A stretch of 64,000 bases of DNA from positions 1 to 64,000 of the forward strand of contig NIVC01000772.1 in NCBI GenBank assembly GCA_002269645.1, written 5' to 3'. Shown here one piece after another: positions 1-64,000 of this stretch; within the stretch, counting starts at the first letter, position 1, and each line of letters opens with the position of its first letter. A program made the position numbers and the translations under genes. The stretch comes from Macrostomum lignano. Its lineage: Eukaryota. Under the pieces are notes generated by a model, which had not been told where the DNA came from, did not search any database, and saw nothing but the letters and a program-made list of their open reading frames with translations.

Positions 1-103
1 GTTTATGTGGAAATGCATTTGTGGAAGTACACCGCATGTGCTGTAGTACGCACTAGGCGAGACGCCAAAACTTCGGTTTTTAGTAAAGTGCAGTAAATGC
101 ATC

Positions 104-463
104 GTAGCACGATATTTATATGCAGTTCATCGAGGGCACTGTAAATAGGGGGAAGGAGATCGGTACATCCATTACACTACTGTCTTAAATGCTGCGTCGA
201 AATGCGACAGATGTATAGCTGTGCAAGATAAGACGTGCGTGGGAGACATGGAAACAAGAAAGGATGACCGGTATGTCAAAAGTAATATATATGGAGAAAA
301 ACTGGCACTGTTGCTGTGCGCACGTGGCAGGACGCCAAAACCGCACTGTCATACTGTACAGTAAATGCATAAATGCAAGGTAGCACGATATTTATATGCA
401 GTTCATCGAGGGCACTGTAAATAGGGGGAAGGAGATCGGTACATCCATTACACTACTGTCTTA
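104..463. repeat. 84-bp direct repeat pair (104-187 and 380-463)
   Basis: GTAGCACGATATTTATATGCAGTTCATCGAGGGCACTG...CACTACTGTCTTA occurs twice. Confidence 0.9.
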
Positions 464-480
464 TGCTCACGTCATCACTG

Positions 481-2660
481 TCACCGCCCCATATTGGCTA
501 GCTCCGGCAAATCAATGCGCAGATGAATGTCACGATTTTTGTTCACGACGGCAGCGGCGTGGTGCCACATTTCAATGTTACTCGTGGGCAGTTCCGTCCA
601 ACGGATGTAAACTTCCAACAGGCTCGGGCATTCCCTGGCCAGCAGCGTCAGACAGTCCGGCGTAACGGCGGTGCCATCGAGCCACAGCCAGTTAAGGCTG
701 GTCGCGACGGAACAGGTGCACAGACGCGATAGACTGCCATCGTCGAGGCTGGGGCAGTTTGCGAGCGTCAGTTCGAGCATTGCAGCAGAGGCGTGGTCGG
801 CTGGACGAATACCTGCAGGAGGGAGAGTCTCCCAGGCTTTGCCCGTCACCAGCCGACAGTCCAACAAGTGCAGGCACTGCAGCTGTGGCAGCGTGAGTAA
901 CAGACAGGCCACGAGACTGTCGTCGCAGGCGGGCCACGAGATAGTCACGTGAGTCAGGCCTGCGTACGGATGGAGAAGTGTACATAGTAGCGTCCAGTGT
1001 GCAGTGTGTAGGTCTAGAGCGGAGGCGTGCGCACCATACAGGATGAACATGCATGCCTCATAAAGACTAAGACTAACGTCACGTGCATGCACATTTGTGC
1101 GTCAAATGTAATATGCACCACACTCACCACGACATCCGCCGAGAGCGGTCGCGAATGCAGGCTCACCGACCCTGATCCCGCAAGCTTCGTCGGTGGGCGT
1201 GACGTAAAGCTGCAGCACTCGTAGCGACGGAGGTAGCCGAGTGCCACGGAAAACGTCGGCAGACCCGGCTGGCGCGTCCGGACTGGCAGCTATCTGGTAT
1301 CTCAGCCGCGTCAAGTCGGGCAGCTCCTGGCAGGCCAACCGGAAGCCCTCCGCGCCCAGACTGAGGCAGTGGACGAGGCTTAGGCTTTGGAGCCCAGGCC
1401 AGCACTTCAGCAGTTGCCGCAGGCCCCACACGGTCAGCTTGTCGCCTGCGTCCAGATGCAGGTGACGCAGGTTGGCGCCCTTGAGGCCGACTCGTGCAGC
1501 AATTTGACCGGCGATGGCATCCGTGACGACCTGGCTGTGCACGGTCAAGCGCTGTAGCTGGTCTCCCTGCCCGCTGATGATGTCGAGCAGCACTGAGAGA
1601 TAAGGAAGGGTGCATTTCGTCGTTAAAACGCATTCATTATTTAGAAAGAAATTAATGGTTGCACACAATTCCCGGAGAAGGCCTATACGTAATTACTAAG
1701 CCCACTACGAAGTGACTATTTTTAAATGGATTGTAACAACATGCCTCGTGTAGCCCTGGCCGGAGACGGGGATGCCGGCGGGTCTAGGGTGACCTCACGC
1801 AGCCGGGTGAAGCGGCACCAGCCTGTAGCGATGGCCGCTGCTACGGGACCAGCTGAAGTGGCAAGCATGTCTGCGCGGACATGCAACACCTGTAGGAATG
1901 CCGGAGAAGGGGGGGGTGAAGTTAATAATATTAATACATAGACAGCCATCTCGACTAAAAGGACTGTGCCATGTGACATGAGAACGTATGTGACATGGGT
2001 CATATGACCTTACTGTTTGAGCAATTATACATGCCGTATTACCTGTATGCGGCCCAGCAGTCGGCAAAAGGGTGCAGCGCACTGTGCGACGTCGCCACCA
2101 AAGATTTCCTCGCCGTCTGTCAACAGCTCCAGCTTCTCCAGTCTGGGACAACCGTCGCTCAGACTGGCCAGCGCCTCCGGGTTGAAGATGCCTGGGCATT
2201 CTGCCAATGATAGCTCCCGCAGTTGTAGGCAACTGCGACCAGCCACCGTGAGGAGGTTTGGGCCGCCGGTGTACTGGCCCATGTCCAGCAGGCGGAGCGT
2301 ACGCAGCTCGCCGCAGCGCAGAAGGAGCGTGGCAGCGCGGTCGATGGCGATCGCGCTAGGCGGCTCGAACACGGTGCCCAAATCTAACTCTTTCGCCGCC
2401 GTCGCCAAGGTCATGAGCCGTGCCGCTGTGCTGTAGTCGTCCAGTGCAGTGGCGGTGACAGGCAGTCTCTCCCACAACACTGGTGCGCGGACGACGTCTG
2501 CCCAACGGCGGCATACTTGTGCGCACACCAGCCGAGTGGGTACCGTGAGGTGCTGCAACACCTGCATGAGCAACTCCGACGGCAGCACGTCAATGGTAGG
2601 TGGGGCACGGCCGGTCGATGACTGCATCGCTCGGCAGTTCGGCGGAGCTGTAATCCACAT
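481..2660 (-). CDS. F-box/leucine-rich-repeat protein (FBXL-like), about 568 aa, 4 exons
   Basis: F-box motif LPSELLMQVLQHLTVPTRLVCAQVCRRWADVV followed by repeats such as LRELSLAECPGI, LQSLSLVHCLSL and LELTLANCPSLDD. Phase-consistent exons are 2660-2043, 1889-1745, 1592-1128 and 959-481. The intron 2 donor would be GC and the start codon is uncertain. Confidence 0.85.
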
Positions 2661-3562
2661 GCGAGGGACGGGGTTCAAATAAACTTGATTACTGTATTAA
2701 TGCAGTACTGCAGTAATGGATTAATGCAGTACCGTAAGTTGTACGGTAGGTTCATGTGCAGTTCAGCTTTTGTTGTTGTTGCTTTTAGGGAGAAGTCGTA
2801 CGAGAAAATGGAGCAATTCCTGTACTAATTTGTAGTAGTAGTAGTTGTTGTTGTTTCTGCACAATATGTTTTACACTATATTCGAAGACATGCAAAACAT
2901 GGACAGCTGCCGTATACCGTGCAAGAGAAACAAGGAATAGGAAGTTCCGTGAAGTCGTTTCAATTCTTAAAATAACGAGACGTGCAGCAGGTGAAGTAGA
3001 GTGAACAGCGGTTGGGAGCGGTGTATTTAACAGACAGTACAAGAATAGTATAAGTAACCCAAACAAAAGTTTACAGACAGTAATATTACGTAATAGTATA
3101 GGCACTTATGCACTACATACAGCACATCGCTATATACACAATAATAACATTCTTATACTAGCTGCAGTATTCATGCCACACTATATACAACGTTGTTATA
3201 TGCTAACAATATTCTTTCCTTCGAAATGCAATCTAGCCAGCAGGCCTAAAGCAGACAAAAACCAAAGCTAAGCCCCTGCACACAGGCCTACAGTGGACAG
3301 ATTATGAACAGTTAATGACTTTTCCTTTTCCCTTGTCTCTTTCATGGCCTTCCCCGTACTTCCAGATGTCACAATGCAACAAGTCAAACAAAAGCATTAA
3401 GAAGAGACAGCAGAGAGGCCGACAGCAGAAGCAGGTGATGACAGTAGTCGTCCGGAAGGCAGTTGTGGTGGCCTGGGGTCTGGCGGGACGGCTCCCCGGG
3501 CTACCCCTGCTTTAGAGGAGCTCCAACTCCTACCCGCAACCCCTGACTGCTCTTTATCTCTT

Positions 3563-3564
<2 letters not shown>

Positions 3565-3606
<42 letters not shown>
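3565..3606. repeat. (TC)n microsatellite
   Basis: Direct reading of the sequence. Confidence 0.95.
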
Positions 3607-3608
<2 letters not shown>

Positions 3609-3758
3609 TCTTCATCCCAAGACCCAGCCGCTCTTCCCGAGACCCAGACCCGGCCACTACGGCCCCAAGACCCAAGACCCAGCCCCCATGCCTGCTGAGG
3701 CCTGTTCTAGTGCGTTACTCACTGTTGGACTTGAGGGGGCCGAGACCCCATAAATATA

Positions 3759-4140
3759 CTAGCCTTGGGAGCCTTCGCTCCCAAGGTTCGTCTCTCTCTG
3801 TTTGTGCCCATGCATCGGGAAGCCATTTCCCCTCTGGCGATACTGCCTTAGAATCCTACCGTGTTCCGACTTCATACACAAGTCATGAAAGCAGTCCTGC
3901 AGAACGATGGGCGCATAGGCAATCAGCCATATTTCGGATTCGTGCCCACGGAACTTCTTCAGCTCGCGCAGTGTGCGCGTTCCACGCAGTTCAACGCTAC
4001 GGAATCCGCCCTGCAGGGCAGATTCAGACCCAAGAATCTGCCCTGCACAGCAGATTCCTTTTAGGCAGAAAAAATTCAATGGAATCCGCGACGATTCCAC
4101 AAGGAATCGCACCAGGAATCCGTCATATTTCCCAGCGGGA
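3759..4140 (-). mobile_element. Putative non-autonomous Helitron-like element, 382 bp
   Basis: On the minus strand it begins A|TC (4140) and ends with a perfect 10-bp hairpin (CCTTGGGAGC-GAAG-GCTCCCAAGG, 3763-3786) immediately followed by CTAG|T (3759), i.e. an insertion between A and T with no TSD. Internal GGAATC/GATTCC repeats lie near the 5' end. Confidence 0.55.
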
Positions 4141-4614
4141 TATAGGGGACAGATATATCTATAGACATGTAGCTACGGATCACTGGTAGATACTTGCCAT
4201 TGTCTGAGTAAATATAATATGCAGACGTACAAAAGGCGTAAACTAAGAGGTACGATAAAGTACGATAAAGAGGTACGATTAAAGAGGTACGATAGACAGC
4301 TGATGAAAGTTACACATCTTCGTGCATATTACGTTGTCATATATATATACTCGTCCTTGAAGGTGGCCATTGGAAATACAGATCGAGAAAAGTGACAAAC
4401 ATGGCTAAATATATGCACAGAATAGAAGCAGTGCCGATCAGGGACAGCAGCAGCGGAGGTGTACACACTGATCTACACACTTGTCCTCGTCGGAGTAAAT
4501 GTGAGAATACGGGATGGACAGAAGTCGGGCTGCGGACAGTCGGAGACACTAGACATGGATTGCAGTTGTCTGACACACTTGTTCGGCAAATCTTCGGCAC
4601 TTGCCGCCCGCCCA

Positions 4615-7600
4615 CTAGGCGGCGAAGGAGGTTTGCACGTGCGGGAGGAAAGCTATGTGGGTGTCAGTTACACAGCATGTGCCAAGCACGTCCACCACGG
4701 GGAGACAGAAGTGCATGCCGCCGATGTCGCCGAATGGGTTGTCGACGACGCGCTGAATGTGCCTCAGTCGGCAGCCGTCGTTCTGTGCGACGCCCGAGAT
4801 GTAGTATTCCGGGTCCAGAAGGCAGACGGTACGAAGGCGACGCACCATCAGGATTGCAGTCCCGCGGGTGGGGGACCTGCGGATGGCGTCGACGCGACCG
4901 AAAGCCAGTTGGACACCGTCGTCACTGGCGGCGAAGGCGACGAAGCAGCACAGGGACCGCTGGTGCTGTAGCGCGGGCAAGTAGCGCTCAATGCGCCATC
5001 CGTTGGTCAACAGAGCCCAGCGGAACTCGTCGTCATGTAGCTTGGTGTACACCCTGGTCCCGTCGGCCATGGTCTCTTGGACACCCTGAAGGAATCCACG
5101 GGCCGCAAAGGGCGAGGCCAGGCCCAACTGGTGCATGACGGCACGCCTGCTGAATTGCCGTCTGATGGCAGAGTGCACCTGAGTGAAATGAAGGGTGGGA
5201 GGCGCCCGTTGCAAGTTAGGTAACGGTCTGATGCAGCAACGCAAGCCCTCGGAGGGGAACATGGTATCAAGGGGGAACCTTTGTAATTATATATACCACG
5301 ATAACCCAGGGGTGGGTTTCTAGTGCGATACAAGAGTGGGCATCCTGCATACGTACTGACTACTAGTGAGTAGAATATAGAGGCGTAGATGCCATTATAC
5401 TATATTTTTCTAATTAGAGAAAAGGGTCTCTCTGCGTACCTGATCACCGACGAACCTGGCGCCCTTGACGCGCGTTTTGAGGCCGTAGTGCAGAGACTCG
5501 AACAGGCCGGCGGAGGTGCGCCACACGGGTCCGAAGAGAAAGGCTGCGGGAACGAGGTGCTCACAGACCTGGTGGGCATTGTAGGTCATGGCGGCCGGCG
5601 AAAACCCATCCTTCAGGCTGGCGTAGAATACTCGCAGGGTCTTCGCTGCACGAGTAACTTCCGTCAGCGGGCAGTTCTCCAGAGACAGCCAGAAGATGGA
5701 AGAGGACAGGAGCAGCAGTTGATTGTAATAGAACGGTCCCAGCGTGTCGCCGAGAACCATGGGGCCGTACACCAACAGCCAGCACTCAAATTCGTGCCCG
5801 CGGAAGTGGCCGAGGTCCGCCAGGGTGCGAGGGCCCCGCTGGTGCGACGCAGGCACTCGAATACTGGCCGCCTTGGCGTCCACTTCAGCCACATGGCGGG
5901 ACAAGTCCGGGTTCTCGGCCATCTTGTCAGGTCGCTTGCCGACGGGCAGAAAGTGCTGCCGCAGCAGCCAACCGACAACGCCGACGAGGCACTGATGGAG
6001 GTAGCAGGGCGGGCAGGAGGTGATGAAGTCGAAGCCCTGCAGCCGATGAAGAGGAGACAGCCTGACGACGCCGAGGTTGTGGCCTGCGCCCGCCGGAATC
6101 GTGGTCGCCAGGAGGATGGTGTCCTGCAATGCCCGGTACCGCGGCCGTGTGCAACCGGCGTCGGATGCTGCTTGCAGCGCGTCGGCCGAAAGCTCGCATG
6201 GGAAAATGCGCGCATTTCCTCCGCGGTCGGCATCATGGAGAGTCACGGTGTAACAGTGATCGCAGCCGTACACTGCTGAGCAGTGCTGTAACCCAGTCAC
6301 CTCAACCCTCTGAGGCGCGTCAAGCACGAAGAGGAGCGGATGGAAGCGGATGCAGCCGCCACGCGTGCCGTCTCGTCCACCACCTGTGCGGAACATAACA
6401 CCCTCGATGCGAAGGCTGTTCAGCTGGGCCACCAGCCACGGCAGGAAGGCGTCCACGCTCACCTTGTTCCTGCAGGCCCACAGAGCGCAGACCACCGTGA
6501 AGCGCGCTCGCATGTGGTCGGGGACCTCATTCACGGTAAGGTACACGGGGCAGATGTTGTACACCGCCCGGCTGAACACGGAAAATGCATCGATGTTGAC
6601 CGTGACCGTCAGATCTGAGCGAGCGGCCTTGTCAATGAGGTGCGTAAAGGCCGAGTATGCCGTGCTTTGCCACAAGCTCAGACCACCCGGCCGCCGCGTG
6701 ACGTCCGCGGGGAAGGAGACGACCGACAACAGGCCGCAGCGCTCAATGAGCTGCCGTAGCTGGGCTCGCACATCCATCCGCCAGACCTTGGCGACGCGGT
6801 CCACTGACGAAAACTGCTTTCCGCAGGGTTCGCAGGTCAGTGGAAGGGCCTCCTCCACCAGGGGCCGGCTGCACCTAGGACAAAAAAGAAGTCGTTCGGA
6901 GCGCAGGGAGTTGCAGGACTCCAGAAACCGTCGCAGGCGGTACGGGTTGTCGGCAAACACGGCGTCTGGGGGAAGCGCGAGCTTCGTGTAAAGCAGCAGG
7001 TCCGCCGTGGCGTTTCGCGACAACTTGTGCTTCTCGGCTAGGAGCTCTCCGTACACTGCCAAAGTGGCGTATGACAGGTGCGGCATTGTGCGATGCACCG
7101 GTTGCAGAAACCCTGGCGCGATGTGAACGACGCCGTCGTCGCCGCCATGGGCTGCCCCTTCGTCGACAGCACCGCTAGCACCGCCAGCCCCGTCGCCAGC
7201 ACCGCCAGCCCCGTCGCCAGCACCGCCATCACCGTTGACACTGTCAGCGGATTCCTCGATGACGTCGTCCCATAGCGCACCCTGGCGGATGGAAGAGAAA
7301 GGGTAGGAAGGGGAGGAAGGAGGGAATCATAACTAGATTGGTTCTAGGCAGCCGATGAACATTGCGTGCTTAAGTTTGCTGAGTGCTAACTGATATTTGC
7401 AGGCAGGATCACATCAGCCACGTATACGCACGAGTGCCAGCCTTCAACAGTACAATGCAAGCCTTACGTCATCACCGTCATCATCAGACGTCGCATCGCT
7501 GGGGTCAGGACTGCGGTCGGATCCGCGGCCAGAGGCTCCATCGGAGCTGCGGTCAGACCCACGTTCGGAGTCGCAGTCGGATCCGCGGCCAGAGGCTCCA

Positions 7601-8178
7601 TCGGAGCTGCGGTCAGACCCACGTTCGGAGCCGCAGTCGGATCCGCGGCCAGAGGCTCCATCGGAGCTGCGGTCAGACCCACGTTCGGAGCCGCAGTCGG
7701 ATCCGCGGCCAGGGGCTCTATCGGAGCTGCGGTCAGACCCACGTTCGGAGCCGCAGTCGGATCCGCGGCCAGGGGCTCTATCGGAGCTGCGGTCAGACCC
7801 ACGTTCGGAGCCGCAGTCGGATCCGCGGCCAGAGGCTCCATCGGAGCTGCGGTCAGACCCACGTTCGGAGCCGCAGTCGGATCCGCAGCCAGGGGCTCTA
7901 TCGGAGCTGCGGTCAGACCCACGTTCGGAGCCGCGGTCGGAACTGCAGTCAGAGCTAGAGCTGAAAAGCTCAGCAGGACCGTCAGATGAGGCAACACCAC
8001 CGGCATCGTCCTCGTCATGGTTAGCTGCACCTTGCATCGAACTAGATGCTGCGGCTTGGCCAAACTGCAGCACACGCATGCACTTACTTGCAGCTGCAGC
8101 TGCACGCCGATCGGACCGACAGACTGCCTCCAGCTTTCTCTTACGGTCGCGCGCTTTGATATGTTTGGCAAAGTCCAT
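4615..8178 (-). CDS. CMC/CACTA-type DDE transposase, about 1038 aa, 3 exons
   Basis: Exons 8178-7468, 7281-5440 and 5178-4615 are all phase 0 with GT-AG introns. Motifs: N-terminal basic patch RDRKRKL, CPRC...CEPC finger, NIDAF (D), VLDAP (D), YGCDHC, CYLH, FRGHEFECWLL, YNAHQVCEHL and FES (E). Confidence 0.9.
7513..7945. repeat. 60-bp exonic tandem repeat (about 7 copies) in transposase exon 1
   Basis: Unit GAGCCGCAGTCGGATCCGCGGCCAGAGGCTCCATCGGAGCTGCGGTCAGACCCACGTTCG; read on the minus strand it encodes SDCGSERGSDRSSDGASGRG. Confidence 0.95.
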
Positions 8179-8465
8179 TGCCACGAAGACTTTTGGCAGC
8201 TGGCTGAAATGCGCTAGAGGATATGCGCATGGGAGACATGTCAGATGGTATTGCGAAACTACAGCTTTAAAAAATATCCATGTTGTTGGATTGTCTTTCA
8301 AGTTGTCTAAAGCCATACGTATCATCAATACATGCTCTATGCCCCATGCTCCTATGCTCTAGATCTATACATGCCATTAGAACACCCTTTCTACTGAGAC
8401 AGTCCCAGTCCCGTTCAGGACCCAAGTGTATGATGTAAAAGCTGTATTGCATAAGTCTTACTGTC

Positions 8466-8655
8466 AAAGTCTCACAAAGTCCTACGAAGAGTCACACAAA
8501 GTCCTACAAAGTCTCACAAAGTCCTACAAAGAGTCTCACAAAGTCCTACAAAGAGTCTCACAAAGTCCTACAAAGAGTCACACAAAGTCCTACAAGGGGC
8601 TACAAAATCCTACAAACAGAACTACCACAAAGTCGTACAAACTGTTACAAAGTCA
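8466..8655. repeat. Degenerate ~22-bp minisatellite CACAAAGTCCTACAAAGAGTCT upstream of the transposase
   Basis: Direct reading of the sequence. Confidence 0.85.
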
Positions 8656-8929
8656 TGTCGGTAGTAGCCTTTGCTCACAACCTGAATTCATGGCAATATC
8701 TGCTACATCTCTGTACGACTTCTATCCGCCAATGCCGTATAACGTTTGCAACAAAATCAATGAAGGGTCGCTATGAATCGAAACGTCGCATATTGAAGCG
8801 TGGGCTTTGTTGGATACTTTAGCCAATGCAGTTCCTGATTTATTTTGTGTGGGACACTTTTGCCAAAATAGCATGAAATTAGACGCATAGAAAATTAAGA
8901 GAACATGGGGACAGATAAAGACATATCGA

Positions 8930-9180
8930 CAGTGCCGACGGGTAGTGCCGACGAGCAGTGCCGACGGGTAGTGCCGACATGTCGGCACTACTGGGCAGTG
9001 CCGACGAGCAGTGCCGACGGGTAGTGCCGACGGGCAGTACCGACGGGTAGTGCCGACAGTCGGCACTACCCGGTCGGCACTCAGTGCCGATACTGAGTGC
9101 CGATCGGCAGTCAAATCGACCCTGACTGCCGACAGGCAGTGCCGATCGGCACTCGGAGTGCCGACGGATTTTCAATCGGG
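8930..9180. repeat. Subterminal repeats and terminal sequence of the CACTA-like element
   Basis: More than 15 copies of AGTGCCGA(C) and its reverse complement GTCGGCACT in direct and inverted orientation, stopping at 9180. Confidence 0.8.
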
Positions 9181-9872
9181 CTGACGATGTGAGCTAAATT
9201 TGACCATGTGAAATGAAAATTTGGCGAAATAGCGCTTATGGCACTTGATGCAGGAGCTGAGACTGGCTGACAGATGATCTCGGGCCCACGTCCCTGAGTT
9301 CGATTTCTGTGCCAAAAGGCCACATTTAATATTGAATAATTTTGAGTTCATCAACGGTAATTTAAACCCTAAAAACATATACAGCATTGGGTCTGGCTTC
9401 AATCAGAAGCAATTAGAAATTTTGTGCTGAATTTTGTGCTGAATTTTGTGTGGAATCGAACTAGGGGTCGTTGTGCGAGAGTCAGTGTTTATCACAGAGC
9501 TGCTCTGCCCCCCCCCTAAGTAACTAGTTATGTATCAATTTTTCTAAATTTAATTTACGCTTAATTAACATTTCCTATGGGCCTCTGATTTTTCTGAAGC
9601 TTTGCAACTGCAATTCCTCTTTTTGCAGTTTTTCTACCGCGACATACAGGTAGTGGATAATAACACTAGGAGCAACAGACACTATATGATTCTGAACAAC
9701 ACAGGGCACTATGAGCGACTCACGCAGTATTTGGCTGACAATAAGGCAATTTTTGGCGGAGTTATTGAGTCAGCCAAATGTTCTGACAGAGTCAGGTGAG
9801 GTCTGTTTTAGATTTTTTAATTTCAAAGCTGTACTCTAGTTTCTTAATCCCATGTTTTGTCAGTTCCTTTTT

Positions 9873-11425
9873 CCCTAGTTCCCTACTTACCTAGTTCCCT
9901 AGTTCCCTAGTTCCCTAGTTCCCTAGTTCCCTAGTTCCCTACTTACCTAGTTCCCTAGTTCCCTAGTTCCCTAGTTCCCTAGTTCCCTACTTACCTAGTT
10001 CCCTAGTTCCCTAGTTCCCTAGTTCCCTAGTTCCCTACTTACCTAGTTCCCTAGTTCCCTAGTTCCCTAGTTCCTTAGCTCCCTAGTTCCTTAGTTCCCT
10101 AGTTCCCTAGTTACCTAGTTCCCTAGTTCCCTAGTTCTTTAGCTCCCTATTTCCCTATTTCCTTAGTTCCCTAGCTCTCTAGTCCTCTTATTCCCTAGTT
10201 CCCTAGTTCTCTATTTCCTTAGTTCCTTAGCTCTCTAGTCCCCTTATTCCCTAGTTCCCTAGTTCCCTAGTTCCCTAGTTCCCTAGTTCCTTAGCTCCCT
10301 AGTTCCTTAGTTCCCTAGTTCCCTAGTTCCCTAGTTTCCTAGTTCCCTAGTTCTTTAGCTCCCTATTTCCCTATTTCCTTAGTTCCCTAGCTCTCTAGTC
10401 CTCTTATTCCCTAGTTCCCTAGTTCTCTATTTCCTTAGTTCCTTAGCTCTCTAGTCCCCTTATTCCCTAGTTCCGTAGTTCCGTAGTTCCCTAGTTCCCT
10501 AGTTCCCTAGTTCCTTAGCTCCCTAGTTCCTTAGCTCCCTAGTTCCTTAGTTCCCTAGTTCCCTAGTTCTCTAGTCCCCTTATTTCCTAGTTCCCTAGTT
10601 CCCTAGTTCCCTAGTTCCCTACTTACCTAGTTCCCTAGTTCCCTAGTTCCCTAGTTCCCTACTTACCTAGTTTCCTAGTTCCCTAGTTCCCTAGTTCTCT
10701 AGTCCCCTTATTTCCTAGTTCCCTAGTTCCCTAGTTCCCTTGTCCCCTTATTCCCTAGTTCCCTAGTTCCCTAGTTCCCTAGTTCCCTACTTACCTAGTT
10801 TCCTAGTTCCCTAGTTCCCTAGTTCCCTTGTCCCCTTATTCCCTAGTTCCCTAGTTCCCTAGTTCCCTTGTCCCCTTATTCCCTAGTTCCCTAGTTCCCT
10901 AGTTCCCTTGTCCCCTTATTCCCTAGTTCCCTAGTTCCGTAGTTCCGTAGTTCCCTAGTTCCCTAGTTCCCTAGTTCCCTAGTTCCCTAGTTCCCTAGTT
11001 CCCTAGTTCCTTAGCTCCCTAGTTCCTTAGCTCCCTAGTTCCTTAGTTCCCTAGTTCCCTAGTTCTCTAGTCCCCTTATTTCCTAGTTCCCTAGTTCCCT
11101 AGTTCCCTAGTTCCCTACTTACCTAGTTCCCTAGTTCCCTAGTTCCCTAGTTCCCTAGTTCCCTACTTACCTAGTTCCCTAGTTCCCTAGTTCCCTAGTT
11201 CCCTAGTTCCCTACTTACCTAGTTCCCTAGTTCCCTAGTTCCCTAGTTCCCTAGTTCCCTACTTACCTAGTTCCCTAGTTCCCTAGTTCCCTAGTTCCCT
11301 AGTTCCCTACTTACCTAGTTCCCTAGTTCCCTAGTTCCCTAGTTCCCTAGTTCCCTAGTTCCCTAGTTCCCTACTTACCTAGTTCCCTAGTTCCCTAGTT
11401 CCCTAGTTCCGTAGTTCCCTAGTTA
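9873..11425. repeat. 8-bp satellite (CTAGTTCC)n filling a DEG/ENaC intron
   Basis: Direct reading; includes CTACTTAC and related variants. Confidence 0.97.
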
Positions 11426-12021
11426 GCCAGTTTCCTACTTCTCTGTTCACTTGCTTCCTAGATCCATTGTCCCTGTTTCCATAAATCCCAAGTTCCCTAG
11501 TCGTCTCAGTTAGGAGTTAATTTTCGGTCAAAGCTTTTCTGGTATTCCTGATAAAAACGGAACAGGCTCGTACGCTGCTGTCTCATTGCGCAGGCACCGC
11601 CAGAACACGGCTGGCGTGAGCGCTGCCGTGGCCTCCTGCAAAATGCTCTGCAATGTGAACCAGTACAACGTATTCCCAGACAGAGTGCCCTGGCCATCGA
11701 ACCTGAAATTGGCCGAGTTCATCATCCACGGCATTGGCAGACGGCGCAAAATCCATTTGAAGTCGCAGAACATCACTAGCAAGGTGGTTCAGAATCTGAT
11801 TGGCAGAACGCTGCACGTCATAAATAACCCGTCAATTAGTGTAGTGGATTTGTACCCAATCAGCACGAAGGCCACTGTGACTTCCGAGGCTCTGGCCTAC
11901 GAGTTGCGCAATCTATTCTCAGATCTGGGCGGAATTCTCGGTAAATTATAAGCAGTTTTGGCTTTTCGAGAATTGCTCAATTTTAAAATGTTTTGAAAAC
12001 ATTAATGTTTTAAGGGTCGTG

Positions 12022-12029
12022 ACGGACAG

Positions 12030-12092
<63 letters not shown>

Positions 12093-12119
12093 GGCAGACA
12101 GACAGACACTAAGACACTA

Positions 12120-12211
<92 letters not shown>
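12022..12211. repeat. (GACA)n microsatellite
   Basis: Direct reading of the sequence. Confidence 0.97.
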
Positions 12212-14270
<2,059 letters not shown>

Positions 14271-14314
14271 ACAGACAGAAAGACAGACTAAGACACTAAG
14301 ACACTAAGACACTA

Positions 14315-14351
<37 letters not shown>

Positions 14352-14754
14352 CCAAGACAGACAGACACCAAGACAGACAGACAGACCGACATTCGAGCTT
14401 GAAGGCTTCATAGTCAAAAATAGAAGTGGAACAGAAACTCGCAGCGAATGTACTGTGCAATGAGGCCAAGCAGGAATGGGCAGAGGGGTTAAAATGAAGC
14501 TGAGCCGTGACAACTTTGCGCATAATTCTTTCAGCAACTTTGGCACAGCCAATTTCTCTAAATTCGTGCATTCGTCCTTTACTTTTTGTGCGGTGACGTG
14601 AGAGTTCTGAGCCAGCAGTTCGTCTCTGTTTTTGGCAGCTGCATACGAAAATGCAGTTGATAAATACCAACTGCGAGCCACTGGCACCGCTCATCGCCTC
14701 TACGCTTTATTACTGGCTTTCACTTTTAATAAAACAACTGACTGAGCGGCCGAG

Positions 14755-16342
<1,588 letters not shown>

Positions 16343-16586
16343 ACTCTCGTTCCTGGCGTTAACCGAATTTAACCGAATTCGCAACGTTAATTGAGATTTT
16401 TTAATTCTCTCCTCATACTTCACCGAGCTTCTATGCGCATTTTTACTAGCGAATCGGCGCGCACAGTCACTGCAATGTCAAAAAATATCCATTGTTATTG
16501 CGGATTCTCACTTTTATTAAATGTGTCGGTGTCTTAAATTGAGCGTCATAATTAGATTTTCTAAACTTCGCCCGTATTAGTATTAG

Positions 16587-17297
<711 letters not shown>

Positions 17298-17637
17298 ACG
17301 CGCTAGTATTTTATTTGTTGACGTCTCTTCCGTTGCCAATTTGTTTTTTATCTTAGCAGTAGCAGCAAAGCGTTTGCCCGATTGCTATTCAACACAACGC
17401 AATGCTCCTAGTTTGGCAGAAGTGGTTCAAGTTTACAAGGACCTGCCTGAAAAAATGCTTTGAATTGCAGAACGGATGCTACTGGATTCATACCGTGATA
17501 CTAGATGCGGTAGATTAATTTTCAGTGGACCCAACACGAACTCCCCTAAGGTGTCCACATTTCAATGCTCTATTGTCTCGGCCAATAAGATATGTACATT
17601 CCCGCCTCCCGTTCTCACTCAGTCTCAAAGAGCGCAG

Positions 17638-17669
<32 letters not shown>

Positions 17670-17778
17670 GCTGCTCGCTATCTTTGATATAAGCAAACAT
17701 TTACGGACACACAATATTAAGGACACGTTTAGTCAACTAAAAAAGGTCTTCCTTTACTTGCAAGCGTAGCAAAAATTC

Positions 17779-17858
17779 ATGTTGTTGCTGAGACTGCTGC
17801 CGCTGATCTGCACCTTGGCGTGTGTGGCATCGGGTAAGGGATTTTTTGACTGATTGGC

Positions 17859-17893
<35 letters not shown>

Positions 17894-18158
17894 AAGACAG
17901 ACAGACACACAGACACACAGACACACAGACAGACAGACAGACAGACAGACACTAAGACAGACAGACAGACAGACATACAGACGGACAGACAGACAGATAG
18001 ACAGACAGACACTAAGACAGACAGATAGACAGACAGACACTAAGACAGACAGACAGACAGACCGACACTAAGACAGACACTGAGACAGACAGATAGACAG
18101 ACAGACACTAAGACAGACACTAAGACAGACAGACAGACACTAAGACAGACAGACAGGC

Positions 18159-18239
<81 letters not shown>

Positions 18240-18338
18240 CTAAGACACACAGACAGACAGACAGACACTAAGACAGACAGACAGACAGACATACAGACGG
18301 ACAGACAGACAGATAGACAGACAGACACTAAGACAGAC

Positions 18339-18391
<53 letters not shown>

Positions 18392-18394
18392 CTA

Positions 18395-18439
<45 letters not shown>

Positions 18440-20258
18440 TCAGACACGCAAATCTCCCAGCCCCAGAGCAGCTGTCATTCGCCCAGTACTGTTCGGCATC
18501 ACGCGAGCTGCACGTGTTCAAGCAGGCCAGCGAGCCCCATGCTGCTGCCCGCGTCTGCCTCTACAGCATGCAGTACGATGAGCCGCCCATTGTGCTAAGG
18601 AATCTCAAAGCCGTAAGCCAGACAAGCGATTAAGATGTTTAGTGGATTAGATAAAACTATGACGTCACCTCAGACAGAACTAGTACTGGGCTTCAATCGG
18701 TACCTTATTCATTTCAGACGACATTCTACTCAACGAATCAAACCATTCACCTGAAATTTGACGAAATTTGAAATTTTGCATGGAAGGTGATTATATGCTA
18801 CTGAGACTCAGTAGTTTAACTGTGTTTTTGTTAAATTTTAGAAGCATTTATAAACTGTAACTGCAGACACAAGAAGGATAATTTGCAGAATGGTAATCTT
18901 CCTAAGTTTCTAAAGGTTTCTAGAGCTTCCCAGAGATTTCCAGAGCTTTCTTGATGAATCGTTAATGAGGAAGGGCGCCAGCACCAAGGGGCGCCAGCAC
19001 CAAGGGGCGCCAGCACCAAAGGGGCGACAGCACCAAGGGGCGCCAGCACCAAGGGGCGCCAGCACCAAGGGGCGCCAGCACCAAGGGGCGCCAGCACCAA
19101 GGGGCGCCAGCACCAAGGGGCGCCAGCACCAAGGGGCCTCTTGCTTTAACGGGCGCCAAGCACCAAGGAGCCTCTTGCTTCAAGGGGCAAGGAGTGCCAT
19201 AATTTTTAACCTACTTTGAAGTTAAAATATAAATTTTTCAATCGTTGCAGATAGAATGGTTGAAGGCTCCGGACCAGCGGCCTTCAGATGAAAACTGGAG
19301 CTGTAAATTCTCCACGCCATTTGAGACCTGCTTCATCGAAGGTGTGCCATGTAGATTTTTTCAATGTCCCATCCAACAATAATCAAGCCCGATATATGCA
19401 TAATTCTGATAATAATGATAATAATAATAATATCTGATTACACCTGCCCAGGTGTGCAACCGACAGCTCAGTCGCAGCTATTGCGCGGCGCATCTGAAGG
19501 CTGCGTACGGCTTTTCAGTCCAAGGACTGGGGGTCGCCACTCACACCCTCAGTTACCCCAGCTAATGCTGGCACCCATTTTACAGCTGAGTGAACTGAAG
19601 CAATGCAGAGTTAAGTGTCTTGCTTAAGGACACAAATTGTTCCTAGTGGGTCGAGAATCGAACCCCCGACCTTTCAGTCGTGATTCCAATGCTCTGACCA
19701 CTACCATCTGGCTACAGCCATCCTTACTGAACAGTAGTATATCTTTAGTGTCAATCATTATCAATTTTGTTTTAAGTGAAATTACGAGCGTAGTTGCTTA
19801 GAGTTCACGGCAAGATAATGTCGTTTAAATTGAAGCCATATTAGCAAAGAATTTCTAAGAAAATTACCGGTATTTCACCGTCCTTTACTATACAAAGGTC
19901 TTTTTAGTGTCGCTCTTTGCTTGATTTCTCCTCAGTTGGCGAGACGATCGGTTTATTACCTGAAATGGAGCATCAGCATCAGATGGTGATCAGCCAGGAC
20001 TTGAAGTGCTTCCTGCCGCCTAAGCAGTTCAACTCACTGCTTGATGGCTGCGGGGTCCAGAGTAATGCAAGAAGAGAAGGCATTGCGTTCGCAACGTCCA
20101 GTGTGGTGGTTGTCGCTTCAGTGCCTGCAGCCCTCATCGCCGTGGTTGCAGCTCTGCTGTGCAAAAAAAGCTGCTGCAAAAGGCAGATAGATGGGCCAAA
20201 TGCAATGGATAGAGAAAACGGGGCTGAAGCTCCACTCAATCCTGATCCCAGATCCTGA
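17779..20258 (+). CDS. Uncharacterised single-pass type-I membrane protein, about 206 aa, 4 exons
   Basis: Exons 17779-17833, 18461-18612, 19251-19341 and 19936-20258 join in phases 1, 0 and 1. Signal peptide [18 protein letters not shown], a Cys-containing ectodomain, and TM segment [20 protein letters not shown] followed by KK. Confidence 0.7.
17858..18438. repeat. Complex (GACA)n array in intron 1 of the membrane-protein gene
   Basis: Direct reading; contains CACTAAG and CATA interruptions. Confidence 0.97.
18971..19136. repeat. 16-bp GC-rich minisatellite (GCGCCAGCACCAAGGG)
   Basis: Direct reading; intronic. Confidence 0.95.
19405..19705 (-). mobile_element. tRNA-derived SINE with a CORE/MIR-like segment
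   Basis: The minus strand begins with A-box TAGTGGTCAGAGC and B-box GGTTCGATTC. The plus strand carries GTTAAGTGTCTTGCTTAAGGACAC, resembling the MIR core, and an (ATA)n tail lies at about 19405-19432. Confidence 0.6.
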
Positions 20259-21148
20259 TCCCAGATCCTGATCCCAGATCCTGATCCCAGATCCTGATCC
20301 CAGATCCTGATCCCAGATCCTGATCCCAGATCCTGATCCCAGATCCTGATCCCAGATCCTGATCCCAGATCCTGATCCCAGATCCTGATCCCAGATCCTG
20401 ATCCCAGATCCTGATCCCAGATCCTGATCCCAGATCCTGATCCCAGATCCTGATCCCAGATCCTGATCCCAGATCCTGATCCCAGATCCTGATCCCAGAT
20501 CCTGATCCCAGATCCTGATCCCAGATCCTGATCCCAGATCCTGATCCCAGATCCTGATCCCAGATCCTGATCCCAGATCCTGATCCCAGATCCTGATCCC
20601 AGATCCTGATCCCAGATCCTGATCCCAGATCCTGATCCCAGATCCTGATCCCAGATCCTGATCCCAGATCCTGATCCCAGATCCTGATCCCAGATCCTGA
20701 TCCCAGATCCTGATCCCAGATCCTGATCCCAGATCCTGATCCCAGATCCTGATCCCAGATCCTGATCCCAGATCCTGATCCCAGATCCTGATCCCAGATC
20801 CTGATCCCAGATCCTGATCCCAGATCCTGATCCCAGATCCTGATCCCAGATCCTGATCCCAGATCCTGATCCCAGATCCTGATCCCAGATCCTGATCCCA
20901 GATCCTGATCCCAGATCCTGATCCCAGATCCTGATCCCAGATCCTGATCCCAGATCCTGATCCCAGATCCTGATCCCAGATCCTGATCCCAGATCCTGAT
21001 CCCAGATCCTGATCCCAGATCCTGATCCCAGATCCTGATCCCAGATCCTGATCCCAGATCCTGATCCCAGATCCTGATCCCAGATCCTGATCCCAGATCC
21101 TGATCCCAGATCCTGATCCCAGATCCTGATCCCAGATCCTGATCCCAG
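20239..21148. repeat. Homogeneous 13-bp minisatellite (ATCCTGATCCCAG) x70
   Basis: 910 bp equals 70 x 13, with no variant units seen. Confidence 0.98.
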
Positions 21149-21644
21149 GTTAGCAAAATCATACACTGATTTGACCTCTGACTTACTAATTTAATAAACT
21201 AATCCAGAATATTATACACTTAACACTATAGCACGAAACACCTTGTATTCAATCTGGCTTAAATGCTTTGTGTTTGCTTTTTCAAACGTAACTGACAGAT
21301 CGATAAATAGATAGAAACAACTTTTTTAGTAGTACATGTAGATTTTTTTTCATATTTCAGTTTAAAAACACAGCGACGACTCTGATCTCGCACTCTATAT
21401 TTTTCCATTTAATTTTTTCCTGCTTTTACATATGGACCCATTGCCTCAAAAGTGCATCGAATGAAACTAGTCGAGCCGGGCAAATTTTTCGCCTAATTGA
21501 ACTGTATTCCCTCGCGATTTGCTTGCACTGTCTATGGCCCGGGGCCCGGGGCAAAAGCAATGCTGATGAGCGTGTTTTCCCCCGAGGCATTGAAATGTGC
21601 AACAAGAACGCTAAATAGACAGCGGATCCGGTGTGTTTGCAAAC

Positions 21645-22682
21645 ATGGTAGACAAAGACAAGCAGAGAGTCTTCTGCACACCTGGCTTCGGCACGTTCGG
21701 CTCGATGATCGACTTGGGCCTGGACCTGGAGCCGCTGAGGAACCGGATTCGCGAATGCAAACTGCGCTACCACCGCGAGCTGTGGAGCATCATCTGCGAC
21801 TTGGGCATTCAGGGCGGCGACTCTGGCTGGAAGAAACGCGACGACGACGAGGGCGGCGGCGAAGGCGGCGGCGAAGGAGGCGGCGATGGCGGCGGCGATG
21901 GCGGTGGCGAAGACGGCGGCGAAGGCGGCGGCGATGGCGGTGGCGAAGGCGGCGATGACGGCGGCGATGGCGGCGGCGAAGGCGGCGGAGATGACGAGGG
22001 AGACGAGGCCAACCAGAGCAACATCAGAGCGATTCGCAATCGCAACAGGTCCAATGCGGCGGCCAATTTCGGGCGTAATTCTTTTCAAAGATCTTCGACT
22101 GCTCTGAGACAGCAGCGGCAGCAGCAACAGCAGCGGCAGCAGCAGCGGTTGCCACCAAAGCAGCAGCAACAGCAGTATCAACAGCAACAGCATCGGCAGA
22201 GGCAGCGACAGCAGCCTCAGTGGCCTCCGCAACAGCTTCAGCCGCAGTGGCCCCCGGCTCCACCGCTTCAGCAGCCTCAATGGCCTCAACAGCAGCCGCA
22301 GATTCTGCATCAGCAGCAGCCATGGCTTCCACCCAGCATTCCCGGTCCATCGGCCCCGCTAGTAATCGAAAATGCTAATTATTTGTCTCATGCTCGAGCG
22401 AAACTGCCTTCAGTCGGCAAGAGTGCCAGCAGAAGAGGTGGGGGAGGCGGCGGCGGCATCTGCAACGGCAGCTGCAGCAGCAGTTCGCTCACATCTGCCG
22501 ATGACGTCACAGGGTGCGAATTCTCCGAGCTGCCGGCCTTGCCGGACATCGAGTCAGCCCCGTCGTCATTGTTAGCCCAGTCGAAAAAGTTTGTGCCACT
22601 CCGTTGCGGCGATTGGTCGTCGCGTAAAACAAAAGAAACTGGCAGTGACCGGCGTCGGAAGCACGGCAAGCACAAGCACTGA
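21645..22682 (+). CDS. Putative low-complexity protein (G/E/D repeat, Q/P-rich, basic C-terminus)
   Basis: Open frame with a globular-looking N-terminus (LEPLRNRIRECKLRYHRELWSIICDLG), poly-CAG tracts like those of neighbouring genes, and a C-terminal RRRKHGKHKH. No family recognised and the 5' end is uncertain. Confidence 0.45.
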   Translation: MVDKDKQRVFCTPGFGTFGSMIDLGLDLEPLRNRIRECKLRYHRELWSIICDLGIQGGDSGWKKRDDDEGGGEGGGEGGGDGGGDGGGEDGGEGGGDGGGEGGDDGGDGGGEGGGDDEGDEANQSNIRAIRNRNRSNAAANFGRNSFQRSSTALRQQRQQQQQRQQQRLPPKQQQQQYQQQQHRQRQRQQPQWPPQQLQPQWPPAPPLQQPQWPQQQPQILHQQQPWLPPSIPGPSAPLVIENANYLSHARAKLPSVGKSASRRGGGGGGGICNGSCSSSSLTSADDVTGCEFSELPALPDIESAPSSLLAQSKKFVPLRCGDWSSRKTKETGSDRRRKHGKHKH

Positions 22683-25336
22683 TAATGAAAAAGCGACTGA
22701 ACCTCCGCGCTAAACTTGCCATGTACTTTCATTTTTCCTAAAACGTAATTAGTTAAAATTTTATTCTCTCCTTATAATAAGTATTTCTGCGAAATGAAAA
22801 AGGTGTCAGAAATCGTTAATTACTTCCATACTCTGATTTGCGAGCTTTCAACTTTGCGGACGAAAAAAGATATTACACCACTTATTGTTTTTTGACAATG
22901 TATACGTGCTCATATTCATTTTTGGCCAATTTCAAAACAAATATATTTTACGCTATTTTCTGCATTAAAACAAAAGACTTCTGATATGTCTGTATCATTG
23001 CGTCGTGGATCATTTTCTTATAGTTTGAGATATAGGTTTAGAAAATGGTATAATACGAATAGCCGATCGATAGATTGCAATACTCACATAATGAAGATAG
23101 CAATAACCATGCAGCTCGGCCAGATATTCGTTGACGAGTTTACCGGCACCCTTGAAAATACGCGGAAATTATAGTTTTTTTTCAAATGAAGATTGCATGG
23201 ACATAAAATTCTTGAAATAGGGTAGACTAAAAAACTGAAAAAGCAAAAAATGTGATGGGGAATAGCTCATAAGAGGACTAATGCGAAGTGTAACACAGAT
23301 TGTGAGTGCATTGAATTTATAGGTATTATGTACAGGAGTCAAGTGATCTGATCTGCTAGGGGATCAGTGGATGTAAGTTCTAATCGAAGGACGCTGTTGC
23401 TTGTGCAGTTTGGCAGGTTGAAAGAGAGCTTAAAAAGGACGTTTTTATTGCGTAACGATTTCTTTTATTTCAACATTGCTCGCAAGTGGTCGCCGTATTC
23501 CGCTTCATGATTAAAAAAATAATTTACGTTTGATTCAACGTTCATTTAACGCTCAATTATCGTGAATTTTTAAATGTGCGCATTTCTCTACAAGTTTTAA
23601 CTAAAAGAAATGTGAAATATTTAGAAATTTTTCTTACAGATGATATATTATTTACCAGAATAACTTTTTCGTACTTTAATTTTAATCTTAATTTGAAGAA
23701 ATGGCTGGCTTCCTTCCCGTAATAAAGTGCGTTTTTAAATTGCAAAAGCTGCCAAGTTAATCCAGCAATGAATTTCCCAGAATTGAATTGAGAAAATATG
23801 CGCCGTAAGTGTAGTAAAATAGTTTGAAGCTTACGAGCGGATGTCTGTTAGCCGCGCAATTAGTGACTAAAATTTTGTCAATAATTGCGATAAAAAGATT
23901 AAAAAATAACAATAAGAAACAAATAAAAACATATTATTTATTGTCTTATTGAAATACGAATTTTTGTTTACTTCGTATTGTATTGCACCATGAACACCAT
24001 TTTTATACGTGCTCATATTCATATGATAACCATTGATAACCATTGCACGGTCATTGACTCATCGCTCACACTTTTATTATAATACTTATAGAAATAGACT
24101 CAATAAAGTTGAAACATCAAATATGCACATTATGCAGTAGCATAGCCAGAATTTCCATCCTGACCTACTATGCAATAAAAACAAATTACTTTACTAGCGT
24201 TCGCATCAATTAGCCAGTATAATTATTCATAGCTTATAAACTTACTTTCTATAGCCTAGGCCTATTTAAAATAACAAAATCCTTATTTAGTAGCCAGGTT
24301 GCGGATGGTATGCATGTACGCCGGAACTTTTCTGGCATACAAAAATGGGGTTAAATGGCCACCCTAAGTCCTTGGCATACACAATCAGCATACACAACCC
24401 CTGGCGAAATTTATTGGTATACACTATTGGTGTACACAATAACAGCCATGCATACTTTTTTGGCGTACAAATTTTGGTGAATAAATTCATGCCATACATG
24501 AAAATTGTAATATAAATTAATGTTTTTATGTAAAGTAACGGAAAATTTATATCGTTAGTGATAAAATTTTTGCTTCTTTGTAATTAGCAATAAATAAAAC
24601 TAGTGTAAATTTTTGCTAAGAGTATCAATTTTGCATCATATTTTTTGTAGGTATAATTTAATTATACTAAATTAGTAGGCCTATCATTGGTGACAATTAT
24701 AGAGACTACTTTATAAACTCAAGACAAGTTAATATAATAGTATCTAATTATACCTAAGGTTTGATATTCAATTCTCAACTTACTTAGAATAATTTGTATC
24801 TTCAGGAAAGACAGGAACTTGTACCTTTCTGCATTGCTTTGGTTTACTTAGTTATAAAATAGGTAATACAATTAACTAGGATAATTGAGAGCATATGTGG
24901 TGACCCCCCTTCCCCTAGTCTTTATACTATATAGCTATGTATAGGTAGCCTTTAGATACATTGCACAAAAACTATAGCTAAGTTGGTTACATATCTAGCC
25001 TATTTGGGGTAGTTATAATCATACTATATTGAAAAGAAATATGTATTATAATTATATAAGACTAAGAGTGTTTTTAGTTTGAAAATCAACAATATCTACT
25101 TTAAAATTGAAAAAATAAATATTCTAAGCAACAAATAAACTACTTTTATTGTTTAATTAAAGAAATTAAAAATAAAAATATTCTAATAATAATACGTAAA
25201 ATAAGAGCAATATGGCTTAGGGCCTATATAGTGTGTACTTTGTTATATGCATACTAATAAGGATGCCAACAAGGTTTATTATTAGGTTTTAAAAAGAAGA
25301 AATGAAAATGTACATAACCAAGTATAAAAATAAATA

Positions 25337-25728
25337 TAGGGTGTCCCATAAGTAACTTTACAACTTGTTTCGTGAATAACTTTGTGATTAGTGCTTGGAT
25401 CCCCACCAGATTTTAGCATAGGAAAATATATAGAAAAGGGATTTTTTGACACCAAAAGCATGTTCATATCAGGCCCAGATTTTGCCTGAGACGCTTATCA
25501 AAGCCCTGCTAGACTTTCCGCGGCGGCTAGAGGCCTGCCTTACAAATGGCGGTGGCCACATCAAAGGACCCTGAACAGACTGTATTTTTTAACGTATGAA
25601 CATGCTTTTGGTGTCAAAAAAATCCCTTTTCTATATATTTTCCTATGCTAAAATCTGGTGGGGATCTAAGCATTAATCATAAAGTTATTCACGAAACAAG
25701 TTGTAAAGTTACTTAATGGGACACCCTG
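25337..25728 (+). mobile_element. Tc1/mariner deletion derivative (MITE), 392 bp
   Basis: TIRs of about 132 bp (25337-25468 and 25595-25728) starting (C/T)AGGGTGTCCCA, with TA on both flanks. The interior 25470-25574 encodes the transposase-like C-terminus LPETLIKALLDFPRRLEACLTNGGGHIK. Confidence 0.9.
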
Positions 25729-26940
25729 TAAATCCAAAATATATATATAATAAAATTAAAAACAATAGCTTAGGGCCTAAATAAAATACCATCTAGTAAA
25801 ACTATAAGCTATAAACAGAATATAGATATCTTAAACTTGAAAGTTTCTTTGTATAGCCAAATAACTAAACTTTATATATGGTTACTTAAATAGCAATAAT
25901 AATTGCAATCATATAAACCATTCATGTACATCTATCCTTATATTATATTATATACATGCGCAACTGCTAGCCAACCTAGCCAATCTGGCCACCATAAATT
26001 GTGGCAGACCAGGGGTAAGTCGCAAAAATGCCCACCCCAAGGGAAACAGACATAGTACTAATTAGATGACGAGGCATTTAGCCCTTGTATGATAGTCATA
26101 GTTACTCCTGCCGTTTACCCACAATTGCGTTAATGTTGCTTTAGTTATTTTCACAGGTAAGTCGCATTTTTGGTTAAAAAGTAAGTCCCATAGCCAGTGT
26201 AAATCAGGGGGGTTGCATATGTATGTTATATTATATGCAAAATATGCAATATATTATCAAAAGCTTTTTACATTAAAAAATTGCCACCTTTTTCCCCAGT
26301 AAGCAGTGTCTCAACTAGTGTCCAATCACCTGGCCAACCATTTTGATATTAAAAAATGCTTGAAAAAACATTGAAAACTGGGCAGAAGCATCAATCTATC
26401 CTATCTCTGTCCTCTGCTCTTCCCAATCCCGCCTCATCCAGCCCAACTCTGCATTGTGTGGCACAAGTTGTGTCACTAAAAAATCAATCAATACTAAGCT
26501 AGAATTTACTGTGCACTTTCAAAAGTGGCAACTTTTTAATGTTGTTTAGTATGTATAATAAGCCAAAAACAAATATTTACTAGGCTAATAATATTACCAA
26601 AAATTTGCATTACAAAAAATTTGTGGATCTTGTAAATAAGTCTCGTATATATTAATTATAGAAAATATAGACTGTAGTTTAAATTAAATGTATCCTTAGG
26701 AAAAAAGAAAGAAAACAAACTGTTAATCTGCCAAAATTAGCAACTGTTTGTACCATATGAAGTAACTTTTAAAGCCATGGTTTAATATTCTTATACTAAT
26801 GATTCAAATTCATTTTCACACCTTCAGTCCACTTGCTATTAGCCATCAAGAAGCAGTGGTTTTACCTATCCCAATACCCAAGCAATTGGGCTTGCTTGCG
26901 GCAAACTTAAACCCTTGAGAGGCTAAAGCAAAGACTACAA

Positions 26941-29185
26941 ATGAAGGTCAAACGCCTGGCCAACGCAGCCGGAGTCGCCCTGCCACTCGACGCGGACTAT
27001 GCAGAGAGTCTTGAAGGCGGCGTTGCAGCTGCGGCAGATTCAGCTGGCCAAGCCGGCTCCGGCGTTGCCGAGGATGACGACGAGGGCTTGGATCTGGACG
27101 AATTCATTCAGCAGATGATGATGGATGGTGGCGGTGACGGCCAAGCGCTGGTGGCTGACGAGCTGCCCATGCCCGACCAGCAGCAGCAGCAGCAGCAGCC
27201 TCAGTATTTCACTGGGCCGGTCATGCAGCCAGCAGCGGCCGGGCTTGGCGCTGCTCAAGCCAACGGATTCGTCGATAATGGCTTTCGTTACCATGGCAAC
27301 TATGGCGTCCAACAGCCGTCGCTAGTACAGCCGCAGTTCAATCTGCAGTCTGCAGCTACCGCTAATTCATCTTCCGTCATCTTTCCACTGTCTGGTCCGC
27401 AGTCGCTGGGTTCAGAGTTTCAGCAGCAGCAGCAGCAGACTGCTCAGGTGTCCCAGCAGCAGCAGCAGCAGCCGCCTTCGGGAATTCGAGCTGCCATTAA
27501 TCTGCGTAAGCGACCTCTGCAATCGCAGCAGCAACAGCTTCTGCTAGATTTGCCCGAATCGTCTAACGACGCATTCGATACTAAGCCTATTATCCAGAAG
27601 CAGCAGCAGAAGCAGCAAAATCAGGAATCCAATTCCAAATCGTCTGTTGGCGGTGATTCGAATTCAACAGCGATAACAGCTGGGGACGCTGGCGGCGGAG
27701 ATTTGACTATAGAGGATCCGAGCGAGAGAAAACGATTGAAGAATGCTCAATTAGCTAGGTGAGTTGACCTGCTCAGATTGTATCAGCGTCACTTTGTTTG
27801 TTGGGTCAATTCCAGGGTCAGTGCCAGTGTGTTGGGTCAGTGCCAGAGTCTTTAGGGTCAGTGCCAGTGTGTTGGGTCAGTGCCAGAGTCTTTAGGGTCA
27901 GTGCCAGAGTCTGTAGGGTCAGTGCCAGAGTCTGTAGGGTCAGTGCCAGTGTCTGTAGGGTCAGTGCCAGTGTCTGTAGGGTCAGTGCCAGTGTCTGTAG
28001 GGTCAGTGCCAGTGTCTGTAGGGTCAGTGTCTGTGTCTGTAGGGTCAGTGCCAGTGTCTGTAGGGTCAGTGCCAGTGTCTGTAGGGTCAGTGCCAGTGTC
28101 TGTAGGGTCAGTGCCAGTGTCTGTAGGGTCAGTGTCTGTGTCTGTAGGGTCAGTGTCTGTGTCTGTAGGGTCAGTGCCAGTGTCTGTAGGGTCAGTGCCA
28201 GTGTCTGTAGGGTCAGTGCCAGTGTCTGTAGGGTCAGTGTCAGTGTCTGTAGGGTCAGTGCCAGTGTCTGTAGGGTCAGTGCCAGTGTCTGTAGGGTCAG
28301 TGTCTGTGTCTGTAGGGTCAGTGCCAGTGTCTGTAGGGTCAGTGTCTGTGTCTGTAGGGTCAGTGCCAGAGTCTGTAGGGTCAGTGCCAGTGTCTGTAGG
28401 GTCAGTGCCAGTGTCTGCAGGGTCAGTGTCTGTGTCTGTAGGGTCAGTGCCAGAGTCTGTAGGGTCAGTGCCAGAGTCTGTAGGGTCAGTGTCAGTGTCT
28501 GTAGGGTCAGTGTCAGTGTCTGTAGGGTCTGTGCCAGAGTCTGTAGGGTCAGTGCCAGTGTCTGTATGGTCAGTGTCTGTGTCTGTAGGGTCAGTGCCAG
28601 TGTCTGTAGGGTCAGTGTCTGTGTCTGTAGGGTCAGTGCCAGTGTCTGTTGGGTAAGGGTTAATTTCGATTGAGTCGGGGGTCTGGACCAACACCTATTG
28701 TATGCTATAACGAGGCTTCTAAAAATTGCACTTCAATGTTCAGAGAAAATCGAGAAAAGAAAAAGCAACACGTTCAAGAGCTGGAGAATCGAGTCCGAGA
28801 CCTCGAATCGGCATTGTCCGCCTCGCGCGAGCGCGAATCGAGCTTAACAAGCGAATTAAGCTCATCTAAGCGGCATAACAACTATCTGCTGTCGGTGCTG
28901 TACAGGCAGAGCGAGCTGGCCTCGTTCTTGTCCACCGTGCCTGCGCTGGTGTCCCGAGAGCGCCAGCTGCAGCTGCAGCAACCGCAAGCAACTAGAGATA
29001 CGGACAGTCAGACAACTACAGGCGGAATTTGTTTGCACCTTGACAATCAGGAGACTGTATCTGTTTTGTTGTGCGACAAATGCGCCGCTCTGGGTGGCGG
29101 CGGCAGCGTCGGTGACGCGGTGCTAGGCGGATCTGCTTCGCAGCCTTCGTCTTTAACTGGGAATCAGTCGAATCTGTCGCTTTGA
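26941..29185 (+). CDS. CREBZF: CREB/ATF bZIP factor, CREBZF/Zhangfei-like, 419 aa, 2 exons
   Basis: Exons 26941-27758 and 28744-29185 join in phase 2 to give ERKRLKNAQLARENREKKKQHVQELENRVRDLE. The C-terminal GGICLHLDNQETVSVLLCDKC matches the CREBZF-type tail as I recall it. Confidence 0.8.
27814..28648. repeat. 21-bp minisatellite (GGGTCAGTGCCAGTGTCTGTA) filling the bZIP intron
   Basis: Direct reading; lies between the donor at 27759 and the acceptor at 28743. Confidence 0.97.
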
Positions 29186-29286
29186 AGGCAATTTGTGTGC
29201 GTAGTTATGTGTAGCCTGTACGCTGGATGCTTTCGGTTCATGACAGCGTGAATACTGCTTGAGCTTTCTAGGATTGTCATCTGTGC

Positions 29287-29905
29287 CTAAGGGGTCGTAG
29301 TGGCATTTACTGTAACACCTGAGAGAATAGTGGCACCCGCTGAAGGAACTGAAGGAATGGTGGTACCCGATGAAGTAACTGAGGTGGTAGTGTCACTCAC
29401 TGAAGGACCTGAGGTCGTAGTGTCACTCACTGAAGGACCTGAGGTCGTAGTGTCACTCACTGAGAGGACCTGAGGTCGTAGTGTCACTCCCTGAAGGAAT
29501 GGCGAGACCCGCTGAAGGACCTGAGGAGGTGACAGCACCCACTGAAGGGCCTGAGGAGGTGACAGCACCCACTGAAGGGCCTGAGGAGGTGACAGCACCC
29601 ACTGAAGGGCCTGAGGAGGTGACAGCACCCACTGAAGGGCCTGAGGAGGTGACAGCACCCACTGAAGGGCCTGAGGAGGTGACAGCACCCACTGAAAAGC
29701 CTGAGGAGGTGACAGCACCCACTGAAGGGCCTGAGGAGGTGACAGCACCCACTGAAGGGCCTGAGGAGATGACAGCACCCACTGAAGGGCCTGAGGAGGT
29801 GACAGCACCCACTGAAGGGCCTGAGGAGGTGACAGCACCCACTGAAGGGCCTGAGGAGGTGACAGCACCCACTGAAGGGCCTGAGGAGGAGAAGACAGAA
29901 CCCAC
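29287..29905 (-). other. 30-bp repeat region reading as a mucin-like Ser/Thr-rich frame with one frameshift
   Basis: The minus-strand unit encodes PSVGAVTSSG. A 1-nt insertion near 29463 separates it from the SDTTTSGPSV...VTVNATTTP* frame. Coding status unproven. Confidence 0.35.
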
Positions 29906-31069
29906 TGACCTGAATCCTGGGGTGTTCGCTCAGATTTTGTCAAAACAATTCTAACGTAGATAAATTTCTTTAAAAAATTGACACATTTGACAACCGTTCG
30001 TGTGACTATGGAGTGTATTTTGTGTCAATAAAACTATTTATTTACATTCAGTAATCATTATTACCTTTCTGTATATAATTTTTGCTACGATAAATTTCCA
30101 TATCTATTAGTACATTTTTAGCATCGAACTTATAACTCGTATTCAATCGTAGTTTCTTACGTAGTCAATGCATTCATTGGCTTAGTTTTAAAGTTTATAT
30201 AAAAATGACTTTACAAAGTTATATCACTACATATCGGTAGGCAGGTAAGTGAATTCTGATTAAATCTGCCGCAATGTGTTTTTGTGTAATCGTCCATTCC
30301 TTCATCACTTACGAGGTAGCATTTCTTCCTTCTAGAGAGTAAAAATCTATAAAATTCACAAATCTATTATAATACTTCATTAGCAAACGCTAACTTGGCT
30401 ACTCGCAACACACCAGTAGTTTGTTACGGTTATTTGCGTGTTCCGTTTGTAAGGTTTGTAAAATTTTGACGTGCCATGCATTTCTTCTGAAGCTGTCCGA
30501 CTTTCTTCGGAGAATTTTAATAAATAATTAATTAAAATTTTCTGTCTTTTTAACAAATGGATGAAATTTATTGAGAATTAATATTTTTACTGTAATTACC
30601 GTTGTCAATTAAACCAAGCGGACTATTATTCAGACGCATTGTAATTTATCACATTTTGCCTTACTGACATTTTTGAAATGAAATTATTGCATTAGACAAT
30701 GTAGAGCAGTTGTGCCCAAAATATACAGTCGCTGGTTTCTTGTTTAAAAACATTTTCTGTTACAGTCTTTAAGTAAACTTTTTTGAATTTTAGATTATTT
30801 AATGATAATATTATTGTCATTGAGCTCGTGTGTGACGGAGAACCAACATCTGAGCGGTTTGCTTTCTACATATGCATATTTATTACGCAACAAAAATGTT
30901 GTAAAATGTTCATGATTACTTAAAAAGAAAAAAGCTTAAAACACAGATTTTGTGTACACGTTTCTATTTATCATTTTTGGAGTGTTTTTTTTGTTCTTTG
31001 TTAAAATAAGCCGAAATACAAGTTTTAGAGTCTTCATCTTCCAGCATCCAATGATACGAGTTCCTGCAG

Positions 31070-33009
31070 TTCCATGGGGATATCATTGATGAGGCCGCTT
31101 CCAGCATCCCGTGTATGTCTGTAGTTCCATGGGGATATCATTGATGAGGCCGCTTCCAGCATCCCGTGTATGTCTGTAGTTCCATTGGGATATCATTGAT
31201 GAGGCCGCTTCCAGCATCCCGTGTATGTCTGTAGTTCCATTGGGATATCTTTGATGAGGCCGCTTCCAGCATCCCGTGTATGTCTGTAGTTCTATGGGGA
31301 TATCATTGATGAGGCCGCTTCCAGCATCCCGTGTATGTCTGTAGTTCCATGGGGATATCATTGATGAGGCCGCTTCCAGCATCCCGTGTATGTCTGTAGT
31401 TCCATGGGGATATCATTGATGAGGCCGCTTCCAGCATCCCGTGTATGTCTGTAGTTCCATTGGGATATCTTTGATGAGGCCGCTTCCAGCATCCCGTGTA
31501 TGTCTGTAGTTCCATGGGGATATCATTGATGAGGCCGCTTCCAGCATCCCGTGTATGTCTGTACTTCCATTGGGATATCATTGATGAGGCCGCTTCCAGC
31601 ATCCCGCGTATGTCTGTAGTTCCATTGGGATATCATTGATGAGGCCGCTTCCAGCATCCCGTGTATGTCTGTAGTTCCATTGGGATATCATTGATGAGGC
31701 CGCTTCCAGCATCCCGTGTATGTCTGTAGTTCCATGGGGATATCATTGATGAGGCCGCTTCCAGCATCCCGTGTATGTCTGTAGTTCCATTGGGATATCA
31801 TTGATGAGGCCGCTTCCAGCATCCCGTGTATGTCTGTAGTTCCATTGGGATATCATTGATGAGGCCGCTTCCAGCATCCCGTGTATGTCTGTAGTTCCAT
31901 TGGGATATCATTGATGAGGCCGCTTCCAGCATCCCGTGTATGTCTGTAGTTCCATGGGGATATCATTGATGAGGCCGCTTCCAGCATCCCGTGTAGTTCC
32001 ATTGGGATATCATTGATGAGGCCGCTTCCAGCATCCCGTGTATGTCTGTAGTTCCATGGGAATATCATTGATGAGGCCGCTTCCAGCATCCCGTGTATGT
32101 CTGTAGTTCCACGGGATATCTTTGATGAGGCCGCTTCCAGCATCCCGTGTATGTCTGTAGTTCCATGGGAATATCATTGATGAGGCTGCTTCCAGCATCC
32201 CGTGTATGTCTGTAGTTCCACGGGATATCTTTGATGAGGCCGCTTCCAGCATCCCGTGTATGTCTGTAGTTCCATGGGAATATCATTGATGAGGCCGCTT
32301 CCAGCATCCCGTGTATGTCTGTAGTTCCATTGGGATATGATTGATGAGGCCGCTTCCAGCATCCCGTGTATGTCTGTAGTTCCATTGGGATATCATTGAT
32401 GAGGCCGCTTCCAGCATCCCGTGTATGTCTGTAGTTCCATGGGGATATCATTGATGAGGCCGCTTCCAGCATCCCGTGTATGTCTGTAGTTCCATGGGGA
32501 TATCATTGATGAGGCCGCTTCCAGCATCCCGTGTATGTCTGTAGTTCCATTGGGATATCATTGATGAGGCCGCTTCCAGCATCCCGTGTATGTCTGTAGT
32601 TCTATGGGGATATCATTGATGAGGCTGCTTCCAGCATCCCGTGTATGTCTGTAGTTCCACGGGATATCTTTGATGAGGCCGCTTCCAGCATCCCATATGT
32701 CTGTAGTTCCACGGGATATCTTTGATGAGGCCGCTTCCAGCATCCCATATGTCTGTAGTTCCATGGGGATATCATTGATGAGGCTGCTTCCAGCATCCCG
32801 TGTATGTCTGTAGTTCCACGGGATATCTTTGATGAGGCCGCTTCCAGCATCCCATGATACCTGCAGTTCCATTTGGGATATCATTGATGAGGCCTCTTCC
32901 AGCATCTCATATGTCTGTAGTTTTATGGGGATATCTTTGATGAGGCTGCTTCCAGCGTCCCATGATACCTGCAGTTCCATGGGGATATCTTTGATGAGGC
33001 CGCTTCCAG
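31070..33009. repeat. 55-bp minisatellite array
   Basis: Unit GATATCATTGATGAGGCCGCTTCCAGCATCCCGTGTATGTCTGTAGTTCCATGGG, contiguous with no unique spacers. Confidence 0.97.
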
Positions 33010-33100
33010 CGTCTATTTCTGTTAGGGATTAGATGAAAATGTTGGCTGATACAATATCCTGTCTCAAACTGAATCACTTCATGTTGATCACAGCAACAAC

Positions 33101-33346
33101 ATGGGATTCGGTCTATTCAGCCTGCTCGAGGCTGGCCTCCTACTGCTCAACGCAATCTGCGTGCTTCATCGCGAACGATTCCTAGCCAGATTCGGCTGGA
33201 GCTCTGAACAGAGAGACTTCGGCGAGCCCGGCGTGACTGCCAAAGGCCAGTTGGTGAATCTGGTGAACAGTGTGCAGTTTGTGATGCGCGGGCCGCTCAT
33301 TGTTGTGAACTCTTTGGTTATTGTTTATAAACTTGTGCTGGGCTGA
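33101..33346 (+). CDS. IER3IP1: Immediate early response 3-interacting protein 1 / Yos1-like, 81 aa
   Basis: LLLLNAICVLHRERFLARFGW...KGQLVNLVNSVQFVMRGPLIVVNSLVIVYKLVLG matches the Yos1/IER3IP1 signature. Confidence 0.95.
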   Translation: MGFGLFSLLEAGLLLLNAICVLHRERFLARFGWSSEQRDFGEPGVTAKGQLVNLVNSVQFVMRGPLIVVNSLVIVYKLVLG

Positions 33347-33477
33347 TGGCGACCAAGGGGAACTTAAATTTCCCCTGGCTTAGGGCGTCATGCAGTTTTA
33401 CCTTATTGGTGATTTCTGATAATGCGAGAAGTTCCTGTTTTGATACATTTTTTCCACAGCGCATGGATAAAAACATC

Positions 33478-34415
33478 CCCAATCCCAATTATCCCAATAT
33501 TAGAAATCCCAGATCCCAATTATCCCTTTATTAAAAATCTCAGATCCCAATAATCCCTATATTTTTAAATCCCAGATCCCAATTATCCCTATATTGAAAA
33601 TCCAAGATCCCAATAATCCCAATATTTTTAAATCCCAGATCCCAATTATCCCTATATTGAAAATCCAAGATCCCAATAATCCCTATATTGAAAATCCCAG
33701 ATCCCAATTATCCCAATATTGAAAATCCCAAATCCAAAATTATCCCTATATTGGAAATCCCAGATCCCAATTATCCCAATATTGAAAATCCCAGATCCAA
33801 AATTATCCCTATATTGGAAATCCCAGATCTCAATTATCCCTATATTGGAAATCCCAGATCCAAAATTATCCCTATATTTTTAAATCCCAGATCCCAATTA
33901 TCCCTATATTGAAAATCCAAGATCCCAATAATCCCAATATTTTTAAATCCCAGATCCCAATTATCCCTATATTGAAAATCCAAGATCCCAATAATCCCTA
34001 TATTGAAAATCCCAGATCCCAATTATCCCAATATTGAAAATCCCAAATCCAAAATTATCCCTATATTGGAAATCCCAGATCCCAATTATCCCAATATTGA
34101 AAATCCCAGATCCAAAATTATCCCAATATTGAAAATCCCAAATCCAAAATTATCCCTATATTGGAAATCCCAGATCCCAATTATCCCAATATTGAAAATC
34201 CCAGATCCAAAATTATCCCAATATTGAAAATCCCAAATCCAAAATTATCCCAATATTGAAAATCCCAGATCCAAAATTATCCCAATATTGAAAATCCCAG
34301 ATCCAAAATTATCCCAATATTGAAAATCCCAGATCCAAAATTATCCCAATATTGAAAATCCCAGATCCAAAATTATCCCTATATTGGAAATCCCAGATCT
34401 CAATTATCCCAATAT
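33478..34415. repeat. ~32-bp AT-rich minisatellite (AAAATCCCAGATCCAAAATTATCCCAATATTG)
   Basis: Direct reading of the sequence. Confidence 0.95.
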
Positions 34416-35325
34416 TGAGAATGTTAGATCTCTTGATGGGTTTTCAGTTACTCTATTTAACCGTTTTCACCATATAGTTAATTCTCCATTGCCAGTGGGG
34501 CAGATTAGTGGTAAGAATCTGTGTTTCATCTTCCTCATCATATTGCACGATTATATATAGTGAATATGGATTGCTATCCCGCTATAGTTATTTGCTTATC
34601 TGTATTTAATGTGCGCGTGATTGTTCAAATGATGCAAAAAATTTACCAAGTAAAAATAAATTAAATTAAATATTAAATTTGCCTAATTAAAAGATTACTT
34701 TCGAGTTGATTTCTTTCATTTTAGTTTAGTAAGAAAAGTCTGTGTCAGTAAGTAGCTTTGAGTAGCACAGAGGTTCCATAGGATGGGTTTATCGGTTGTA
34801 GATACCCAATGCAAAGCAGTTATCAACAAGCAAAGTACATAGAGTACTTTTATAGGACACCTTGGCGCAACGCCTTCGGCAACAACGTCACACTGCAACC
34901 CAAAGCTGAGGCCAATGGTCGTGGGGGCGAGAGAGTCAGGCAGGCCTGTGTTTACCACGAGTACTTTCTCAACTTTGGTTCTAAGAAATTTGAGCATTGC
35001 CTCCTGTCACAAACAGACTGCTCAATAGCAGCTACTCTAACCTGTGCTCCCGCTTCAGTTTGGCCAGAAAAAGTGCACAGCGCCCCTGATAAGATGGAGT
35101 GAGAAAACTTGCATACTCGCTGTTCCTTCATCAACGCAATTTTAATGAAATTAAAACTAAAAATGGCTTATCGATATTGCAGCATATTGAGCTTCGCCTT
35201 TCAAACATACTCATCATCTTGTAGTTTAACAACCATACTCGCATTGAATTCGCTCTACGACAAGGCCTGCGTGCATTGAAAAAGTAACAGACTAGAGACC
35301 CAGAATCTTGGCCTCATCATTCGCC

Positions 35326-38300
35326 ATGAGCGGCGCTGCTAGCACAAGCGGCAACTGCATGCAGTCTCCGCAGCAGCTGCAGAAGCAGCAGCAACATCAA
35401 CAACAGCAGCAACAGCAAAAGCTGTCCGGCAGCAGCGGCGAAGACATGGACGGCTTGGCCGCAGCCTATGAGCGTCTGGCTGTGCGGTTCAACCAGCTGG
35501 AGGCCGCATACAACCAGCTGCGTCCTGCGGCCGCCGCTGCCGCCGCCGCATCCTCGTCATCTACGGCGCCTCTGCCAGCCTGTTTCCGATCAACGGCGAT
35601 TGACAGCTCGACTGGCGCTAGCGCTTGCAGCGATCACGAATCGTCAAATAATTTGGCTTCGTCAGCTGGTGCGCAGGCAGCAGCTGCCGCCGCTGCGTCG
35701 TCGTCTGCGTCGGCGCTTCCCGCCTCGCCGACATCTCCCGGCGCGTCGACTGTTGCTAAGCCAAATCTGCAGCAGCAGCACGGGGGTATGCCGTTGCTTA
35801 GTAATAAGCCGGTTAGTCTGCTCCTAGAAGAGATTGAACGGCTTAGGGAAAGGGCTGAACGAGCAGAGAGTCTGGCGGCGGCCTGGGAACGGCAGGCTGG
35901 TCACACTATTGAACAGCTGGAGCTGCTGGGCAGTCAGCTGGAGGAGTTGCACACGGCTGCACTTGGCGCCGGATCAGAAGGTGGCAGGGCCTGTCGGATG
36001 TTGGAAGCTGGGCTGTCCGGTCTGCGCAGGCTGGTTAGTGGTCAGAGGGCCCTGCTGGACAAGCTAGTGCTGCGCGAGTCTGCCCGATTTCAGCAGCAGC
36101 AGCAGCAGCAACAGATGATGCAACAGCAGAGAAGACGGAGGCGCGTACCCGATTCGCCAGCGGAGTTAGTTTTTTGCGTTTTTTAAGAACAGTGGTTGGT
36201 GTCTGGCCTGTCTTATTTAATGAGATATTTTTTGGTTTTCAAGTGGTGCACGCGTGTATTTTTGTTAGGGGTTGGCATCGAGGCATTTTTATTGGTTGAT
36301 TTGGTGTATTTTAGGGTTGGAACTGGCGTGTTTTTATTAGGGGGTGAGATTAGTGTGATTATTAGAGAGTGACGTTGGTGTGTTTTATGAGGGGGTGAGG
36401 TTGGTGTTTTATTAGGGGTGAGGGTGGTGTGTTTTATGAGGGGTGAGGGTGGTGTGTTTTGTGAGGGGTGAGGGGTGAGGGGGGTGATTTTATTAAGGGG
36501 TGAGGTTGGTGTGTTTTATTAGGGGGTGAGGTTGGTGTGTCTTATTAAGGGGTGAGGTTGGTGTGTTTTATTAAGGGGTGAGGTTGGTGTGTTTTATTAA
36601 GGGGTGAGGTTAGTGTGTTTTATTAAGGGGTGAGGTTGATGTGTTTTATTAAGGGGTGAGGTTAGTGTGTTTTATTAGGGGTGAGGTTGGTGTGTTTTAT
36701 TAAGGGGTGAGGTTGGTGTGTTTTATTAAGGGGTGAGGTTAGTGTGTTTTATTAGGGGTGAGGTTGGTGTGTTTTATTAAGGGGTGAGGTTAGTGTGTTT
36801 TATTAGGGGTGAGGTTGGTGTGTTTTATTAAGGGGTCAGGTTGGTGTGTTTTTTTAAGGGGTGAGGTTGGTGTGTTTTATTAAGGGGTGAGGTTAGTGTG
36901 TTTTATTAGGGGTGAGGTTGGTGTGTTTTATTAAGGGGTGAGGTTGGTATTTTTTATTAAGGGGTGAGGTTGGTGTGTCTTATGAGGGGTAGGTATGTAG
37001 AGTTGTTTTAGACAATTGTGATTGGCTTATTATCCTCACCGTGTCCTTGTGAGGACTCAGTAGATGTGATTATCGTCCTTCCTCGGCTGCAGCTGTGCAT
37101 AGAAATTCTAAGTAAGCAACTGTACCAAAATCAACTCAGGGAAGCGGAGGCCGACATGGACGGCGGCGACAGTCCTGCCGATCTGGGCCGTCAGCAGCAG
37201 CAACAACCGCAACAACAGCTCAAGAAGCTGCGCTGTCGAAAGCGGCATCATCATCAGCAGCAGCAGCATCGCTACGCCGATGAAGACAACAACGAGGCCG
37301 ATCTCGATGACGAGTTGGACAACGAGGACGACCATCTGGATGGCGAGGACGACGACGAGGTCATCGAGTACATTCAGCCGGATGGGGCGGCAGCGGCATC
37401 CGCGTCCGCCGATGGCGGCTCATCGCACTACGATAATTATGGAGGCGGCGACGGTGGCAACAGCGACAACTGGAGCCGTTGGATGCTGGCTCCGTCTTCG
37501 AGCCTGCTGCCGCGGACGGATTCTCTGGATCATCTGCGCGAGGACGATGACGATTACCGGGGATTCGGCGAGGCCGGGGCCGCGGCGAACTTTAACAGCT
37601 ACGGGGTTCAGGTGAGATGAAGTGCTTAGCCCTACCGTCTGCAGCTAAAGTGTCTGTCACTGCAGTGCCTAAACATCTGTAGTGTCTGTCACTGCAGTGC
37701 CTAAATATCTGTAGTGTCTGTCACTGCAGTGCCTAAATATCCGTAATGTCTGTCACTGCAGTGCCTAAATATCCGTAATGTCTGTCACTGCAGTGCCTAA
37801 ACATCTGTAGTGTCTGTCACTGCAGTGCCTAAATATCTGTAGTGTCTGTCACTGCAGTGCCTAAATATCCGTAATGTCTGTCACTGCAGTGCCTAAATAT
37901 CCGTAATGTCTGTCACTGCAGTGCCTAAATATCCGTAATGTCTGTCACTGCAGTGCCTAAATATCCGTAATGTCTGTCACTGCAGTGCCTAAATATCCGT
38001 AATGTCTGTCACTGCAGTGCCTAAATATCCGTAATGTCTGTCACTGCAGTGCCTAAATATCCGTAATGTCTGTCACTGCAGTGCCTAAATATCTGTAGTG
38101 TCTGTCACTGCAGTGCCTAAATATCCGTAGTGTCTGTCACTGCAGTGCCTAAATATCCGTAATGTCTGTCACTGCAGTGCCTAAATATCCGTAATGTCTG
38201 TCACTGCAGTGCCTAAATATCCGTAGTGTCTGTCACTGCAGTGCCTAAATATCTGTAGTGTCTGTCACTGCAGTGCCTAAATATCCGTAATGTCTGTCAC

Positions 38301-41300
38301 TGCAGTGCCTAAATTTCCGTAGTGTCTGTCACTGAAGTGCCTAAATATCCGTAGTGTCTGTCACTGCAGTGCCTAAATATCTGTAGTGTCTGTCACTGCA
38401 GTGCCTAAATATCCGTAGTGTCTGTCACTGAAGTGCCTAAATATCCGTAGTGTCTGTCACTGCAGTGCCTAAATATCCGTAATGTCTGTCACTGCAGTGC
38501 CTAAATATCTGTAGTGTCTGTCACTGCAGTGCCTAAATATCCGTAATGTCTGTCACTGCAGTGCCTAAATATCCGTAGTGTCTGTCACTGCAGTGCCTAA
38601 ATATCTGTAGTGTCTGTCACTCCAGTGCCTAAATATCTGTAGTGTCTGTCACTGCAGTGCCTAAATATCTGTAATGTCTGTCACTGCAGTGCCTAAATAT
38701 CTGTAGTGTCTGTCACTGCAGTGCCTAAATATCCGTAGTGTCTGTCACTGCAGTGCCTAAATATCTGTAGTGTCTGTCACTGCAGTGCCTAAATATCTGT
38801 AGTGTCTGTCACTGCAGTGCCTAAATATCCGTAGTGTCTGTCACTGAAGTGCCTAAATATCTGTAGTGTCTGTCACTGCAGTGCCTAAATATCCGTAATG
38901 TCTGTCACTGCAGTGCCTAAATATCCGTAGTGTCTGTCACTGCAGTGCCTAAATATCTGTAGTGTCTGTCACTGCAGTGCCTAAATATCTGTAGTGTCTG
39001 TCACTGCAGTGCCTAAATATCTGTAATGTCTGTCACTGCAGTGCCTAAATATCTGTAGTGTCTGTCACTGCAGTGCCTAAATATCTGTAGTGTCTGTCAC
39101 TGCAGTGCCTAAATATCTGTAGTGTCTGTCACTGAAGTGCCTAAATATCCGTAGTGTCTGTCACTGAAGTGCCTAAATATCCGTAGTGTCTGTCACTGCA
39201 GTGCCTAAATATCTGTAGTGTCTGTCACTGCAGTGCCTAAATATCCGTAATGTCTGTCACTGCAGTGCCTAAATATCCGTAGTGTCTGTCACTACAGTGC
39301 CTAAATATCTGTAGTGTCTGTCACTGCAGTGCCTAAATATCTGTAGTGTCTGTCACTGCAGTGCCTAAATATCTGTAGTGTCTGTCACTGCAGTGCCTAA
39401 ATATCTGTAATGTCTGTCACTGCAGTGCCTAAATATCTGTAGTGTCTGTCACTGCAGTGCCTAAATATCTGTAGTGTCTGTCACTGCAGTGCCTAAATAT
39501 CCGTAATGTCTGTCACTGCAGTGCCTAAATATCCGTAGTGTCTGTCACTGCAGTGCCTAAATATCTGTAGTGTCTGTCACTGCAGTGCCTAAATATCTGT
39601 AGTGTCTGTCACTGCAGTGCCTAAATATCTGTAGTGTCTGTCACTGCAGTGCCTAAATATCTGTAGTGTCTGTCACTGCAGTGCCTAAATATCTGTAGTG
39701 TCTGTCACTGCAGTGCCTAAATATCCGTAATGTCTGTCACTGCAGTGCCTAAATATCCGTAGTGTCTGTCACTGCAGTGCCTAAATATCTGTAGTGTCTG
39801 TCACTGCAGTGCCTAAATATCTGTAGTGTCTGTCACTGAAGTGCCTAAATATCTGTAGTGTCTGTCACTGCAGTGCCTAAATATCTGTAGTGTCTGTCAC
39901 TGCAGTGCCTAAATATCTGTAGTGTCTGTCACTGCAGTGCCTAAATATCTGTAGTGTCTGTCACTGCAGTGCCTAAATATCTGTAGTGTCTGTCACTGCA
40001 GTGCCTAAATATCCGTAGTGTCTGTCACTGCAGTGCCTAAATATCTGTAGTGTCTGTCACTGCAGTGCCTAAATATCTGTAGTGTCTGTCACTGCAGTGC
40101 CTAAATATCCGTAGTGTCTGTCACTGAAGTGCCTAAATATCTGTAGTGTCTGTCACTGCAGTGCCTAAATATCCGTAATGTCTGTCACTGCAGTGCCTAA
40201 ATATCCGTAGTGTCTGTCACTGCAGTGCCTAAATATCTGTAGTGTCTGTCACTGCAGTGCCTAAATATCTGTAGTGTCTGTCACTGCAGTGCCTAAATAT
40301 CTGTAATGTCTGTCACTGCAGTGCCTAAATATCTGTAGTGTCTGTCACTGCAGTGCCTAAATATCTGTAGTGTCTGTCACTGCAGTGCCTAAATATCTGT
40401 AGTGTCTGTCACTGAAGTGCCTAAATATCCGTAGTGTCTGTCACTGAAGTGCCTAAATATCCGTAGTGTCTGTCACTGCAGTGCCTAAATATCTGTAGTG
40501 TCTGTCACTGCAGTGCCTAAATATCCGTAATGTCTGTCACTGCAGTGCCTAAATATCCGTAGTGTCTGTCACTACAGTGCCTAAATATCTGTAGTGTCTG
40601 TCACTGCAGTGCCTAAATATCTGTAGTGTCTGTCACTGCAGTGCCTAAATATCTGTAGTGTCTGTCACTGCAGTGCCTAAATATCTGTAATGTCTGTCAC
40701 TGCAGTGCCTAAATATCTGTAGTGTCTGTCACTGCAGTGCCTAAATATCTGTAGTGTCTGTCACTGCAGTGCCTAAATATCCGTAATGTCTGTCACTGCA
40801 GTGCCTAAATATCCGTAGTGTCTGTCACTGCAGTGCCTAAATATCTGTAGTGTCTGTCACTGCAGTGCCTAAATATCTGTAGTGTCTGTCACTGCAGTGC
40901 CTAAATATCTGTAGTGTCTGTCACTGCAGTGCCTAAATATCTGTAGTGTCTGTCACTGCAGTGCCTAAATATCTGTAGTGTCTGTCACTGCAGTGCCTAA
41001 ATATCCGTAATGTCTGTCACTGCAGTGCCTAAATATCCGTAGTGTCTGTCACTGCAGTGCCTAAATATCTGTAGTGTCTGTCACTGCAGTGCCTAAATAT
41101 CTGTAGTGTCTGTCACTGAAGTGCCTAAATATCTGTAGTGTCTGTCACTGCAGTGCCTAAATATCTGTAGTGTCTGTCACTGCAGTGCCTAAATATCTGT
41201 AGTGTCTGTCACTGCAGTGCCTAAATATCTGTAGTGTCTGTCACTGCAGTGCCTAAATATCTGTAGTGTCTGTCACTGCAGTGCCTAAATATCTGTAATG

Positions 41301-43026
41301 TCTGTCACTGCAGTGCCTAAATATCTGTAGTGTCTGTCACTGCAGTGCCTAAATATCTGTAGTGTCTGTCACTGCAGTGCCTAAATATCTGTAGTGTCTG
41401 TCACTGAAGTGCCTAAATATCCGTAGTGTCTGTCACTGAAGTGCCTAAATATCCGTAGTGTCTGTCACTGAAGTGCCTAAATATCTGTAGTGTCTGTCAC
41501 TGCAGTGCCTAAATATCCGTAATGTCTGTCACTGCAGTGCCTAAATATCCGTAGTGTCTGTCACTGCAGTGCCTAAATATCTGTAGTGTCTGTCACTGCA
41601 GTGCCTAAATATCTGTAGTGTCTGTCACTGCAGTGCCTAAATATCCGTAGTGTCTGTCACTGCAGTGCCTAAATATCCGTAGTGTCTGTCACTGAAGTGC
41701 CTAAATATCCGTAATGTCTGTCACTGCAGTGCCTAAATATCCGTAGTGTCTGTCACTGCAGTGCCTAAATATCTGTAGTGTCTGTCACTGCAGTGCCTAA
41801 ATATCTGTAGTGTCTGTCACTGCAGTGCCTAAATATCTGTAGTGTCTGTCACTGCAGTGCCTAAATATCTGTAGTGTCTGTCACTGCAGTGCCTAAATAT
41901 CTGTAGTGTCTGTCACTGCAGTGCCTAAATATCTGTAGTGTCTGTCACTGCAGTGCCTAAATATCTGTAGTGTCTGTCACTGCAGTGCCTAAATATCCGT
42001 AGTGTCTGTCACTGCAGTGCCTAAATATCTGTAGTGTCTGTCACTGCAGTGCCTAAATATCTGTAGTGTCTGTCACTGAAGTGCCTAAATATCTGTAATG
42101 TCTGTCACTGCAGTGCCTAAATATCTGTAGTGTCTGTCACTGCAGTGCCTAAATATCTGTAGTGTCTGTCACTGCAGTGCCTAAATATCTGTAGTGTCTG
42201 TCACTGCAGTGCCTAAATATCTGTAATGTCTGTCACTGCAGTGCCTAAATATCTGTAATGTCTGTCACTGCAGTGCCTAAATATCTGTAGTGTCTGTCAC
42301 TGCAGTGCCTAAATATCTGTAGTGTCTGTCACTGCAGTGCCTAAATATCTGTAGTGTCTGTCACTGCAGTGCCTAAATATCTGTAGTGTCTGTCACTGCA
42401 GTGCCTAAATATCTGTAGTGTCTGTCACTGCAGTGCCTAAATATCTGTAGTGTCTGTCACTGCAGTGCCTAAATATCTGTAATGTCTGTCACTGCAGTGC
42501 CTAAATATCTGTAGTGTCTGTCACTGCAGTGCCTAAATATCTGTAGTGTCTGTCACTGCAGTGCCTAAATATCTGTAGTGTCTGTCACTGCAGTGCCTAA
42601 ATATCCGTAGTGTCTGTCACTGCAGTGCCTAAATATCCGTAGTGTCTGTCACTGCAGTGCCTAAATATCTGTAGTGTCTGTCACTGAAGCGCAGCGACCA
42701 TCGCTAACCGCTCGCAGGGCCTGGAGACACGCCACTACAACTCAGTTGACGACATGCGCGCCTGGCTCGCTGCTGGCGCTTCAGGAGGCGGCGGCGGTTT
42801 CCAAGGCTTTGCCGACGATGTTACGCTTGATGAAGAAGTCAGCCGCTGTCTTCGTCAACAACAGCATCAGCAGCAGCAACATCATCTAATGATGGAGACA
42901 GACTCAGCTTCCGGCTGCGGCTCTGGCGAACGTATGCGCTGCCCTGTGTGCGGTCTGAGCATGCCGCCGAATGGTGACTTGTCAGCATTTAATTTGCACG
43001 TGAACAGCCACTTTGCGGACGATTAA
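35326..43026 (+). CDS. Coiled-coil protein with a C-terminal UBZ-type zinc finger, about 548 aa, 3 exons
   Basis: Exons are 35326-about 36144 (donor uncertain), 37093-37611 and 42718-43026, all phase 0. Coiled coils include LAAAYERLAVRFNQLEAAYNQL, and the terminal finger is CPVCGLSMPPNGDLSAFNLHVNSHF. The last acceptor has a branch-like CTAAC. Confidence 0.75.
36340..36990. repeat. ~26-bp G-rich minisatellite (AAGGGGTGAGGTTGGTGTGTTTTATT)
   Basis: Direct reading; in intron 1 of the UBZ gene. Confidence 0.95.
37650..42687. repeat. 32-bp minisatellite, about 5 kb, in intron 2 of the UBZ gene
   Basis: Unit TGTCTGTCACTGCAGTGCCTAAATATCTGTAG with a few binary variant positions. Confidence 0.98.
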
Positions 43027-44488
43027 AAAGGGCCTGATTTCCCTGCTGAAAAATGTTCAATGTGGGTTTTATTCTAGCGCATAGCAACTACATATCCTAG
43101 TTGCTTTGCTTTTTGCAGCCCATTTGGGCCTACATGCATTGAATTTAATCCAAGATATGCGCATTTAATTTGGTCCAACAAGCATCAGTTTGGTCCAGAC
43201 GCTTCATTTGCAAGCGATCGAAACACTCGACAGAGTTGAACGCCCAAAGAACATTGCAAGGTTGCTCAATGTCAAGGCTAGAGCCTCAGTTCCAACTGCT
43301 ACTCGATGCAATTGAGACGAACCTTTTGTTGACGTTGCAGAAAATGCAGCAGAAGTTTAAGGAACAGTTCCAGTTGGTTGTCAGATTGTTGGTACAGACG
43401 CTGACATTACCAGCAGTACGCAACAACCTGCAGACGGTTGCAAGAAGGCAAGAGTTGTACCGAATGGCTCACGAGCGTTTGGATCAGATTGATGTTTGTT
43501 GAAGCAAATTAAATGCCATAGACAAAGGCTCCATTACTTTGACAAGCATATCTTGGATTAACTTCAATGCGTTTTAGGCCCAAATAGGCTGCAAAAAGCT
43601 GTACTATAATAAATATATACGATTTTTCTTTACTATGCATAACGTGCTTAAAAACACTAGCAAGTTAGGGCGGCTGTACACCCTTTGTGAGCGTGTGCTT
43701 AGCTGTGCGTATGACTGCGTACTGCTCTGTGGAGTCGGCGGAATAATGGTCAGCAATGCCTCTTGCCAGTTGTGTGTGCACACAGCCTCTAATTAGTGGT
43801 TATGCATTGTTGACTTGCCGCTTATTGGCATTGATTGGCTCAGACACTATGCCTGCTATATAGATTTTAGTTTGAGAACTTCTACAGGGGGGATTATCGT
43901 GGTCCTTTTTTAATATTTGTTCCGAGCTTTATTTAATTCGTATATTGATGTTAATTGTCTAAAAAAGGGTAAAGATTTGTATTCAGCATGTTAAATTTGT
44001 TGTCATCACGTGAGCTTTCACTTCTTTCAAACGTCTATCTGTACAAGTGCATGCTGGTAGCGAATCAACCGAGCGCTTGTTTGCTTGCTACTCGTATTTT
44101 CAGCTGCCTGAGTCGTTTCTTGCTTACTTGTTATTTATTCATGCGAAGGTATATGCTATCTGACAGATAAAGAACCACTAATTATCTGGGCTTATAAATA
44201 TTTGCTACAGCAATCCAGTCCTGTGTATTATTGGTCAATTTTCGTAATCGTTATCCTTGAATGTTTCTACTTTCAAATCCATTTATTGGTGGTTTCAAAT
44301 GTAATTTTCAACTGGCAGTGCTCGTATGCATAAATAAATAAATATCTACATATACACTTGCTTACGACTGCTTAATTTTTTATAATAGCTGAGTTCTTGT
44401 TACTTTTCTTTAAAAAGACTGACTGTCCAAGGCAAAATATAGCATTTTTTATTTTGCTTAAGAATTTGAGCATTTATTTAGAGACACT

Positions 44489-44682
44489 GGGCCGTATGCA
44501 GAAAGCTCTGTCTAGGGTAGTCCGGTCTTGAAAAGCTAGTCTGGACTTGGATTTGGTATGCAGAAACACAAAGTTAGACCGGTCTACTATAGACAGAACT
44601 AGGGTAGCTAGACCATAGACTATAGACTGAACTACCCAAGTCCGGACTAGCTAGTCTGGACTAAGCTTTCTGCATACGGCCC
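44489..44682. mobile_element. PIF/Harbinger-like MITE, 194 bp
   Basis: Perfect 19-bp TIR GGGCCGTATGCAGAAAGCT / AGCTTTCTGCATACGGCCC. No clean TSD, so the superfamily call rests only on the GGGCC terminus. Confidence 0.7.
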
Positions 44683-46064
44683 AATGTCAATCATACAATA
44701 AATCTATGTTATTACTTTCGTCTATGGTCAAAACACCGTCGATGGTCTATGGCACACGGACGGACAGAGCATTGAATTTAAGACAGAATTGGCGTTCCAT
44801 GGTACCGCATAGGATCGCAGAGTCAGGCGTGGATGTCATCACACGGTTGCCAAGGGTGCACACTGCGCTTCCTGCCTCTATGCTTGGTCCCTGACATCGT
44901 CTGCTTGAGCGCGCATGTGGTCTGACAGTAGAGTCACAGTTGCAGTTTCAGACTTTTTCGCCATGTGCATCACAAAATTCTAATTTACTTTATCGCCTGT
45001 TCATTTTCTGTCACAAAATGCACATTTTTGTCTAATGGTTCTGAGTTTAAAGTCCGAATTTAAATGGTTGATGTCTTGAATTTAGTGTTCTCCTCATACC
45101 GAGTTTTGGCTATAGATAATTGTCGAAGCATGGGTTGAAGCAGGGACTACTTCAGCATATAAACGACACTTGAGTAGTCCATACATGTAGGTTGAATATG
45201 GTTGGCTGTGTCTTGAATTTTATTCTCAACTAAAAATGAAAAAAATCTAAATACCCCATGGTAGCTAGTTTAGAGTTCTACTGCTAAGTAATAGGGCTTC
45301 TCACTTAGTTTCGTTATTATATAGTTGTTCATCGGCTTAATTTTGAAACGACCTCTGATTGCGCCACAGATACTAAAATAACTAGATGGGCCACTCAGGC
45401 ATATATACTTAGCAAAACAGGCTTTCTACTTTTAGTTCAGTAGCAAAGAAGAATACATACGCTATTTTTAGAAAAAGCAGCTGAAATGACTGATAAGTTT
45501 AGAAGCCCAAGCTTGCAGGCGTAAACAACTTGCTAATTGGTTCAGCAATGTACATTAGCCAGTCCAGTGAAATGTACATGGCAGCTTTAGCAATAAAATT
45601 GGGGCGGGGCGGGGGTTAGTGTGAAAATGCGAGGCGCGGTTGGAGATTTTAATCGGGGAGTAAGAGCCATATAAGGTATATAAGGCATATAAGGTAAGAG
45701 CAACTGAAAGTACGAGTAGCTTGCACGCAAATGTGCTGAGTGGCCCATCTAGTTATTCTAGTATCTGTGGATTGCGCCAAGTCGTGCTGTTTTCTGAATC
45801 CGTTTGCATAACCACGACATGCCTGCATTGCAAGTCTTATGATGTTTTCTTATTATTAGAACTTGCATGCGTGCGGCTTCCATGCAAACTCGCTTTTTAT
45901 AGATAAGCAGAACGATAATCAGAGTTGCATGTATAGCTATGGTTTATCTTTGGACGATGATGCGTTTAACTATTTAGACTGTCCTTCAGAAGCATTGATA
46001 TAAACAGGCATCTTCAAAGGGTAAGATACTCCCAGTAGACTCGAGTATACAACAGCCGCTTAAA

Positions 46065-47516
46065 ATGGTTCCACTCGAACAAACAGAAGCCACTCGACTC
46101 ATTGAAGATTCCAACGGCAGCACCAGCCGGCGGATTGTTCCGATTATTAATAAATCTATCGCTCTTCTGCTCGCTATGAAATTGGTCGGCAACGTTCTTG
46201 AGTACCAGCTGGCCTACTTCAACATTGACGCTTACATGCAATACCACCAGAATAGCAGCAACTGCCAGCGCGTGCCGTGCTCGCAGAAAAGCAACGCGTA
46301 CAGCAACAGCCTGGTGTTGGGCGCTGCATTTGTGCTATCGACCCTTAGCGGCCTGATATCCGATCGGTTTCTTGGCTGCGTTCGCGTCCTCGTCGCCGGT
46401 TGCATCATCCAGTTGTGGGCGTCTGTTTTGTTCCCGATGCTGATCAGGACGTCGCTTCTGTGCCAGAGTCGCGCTTGGTACTATGCAATCGCTGCTAGTA
46501 TGACATTATCACTAGGCCTGGTTGATCCCCTCCTGCTGTACGCCATCATGCAGCACACAAACGGGCCGCGATCTAGACGGTTTATATTGTTTTCATACTT
46601 TGTTGCTGCCGCGGGAACCGAGTGCCTTGGCTGTTTGCCGGCTATACTGAGGTACGTGACGCAGGAGTCGGGAGTAGCCGATAACTTTGATTTTATTGGA
46701 ATCGTGTTTAGCGCGCTGCTAGTTGCGTGCGTGTTCTTCCTAGTCAAAGATGAAAACGTTTGTGACAGACTGCGAACTGAAAACTTCGAGTTTCCACGAC
46801 TGCAAAGGCTTCGAAGATATTACATTGCTGTTGCAGGCTTTATTCCATTCACGACGGTCATTATCTTGTGTAGAAATGTTTTTTATTTGACCGAGATCAA
46901 ATACTATGCTAAGTATACTGATGAAAATGTGAATTACGCCATCACCATCGGGAGCTATCAGTTGGCTACTGTTGTCTTCAGCCTGCTCGGAGCAGCTGCT
47001 GCGGCGGCTAGAAAGTTCCCTCGCTGTCTGACGATTCGTATTCGAATCCAGTTGGGTCTCGGTCTCTTGCTAGCTTGCAAGATCATACTGTTCGTGGCGT
47101 CATTCTTTCATTGCGAATTATCAAATCTCGGTGAAAGTCACCCGATAGCTATTCAAGGCGCCTATTTTGTGGCCGGATTCATCGACGGACTAGCCAACTC
47201 GCTGACCGACGTGGCCATGTACGAACTGGTCGACTGCATTGCGGAGAGTTGCGCCCGAGCTATGTACTTGGGGATATTCTACACAACGTGGGGCTTGGGC
47301 CTCATGCTAGTGGGTATTGTTGTTAAAGTCTTAAAACTTCTTCCATCAGAGGGTCACGACATGATTCCGGGGCCTGATGGATTGCCGCACTTCTATATCA
47401 GATATGCAATTGTCATTGGTCTTCTATTAATGTGCATGGGCTACTATTTAAAAGTAGCCTTACCGTTTGCGGAGCCCTTATGTTCAAGCCATGAATCGGA
47501 TCAAGAACTTGACTAA
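46065..47516 (+). CDS. Intronless MFS transporter, SLC15/PTR2 (POT)-like, 483 aa
   Basis: About 11-12 hydrophobic segments; LSGLISDRFLG loop motif; YELVDCIAESCARAMYLGIF resembles the POT-family C-terminal motif. Confidence 0.8.
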   Translation: MVPLEQTEATRLIEDSNGSTSRRIVPIINKSIALLLAMKLVGNVLEYQLAYFNIDAYMQYHQNSSNCQRVPCSQKSNAYSNSLVLGAAFVLSTLSGLISDRFLGCVRVLVAGCIIQLWASVLFPMLIRTSLLCQSRAWYYAIAASMTLSLGLVDPLLLYAIMQHTNGPRSRRFILFSYFVAAAGTECLGCLPAILRYVTQESGVADNFDFIGIVFSALLVACVFFLVKDENVCDRLRTENFEFPRLQRLRRYYIAVAGFIPFTTVIILCRNVFYLTEIKYYAKYTDENVNYAITIGSYQLATVVFSLLGAAAAAARKFPRCLTIRIRIQLGLGLLLACKIILFVASFFHCELSNLGESHPIAIQGAYFVAGFIDGLANSLTDVAMYELVDCIAESCARAMYLGIFYTTWGLGLMLVGIVVKVLKLLPSEGHDMIPGPDGLPHFYIRYAIVIGLLLMCMGYYLKVALPFAEPLCSSHESDQELD

Positions 47517-49845
47517 TTTTGCATTATTAATCATCGAATGGATCTCAAAACAAAAATGTTTGCATGTAATTTTTTTCGCCTTGCCAGACCATCATATGTC
47601 CGAATTTAGAAAAGTAAAAAAAGTCCGCGCGCTACTTTATCCTCGGATTTTAGATGTCATAGTTTGGATATGCACGGCATCACGAATTTTGCCTGTATAA
47701 AAACAAGACAGATTGGAGTCGGCAGAGCATTTATGAACAATGTAATATAGCTGCATCTAAAAAGCAAATTTACTGACAAGGGTACGCGCGTTCGTTCCAA
47801 TTGCTTCAAGGAAATAATAATTCAAAGGCCTTTGAATCAAATTTAATTCAAATTTGTGCCCGCTGTCGAATTTAAAAGCCCGTCAGTTGCTTCTGGTTTG
47901 TGCCATAGAGACTAGCCAGCATTCTCTGGGCTTTGCTCAACTCTGTGTCCAAATTAAAAGCCCTCAGTCCAAAGTAGAACGCAAAAAGCTATAATAACAA
48001 CACCTATTTAATTCAAGAAAGACTTAATTCTTTGTTTTGAATGCTTGTTGCTTCAATCAGTAAATTTAAGATACGTACACTTTCTGAGTTTTGCAGACAA
48101 TATTATAAATAAATAATTTCACAAGTTTTTGCATTATGGATAGCAGACCAGGTACTAATGTTTATTTCTTACTAAACAAGCGGTTTGTTGTAATCAAAAA
48201 GTAAATTGTCGTGTGCTTCGTCGAAAAATTCAAATGTGAATGTATTTTCGTAATATGAACAAATGTTGTCAACTTGTCGTTGTCATCGATCTATCTCTGC
48301 AAGGCCTGAGGCCGAATCATCTGATTCTTGAATTGATGTGTGTTTTATACTAAATTTTATGCTTGTATCTGTCACTGTTTGTAATTAACAAGCATGGTTG
48401 ATTGGCTGGCTAATGCGTGGGCACGTGGCTGGCTGGCTATTAATAAAAGTAACAAGTAAACAATGTTGATTTCTTGCTTTGAAGACTAAGGGGACTTGAG
48501 AGTCGAGAGATTCTTGTTTATAAACTTTTTTGATGTTGCTTATTATATTCGCTTATGTGTGTTGCTTATCAACATTGCTGAAATAAAATTTATGTGAAAT
48601 CTTGTCCGTTCATTAAAATGTTGTTATGTATCTTGTAAATTAATACTCAATAGTGAAAGTAATGACTAATGTTAATAAATTATACATATTAAATATTTGA
48701 AGTTCAATATATTATAAAGTTTTTTTACATAATGATTGAAATTAAATATTGAGCCTAGTAAAGTATGTCCATTATTAAAGATGATAGTAGATTAGCCCAG
48801 GTTTATTTAATTTTTGTTTTCAATTTTTTAACTAATAAATAGATATCAAAAGAAGTTAAATAATAAAGATAAATGATAAAATAAGATTTAAATTAATCAA
48901 CTTGAAAAATTAGGTCAAACTGGTATAGTATATCTTTATAGTATAATAAATCAAATTGACTAATAATCAAAAGTAAATTAACATTACAGTATTTTTGTTC
49001 CTAAAAAGCTGAGACCCTGGAATCTACCATAGTCATCAATTTTTGCCAATTTTGGCATTAATTATAATTGTTGATTGGCTTGTGATTTAGGGTTGGTTTT
49101 TGCTATTCTATATTAATTGATTGTTAGGTCATTCATACTCTGTCTAGGGTTGTCCCCCGTTTATATTTAACTCACTGGTATTGAAATAGAAAGTGTGGGG
49201 GGTAGCCTACTAACTGTCTAACTGATGATAAAAATAGCACGCGTGAGCAACAATCAAAGGTAGAATGCTAACTCTTCAATTTATGGTTAGCTAGCTAAGC
49301 TAAGTTAGCTATTCTCCTGCTTGCAAGTTTTGATCATTTCATGCATTTCACTAGTCTCCACTTCATTTGATTGTTTCTACGTTTAATATTATAGTTCAAA
49401 TTAGTTATGAGTATTGGTGATTTATCCGTTTAAAATCTGGAATCCTAGATTATGATAAACTGTGATTGATCTTGTGATTGAACTGGATTATAGTGCGCCA
49501 TGTTGATTTATACTTGATTGATTGATTGATTGCCGTGTATTGGATTCATTCATCTGTTTATTGAAATATTTAAAATTGGCGAGTTCACATTTTCTTCTTC
49601 ATTCTATATCCATTTCAACTTTTAAATCCAACACCTAATTAAATTCTTCAGTCTATTTCTTTCCCCTGTACTTTCAAGCCACCCACCAAACCTCAACTCC
49701 GCGGTCACTTACCCCCCTCCACTGCTCACCACTCTGCCCCCAAAAGCCCCAACCCCCCACCCCCCCTTATCCTCTCGCCCACCTGGCCCCTGGCCCCACC
49801 ACCTAACACTGTACTTTCATTGATTGATCGAAACCACTGTGACAG

Positions 49846-50792
49846 TGGTAACTGGTGATGTGACATTATGTGCTGGTGAAGTGACCATGTTGACTGGTGA
49901 TGTGACTCTATTGACTGGTGATGTGACCTTATGTGCTAGTGATGTGCCCATAGTGACTGGTGATATGACCTTGTTGACTGGTGATGTGACCATGTTGACT
50001 GGTGATGTGACCTTATGGGCTGGTGATGTGACCATGTTGACTGGTGATGTGACCTTGTTGACTGGTGATATGACCATGTTGACTGGTGATGTGACCATGT
50101 TGACTTGTGATGTGACCATGTTGACTGGTGATGTGACCATGTTGACTGTTGATGTGACCATGTTGACTAGTGATGTGACCTTGTTGACTGGTGATATGAC
50201 CATGTTGACTAGTGATGTGACCTTATGGGCTGGTGATGTGACCATGTTGACTGGTGATGTGACCATGTGGACTGGTGATGTGACCATGTTGACTATTGAT
50301 GTGACCCTGTGGACTGGTGATGTGACCATGTTGACTGGTGATGTGACCATGTTGACTGGTGATGTGACCTTATGGGCTGGTGATGTGACCTTGTTGACTG
50401 GTGATATGACCATGTTGACTGGTGATGTGACCTTATGGGCTGGTGATATGACCATGTTGACTGGTGATGTGACCTTATGGGCTGGTGATATGACCATGTT
50501 GACTGGTGATGTGACCTTGTTGACTGGTGATATGACCATGTTGACTGGTGATATGACCTTATGGGCTGGTGATGTGACCTTGTTGACTGGTGATATGACC
50601 ATGTTGACTGGTGATGTGACCTTATGGGCTGGTGATATGACCATGTTGACTGGTGATATGACCATGTTGACTGGTGATATGACCATGTTGACTGTTGATG
50701 TGACCATGTTGACTAGTGATGTGACCTTGTTGACTGGTGATATGACCATGTTGACTGGTGATGTGACCTTATGGGCTGGTGATGTGACCATG
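49846..50792. repeat. 21-bp minisatellite (GTGATGTGACCATGTTGACTG)
   Basis: Direct reading of the sequence. Confidence 0.97.
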
Positions 50793-51172
50793 ATGACTGG
50801 ATTAACTGCAGCAGTCCCCCAGAATTAAAGATAGTGTAGGGTGAGAGAGGATAGTGGTGAGGAGAGTGAATGAAGGGAGTAGGTTGAGTGGGTTATGGAT
50901 CAAACAATGGTTACATATTTGAGTTTATATAATATGCACAATGTCCTACTTTGTGTTGTACAGTTGAGTACTGTATTGATTATCCATTCCATCCATCCAT
51001 CCAACTCAACTGAGTGCGTGTGTACATGAATGCATGCGTGCGTGCGTGCATAAGGCTTTAAATAATGATTGTTACTATTTATGGAAAATGTACTAAAAAT
51101 AGATGCATATTTAGATGCATATCCTATATACTAAAATTCATCCCTAAAGATATCCCTATAAAAATATCCCTA

Positions 51173-51388
51173 AACAAATGTCACTAGTTATGGAAACATG
51201 TAACTATAAATAGATGCGTTTTCACCCCTTAGAGAAATTAGAAAGACAGACTATTCTAACTTGTGTAATAGAATCAATTAATCAGTGAGTGAGTGAGTGA
51301 GCAAGCGACAGAATGAATACTCTATATCTCTAGGGGTGAAAGTGCATCTATTTATAGTTACATATTTCCATAACTAGTGACATTTGTT
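51173..51388. mobile_element. Foldback/MITE-like inverted repeat
   Basis: Arms of about 62 bp (51173-51235 and 51327-51388) with few mismatches around a spacer of about 90 bp; degenerate copies of the arm modules continue outward. Confidence 0.6.
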
Positions 51389-52183
51389 ACTAATTATAGT
51401 TACATATTGCCATAAATAGTGACAGTTGGTAATATTTATAGTAACAATATGTTATAAATAGCTAAAAAGTTTGACTGACTGCCACAACCAAGCATATAAC
51501 AAGCAATCATATAGCTAATATGTACCAATAATGCCTAACGCACGCTAATATGTACCAATTGACTGACTAACTAACTAACCCAATCTGACAAGACCCAATC
51601 TGACTGACCCAAGTCCAACTATAATCCCAACCCAAACATATACTTGTCTACCTACCTACCTACCTACCTACCTACTTACCCACCTACCTACCTACCACTA
51701 TATTTATCCCACTAACCCAACCACTTACCTGTCACAGCCTATTTTATTCTGGGGGACCGCTGCGCTGGCCAAGAAATGTGAATAGTAGAATTTTTTTATT
51801 AAACTTCAACATAGTTTTCACATATAAGCTATATAAATAGCATAAAGTTTGTACTCAATTTTGAAATTGATTAGACTATTTAATATTGTATATTATATCA
51901 ATGTACTAGCAAAAGAAATATATATATAATTACATAGCTTTAGCTTGTTTTTTGCTTAGACTTTAAAGTTCTTTAAGTAATAAACTTTAGTTATGCTTAT
52001 ATTTTAATTATGTTAATTTGATAAAAAACTTCTTCAAAATTTTCAGTCAAATATTCTGCCTATTATTAATATTAGCATTCTGCTGTCACAATTGAAAGAA
52101 ATGAAGGTAATTGCTGCTTTTTTCATATGTTTAACTATTTTTTATCCCTTTGTGTTAAAATACAAAACTGAATAATTTTAGAT

Positions 52184-55100
52184 ATGAGTTCCATTGAGGC
52201 CAGAGAGGCTGCAGCAGATGGAATACACCAGCTGCATGCAAATATTATACAGCAAGTCCAAAATGGTAAGTTTTATGCAGCAAGTTTGTGTTTGCATACC
52301 TTCCATTATGCTACTTAAAGTAGCAAATATAACGAATCGTTTTCAAAATATTCTCATCTGACAGATTGCCGGCCTGACCTGCTGCAGCCAATGCTGGAGG
52401 CTCAGTTCCTACTGGTGCAGAAACTCTTGAGCACTTCTGATGCCAATGCGAAATCCCAGCCAGAAGTGAGTGTTGCCCATTTGATTTTCAGCCTATTGGG
52501 CGATATGCTCTTCATATTAGATGCTTCTTGTAAAACTTTGTAGGTAAATCATGGCGACCAGCAGCTTGAGCCTGACCCAGCCGGCACCTCGGCGGAGTCG
52601 CTCGCCAGCACAGTTTCGTTGCTGCGCAACCAGCTGAATTCGGTGACTGTTCAGCGCGACGAATTGCAACAGCGTCTGCTTGAAAGCAACGCTCGACAGT
52701 CTGCGGAAGCTGGCGCGGACGAGCTGGCTAAACTGAAGGACAAGTACGCGCGCCTCGTAAAGCAGTGCAAAATCTTCAAAGAAACAATTCGACAACTAAA
52801 AGAGGACCAACAAGGGCAGCCGCAACAGTCAGTCGAGTCGCAAGCGAGACGCGATGAATTAAAAGAGAAATTAGAACAGCAGGACGCACATAAGCAGCAG
52901 TTAATTGAGCAACTACAGTTGGAGCTCGATCGGCAGAGAGAACAATTCGAACAGTGCAATGCGCAGCAGCAGCAGCAGATGGAGGAGATGTTGCAGCAAA
53001 TTGCTGAACAAAAGCGTCAGTTAGAGCTTCAAGAACAGGCAAAGTCAGAACTTGAAGGGCTCAAAGTACAAGTAGCTTCGCAGGCGCAACAATTGGAGCT
53101 CATGGGAGAGCAAAGTCTGCAAATGGGACAGCTTCAACACCAGCTAGAAGACCAAAGTCAGCAATTAAAATTGCAAGATAAGGAAAGATTCGAAACGGAA
53201 GCGCTGAAACAAGAAATTGAGGAGCTGCAAAAGCAGCTTAAATTTGAGAGGCAAAATAATTTGCAGGCTAATGAAGTTCAGCAGCAATTGGAGCTGAATG
53301 AGATGCTGAAGCTAGAAATTGAAAAGCTGAAAAAGCAACTTGAGGAGGAGAGGCAGCAGTTTAATCTGCGCATCGAACAACAACATCTGCCGGGTCGGGA
53401 AGAAGAATTCAGCGCATTGCATAGGAAGCAGCAGCATCTTGAGCAGCATATACATCAAATAGAGGCCGACAAGCAGCAGCAGCTACAACAGATCGAAGCT
53501 AAAAAGCAGCAGCAATTGGAGACGAAAGTACAGCAGATCAAGGCTGAGAAGCAAGAGCAATTGCAACAGATCGAGGCTGAAAAGCAGCAGCAATTGGAGA
53601 TGAAAATTCAGCAGATCGAGACTGAAAAGCAAGAGCAATTACAGCAGATCGAGGCTGAAAAGCAGCAGCAATTGGAGACGAAAGTACAGCAGATCGAGAC
53701 TGAAAAGCAAGAGCAATTACAGCAGATCGAGGCTGAAAAGCAGCAGCAATTGGAGACGAAAGTACAGCAGATCAAGGCTGAGAAGCAAGAGCAATTACAG
53801 CAGATCGAGGCTGAAAAGCAGCAGCAATTGGAGACGAAAGTACAGCAGATCAAGGCTGAGAAGCAAGAGCAATTGCAACAGATCGAGGCTGAAAAGCAGC
53901 AGCAATTGGAGATGAAAGTTCAGCAGATCGAGACTGAAAAGCAAGAGCAATTACAGCAGATCGAGGCTGAAAAGCAGCAGCAATTGGAGACGAAAGTACA
54001 GCAGATCAAGGCTGAGAAGCAAGAGCAATTGCAACAGATCGAGGCTGAAAAGCAGCAGCAATTGGAGATAAAAATTCAGCAGATCGAGGCTGAAAAGCAA
54101 GAGCAATTGGAACAGCAAATACAGCAGCTTGAGGTTGAGAAACAACAGCAGCATAAGCAACAGATTCAGAAGCAACAGCAGTCACTAAGAGACACAGGTA
54201 GTCTGTCTGCACAAACGTCTGCTGAGTCACAAGACGTCGTAGTTAATGAGCTAAAGCTGAAGTGCGCCAAATTAATTAAGTTAAACAAGACAATGCGTGA
54301 GCAGCTCAAGCTTGCGGAGTCTCGCAATAGTTCCATTTCATCAGCTGTTGACGATGTGTCTTGTCAGACGGAATGTGACCAAACTGATCAAACTTTAGAG
54401 GCATCGTCGTTTAATTTAGATGAAAATTTGGCGGAACTTAGTCGGCAATTAACGGAAAGTAAAGCAGAGTCGGAACAGTTTCAATCTACTATCGATTCTC
54501 TATCAAAGCAGTTAGCTGAAGCAGGAAGACAGTTAGATGAAAGTAAATCTGAGTGTGAGCGCATTATTCTTACTGCAACTGATTTTGAAAGGAGGCTCGA
54601 AGAATCTGAGCAACAGTTGGCATCTAGTCTAAAAGAGTCTGAGAAATATCATTTGCGTGCAACTGACGCAGAGGAAAAACTTACTGTTAGTATTAGTGAA
54701 TCAGAGCAGCTTCGCATGAAGCTTGCTGTTACAGAGGAGAAGCTGCAAGATACTGAAAGACGAGTTGAAATTCTGAGCGCCGAAGCCGAGCAATTCCAGC
54801 TCAGTGCAACTGATGCCGAGCAGAGACTTTTGGAAACCGATAAACAGTTCAAAGCTGGCCTTGATGAATTGGAGCAACTTCGAATCTCTTCAAAAGATTT
54901 GCAGGAGAGGCTAGCAGAAGCTGAAAGGCAAGTTGAGGCTAGTCAAGCGGAGTCTGATCAATTTCGACTCATTGCTGATGATGCCACAAAGAGAGTTGCA
55001 ATGGCTGAGAGCCAGCAGGCAGCTAGCAGTTCCGAAATCGAACAGCTTCAACTGGCGCTTGCCAACGCAGAGGAGAAGCTGTCTAAAACAATGGATCAGT

Positions 55101-57703
55101 TGGCTGATATCAGTTCTGAGAATGAACAGTTGCGCCTTAAGCTTTCTTCCAATGAATCTGATGAAAAATCGTCAGTAATACAGAAGCAGCTGGAAATTAG
55201 CCAAGGGAAGTCAGAGCAACTTGAACAGACCCTCGCTGAAGCAACAGAGAAGTTAGCTGACCTTGAAGGTCAACTTAGCGCTAGCCAAACCGAATCGGAG
55301 GAGCTGCGTCAACAATTGTCTTCAGCTAGAAGCAATGCAGATACTAAATTAGCTGAATTAGAAAGACTATTAGAGGAGGCCAAGGCTGAGTCTGAGCAGC
55401 TACGACAAAGTTTCACTAGTGCAACCGAAAATCTTAGTGAAACTAGGAGCGAGTTGCTAGCTAGTAAAGCCAAAATAGACGAACTACAATTGACTGTGTC
55501 GGCTTTCGAAAATAAGCTAGCTGAATCTGAACAGTTTCTGTCAGCTTGCAGACATGAGGCCGAGCAGTTCAAGCAAGCGCACACTGATGCCACTCAGAAA
55601 TTACAATTTGCCGAGGAACAGGTCTCAGTAAAGGTGGCAGAGATTGAACGGTTGGAAATGTTTACTACTGAAGCGAGGGAACGGATTTCGATGTTGGAAG
55701 AACAGTTATCATCAAAAACATCTGAAGCTGAACATTTGAGCCATGTTGCTGCTGAAGTAGAGAAGAGATTGTCCTTGGTTGAGGAGCAGCTATCAGAAAA
55801 AACTTCCGATGCTGAGATATCAACTGGCACAGCTGAAGTAGCTGAGCATGCAAAGCACGCAGTGCTAAACAATGATTCAGAAAAGCTAGTAGAGAACGAA
55901 CGGCCGTTGTTTGCCGATCAATCTGACACAAAGCAGACTGACCAGTTCAGCTCTACTAAAGACACTGATTTTGATGAAATTAGCCAGCTAAAACAGGCAG
56001 TAGCAGAAGCAAAGGCGGCGCAGATGGCAGAAGCTACCAATGCTGAACAGTTACAACTTCGTCTCAGCAGTATGGAATCGGTTCTAGACCAGCTGAAAAA
56101 TCAAAATGCTGCTCTTCTGAGTGATCTTGATCTAGGTAGAAAGGCATTTGAGAAGCTTCTCATGGAGAACGGGCAGTTGCGTGAGCGTCTTGCTGCAGCT
56201 GGATCTTTGGATTCGTCAACTGTACCTTCTGATGTTACTGAGACCTCTACGGACTCAACTGGAGCAGTCGAAGGCACCGATCCCGCTGCCGTGCAGGTGA
56301 AACTGCTGAACACACAGTTAAGCCGAGCCAGAGGTCAGCTGTTGCAACTGCGCTCCGAACGAAACAAAATTTACCACGAATACATGCGAGTTCGCCGCGA
56401 AAAAGAGGACTGTGAACGTCAGCTAGCAGCCGTTTCTACGACGTCGGCGTCGGAAGAAAGGCAACCAAAGCAGATGGTAAACAGCGGTAGCTGGCACTGT
56501 TCGAACACAGATAAAGGTCCCGCATCGGCACAGGCGGCTGATGCAGAGGTTCAACGCGCTGCCGCTGCTGCTGCCGGTCAGCGCGAGGAAGAGCTGCTGG
56601 CAATCCGATCGGAGAACGAGGGTCTTCGATTCCGACAAAGCCTACTCGAGACGAAAGTGAAGAAAATGGAGATTCGCATGCGGGCACAGCGCGAGAAGCT
56701 AGAGCGCTACCAACTACGCTTCGACGAAAAGGATCGCGAGCTGGAGCAGTTAGTTGACAAGGTTCGGCATCATCGAGCTCTGTTTGACAATGAGAAGTCG
56801 GCCAGACTGCGTGAAGTCAATCAGTTGAAGTCGGCCCTAGCCGCCGAGGAGGCTCGCGCTCGCCGTATGGAGAAGCAGCGCGGCGGCGGTGGACGCGGAG
56901 AAACCCAGGCTCTTCTCGAGGAGCTGAGCGCAGCCAGGCACGCCAAACAGGAAGCTGAGCAACGTTACGACAGCGAGATTGCCACGCTGCGGGCTCAACT
57001 AGATGAGCTCGCGGCGGACAGCCAGGAGCTGCGCACTCAATTGGTGGAAGCGAAGCGGCGCCGAGCTACCGGGAATAACAACGAAGCAGAGATGCCACCA
57101 GCGCCAACCGAGTGCTCCGAGTGTAAGCGGCTGCGCGAAGCGGTGCGCGTTTTAGAGGCTCAGAAGCAGCGGCACCGTTCGGCCAGTCAGAGTGAGCAGC
57201 AACACGAGCAGTTGCTCAGATCGGCTGCCGCTGCGTTGGACGCGGCTCTCCAACTGCGCGGTCAGCCTGGCGTTGTTGAGCCGGCGGCAACGCTTGACGC
57301 GCTATTGCGCAACTGCGCCGCACGTATTGAAGCGATGGCTGCCACGGTTGACGCTGCTTCTGCTGCTAGTTCCGCTGCAGATATTGTCAGTGTCGAGACT
57401 CAGACATCAACTACAAACAACGAGGTTTCAACTTTGAATGCTAGAGTTCCCTCTGCGACTGTGTCTGTATCGACTGAGACGACGATTGAAGACGCGCCGG
57501 ATGCTGTCGCTGTCGACATGCCAACACTGCCGATGCTAGCTGGAGCCTCGACGTCAGCGCTTGGCGAGTGGATTCGTCAGACCCGACCGCTGCTGCGCGG
57601 CTGGCCAACTCCGCTGCGTCGAGCGCGGGTGGGACCGCGCGGATTCGCTATCGCCTATCTGTGCGCCGTGCACCTGCTTCTGCTGTATTGCATGATGGCC
57701 TAG
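52184..57703 (+). CDS. Giantin/golgin-like coiled-coil protein with C-terminal membrane anchor, about 1780 aa, 3 exons
   Basis: Exons 52184-52265, 52365-52465 and 52544-57703 join in phases 1 and 0. Long E/Q/K heptad-rich region ending in RVGPRGFAIAYLCAVHLLLLYCMMA, the Y-x4-H tail pattern of membrane-anchored golgins. Confidence 0.85.
53470..54120 (+). repeat. 78-bp exonic tandem repeat in the golgin
   Basis: Encodes QQIEAEKQQQLETKVQQIKAEKQEQL, about 8 copies. Confidence 0.92.
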
Positions 57704-58994
57704 TTTGGCAGACTTTAAACACGGCTTTTGAATCTTGGTGTCTTTTTTCCAGAATTATAGTAGAGAAATATTGATTTTTGTGGCTGTAAATTCATATGCA
57801 GATTTTTTATAGAGGCAGGGGGCTGTGTGCACTGGCCCACTTAAAGCGACATTGTCACACAGCCGGTGAGAGGCATTACTGCCCATTCTGAGCAGGCACA
57901 CAAGCGCGTGGATACGTACGCAGTCATACGCACAGGGACACACTCACACAGGAGTGTACAGCGGCCTTGGTCCTCAAGAGGTTTGGCCCTCAAGCTGGGC
58001 GTTATTGCACGAGCAGACCCATGCCGAGATTCCAATTTAGTTCCAAATCACTGGGCTACGGCCCCCTTCATATGGGGAGCATGGCCATTACCTGCCACCA
58101 ACTGCCGACTGCAGACGATTTAGATTAGGGTTTAGGTTAGGTTTCAAGCTAGGTTTTAGGTTCTAGGGTTTTGTTTAGGTTTATCATATGTATTGGATGC
58201 CTGTCCGATCGTGTCTAGTTGTCCTTGCCCGCAATTCGCGGTAGCATCTGTCACCGTGTACACCCGCTCTCACATTGCACAGCTGGCTGGTTTGTCTGGC
58301 CAGTCTAACAAATCGGCGTCAGAGTTGTCAAACTTTGCAAGTTCACGTCACATTCTAATTGATTTCCAAGGTATTTTTGGTGACTGTTTCATCGTCAAGG
58401 TGTTTGTGTATATTTCAACACTGCTTTGCGAGGTTATTTGAGCACAACATTTTTATGTTTTTCAATATTCATATTCAATTTCAATATCGATGCCAATCAG
58501 TAACTTTGTCAGAAGCAGAGATGATCATTTTTATTTTATTCTCGCTTTCAAAACGCTTAGTTATTGTGTCAAATCTCTTAATATGAGGCGAAAATAAGTA
58601 CCTTACCCGCTGGTGTATGTAACTGTACAAAACAAGTAGTTTTTGTATCTGTATTTCCATTTATTTTTTTGTAAATGCTTTTTTCCCTATTAAATTCCAG
58701 CCCCTGTCTATTTTTGTTGAAAATCCCAGCCCTGTGAAGGAGAGCTCAAGTTTTTCTTCATCAGTGGCATCTGCTCATTCCTGTCCTCAGTCGCCTTTCA
58801 CCTCGCCAAGCTTTAATCCCGTACTCGTTCCGACAATTTGGATTCATCATTTAAACAAATTGTTTTTCTGTGATTATTATTTTTTATCTGTCGAGTTCAT
58901 TTTCCGGCTTAATGGGGTTTGGTATTAGCGTTTTGCAAACCAATTGAGCAAAGCAGTTTTATACGTTTCCAAAGAGTCGAAAAGGCAGTGATCA

Positions 58995-59032
58995 ATCGAT
59001 TAATTTATTGATTGATTGATTGATTGACTGAC

Positions 59033-59075
<43 letters not shown>

Positions 59076-59100
59076 CTGATTGATTGATTGATTGATTGAC

Positions 59101-59147
<47 letters not shown>

Positions 59148-59148
59148 C

Positions 59149-59180
<32 letters not shown>

Positions 59181-59252
59181 GGATTGATTGATTGATAGAC
59201 TGATTGATTGATTGATTGATTGACTGACTGACTGATTGATTGATTGACTGAC

Positions 59253-59293
<41 letters not shown>

Positions 59294-59446
59294 TATTGAC
59301 TGATTGATTGATTGATTGATTGACTGACTGATTGATTTATTGATTGATTGATGGATGGATGGATTGACTGGCTGACTGATTGATTGACTGACTGACTGAC
59401 TGATTGATTTATTGATTGATTGATGGATCGATTGACTGACTGATTA

Positions 59447-59492
<46 letters not shown>

Positions 59493-59518
59493 GGATTGAT
59501 TGATTGACTGACTGATTA

Positions 59519-59568
<50 letters not shown>

Positions 59569-59588
59569 GGATTGATTGATTGACTGAC

Positions 59589-59620
<32 letters not shown>

Positions 59621-59740
59621 GGATTGATTGATTGATTGATTGATTGATGGATTGATTCACTGACTGATTGATTGACTGACTGACTTACTGATTGATTGAT
59701 TGATTGATTGATTTGTTGATTGATGGATTGATTGACTGAC

Positions 59741-59772
<32 letters not shown>

Positions 59773-59836
59773 GGATTGATTGATGGATTGATTGATTGAC
59801 TAACTGACTGACTGATTGATGGATTGATTGATTGAC
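58995..59836. repeat. (GATT)n microsatellite
   Basis: Direct reading of the sequence. Confidence 0.97.
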
Positions 59837-60641
59837 ATACTCGTACATATTCCGTCATTCCATTTTCAGAACAAAAAAAAATTATGACGAAAAATTTGTG
59901 TTGTCTATATCCAGCGTATTGTCATTGTCAGCCGGCACCTGAAAGTTAAGCAGGTTTGGCCGCGGTTAGTAGGGTAGGCTATTTAACAGGCTGTTTACTT
60001 CACTTCTCCAAGGAGCGACCGTGAGTTAGTGACAGAGGATCACTAGAGACAGAAGTGACACTCATCCTAAAAATGTTTGGAGAAACCCTACTGTCTGCAC
60101 AGAATTTATATAGTATTTATGTTACCAATACGACTCAAATTGGTTTGCTAAAATGCAATTTTTCAATCTTAACGTCAGCCTGTAAATATGACTTTTGTGC
60201 ATTCCTCTTCTGAACTAATATTTTTTGTTATTAGCATATCTAGAAGTCTACTAGCCTGACAAAAGATGTTTATGTCCTCAATATTGCGTTTTTTCCGTTC
60301 TAGCTTTATGTGCTCGTATTTAAATATCGATGATAACTTGTTTAAGTAAAATTTTCAGAGCATTGCAAATCGGAAGGTTCTTTGCTTAAATATTTATTTA
60401 TGAATCTGCTATCCGATAGGGGCATAGGGTAGATTTCCGAATCTTCTGGTGCGTTTCAGATTGAAAAAATGTGTGCAAGCTCTACAATTGGAGTTGCATT
60501 GTGTCGGGGCGCCACTTTCCTAAATTTTTATGGCGTCAATATTTATTTTAGGTATTAACTAAGATCTGTTTGAGTTCATTATTTCACTCTTATTATTTAG
60601 TTTATTTATTATAGACTGCAAATGCAGGGTTGCAGCCCTTA

Positions 60642-62466
60642 GTTAATCCCTCAGAATTAGCGCCGTTTTTTAGTTAATCCCTCAGAACTAGCGCTGTTTC
60701 TTAGATAATCCCTCAGAATTGGCGCCGTTTCTTAGTTAATCCCTCAGAATTGGCGCCGTTTCTTAGTTAATCCCTCAGAATTAGCGCCGTTTTTTAGTTA
60801 ATCCCTCAGAATTAGCACTGTTTCTTAGATAATCCCTCAGAATTGGCGCCGTTTCTTAGTTAATCCCTCAGAATTGGCGCCGTTTCTTAGTTAATCCTTC
60901 AGAATTAGCGCTGTTTCTTAGATAAACCTTCAGATTTAGCGCTGTTTCTTAGGTAATCCTTCAGATTTAGCGCTGTTTCTTAGATAATCCTTCAGAATTA
61001 GCGCTGTTTCTTAGATAATCCTTCAGAATTAGCGCTGTTTCTTAGATAAACCTTCAGATTTAGCGCTGTTTCTTAGATAATCCTTCAGATTTAGCGCTGT
61101 TTCTTAGATAATCCTTCAGATTTTGCGCTGTTTCTTAGATAATCCTTCAGATTTAGCGCTGTTTCTTAAATAATCCTTCAGATTTAGCGCTGTTTCTTAG
61201 ATAATCCTTCAGATTTAGCGCTGTTTCTTAGATAATCCTTCAGATTTAGCGCTGTTTCTTAGATAATCCTTCAGATTTAGCGCTGTTTCTTAGATAATCC
61301 TTCAGATTTAGCGCTGTTTCTTAGATAATCCTTCAGATTTAGCGCTGTTTCTTAGATAATCCTTCAGAATTAGCGCTGTTTCTTAGATAATCCTTCAGAT
61401 TTAGCGCTGTTTCTTAGATAATCCTTCAGATTTAGCGCTGTTTCTTAGATAATCCTTCAGATTTAGCGCTGTTTCTTAGATAATCCTTCAGATTTAGCGC
61501 TGTTTCTTAGATAATCCTTCAGATTTAGCGCTGTTTCTTAGATAATCCCTCAGAAGTAGCGCCGTTTCTTAGATAATCCTTCAGAATTAGCGCTGTTTCT
61601 TAGATAATCCTTCAGATTTAGCGCTGTTTCTTAGATAATCCTTCAGATTTAGCGCTGTTTCTTAGATAATCCTTCAGATTTAGCGCTGTTTCTTAGATAA
61701 TCCTTCAGAATTAGCGCTGTTTCTTAGATAATCCTTCAGATTTAGCGCTGTTTCTTAGATAATCCTTCAGATTTAGCGCTGTTTCTTAGATAATCCTTCA
61801 GATTTAGCGCTGTTTCTTAGATAATCCTTCAGATTTAGCGCTGTTTCTTAGATAATCCTTCAGATTTAGCGCTGTTTCTTAGATAATCCCTCAGAAGTAG
61901 CGCCGTTTCTTAGATAATCCCTCAGAAGTAGCGCCGTTTCTTAGATAATCCTTCAGATTTAGCGCTGTTTCTTAGATAATCCCTCAGAAGTAGCGCCGTT
62001 TCTTAGATAATCCCTCAGAAGTAGCGCCGTTTCTTAGATAATCCCTCAGAAGTAGCGCCGTTTCTTAGATAATCCCTCAGAAGTAGCGCCGTTTCTTAGA
62101 TAATCCCTCAGAAGTAGCGCCGTTTCTTAGATAATCCCTCAGAAGTAGCGCCGTTTCTTAGATAATCCCTCAGAAGTAGCGCCGTTTCTTAGATAATCCC
62201 TCAGAAGTAGCGCCGTTTCTTAGATAATCCCTCAGAAGTAGCGCCGTTTCTTAGATAATCCCTCAGAAGTAGCGCCGTTTCTTAGATAATCCCTCAGAAG
62301 TAGCGCCGTTTCTTAGATAATCCCTCAGAAGTAGCGCCGTTTCTTAGATAATCCCTCAGAAGTAGCGCTGTTTCTTAGATAATCCCTCAGAAGTAGCGCC
62401 GTTTCTTAGATAATCCCTCAGAAGTAGCGCTGTTTCTTAGATAATCCCTCAGAAGTAGCGCCGTTT
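60642..62466. repeat. 31-bp minisatellite (TTTCTTAGATAATCCTTCAGATTTAGCGCTG)
   Basis: Direct reading; the variant subtype changes along the array. Confidence 0.97.
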
Positions 62467-63489
62467 CCCAGCTCATACTTATGTTGCTTTCTGCTCCGCT
62501 GTCAACTTTTCAGTCCAATCGAAGTACCAAGTTGCTGATCTACCAAATGCTTCAGAAATGTTCTCTCTTAATTTTCATTAGCTTTTTGTTCTGGTTCCGT
62601 CGCATAGGCATGCAAAAGAGAGCCTCGGCTGTAGCTTGAATTATTTAGTGTGGCTGGTACCGGGCACATTTTTCAGTAATGTTTTTCATACACTGTAATA
62701 ATAACAGACTAGACAGAAATTAGTGCAGTCGCAGCTGTAGTGTACTTTTAGTGTTGATTTTCTGCCAGACTATTCAGTTGAAGAGCTGCAGATGAATTGG
62801 GAATCTGCAGCACTCTCAAACTCTGTGCACTCAGAGCAGTCAGTCTCCTGACTCAAACACCCCCTGCCCTCTACGCTGCTCATTTTATTTATGTTAAATA
62901 GCCTTCAACCTCTCGCCCATCTCAACCGCTATTCTCTGCTCCTAGAGTAGATGCTTTTCTACTTCTATTGTCATTGGAGCATCATTTGAAATCCGATCTT
63001 CATCTTTCTACTCTCTTCAGCCGCACAGCCTCTCTCTTCCTAAATACTGCGCCCTCATCACCGCCATACAACTCGTATTGGGTGTGTGAACCGCTGCTTT
63101 GCATTCAGTCTAAGAGCTTAGGGCTTTATTGTGTATTAATACTTCTGCTTCTAATCAAATTCGCTCGAACAATTGCACCTGTGTGAAGCTCGCTCATCAA
63201 TCATGTAACTGTTTTTCTATAGTATTCTTTGAAAGTTCATCGGCCTACGCGCGTGAGTTTACTCTGATTTTTTCCCGGAAAAATGTGTGTTTACTTTCTG
63301 TCTACCGTAATTGCCATTCGGCCCTGACTGCAGGCCCAGGGACACCTTTTGAGGGGGATGCCTGGACTGGAAACCAGATTTGTCATCCGCCTTAAGATAT
63401 AAAATTATAGTTTTTCCTGTCAAGAAGCACAAATATCAAACTCAGCTCAATAAAGTCATCTCAAGTGGATATGATTGATTGACTGACTG

Positions 63490-63660
63490 GCGCATTTGAG
63501 CGATTGTCTAGTGGTCTGGCGCGTCGCTCTGATGTGCCAGCGACCCAGGCTCGATTCCAAGTTGCAGTCGCATTAATTTGGGACTAAATTGGAATCTCAG
63601 CTTAAGTCTCCTCGTCAAATTAACGCCACTGAGGGCCAACCCCCAAGGCACAGTGAAGTT
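63490..63660 (+). mobile_element. tRNA-derived SINE, with a related fragment at about 57985-58062 on the minus strand
   Basis: A-box-like TCTAGTGGTCTGG (63507) and B-box-like GGCTCGATTCCA (63548). ACTAAATTGGAATCTC at 63583-63598 recurs as the reverse complement at 58026-58041 with similar flanks. Confidence 0.55.
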
Positions 63661-64000
63661 TAAAAGTGTAGATTACCAGTCCAGATAATCCAAAGGTCCC
63701 TGACTGCTCACTCTCCTCTCCCTTTAAGCAATATATTGTAGAGCTTCTTTCCTTCCCCATCCAGCATCACGCTTTCCGTTCTTCATCAAGTCGCATTTTT
63801 TTATTTTCTCCCATTCTTCTGCAACTCTCTTCCCGAGCATCGCAGTTCCACTGCTTCCCCCGCCCCCCGGGGTGCTCAGTCTCTCTGCTTGAGCACCTCA
63901 GGGGTTGCGCCACTTGTTTCTTAGAAAGCAGCCGCCACTCAATCCCTCCCCGCCTGACTTGGCAGCATGACAGGCTTCTCTTCCCCTCCCTCTCGTCTCC

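What the first reader, a model, noticed from the sequence alone, without database searches (positions are those of the whole stretch)
1..9180. Large CACTA-like transposon apparently carrying a spliced F-box/LRR cargo gene
Seen: an intact transposase and, 2 kb downstream on the same strand, an intact four-exon F-box/LRR gene with similarly short introns. The terminus lies at 9180, and neither a matching left terminus nor an AGTGCCGAC cluster occurs between the two genes or anywhere in 1-4600. Established: F-box/LRR proteins are SCF E3-ligase substrate adaptors, and CACTA elements capture genes in plants. Inference: this is an autonomous animal CMC element of at least 9 kb that encodes its own ubiquitin-ligase adaptor, possibly to degrade a host silencing factor or to regulate its own transposase. 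This is the best candidate for an undescribed system in the window.
Basis: partly seen in the sequence, partly recalled or inferred. Interest (0 to 1): 0.85.

Follow-up and report, generated by a model that had tools for sequence, protein, structure and literature searches.

The report
Active flatworm transposon carrying F-box gene
The first 9.2 kb of this Macrostomum lignano contig is part of a very young, roughly 14-kb cut-and-paste DNA transposon that moves a complete, transcribed F-box/LRR gene (a ubiquitin-ligase substrate adaptor) along with its transposase; what that gene does for the element has not been tested.

Summary
The window is the start of M. lignano contig NIVC01000772.1, and the contig end cuts the element. 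Complete copies elsewhere in the same assembly are 12.7-14.5 kb. They have a 14-bp TIR (CCCGATTGAAAATC), AGTGCCGAC/T arrays at both ends and 3-bp target-site duplications (CAG, TTA, ATC, ATT). There are six independent loci, and one of them duplicates the window's own locus. Every copy carries, on one strand, a three-exon transposase, the four-exon F-box/LRR gene and a third gene that lies outside the window (CxxC, coiled coil, BEN-like domain). The transposase joins the CMC clade through its homologues (Pfam Transposase_21), the C(2)C and H(4)H motifs and the 3-bp TSD, but its termini are CCC...GGG, not CAC. The copies are almost identical (no substitutions in the F-box coding sequence among seven copies), so dN/dS cannot be measured. 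Two related elements place the third gene directly after the transposase with no F-box gene, so the F-box gene is a lineage-specific acquisition. Whether it serves the element, for example by sending a host factor to SCF, or is a passenger remains open. This is a new variant of a known kind.

The parts
9181..9183 (.). 3-bp target-site duplication (CTG on the + strand, CAG in element orientation)
   Evidence: The same triplet flanks both ends of the duplicate locus L004. Other loci have TTA, ATC and ATT.
9167..9180 (-). Terminal inverted repeat, 14 bp, CCCGATTGAAAATC (the transposase-proximal end)
   Evidence: Unique in the window. The same 14-mer in inverted orientation forms the other end of L001, L002, L003, L004, L005 and L009.
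8931..9165 (.). Subterminal array of the 9-mer AGTGCCGAC/T in both orientations, roughly 13-bp spacing; presumed protein-binding sites
   Evidence: 12 exact copies against 0.34 expected. TRF finds period 13/26. A longer array of the same motif lies at the far end of complete copies (L001 22369-22883). Array length varies between copies.
8179..8930 (-). Upstream region of the transposase gene, including a 22-bp tandem array (8465-8654) and a 3' splice acceptor at about 8214, which suggests an untranslated leader exon or trans-splicing
   Evidence: The GenBank model P0001 starts as 'partial' just after the acceptor.
4615..8178 (-). Transposase gene, 3 exons (8178-7468, 7281-5440, 5178-4615), 1038 aa. 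Exon 1 holds 7 copies of a 60-bp repeat (7516-7941) that encodes an acidic Ser/Asp/Arg-rich tail. There is a CxxC...CxxC zinc ribbon (C371, C374, C387, C390). Catalytic D468 (6591), D558 (6321) and E832 (5499); C577-x2-C580; H807-x4-H812.
   Evidence: 3105 homologues in the representative library. 23 of 36 aligned homologues match Pfam PF02992 Transposase_21.
4095..4455 (.). 363-bp spacer segment present in the window, L004 and L005 but deleted in L001 and L003, and mostly deleted in L002 and L009
3894..3986 (-). Relic fragment of a related transposase (RGTRTLRELKKFRGHESEIWLIAYAPIVLQD, 61% identical to residues 627-657 of P0001), in the spacer 630 bp after the transposase stop codon
   Evidence: tblastn E=1.7e-7; translation. 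It lies in the 1-kb segment missing from the mobile deletion derivatives L002 and L009.
481..2660 (-). F-box/LRR gene, 4 exons (2660-2043, 1889-1745, 1592-1128, 959-481), 568 aa. The F-box is at residues about 23-66, followed by about 16 beta-strand/helix repeats.
   Evidence: Exact translation to P0163. Pfam PF12937 E=4e-13 and PF00646 E=4e-10. PDB phmmer: FBXL2 1.4e-5, SKP2 3.7e-5. AF2 model plus Foldseek: top hits FBXL2, COI1, FBXL17, D3, TIR1. The gene model is transcript-based (PMC5730564).
1..480 (-). 3' flank of the F-box gene, with two roughly 94-bp direct repeats about 270 bp apart (window about 85-178 and 361-454). The contig starts here, inside the element. Complete copies continue for another 5.1 kb (inner TIR-like relic, nested MITE, third gene, far subterminal array and TIR).

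Best explanation
Shown (about 0.95): window 1-9180 is the transposase-proximal two thirds of an autonomous, recently active CMC-clade DNA transposon of Macrostomum lignano. The full element is about 14.3 kb, with 14-bp TIRs, 3-bp TSDs and arrays of a 9-mer at both ends. It carries three co-oriented, transcribed, spliced genes:
- a DDE transposase (the counterpart of En/Spm TnpD);
- a complete F-box/LRR protein;
- a CxxC, coiled-coil, BEN-like protein that is conserved next to the transposase in related elements. I infer that this protein is the sequence-specific binder of the subterminal 9-mers (the counterpart of TnpA).

The F-box gene sits between the two core genes only in this family. It was therefore acquired by this lineage, and the whole unit, F-box gene included, is what transposes.

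Inferred (about 0.45): the F-box protein works as an SCF substrate receptor for the element. Its canonical F-box would dock on host Skp1-Cul1, and its LRR solenoid would select a host protein that limits transposition (a silencing, chromatin or repair factor) for ubiquitination. This would parallel the way viral F-box proteins act. A role in turnover of the element's own proteins is a less likely variant.
For: Element structure and mobility:
- Both termini, both arrays and matching 3-bp TSDs are found at L004 (CAG), L005 (TTA), L002 (ATC) and L009 (ATT).
- The flanks of the six loci are unrelated, except that L004 matches the window.
- Only 71 variable columns occur in a 14.8-kb six-copy alignment.
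- A 12.7-kb deletion derivative sits at two different loci with different TSDs, so it moved after the deletions arose.

Autonomy:
- The window and L004 have intact 1038-aa transposase ORFs with all catalytic and motif residues.

CMC clade:
- Homologues at E=1e-35 or better match PF02992, DUF4218 or Plavaka.

F-box gene:
- It lies inside the TIRs in all seven copies and is retained in both size variants.
- The F-box is canonical (LPSELL...VCRRW...LW) and scores above the Pfam threshold.
- The fold matches FBXL-type receptors.
- The GenBank model comes from RNA-seq-based transcript assembly.
- The only protein at E<=0.001 in a 5.8-billion-protein collection that includes the M. lignano proteome is the transposon-borne cluster itself. 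No parental host gene is detectable. A 568-aa, four-exon ORF with regular repeats has therefore been kept open while diverging from every known F-box protein.

Lineage-specific acquisition:
- Sister family L007 (41% identical transposase) and the marine relative L008 (34%) place the BEN-like gene 0.5-1 kb after the transposase with no F-box gene.
Against: - No test of selection is possible. The F-box coding sequence has zero substitutions among seven copies, so its intactness in these copies says nothing.
- Related elements manage without an F-box gene, so it is not needed for the transposition chemistry.
- The element tolerates junk: a nested 486-bp MITE, a relic transposase fragment and an inner TIR-like relic. 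A passenger origin is therefore plausible.
- The homologue search was word-limited (8000 candidates), so a distant host parent could have been missed.
- The transposase itself gives no direct Pfam hit, and the termini are not CA...TG.
- The structure model is single-sequence (pLDDT 59).
- Several copies show 1-nt gaps in the transposase, and L001 shows them in the F-box gene. These may be real frameshifts or long-read assembly errors.
- L001 has no matching TSD.
- The BEN assignment of the third gene is sub-threshold.
Confidence: 0.5

Rival explanations
1. Passenger gene. The F-box/LRR gene was captured from host DNA or from another element, for example by aberrant excision of two neighbouring related elements as proposed for Pack-CACTA. 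It is co-mobilised and transcribed but does nothing for the transposon, and it looks intact only because the family amplified very recently.
For: - Copies are virtually identical, so intactness is uninformative.
- The F-box gene is absent from the sister family and from the marine relative.
- The 5.5-kb interval between the two core genes also holds a relic of a related transposase, and an inner right-end-like sequence CCCGATTGAAATTTC whose first 11 bases are exact; by my own estimate the chance of that in 14 kb is about 0.007. This is what a fusion of two elements would leave.
- A nested MITE shows that extra DNA is tolerated.
- CACTA elements and Drosophila telomeric retrotransposons are known to pick up gene pieces, including F-box gene fragments (PMC13317346, PMC13534243).
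Against: - Captures by DNA transposons are usually fragments. Here a whole gene is carried, with start and stop codons, three introns, an F-box and a full LRR solenoid.
- No parental or related host gene is detectable, although the host proteome is in the searched collection. An old neutral passenger would be expected to have decayed, and a recent one to have a recognisable parent.
- Both mobile size variants lost 1.3 kb and 0.8 kb on either side of the F-box gene yet kept it.
Confidence: 0.4
2. Self-regulation. The F-box protein targets the element's own transposase or BEN-like protein for degradation and so limits transposase dosage. The long acidic Ser-rich repeat tail of the transposase would be a phosphodegron-like target.
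For: The transposase N-terminus carries seven 60-bp repeats that encode SDRGSERGSDRSSD-type Ser/Asp-rich units. Such sequences could be phosphodegrons (established knowledge: many FBXL and FBXW substrates are recognised after phosphorylation). Repeat copy number varies between copies.
Against: This is pure inference with no data here. Self-limiting functions are hard to select for in a selfish element. The sister family has the same kind of acidic N-terminal tail (P0003-P0006) without an F-box gene.
Confidence: 0.07
3. Not one element: either two unrelated repeats that happen to be adjacent, or a segmental duplication or assembly redundancy rather than transposition.
For: The Mlig_3_7 assembly is known to be redundant (180 Mb in duplicated blocks; PMC5730564). 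The window and L004 are such a duplicate pair. L001 lacks a TSD.
Against: Five further loci have unrelated flanks. The similarity stops exactly at the TIRs. Four loci have perfect 3-bp TSDs of different sequence. No inverted-repeat pair brackets the F-box gene alone, and no copy ends between the genes.
Confidence: 0.02

Closest known systems
En/Spm (CACTA) transposons of plants, the founding CMC family
   Same: A large element with 3-bp TSDs, short TIRs and arrays of a short motif in both subterminal regions. A tnp2-type DDE transposase (TnpD) works with a second element-encoded protein that binds the subterminal motifs (TnpA; established knowledge). Here, homologues of the transposase match Pfam Transposase_21.
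   Different: The host is an animal (a flatworm). The termini are CCCGATTG...CAATCGGG, not CACTA...TAGTG. The genes are separate transcription units rather than alternative splice forms. The second protein is BEN-like and unrelated to TnpA. There is an extra complete F-box/LRR gene.
Chapaev and other animal CMC elements
   Same: Animal hosts; 3-4-bp TSD; DDE transposase with the C(2)C and H(3-4)H motifs (PMC4079192, PMC12730594).
   Different: Chapaev has invariable 5'-CAC...GTG-3' termini, which this element lacks. Chapaev elements are usually small, single-gene elements. Phylogenetic placement among EnSpm, Mirage and Chapaev was not done here.
Fungal DNA transposons that carry TET/JBP dioxygenase genes (Kyakuja-Dileera-Zisupton, Plavaka, EnSpm, hAT and others)
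   Same: These are autonomous cut-and-paste elements, some in the CMC(T) clade. Between their TIRs they carry a complete accessory gene for an enzyme that could act on host silencing. The gene was acquired independently in several lineages, sometimes together with a third protein (PMC12730594).
   Different: The accessory gene there is a DNA-demethylation enzyme, and the hosts are fungi. Here it is a ubiquitin-ligase adaptor in an animal.
VANDAL21/Hiun and its anti-silencing protein VANC (Arabidopsis MULEs)
   Same: A DNA transposon that encodes an extra protein which counteracts host epigenetic silencing of that same family (PMC5735166, PMC10398659).
   Different: VANC is a sequence-specific DNA-binding anti-silencing factor with experimental proof. 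Here the extra protein is an F-box/LRR protein with no functional data.
Viral F-box proteins (polerovirus P0, nanovirus Clink, poxvirus ankyrin/PRANC proteins); recalled from general knowledge, not tested here
   Same: A genetic parasite encodes its own F-box protein, plugs it into host Skp1-Cul1 and redirects ubiquitination to host defence or cell-cycle proteins. This is the mechanism proposed here.
   Different: Those are viruses. Their substrate-binding parts are not FBXL-type LRR solenoids (P0 has none, and poxviruses use ankyrin repeats). No sequence relationship to this protein was found.
Cellular FBXL proteins (FBXL2, SKP2, FBXL17; plant TIR1, COI1, D3)
   Same: An N-terminal F-box followed by a Cys-containing LRR solenoid. 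These are the best sequence matches (E=1e-5) and fold matches (Foldseek E=4.5e-12 to 1e-9).
   Different: Identity is only 13-18%. No orthologue could be assigned. All known copies of this gene lie inside the transposon.
Gene-fragment capture by TEs (Pack-CACTA, Pack-MULE; Drosophila telomeric retrotransposons carrying F-box gene fragments)
   Same: Host-derived sequence is mobilised inside a TE. One Drosophila case involves fragments of an F-box gene (PMC13534243). The two-element aberrant-excision model (PMC13317346) could explain the relic transposase piece and the inner TIR-like sequence seen here.
   Different: Those cases are fragments, usually in non-autonomous elements. Here a whole, spliced, transcribed gene is carried by the autonomous element.

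Membership tests
CMC (CACTA-Mirage-Chapaev) transposon clade | Transposase homologous to the tnp2/En-Spm transposase family | tested here: met
   Met only transitively. P0001 and its ORFs give no direct Pfam hit. However, 23 of 36 homologues found at E<=1e-22 match PF02992 Transposase_21 (best 1.6e-14), 3 match DUF4218 and 1 matches Plavaka.
CMC (CACTA-Mirage-Chapaev) transposon clade | [quoted passage not shown] | tested here: met
   D558...C577-x2-C580...H807-x4-H812...E832 in the window protein. These columns are invariant in a 36-sequence alignment.
CMC (CACTA-Mirage-Chapaev) transposon clade | Short TSD (2-5 bp in the clade; 3 bp for EnSpm, 3-4 bp for Chapaev) | tested here: met
   Perfect 3-bp TSDs at four loci: CAG, TTA, ATC and ATT.
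CMC (CACTA-Mirage-Chapaev) transposon clade | Termini 5'-CAC(TA)...GTG-3' ('invariable' in Chapaev; 5'-CA..TG-3' 'in most cases' in the clade) | tested here: not met
   The termini are 5'-CCCGATTG...CAATCGGG-3' in all copies. The definitions come from PMC4079192 and PMC12730594.
CMC (CACTA-Mirage-Chapaev) transposon clade | Placement in a particular subgroup (EnSpm, Mirage or Chapaev) by transposase phylogeny | not tested
   No labelled reference transposases (Repbase) were available. 16 of 36 homologues also match the nematode family DUF1258, which was not followed up.
En/Spm-type architecture | Arrays of a short motif in both subterminal regions | tested here: met
   AGTGCCGAC/T: 12 exact copies at window 8931-9165. 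In L001, arrays at 9068-9276 and 22369-22883 give 53 matches against 5.3 expected.
Autonomous, currently or recently active element | Intact transposase ORF with catalytic residues; near-identical copies at different loci with TSDs | tested here: met
   (the window and L004 are intact). Actual excision or integration activity cannot be tested with these tools.
F-box/LRR (FBXL-type) SCF substrate receptors | F-box domain above the curated threshold | tested here: met
   PF12937: 49.3 bits against a cut-off of 24.3, covering 44 of 47 profile positions. PF00646: 39.6 bits against 20.5.
F-box/LRR (FBXL-type) SCF substrate receptors | C-terminal leucine-rich-repeat solenoid | tested here: met
   No Pfam LRR model passes; only LRR_At5g56370 appears, at E=0.0022 and below its cut-off. 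Other evidence is positive: PDB phmmer matches to FBXL2 and SKP2 run through residues 15-169; the AF2 model shows about 16 strand/helix repeats (pTM 0.60, pLDDT 59); the top Foldseek hits are FBXL2, COI1, FBXL17, D3 and TIR1.
F-box/LRR (FBXL-type) SCF substrate receptors | Binds Skp1 and assembles into an SCF ligase with a defined substrate | not testable with these tools
   This needs a binding or ubiquitination assay.
BEN-domain proteins (for the third gene, outside the window) | Match to the BEN domain model | tested here: inconclusive
   The family-2 homologue matches PF10523 at E=0.0028, 18.3 bits against a cut-off of 23.2. The family-1 protein matches that same stretch only pairwise (E=0.002-0.007), as does the L008 ORF. 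Its structure could not be predicted, because sequences from outside the window are not accepted.

The most novel reading that the evidence does not exclude
The F-box/LRR protein is a transposon-encoded counter-defence effector. It hijacks the host SCF ubiquitin ligase to destroy a component of the flatworm's transposon-silencing machinery (for example a PIWI-pathway or heterochromatin factor) or a repair or cell-cycle factor. This would be the first cellular DNA transposon shown to use the strategy known from viral F-box proteins, and it would explain the family's very recent burst.
Probability: 0.2. Interest if true: 0.85.

Novelty: new variant of a known kind. Interest (0 to 1): 0.6.

Why it matters
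Few transposon-encoded proteins are known to act on the host rather than on the transposon's own DNA. Known or proposed cases are VANC in Arabidopsis and the TET/JBP genes of fungal elements, and none of them is a ubiquitin-ligase adaptor. I found no report of a complete F-box/LRR gene carried by an autonomous DNA transposon in the literature searches that could be run here.

Viruses repeatedly evolved F-box proteins to destroy host defences. An active animal transposon doing the same would extend that arms-race strategy to transposons.

The element is young. It has intact copies and lives in a flatworm with RNAi, transgenesis and a well-studied germline and stem-cell system, so the idea can be tested directly.

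On the practical side, the family seems to have escaped the repeat annotation of the reference genome. Its three genes are listed as ordinary host genes (Mlig033474, Mlig022939 and a 605-aa protein), which matters for anyone using those gene models.

Tried and rejected
- Direct Pfam classification of the transposase gave no hit, even at E<=10. This was solved through homologues.
- PDB sequence search with the transposase found nothing meaningful.
- The word-indexed homologue searches returned only the self clusters, for the transposase ORF, for the F-box protein and for a five-sequence transposase alignment. The third search was in effect wasted, probably because low-complexity words swamped the candidate list.
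- P0003 could not be looked up by exact sequence. Its cluster member P0152 could.
- A metagenome scan for further relatives, run to look for more F-box associations, found none.
- dN/dS among copies is impossible, since the F-box coding sequence has zero substitutions.
- My first F-box gene model (557 aa) used a wrong intron-2 donor and a wrong intron-3 acceptor. It was replaced by the transcript-based model P0163, which the window encodes exactly.
- The idea that the 363-bp and 1-kb indels are nested insertions was rejected. The alignment shows nested, overlapping deletions of a longer ancestral form.
- The idea that a discrete nested TE carries the F-box gene was rejected, because no TIR pair brackets it.
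- A TIR of the sister family could not be identified from one locus, and this was not pursued.
- L001 has no TSD (flanks CAG and TCA). I take it to be a recombinant between two copies or a mis-join. It was used only as a coordinate reference.

Full report
**Origin of the window.** The 562-aa ORF at 5410-7098 (minus strand) is 100% identical to a GenBank protein of the flatworm Macrostomum lignano (P0001, BOX15_Mlig033474g1). Locus L006, which is positions 1-12660 of contig NIVC01000772.1 (assembly GCA_002269645.1), aligns with the window in the same two blocks, with the same percentage identities to the reference copy, and ends at the same element position. The window is therefore the first 64 kb of that contig, and position 1 is a contig end.

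**Check of the observation.** Everything lies on the minus strand.
- The transposase gene has three exons (8178-7468, 7281-5440, 5178-4615) with canonical GT-AG introns of 186 and 261 bp. It encodes an uninterrupted 1038-aa protein.
- Exon 1 contains seven 60-bp repeats (7516-7941).
- The F-box gene starts 1955 bp downstream of the transposase stop codon. Its four exons (2660-2043, 1889-1745, 1592-1128, 959-481) translate exactly to the annotated 568-aa protein P0163. My own first model had two splice sites wrong.
- Pfam finds an F-box (PF12937 E=4e-13, PF00646 E=4e-10).
- PDB sequence matches to FBXL2 (1.4e-5) and SKP2 (3.7e-5) extend from the F-box into the first repeats.
- A single-sequence AlphaFold model of modest confidence (pLDDT 59, pTM 0.60) shows about 16 strand/helix repeats. 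Its best structural neighbours are FBXL2, COI1, FBXL17, D3 and TIR1.
- The 15-mer CCCGATTGAAAATCC occurs once in the window, at 9166-9180.
- AGTGCCGAC occurs 12 times, all in 8931-9165, against 0.34 expected.

**Finding the rest of the element.** Exact-protein look-ups returned the contigs that encode P0001, P0002 and P0163.
- The element sequence recurs at more than 99% identity in L001, L002, L003, L004, L005 and L009. In every case the similarity stops at the base corresponding to window 9180.
- In L001 the other end lies 13.85 kb away. It is an inverted CCCGATTGAAAATC preceded by a 500-bp array of AGTGCCGAC/T.
- Complete copies measure 14,292 bp (L004), 14,515 bp (L005), 13,854 bp (L001), 12,710 bp (L002) and 12,720 bp (L009).
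- Perfect 3-bp target-site duplications flank L004 (CAG), L005 (TTA), L002 (ATC) and L009 (ATT).
- The near end of L003 lies in an assembly gap. L001 has unmatched flanks (CAG and TCA).
- The left flank of L004 is 97% identical to window 9181-12606. L004 is therefore the allelic or duplicated version of the window's own locus, which fits the known redundancy of this assembly (PMC5730564).
- The flanks of the other loci are unrelated to each other.
- L002 and L009 share the same two internal deletions but have different flanks and TSDs. That 12.7-kb derivative has therefore itself transposed.

**Gene content.** All copies carry, in one orientation, the transposase, then the F-box/LRR gene, then a third gene (L001 19106-21312, annotated product 605 aa).
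- The third gene lies beyond the contig end and so outside the window. It encodes a CxxC motif, a coiled coil, a conserved C-terminal domain and a Gly/Ser/Thr-rich tail.
- The GenBank gene models of this assembly come from RNA-seq-based transcript assembly, after removal of transcripts that overlap annotated repeats (PMC5730564). The three genes are therefore transcribed and spliced as modelled.
- Because the copies are identical, the expressed copy cannot be named.
- The family evidently escaped the repeat annotation.

**Classification of the transposase.**
- Direct Pfam scans find nothing.
- A full HMMER scan of 1.84 billion representative proteins finds 3105 homologues.
- Of 36 aligned homologues, 23 match Pfam Transposase_21 (the tnp2/En-Spm family), 3 match DUF4218, 1 matches Plavaka and 16 match DUF1258.
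- Invariant columns are a CxxC...CxxC zinc ribbon, D558, C577-x2-C580, H807-x4-H812 and E832 (window numbering), with D468 nearly invariant.
[quoted passage not shown] The clade makes 2-5-bp TSDs and mostly has CA...TG termini (PMC12730594). Chapaev has 3-4-bp TSDs and invariable CAC...GTG termini (PMC4079192).
- This element meets the transposase, motif, TSD and subterminal-repeat criteria. It fails the terminal-nucleotide criterion, because its ends are CCC...GGG.

I therefore file it in the CMC clade as a family with non-canonical ends. I did not place it in a subgroup.

**Is the F-box gene ancestral to the lineage?** The closest relatives of the transposase are:
- a second M. lignano family (P0003 cluster, Mlig001703, 41% identity);
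- metagenome-derived proteins (P0004-P0006, 36-37% identity).

In the sister family (L007), a gene for a CxxC, coiled-coil, BEN-like protein starts 500 bp after the transposase. UniProt models even fuse the two. No F-box homologue lies within 10 kb on either side.

A 10.2-kb marine-metagenome contig (L008) is a nearly whole related element. It has inverted AAAACCGGA arrays at both ends, an intronless transposase (34% identity) and, 1 kb downstream, ORFs with the same CxxC, coiled-coil and conserved-motif layout. It too has no F-box gene.

The three downstream proteins align on the same motif (ALLRLLCREVFTEEEQLNCSFTGR / LIRKLLQALFTKEELQISSWSGK / FLRALMRSLVSDEEFSITNYSGRK), with weak but mutually consistent pairwise E-values of 0.002-0.007. 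The family-2 protein touches the BEN model just below threshold (E=0.0028).

The ancestral layout of this lineage is therefore transposase plus a BEN-like protein. I infer that the BEN-like protein binds the subterminal 9-mers, by analogy with TnpA of En/Spm. The 5.5-kb block between the two genes, including the F-box gene, is an addition specific to the window's family.

**How the F-box gene may have got there.**
- The spacer holds a 31-codon relic of a related transposase (window 3894-3986, 61% identical to residues 627-657, E=1.7e-7).
- Downstream of the F-box gene, outside the window, there is a sequence in right-end orientation that matches the TIR in its first 11 bases (L001 18241-18255). 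My estimate of the chance of that in 14 kb is about 0.007.
- A 486-bp MITE with an 8-bp TSD is nested nearby.
- These relics fit a fusion of two neighbouring related elements with the DNA between or within them, as modelled for Pack-CACTA elements (PMC13317346). I could not reconstruct the event.
- No inverted-repeat pair brackets the F-box gene alone.
- The size differences between copies are nested internal deletions of the longest form. This is usual for DNA transposons.

**Function.** Sequence evidence stops here.
- Seven copies have no substitution at all in the 1707-nt F-box coding sequence. The whole 14.8-kb alignment has only 71 variable columns, most of them in repeat arrays. The family is very young, and no test of selection is possible.
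- Points in favour of a working protein:
  - It is a complete four-exon gene with a canonical F-box and a regular solenoid.
  - It has transcript support.
  - Both mobile size variants keep it, although each lost DNA on both sides of it.
  - No other protein at E<=0.001 appears in a collection that contains the host proteome. The ORF must therefore have stayed open through a long divergence, and every known copy is transposon-borne.
- Points against:
  - Relatives transpose without it.
  - The element tolerates junk.
  - The homologue search was word-limited.

I put about 0.45 on "SCF adaptor that serves the element", most likely by sending a host restriction factor to degradation as viral F-box proteins do. 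I put about 0.4 on "neutral passenger", and a small share on self-regulation of the transposase, whose Ser/Asp-rich repeat tail could serve as a degron.

**Comparison with what is known, and novelty.** The transposon kind is known (CMC; En/Spm-like two-protein architecture). Autonomous DNA transposons with complete accessory genes aimed at the host are also known: TET/JBP genes in fungal Kyakuja-Dileera-Zisupton, Plavaka and EnSpm elements, and VANC in Arabidopsis VANDAL elements.

Four features appear to be new:
- a complete F-box/LRR gene as the accessory gene;
- an animal host;
- the CCC termini;
- the conserved BEN-like partner.

The literature searches possible here found only captures of gene fragments, including F-box gene fragments in Drosophila telomeric retrotransposons. 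They found no description of CMC elements in Macrostomum. Repbase could not be consulted, so the family may already be deposited there. My verdict is a new variant of a known kind. It is of moderate to high interest because the counter-defence reading can be tested in a tractable model animal.

Noticed in passing
window 9873-11417: Immediately outside the element's TSD lies a 1.5-kb satellite of the 8-bp unit CCCTAGTT (108 exact units). The same satellite flanks the duplicate locus L004, where it accounts for most of the 3% flank divergence.
   Followed up: partly
window 33589-34361: A tandem array with roughly 31/63-bp spacing whose units contain ATATTGAAAATCC. It surfaced only because it resembles the TIR at 3 mismatches. 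It is probably unrelated to the element.
   Followed up: no
L001 18500-18985 (element interior, beyond the contig end of the window): A 486-bp MITE with TIR CAGTGTTGGGCA and a perfect 8-bp TSD (CTTACTGA), which looks hAT-like. It is nested between the F-box gene and the third gene. The L002/L009 deletion removes its left part.
   Followed up: partly
L001 18241-18255: An inner sequence CCCGATTGAAATTTC in right-end orientation, matching the TIR at 13 of 15 positions with the first 11 exact. It is present in L001, L003, L004 and L005 and deleted in L002 and L009. It may be a relic terminus of a second, fused element.
   Followed up: partly
L002 4317-17026 and L009 4318-17037: Two copies share identical internal deletions (reference positions about 4697-5702 and 8797-9577) but sit at different loci with different TSDs (ATC, ATT). 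The 12.7-kb derivative, which still has all three genes, has therefore transposed.
   Followed up: yes
L009 3199-17431; L005 2667-21475: Two copies lie within the span of annotated host genes, one Rhomboid-domain gene and one neurotransmitter-gated ion-channel gene. These are intronic insertions that could serve as excision reporters.
   Followed up: no
L001 22782-23396 (minus strand): A gag-like ORF of a retroelement runs straight into the far end of the element. L001 is also the only complete copy without a matching TSD, so it may be a recombinant or a mis-join.
   Followed up: partly
window 1745/1744 (F-box intron 2): The transcript-based gene model uses a GC-AG intron (donor GCATGT). An in-frame GTGAGG donor 54 nt upstream would give an alternative 18-aa-shorter isoform.
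   Followed up: partly
L007 10001-15475 and UniProt models A0A1I8JBV9 etc. (P0003 cluster): A second, multi-copy M. lignano CMC family (Mlig001703, at least 12 clustered protein models). Some databases model its transposase and its BEN-like gene as one 1300-1800-aa 'C2H2-type domain-containing protein'.
   Followed up: partly
L008 1-10198 (Tara Oceans metagenome contig ERZ976238 k127_1411745): A nearly complete related element from an unidentified marine eukaryote. It has an intronless 863-aa transposase and inverted arrays of AAAACCGGA at both contig ends.
   Followed up: partly
window 7516-7941 and L001-L009 equivalents: The 60-bp repeat in transposase exon 1 (Ser/Asp/Arg-rich units) varies in copy number between otherwise identical copies. 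So do the subterminal 9-mer arrays (220 to 530 bp) and the Gly/Ser/Thr repeat of the third gene.
   Followed up: partly

What the first reader, a model, noticed from the sequence alone, without database searches (positions are those of the whole stretch)
20239..21193. A coding 13-mer expanded to 70 perfect copies and now supplies the stop codon
Seen: the array starts inside the last exon (AAT CCT GAT CCC AGA TCC TGA) and ends ...CCC AGG TTA GCA. Collapsing it to one unit restores the frame ...NPDPRLAKSYTDLTSDLLI*, whereas two or more units give ...NPDPRS*. Inference: a recent expansion removed a 14-aa cytoplasmic tail containing a YxxL (YTDL) sorting-type motif and added about 0.9 kb of satellite to the 3' UTR, i.e. 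a satellite caught at birth within coding DNA. An alternative reading is that AG|GTTAGC after the array is a splice donor.
Basis: partly seen in the sequence, partly recalled or inferred. Interest (0 to 1): 0.7.

Follow-up and report, generated by a model that had tools for sequence, protein, structure and literature searches.

The report
Perfect 13-bp minisatellite ending a flatworm ORF
A flawless, length-variable 13-base tandem repeat in the flatworm Macrostomum lignano sits at the end of an unconfirmed small membrane-protein reading frame; it is one of many such arrays in this genome, and the claim that it cut off a protein tail is plausible but unproven.

Summary

The window is from Macrostomum lignano, a free-living flatworm. 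A second copy of the locus (assembly Mlig_3_7, contig NIVC01000930.1) has the same array at the same junctions, with 94.0 perfect copies. The array is therefore real, variable in length and recently homogenised.

It is not exceptional in kind. Tandem arrays make up 33% of the window, and nearly all of them differ in copy number between the two copies. This is the only one that is 100% pure.

The "coding" part is not established. The ORF has no homologue in 5.8 billion or 1.84 billion proteins, and no annotated protein contains it. Support is indirect:
- a conserved acceptor and a good ATG context;
- a hydrophobic helix followed by KKSCCKR;
- weak codon bias in the claimed frame;
- no indels between the two copies;
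- the only AATAAA in 7 kb, lying on the proposed old stop codon.

"Collapsing restores the frame" carries no statistical weight (P about 0.3). No one-unit allele was found, and YTDL is unsupported.

Verdict: an ordinary hypervariable minisatellite born in place. The truncation story is about 30% likely.

The parts
19909..19935 (+). Pyrimidine-rich tract ending in CAG: a candidate 3' splice site or spliced-leader trans-splice acceptor for the ORF exon.
   Evidence: The sequence gtcgctctttgcttgatttctcctcag|TTGG is conserved between the window and L001 (1 change). The roughly 120 nt just upstream carry a 38-nt deletion and about 20 substitutions. The UniProt model A0A1I8HH97 (P0007) uses the same acceptor...CFIE|VGETI.
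19936..20258 (+). Candidate terminal or sole coding exon. ATG at 19965 (context GAAATGG); stop TGA at 20256-20258, formed by units 1-2 of the array. From the ATG the product is 97 aa: MEHQ...NPDPRS.
   Evidence: Translation. Codon-usage log-odds are +13.5 bits in this frame against -11.9 and -31.0 in the other two, but the ORF ranks only 14th of 52 ORFs under a stricter background. Against L001 there are 4 substitutions and 0 indels. No homologue was found.
20097..20162 (+). Predicted transmembrane helix [22 protein letters not shown], followed by KKSCCKR (a positively charged, Cys-rich stretch next to the membrane).
   Evidence: Its 19-residue Kyte-Doolittle maximum is 2.83, the second highest of 99 ORFs of at least 80 codons outside arrays. 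Antisense and low-complexity chance ORFs reach similar values.
20239..21148 (+). The array: (ATCCTGATCCCAG)x70.0, 100% pure. The unit is a diverged 6+7 dimer (ATCCTG|ATCCCAG) with two GATC sites.
   Evidence: The allelic or paralogous copy L001 16769-17990 has 94.0 perfect copies. Neither strand has unusual hairpin propensity (z about +0.5).
21149..21194 (+). Hypothetical ancestral tail: G + 14 codons (LAKSYTDLTSDLLI) + TAA at 21192-21194, followed by a second TAA. It is read only if the array has exactly one unit.
   Evidence: Log-odds are +4.0 bits in this frame against -11.6 and -5.6 (15 codons, low power). It is identical in L001, but so are all 484 nt of the right flank. Chance of an open frame this long is about 0.34.
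21193..21198 (+). AATAAA polyadenylation signal overlapping the TAA TAA stops.
   Evidence: It is the only AATAAA on the + strand between 16340 and 21400. The window rate is 0.53 per kb, so one falling within 60 nt of a given point has P about 0.03.

Best explanation
This is a young, hypervariable, locus-specific 13-bp minisatellite (VNTR) of Macrostomum lignano. It arose in place by tandem duplication of one 13-nt stretch (AATCCTGATCCCAGG, itself a 6+7 proto-repeat). Replication slippage or unequal exchange has since expanded it and kept it homogeneous. It lies between a candidate small single-pass membrane-protein ORF (19965-20258) and the only AATAAA of the region (21193), so it is most likely inside a terminal exon. 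Thirteen is not a multiple of three and the unit carries TGA in one register, so every allele with two or more units ends the ORF at ...NPDPRS* and turns the array into 0.9-1.2 kb of 3' UTR. Shown: the array, its purity, its length difference between two copies, its clean junctions and the frame arithmetic. Inferred: that the ORF is translated (about even odds), that a one-unit ancestor encoded the 14-residue tail, and the expansion mechanism.
For: The array is perfect: 70.0 copies and 94.0 copies at identical junctions in NIVC01000930.1. The organism and second locus were identified through the neighbouring EF-hand gene. Arrays are a general, unstable feature here: 33.5% of the window and 31-34% of three other loci. 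Nearly every array differs in copy number between the two copies, e.g. the 16-mer 10.2 vs 73.8, TGTC 57 vs 81, TTAG 178.5 vs 187.5. This is the only 100%-pure array among the 17 of at least 300 nt. Evidence for an exon: a conserved acceptor next to heavily diverged sequence; no indels in the ORF against 10 gap openings in the adjacent 1.3 kb; codon bias in the right frame; a hydrophobic helix followed by KKSCCKR; a unique AATAAA; and use of the same acceptor by an independent gene model. The GenBank annotation excluded transcripts that overlap repeats, so the missing gene call is uninformative (PMC5730564).
Against: No homologue of the ORF was found in 5.8 billion clustered proteins. In 1.84 billion representatives, the only three hits are translated CRISPR repeats. 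No M. lignano UniProt or NCBI protein contains it. Codon bias is unremarkable under a stricter background. The ORF lies in an island of raised divergence: 1.3% against 0-0.4% in most other segments. It shows 2 nonsynonymous and 2 synonymous changes, so strong purifying selection is not evident. No one-unit allele was seen. The ML2-based model P0007 is frameshifted five residues into the exon, which could be a PacBio error or a real lesion.
Confidence: 0.5

Rival explanations
1. The ORF is a chance open frame. The array is then just one more non-coding minisatellite in the spacer between the EF-hand gene (which ends near 16540) and the downstream gene (ATG at 21645). Nothing was truncated.
For: About 20 stop-to-stop ORFs of at least 116 codons are expected by chance in 64 kb, and many are seen. 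The ORF has no homologue and no annotation. Its codon score ranks 14th of 52, and a known wrong frame scores higher. Chance ORFs reach similar hydrophobicity. The region is more diverged than its surroundings and shows 2 nonsynonymous and 2 synonymous changes. The frame match on collapse is expected about a third of the time.
Against: Conservation resumes about 27 nt before a strong acceptor, after a heavily diverged stretch. The ORF has no indels, against 2.4 expected at the rate of the adjacent non-coding sequence. The ATG context is good, and a helix followed by a basic/Cys stop-transfer motif is a specific combination. The only AATAAA in 7 kb lies 45 nt past the array.
Confidence: 0.4
2. 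The array is an intron, like most other arrays in the window. A GC-AG intron from 20183 (AAAAG|GCAGAT) to 21148 (CCCAG|G) would join ...[10 protein letters not shown] to LAKSYTDLTSDLLI* in frame. The tail would then still be made whatever the copy number.
For: Arrays fill confirmed introns almost from donor to acceptor. In the EF-hand gene, intron 14966-15255 is 79% (TGTC)n and intron 15651-16246 is 90% a 20-mer array. The 5-kb 32-mer array runs from 37 nt past a GTGAG donor to within a few nt of the next exon. Every 13-mer unit ends in a pyrimidine-rich ...CCCAG. The phase of the GC site fits (read from the sequence).
Against: There is no GT anywhere between 20159 and the end of the array. 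GCAGAT is a poor match to the GC-AG donor consensus (GCAAGT). All confirmed donors in the window are GTRAG. The in-frame fit is a 1-in-3 coincidence.
Confidence: 0.04
3. The perfect array, or its length, is an assembly or polishing artefact.
For: Both public assemblies of the DV1 line draw on the same PacBio reads (PMC5730564). Short-read polishing can erase rare variants in tandem arrays. The assemblies have many flagged errors.
Against: The array is found at identical junctions in two distinct copies of the locus, which differ at many flanking sites. Sixteen other arrays in the same sequence keep 81-97% identity, so polishing does not homogenise arrays in general. Arrays of 0.9-1.2 kb are well within PacBio read length (general knowledge).
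Confidence: 0.03

Closest known systems
Hypervariable minisatellites / VNTRs (e.g. human MS32, CEB1; from my own knowledge)
   Same: Head-to-tail units of 10-60 bp, an array about 1 kb long at a single locus, and copy number differing between haplotypes (70 vs 94). Flanking DNA shows raised divergence and what look like exchange end-points.
   Different: This array is completely pure, whereas classical minisatellites carry interspersed variant units. It is also one of very many arrays in a genome region that is one-third tandem arrays.
Tandem repeats in terminal coding exons that change the C-terminus (MUC1 VNTR frameshift in ADTKD; CEL VNTR deletions in MODY8; from my own knowledge)
   Same: A tandem repeat in or near the last coding exon sets where the protein ends.
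   Different: Those are in-frame (3n) coding repeats, and a 1-bp indel shifts the frame. Here the unit is 13 bp, so the first duplication itself closes the frame. The repeat is never translated beyond six codons. That the gene is translated at all is unproven.
The high simple/tandem-repeat load of the M. lignano genome (Wudarski et al. 2017, PMC5730564)
   Same: Same species. The paper reports 15% of the genome as simple and tandem repeats, and 180 Mb of duplicated blocks at least 95% identical in the DV1 line. This accounts for both the array-rich setting and the second copy of the locus.
   Different: The paper does not describe individual arrays, their purity or their relation to reading frames. 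The local density here (31-34%) is about twice the genome average.
YxxPhi tyrosine-based sorting signals of membrane-protein tails
   Same: YTDL fits the pattern Y-x-x-hydrophobic, and it lies in what would be a cytoplasmic tail after a transmembrane helix.
   Different: It exists only in a hypothetical one-unit allele. It is not conserved in any relative because no relative exists. Chance readily gives such a four-residue pattern in 14 residues (my rough estimate is under 10%).

Membership tests
Minisatellite / VNTR | Head-to-tail tandem array of a unit of about 10-100 bp | tested here: met
   13-bp unit, 70.0 copies, 100% matches.
Minisatellite / VNTR | Copy number varies between alleles or copies of the locus | tested here: met
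   70.0 copies in the window against 94.0 in L001, at identical junctions. The other arrays vary too.
Satellite DNA family (dispersed or multi-locus, long heterochromatic arrays) | The same unit is present at many loci or in very long blocks | tested here: inconclusive
   No other copy in the 64-kb window or in L002-L004, 63 kb in total. The whole genome could not be searched with these tools.
Coding (in-frame) tandem repeat | Period divisible by 3 and an open frame through the array on the coding strand | tested here: not met
   The period is 13. Every + frame meets TGA within 39 nt. Only the - strand is open, as a mechanical consequence, and its flanks score negative for coding.
Protein-coding exon | Homologues, or selection against nonsynonymous and frameshifting change | tested here: inconclusive
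   No homologues. The substitutions are 2 nonsynonymous and 2 synonymous. There are 0 indels against 2.4 expected (P about 0.09).
Protein-coding exon | Evidence of transcription and translation | not testable with these tools
   No transcript data could be reached. The GenBank annotation dropped transcripts that overlap repeats.
Spliceosomal intron | GT (or GC) donor with consensus, and an AG acceptor | tested here: not met
   There is no GT between 20159 and 21148. The only in-phase GC site, GCAGAT, is a poor match. Confirmed donors in the window are GTRAG.
YxxPhi sorting signal | The motif lies in the cytosolic tail of an expressed membrane protein and is conserved or functional | not testable with these tools
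   The pattern is present only in the hypothetical collapsed allele. There are no relatives to test conservation.

The most novel reading that the evidence does not exclude
The ORF is a real, lineage-specific membrane-protein gene of M. lignano. The first duplication of a 13-nt coding stretch removed its 14-residue cytoplasmic tail. The array then grew to 70-94 perfect units within the time it takes a sequence to accumulate a few tenths of a percent divergence. On this reading, a satellite-like array has been caught arising from coding DNA and disabling part of a gene, with the raised divergence of the ORF marking relaxed constraint afterwards.
Probability: 0.3. Interest if true: 0.45.

Novelty: new member of a known kind. 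Interest (0 to 1): 0.22.

Why it matters
If the ORF is a real gene, this would be a clean, datable case of a tandem array arising inside coding DNA and truncating a protein by frame arithmetic alone. Length-polymorphic alleles are available in a laboratory animal that can be made transgenic. As it stands, its main value is as a marker: a perfectly pure, PCR-sized, hypervariable locus. It also illustrates how unstable tandem arrays shape M. lignano gene regions. About one third of the sequence here is arrays, and introns are filled almost end to end. This bears on assembly, annotation and knockout design in that model.

Tried and rejected
- **Homology searches.** The 120-aa collapsed peptide found nothing at E<=10. 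The 107-aa exon, run with full HMMER against 1.84 billion representatives, gave three hits, all translated CRISPR repeats (SMLDGCGIET), which I rejected as spurious. Pfam found no family.
- **Exact look-ups.** The 97-aa product and the Yos1 ORF in public assemblies are not on record. P0004 is not on record either.
- **More copies of the locus through the downstream gene.** L002-L004 turned out to be older paralogous loci (about 76% nt identity) without the ORF or the array, so they give no one-unit allele.
- **Codon usage as proof of coding.** It is positive in the right frame but not discriminating.
- **Hydrophobicity as proof of coding.** The value is high, but chance ORFs match it.
- **Hairpin or slipped-strand propensity of the unit.** None.
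- **Rfam and tRNA scans.** Nothing found. The tRNA-like stretch at 19529-19720 is a SINE; a second, antisense copy lies at 24767-24908.
- **Minus-strand ORF through the array (395 aa).** This follows mechanically from a unit with no stop on that strand; the flanks score negative for coding.
- **Array as part of the EF-hand gene.** Rejected. That gene stops at 16340-16342 and has ATTAAA at 16516.
- **Whole-window repeat finder.** It only re-listed the 32-mer array.
- **Wasik et al. 2015.** The PMC id I recalled for it is not held in the library.
Full report
**1. The observation.**
Window 20239-21148 is a perfect period-13 run of 910 nt: exactly 70.0 copies of ATCCTGATCCCAG, with 100% matches and no indels. 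The unit occurs nowhere else in the window at up to 2 mismatches, apart from one chance hit; 1.4 matches were expected from shuffles and 71 were seen. The base before and the base after the run both break the period, so the junctions are clean and the edge copies are not degenerate.

- The open frame entering the array reads ...NPDPRS, with TGA at 20256-20258.
- One unit would give ...NPDPRLAKSYTDLTSDLLI, followed by TAA TAA.
- Two or three units give PRS*.
- No unit gives ...APLS*.

**2. Organism and setting.**
The gene 3.6 kb upstream encodes a five-exon EF-hand protein (window 14755-16342, GT-AG introns). It is 100% identical to UniProt A0A1I8GKY1 of Macrostomum lignano.

This free-living flatworm has a repeat-rich genome. 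Simple and tandem repeats make up 15% of it. The sequenced DV1 line carries 180 Mb of duplicated blocks that are at least 95% identical (PMC5730564).

In the window, tandem arrays cover 33.5% of the sequence. Seventeen arrays are at least 300 nt long, each with its own unit, and their purity runs from 81 to 97%. The 13-mer is the only one at 100%. Three other M. lignano loci show the same density, 31-34%.

Most arrays with a clear gene context are intronic and fill the intron almost completely:
- EF-hand intron 14966-15255 is 79% (TGTC)n.
- EF-hand intron 15651-16246 is 90% a 20-mer array.
- A 5-kb 32-mer array runs from 37 nt past a GTGAG donor to within a few nt of the next exon.

**3. A second copy of the locus.**
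A cluster member of the EF-hand protein (PAA74684.1) led to NIVC01000930.1:331567-353248 of assembly Mlig_3_7 (L001). L001 is colinear with window 5850-24829.

L001 carries the same array at the same junctions, with 94.0 perfect copies (L001 16769-17990). The array is therefore real, variable in length, and pure in both copies.

Nearly all other arrays also differ in copy number between the two copies:

| Array | Window | L001 |
|---|---|---|
| 16-mer | 10.2 | 73.8 |
| TGTC | 57 | 81 |
| TTAG | 178.5 | 187.5 |
| 20-mer | 26.6 | 25.6 |

Both haplotypes exist in the DV1 line. UniProt models built on the older ML2 assembly match each of them: P0004 matches the window, and P0007 matches L001.

**4. 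Age.**
In most unique segments the two copies differ by 0-0.4% (one reaches 0.6%). The 484 nt to the right of the array are identical. No variant appears in 2,132 nt of array in total. This means the arrays, or their last homogenising event, are no older than roughly the time needed to accumulate a few tenths of a percent of divergence. That figure is my inference from these counts. "Recent" is therefore supported.

The unit is a 6+7 proto-repeat (ATCCTG|ATCCCAG). It has no unusual hairpin propensity. The mechanism, slippage or unequal exchange, is inferred rather than shown.

**5. Is the 13-mer coding? Evidence for.**
- A strong acceptor (ttctcctcag|) lies at 19935. P0007, a gene model built on the ML2 assembly, uses the same acceptor.
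- Between the window and L001, dense substitutions and a 38-nt deletion stop about 27 nt before this acceptor. The sequence is then conserved into the ORF.
- The ORF has 4 substitutions and no indels, whereas the adjacent 1.3 kb of non-coding sequence has 31 substitutions and 10 gap openings. Taking substitutions and indels together, 4 events are seen against about 10 expected at the adjacent non-coding rate.
- The ATG at 19965 has a purine at -3 and G at +4.
- A 22-residue hydrophobic stretch is followed by KKSCCKR. It is the second most hydrophobic segment among 99 ORFs.
- Codon log-odds favour the claimed frame (+13.5 against -11.9 and -31.0 bits), and the tail frame scores +4.0.
- The only AATAAA between 16340 and 21400 overlaps the proposed old stop codons, which has P about 0.03.

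**6. Is the 13-mer coding? Evidence against.**
- No homologue was found in 5.8 billion clustered proteins.
- In 1.84 billion representatives, the only three hits are translated CRISPR repeats.
- No M. lignano protein in UniProt or NCBI contains the peptide. The GenBank annotation deliberately dropped transcripts that overlap repeats, so that particular absence says little.
- Under a stricter background the ORF ranks 14th of 52, and a known wrong frame scores higher.
- Chance ORFs reach similar hydrophobicity.
- The ORF lies in an island of raised divergence (18447-20238: 1.3-4.4%). The island is bounded by the CAGA array and the 13-mer array. The ORF's four changes are 2 nonsynonymous and 2 synonymous.
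- P0007 is frameshifted five residues into the exon. This may be an ML2 base error.

I put the chance that the ORF is translated at about even.

**7. The "restored frame".**
An in-place tandem duplication implies a one-unit ancestor, and that sequence does read through to LAKSYTDLTSDLLI**. The fact has little weight, however. One of three frames had to be joined, and a frame open for at least 15 codons occurs at 34% of positions with this GC content. The tail is identical in L001, but so is the whole right flank. YTDL is a four-residue pattern that chance readily gives.

**8. Rival readings.**
- **(a) Chance ORF.** The array would be one more non-coding minisatellite between the EF-hand gene (ATTAAA at 16516) and the downstream gene. 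That gene starts at ATG 21645 and belongs to the family of BOX15_Mlig025130 and Mlig012493. This is the main rival.
- **(b) Array as an intron.** The array would be intronic like its neighbours. There is no GT between 20159 and 21148. An in-phase GC site at 20183 has a poor consensus. Unlikely.
- **(c) Assembly artefact.** Unlikely, given two distinct copies of the locus and sixteen impure arrays in the same sequence.

The paralogous loci L002-L004 lack both the ORF and the array.

**9. Comparison with what is known, and verdict.**
This works like, and qualifies as, a hypervariable minisatellite (VNTR).
- It is not an in-frame coding repeat, because the period is not 3n and every + frame is closed.
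- It is not shown to be a dispersed satellite.
- It resembles terminal-exon VNTRs that alter C-termini (MUC1, CEL; my own knowledge) only loosely.

The array-rich setting is a published property of this genome (PMC5730564). The finding is a correct and tidy observation of an ordinary kind of element. Its more interesting interpretation, a satellite born in coding DNA that truncated a protein, is plausible at about 30% but unproven. Existing M. lignano trans-splice, poly(A) and RNA-seq tracks, together with sister-species sequences, would settle it.

Noticed in passing
window 1-64000; L002-L004: Tandem arrays make up 33.5% of the window: 17 arrays of at least 300 nt, each with a different unit. 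They make up 31-34% of three other M. lignano loci. This is about twice the published genome average of 15%.
   Followed up: partly
window 14966-15255, 15651-16246, 37612-42694: Introns are filled almost end to end by locus-specific arrays. The two EF-hand introns are 79% and 90% array. A 5,038-nt 32-mer array occupies about 99% of an apparent 5.08-kb intron, between a poly-Q/acidic exon and an exon with an autophagy-receptor zinc finger (Pfam PF18112).
   Followed up: partly
window 18447-20238 vs L001 14032-16768: An island of raised divergence separates two otherwise near-identical copies: 1.3-4.4% plus 10 indels, against 0-0.4% in most other segments. It is bounded on both sides by tandem arrays (CAGA at 17858-18446 and the 13-mer at 20239-21148). 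This suggests exchange or conversion end-points, or local mutagenesis, at arrays.
   Followed up: partly
window 18973-19137 vs L001 14566-15746: The 16-mer array GGGCGCCAGCACCAAG has 10.2 copies in the window and 73.8 in L001, the largest length difference of any array at the locus.
   Followed up: no
window 12021-14391; L001 6211-9637: A tandem segment of about 1 kb is present twice in the window and three times in L001. It carries a (GACA)n array and an exon-like piece encoding LWIGTSVITLLELLEFLGQLLISGLYSARK, which from memory resembles a DEG/ENaC channel TM2.
   Followed up: partly
window 19529-19720 (-) and 24767-24908: A tRNA-like SINE lies about 215 nt upstream of the ORF's acceptor, with a second copy about 70% identical 5 kb downstream. 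ARAGORN and Rfam call neither.
   Followed up: partly
UniProt A0A1I8HH97 (P0007), matching window ~5400-19990: This 1,244-aa 'PKD_channel domain-containing protein' model is a chimera. It strings together frames from several unrelated genes, translated arrays, the EF-hand gene and doubtful exons. It ends frameshifted five residues into the ORF studied here.
   Followed up: partly
window 53463-54115, 29507-29889, 21848-21988, 7516-7941, 27814-28654, 49851-50800: Several arrays have periods divisible by three (78, 30, 12, 60, 21, 42). Some lie inside long open frames, for example the 78-mer in the 1,719-aa coiled-coil ORF 52544-57700. Tandem duplication therefore also builds in-frame coding repeats here.
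   Followed up: no
protein library hits P0001-P0003: The only 'homologues' of the ORF in the 1.84-billion-protein library are translations of CRISPR repeat arrays (recurring SRSMLDGCGIET / VAIDARWLWDRD / RDRCSMAVGSR). This is a source of false hits for short queries.
   Followed up: yes
window 5413-7326 (-): This 638-aa stop-to-stop ORF has its best codon score in another frame and an odd GC profile by codon position (0.47/0.76/0.64). The true coding frame or strand in this GC-rich block is probably a different one.
   Followed up: no
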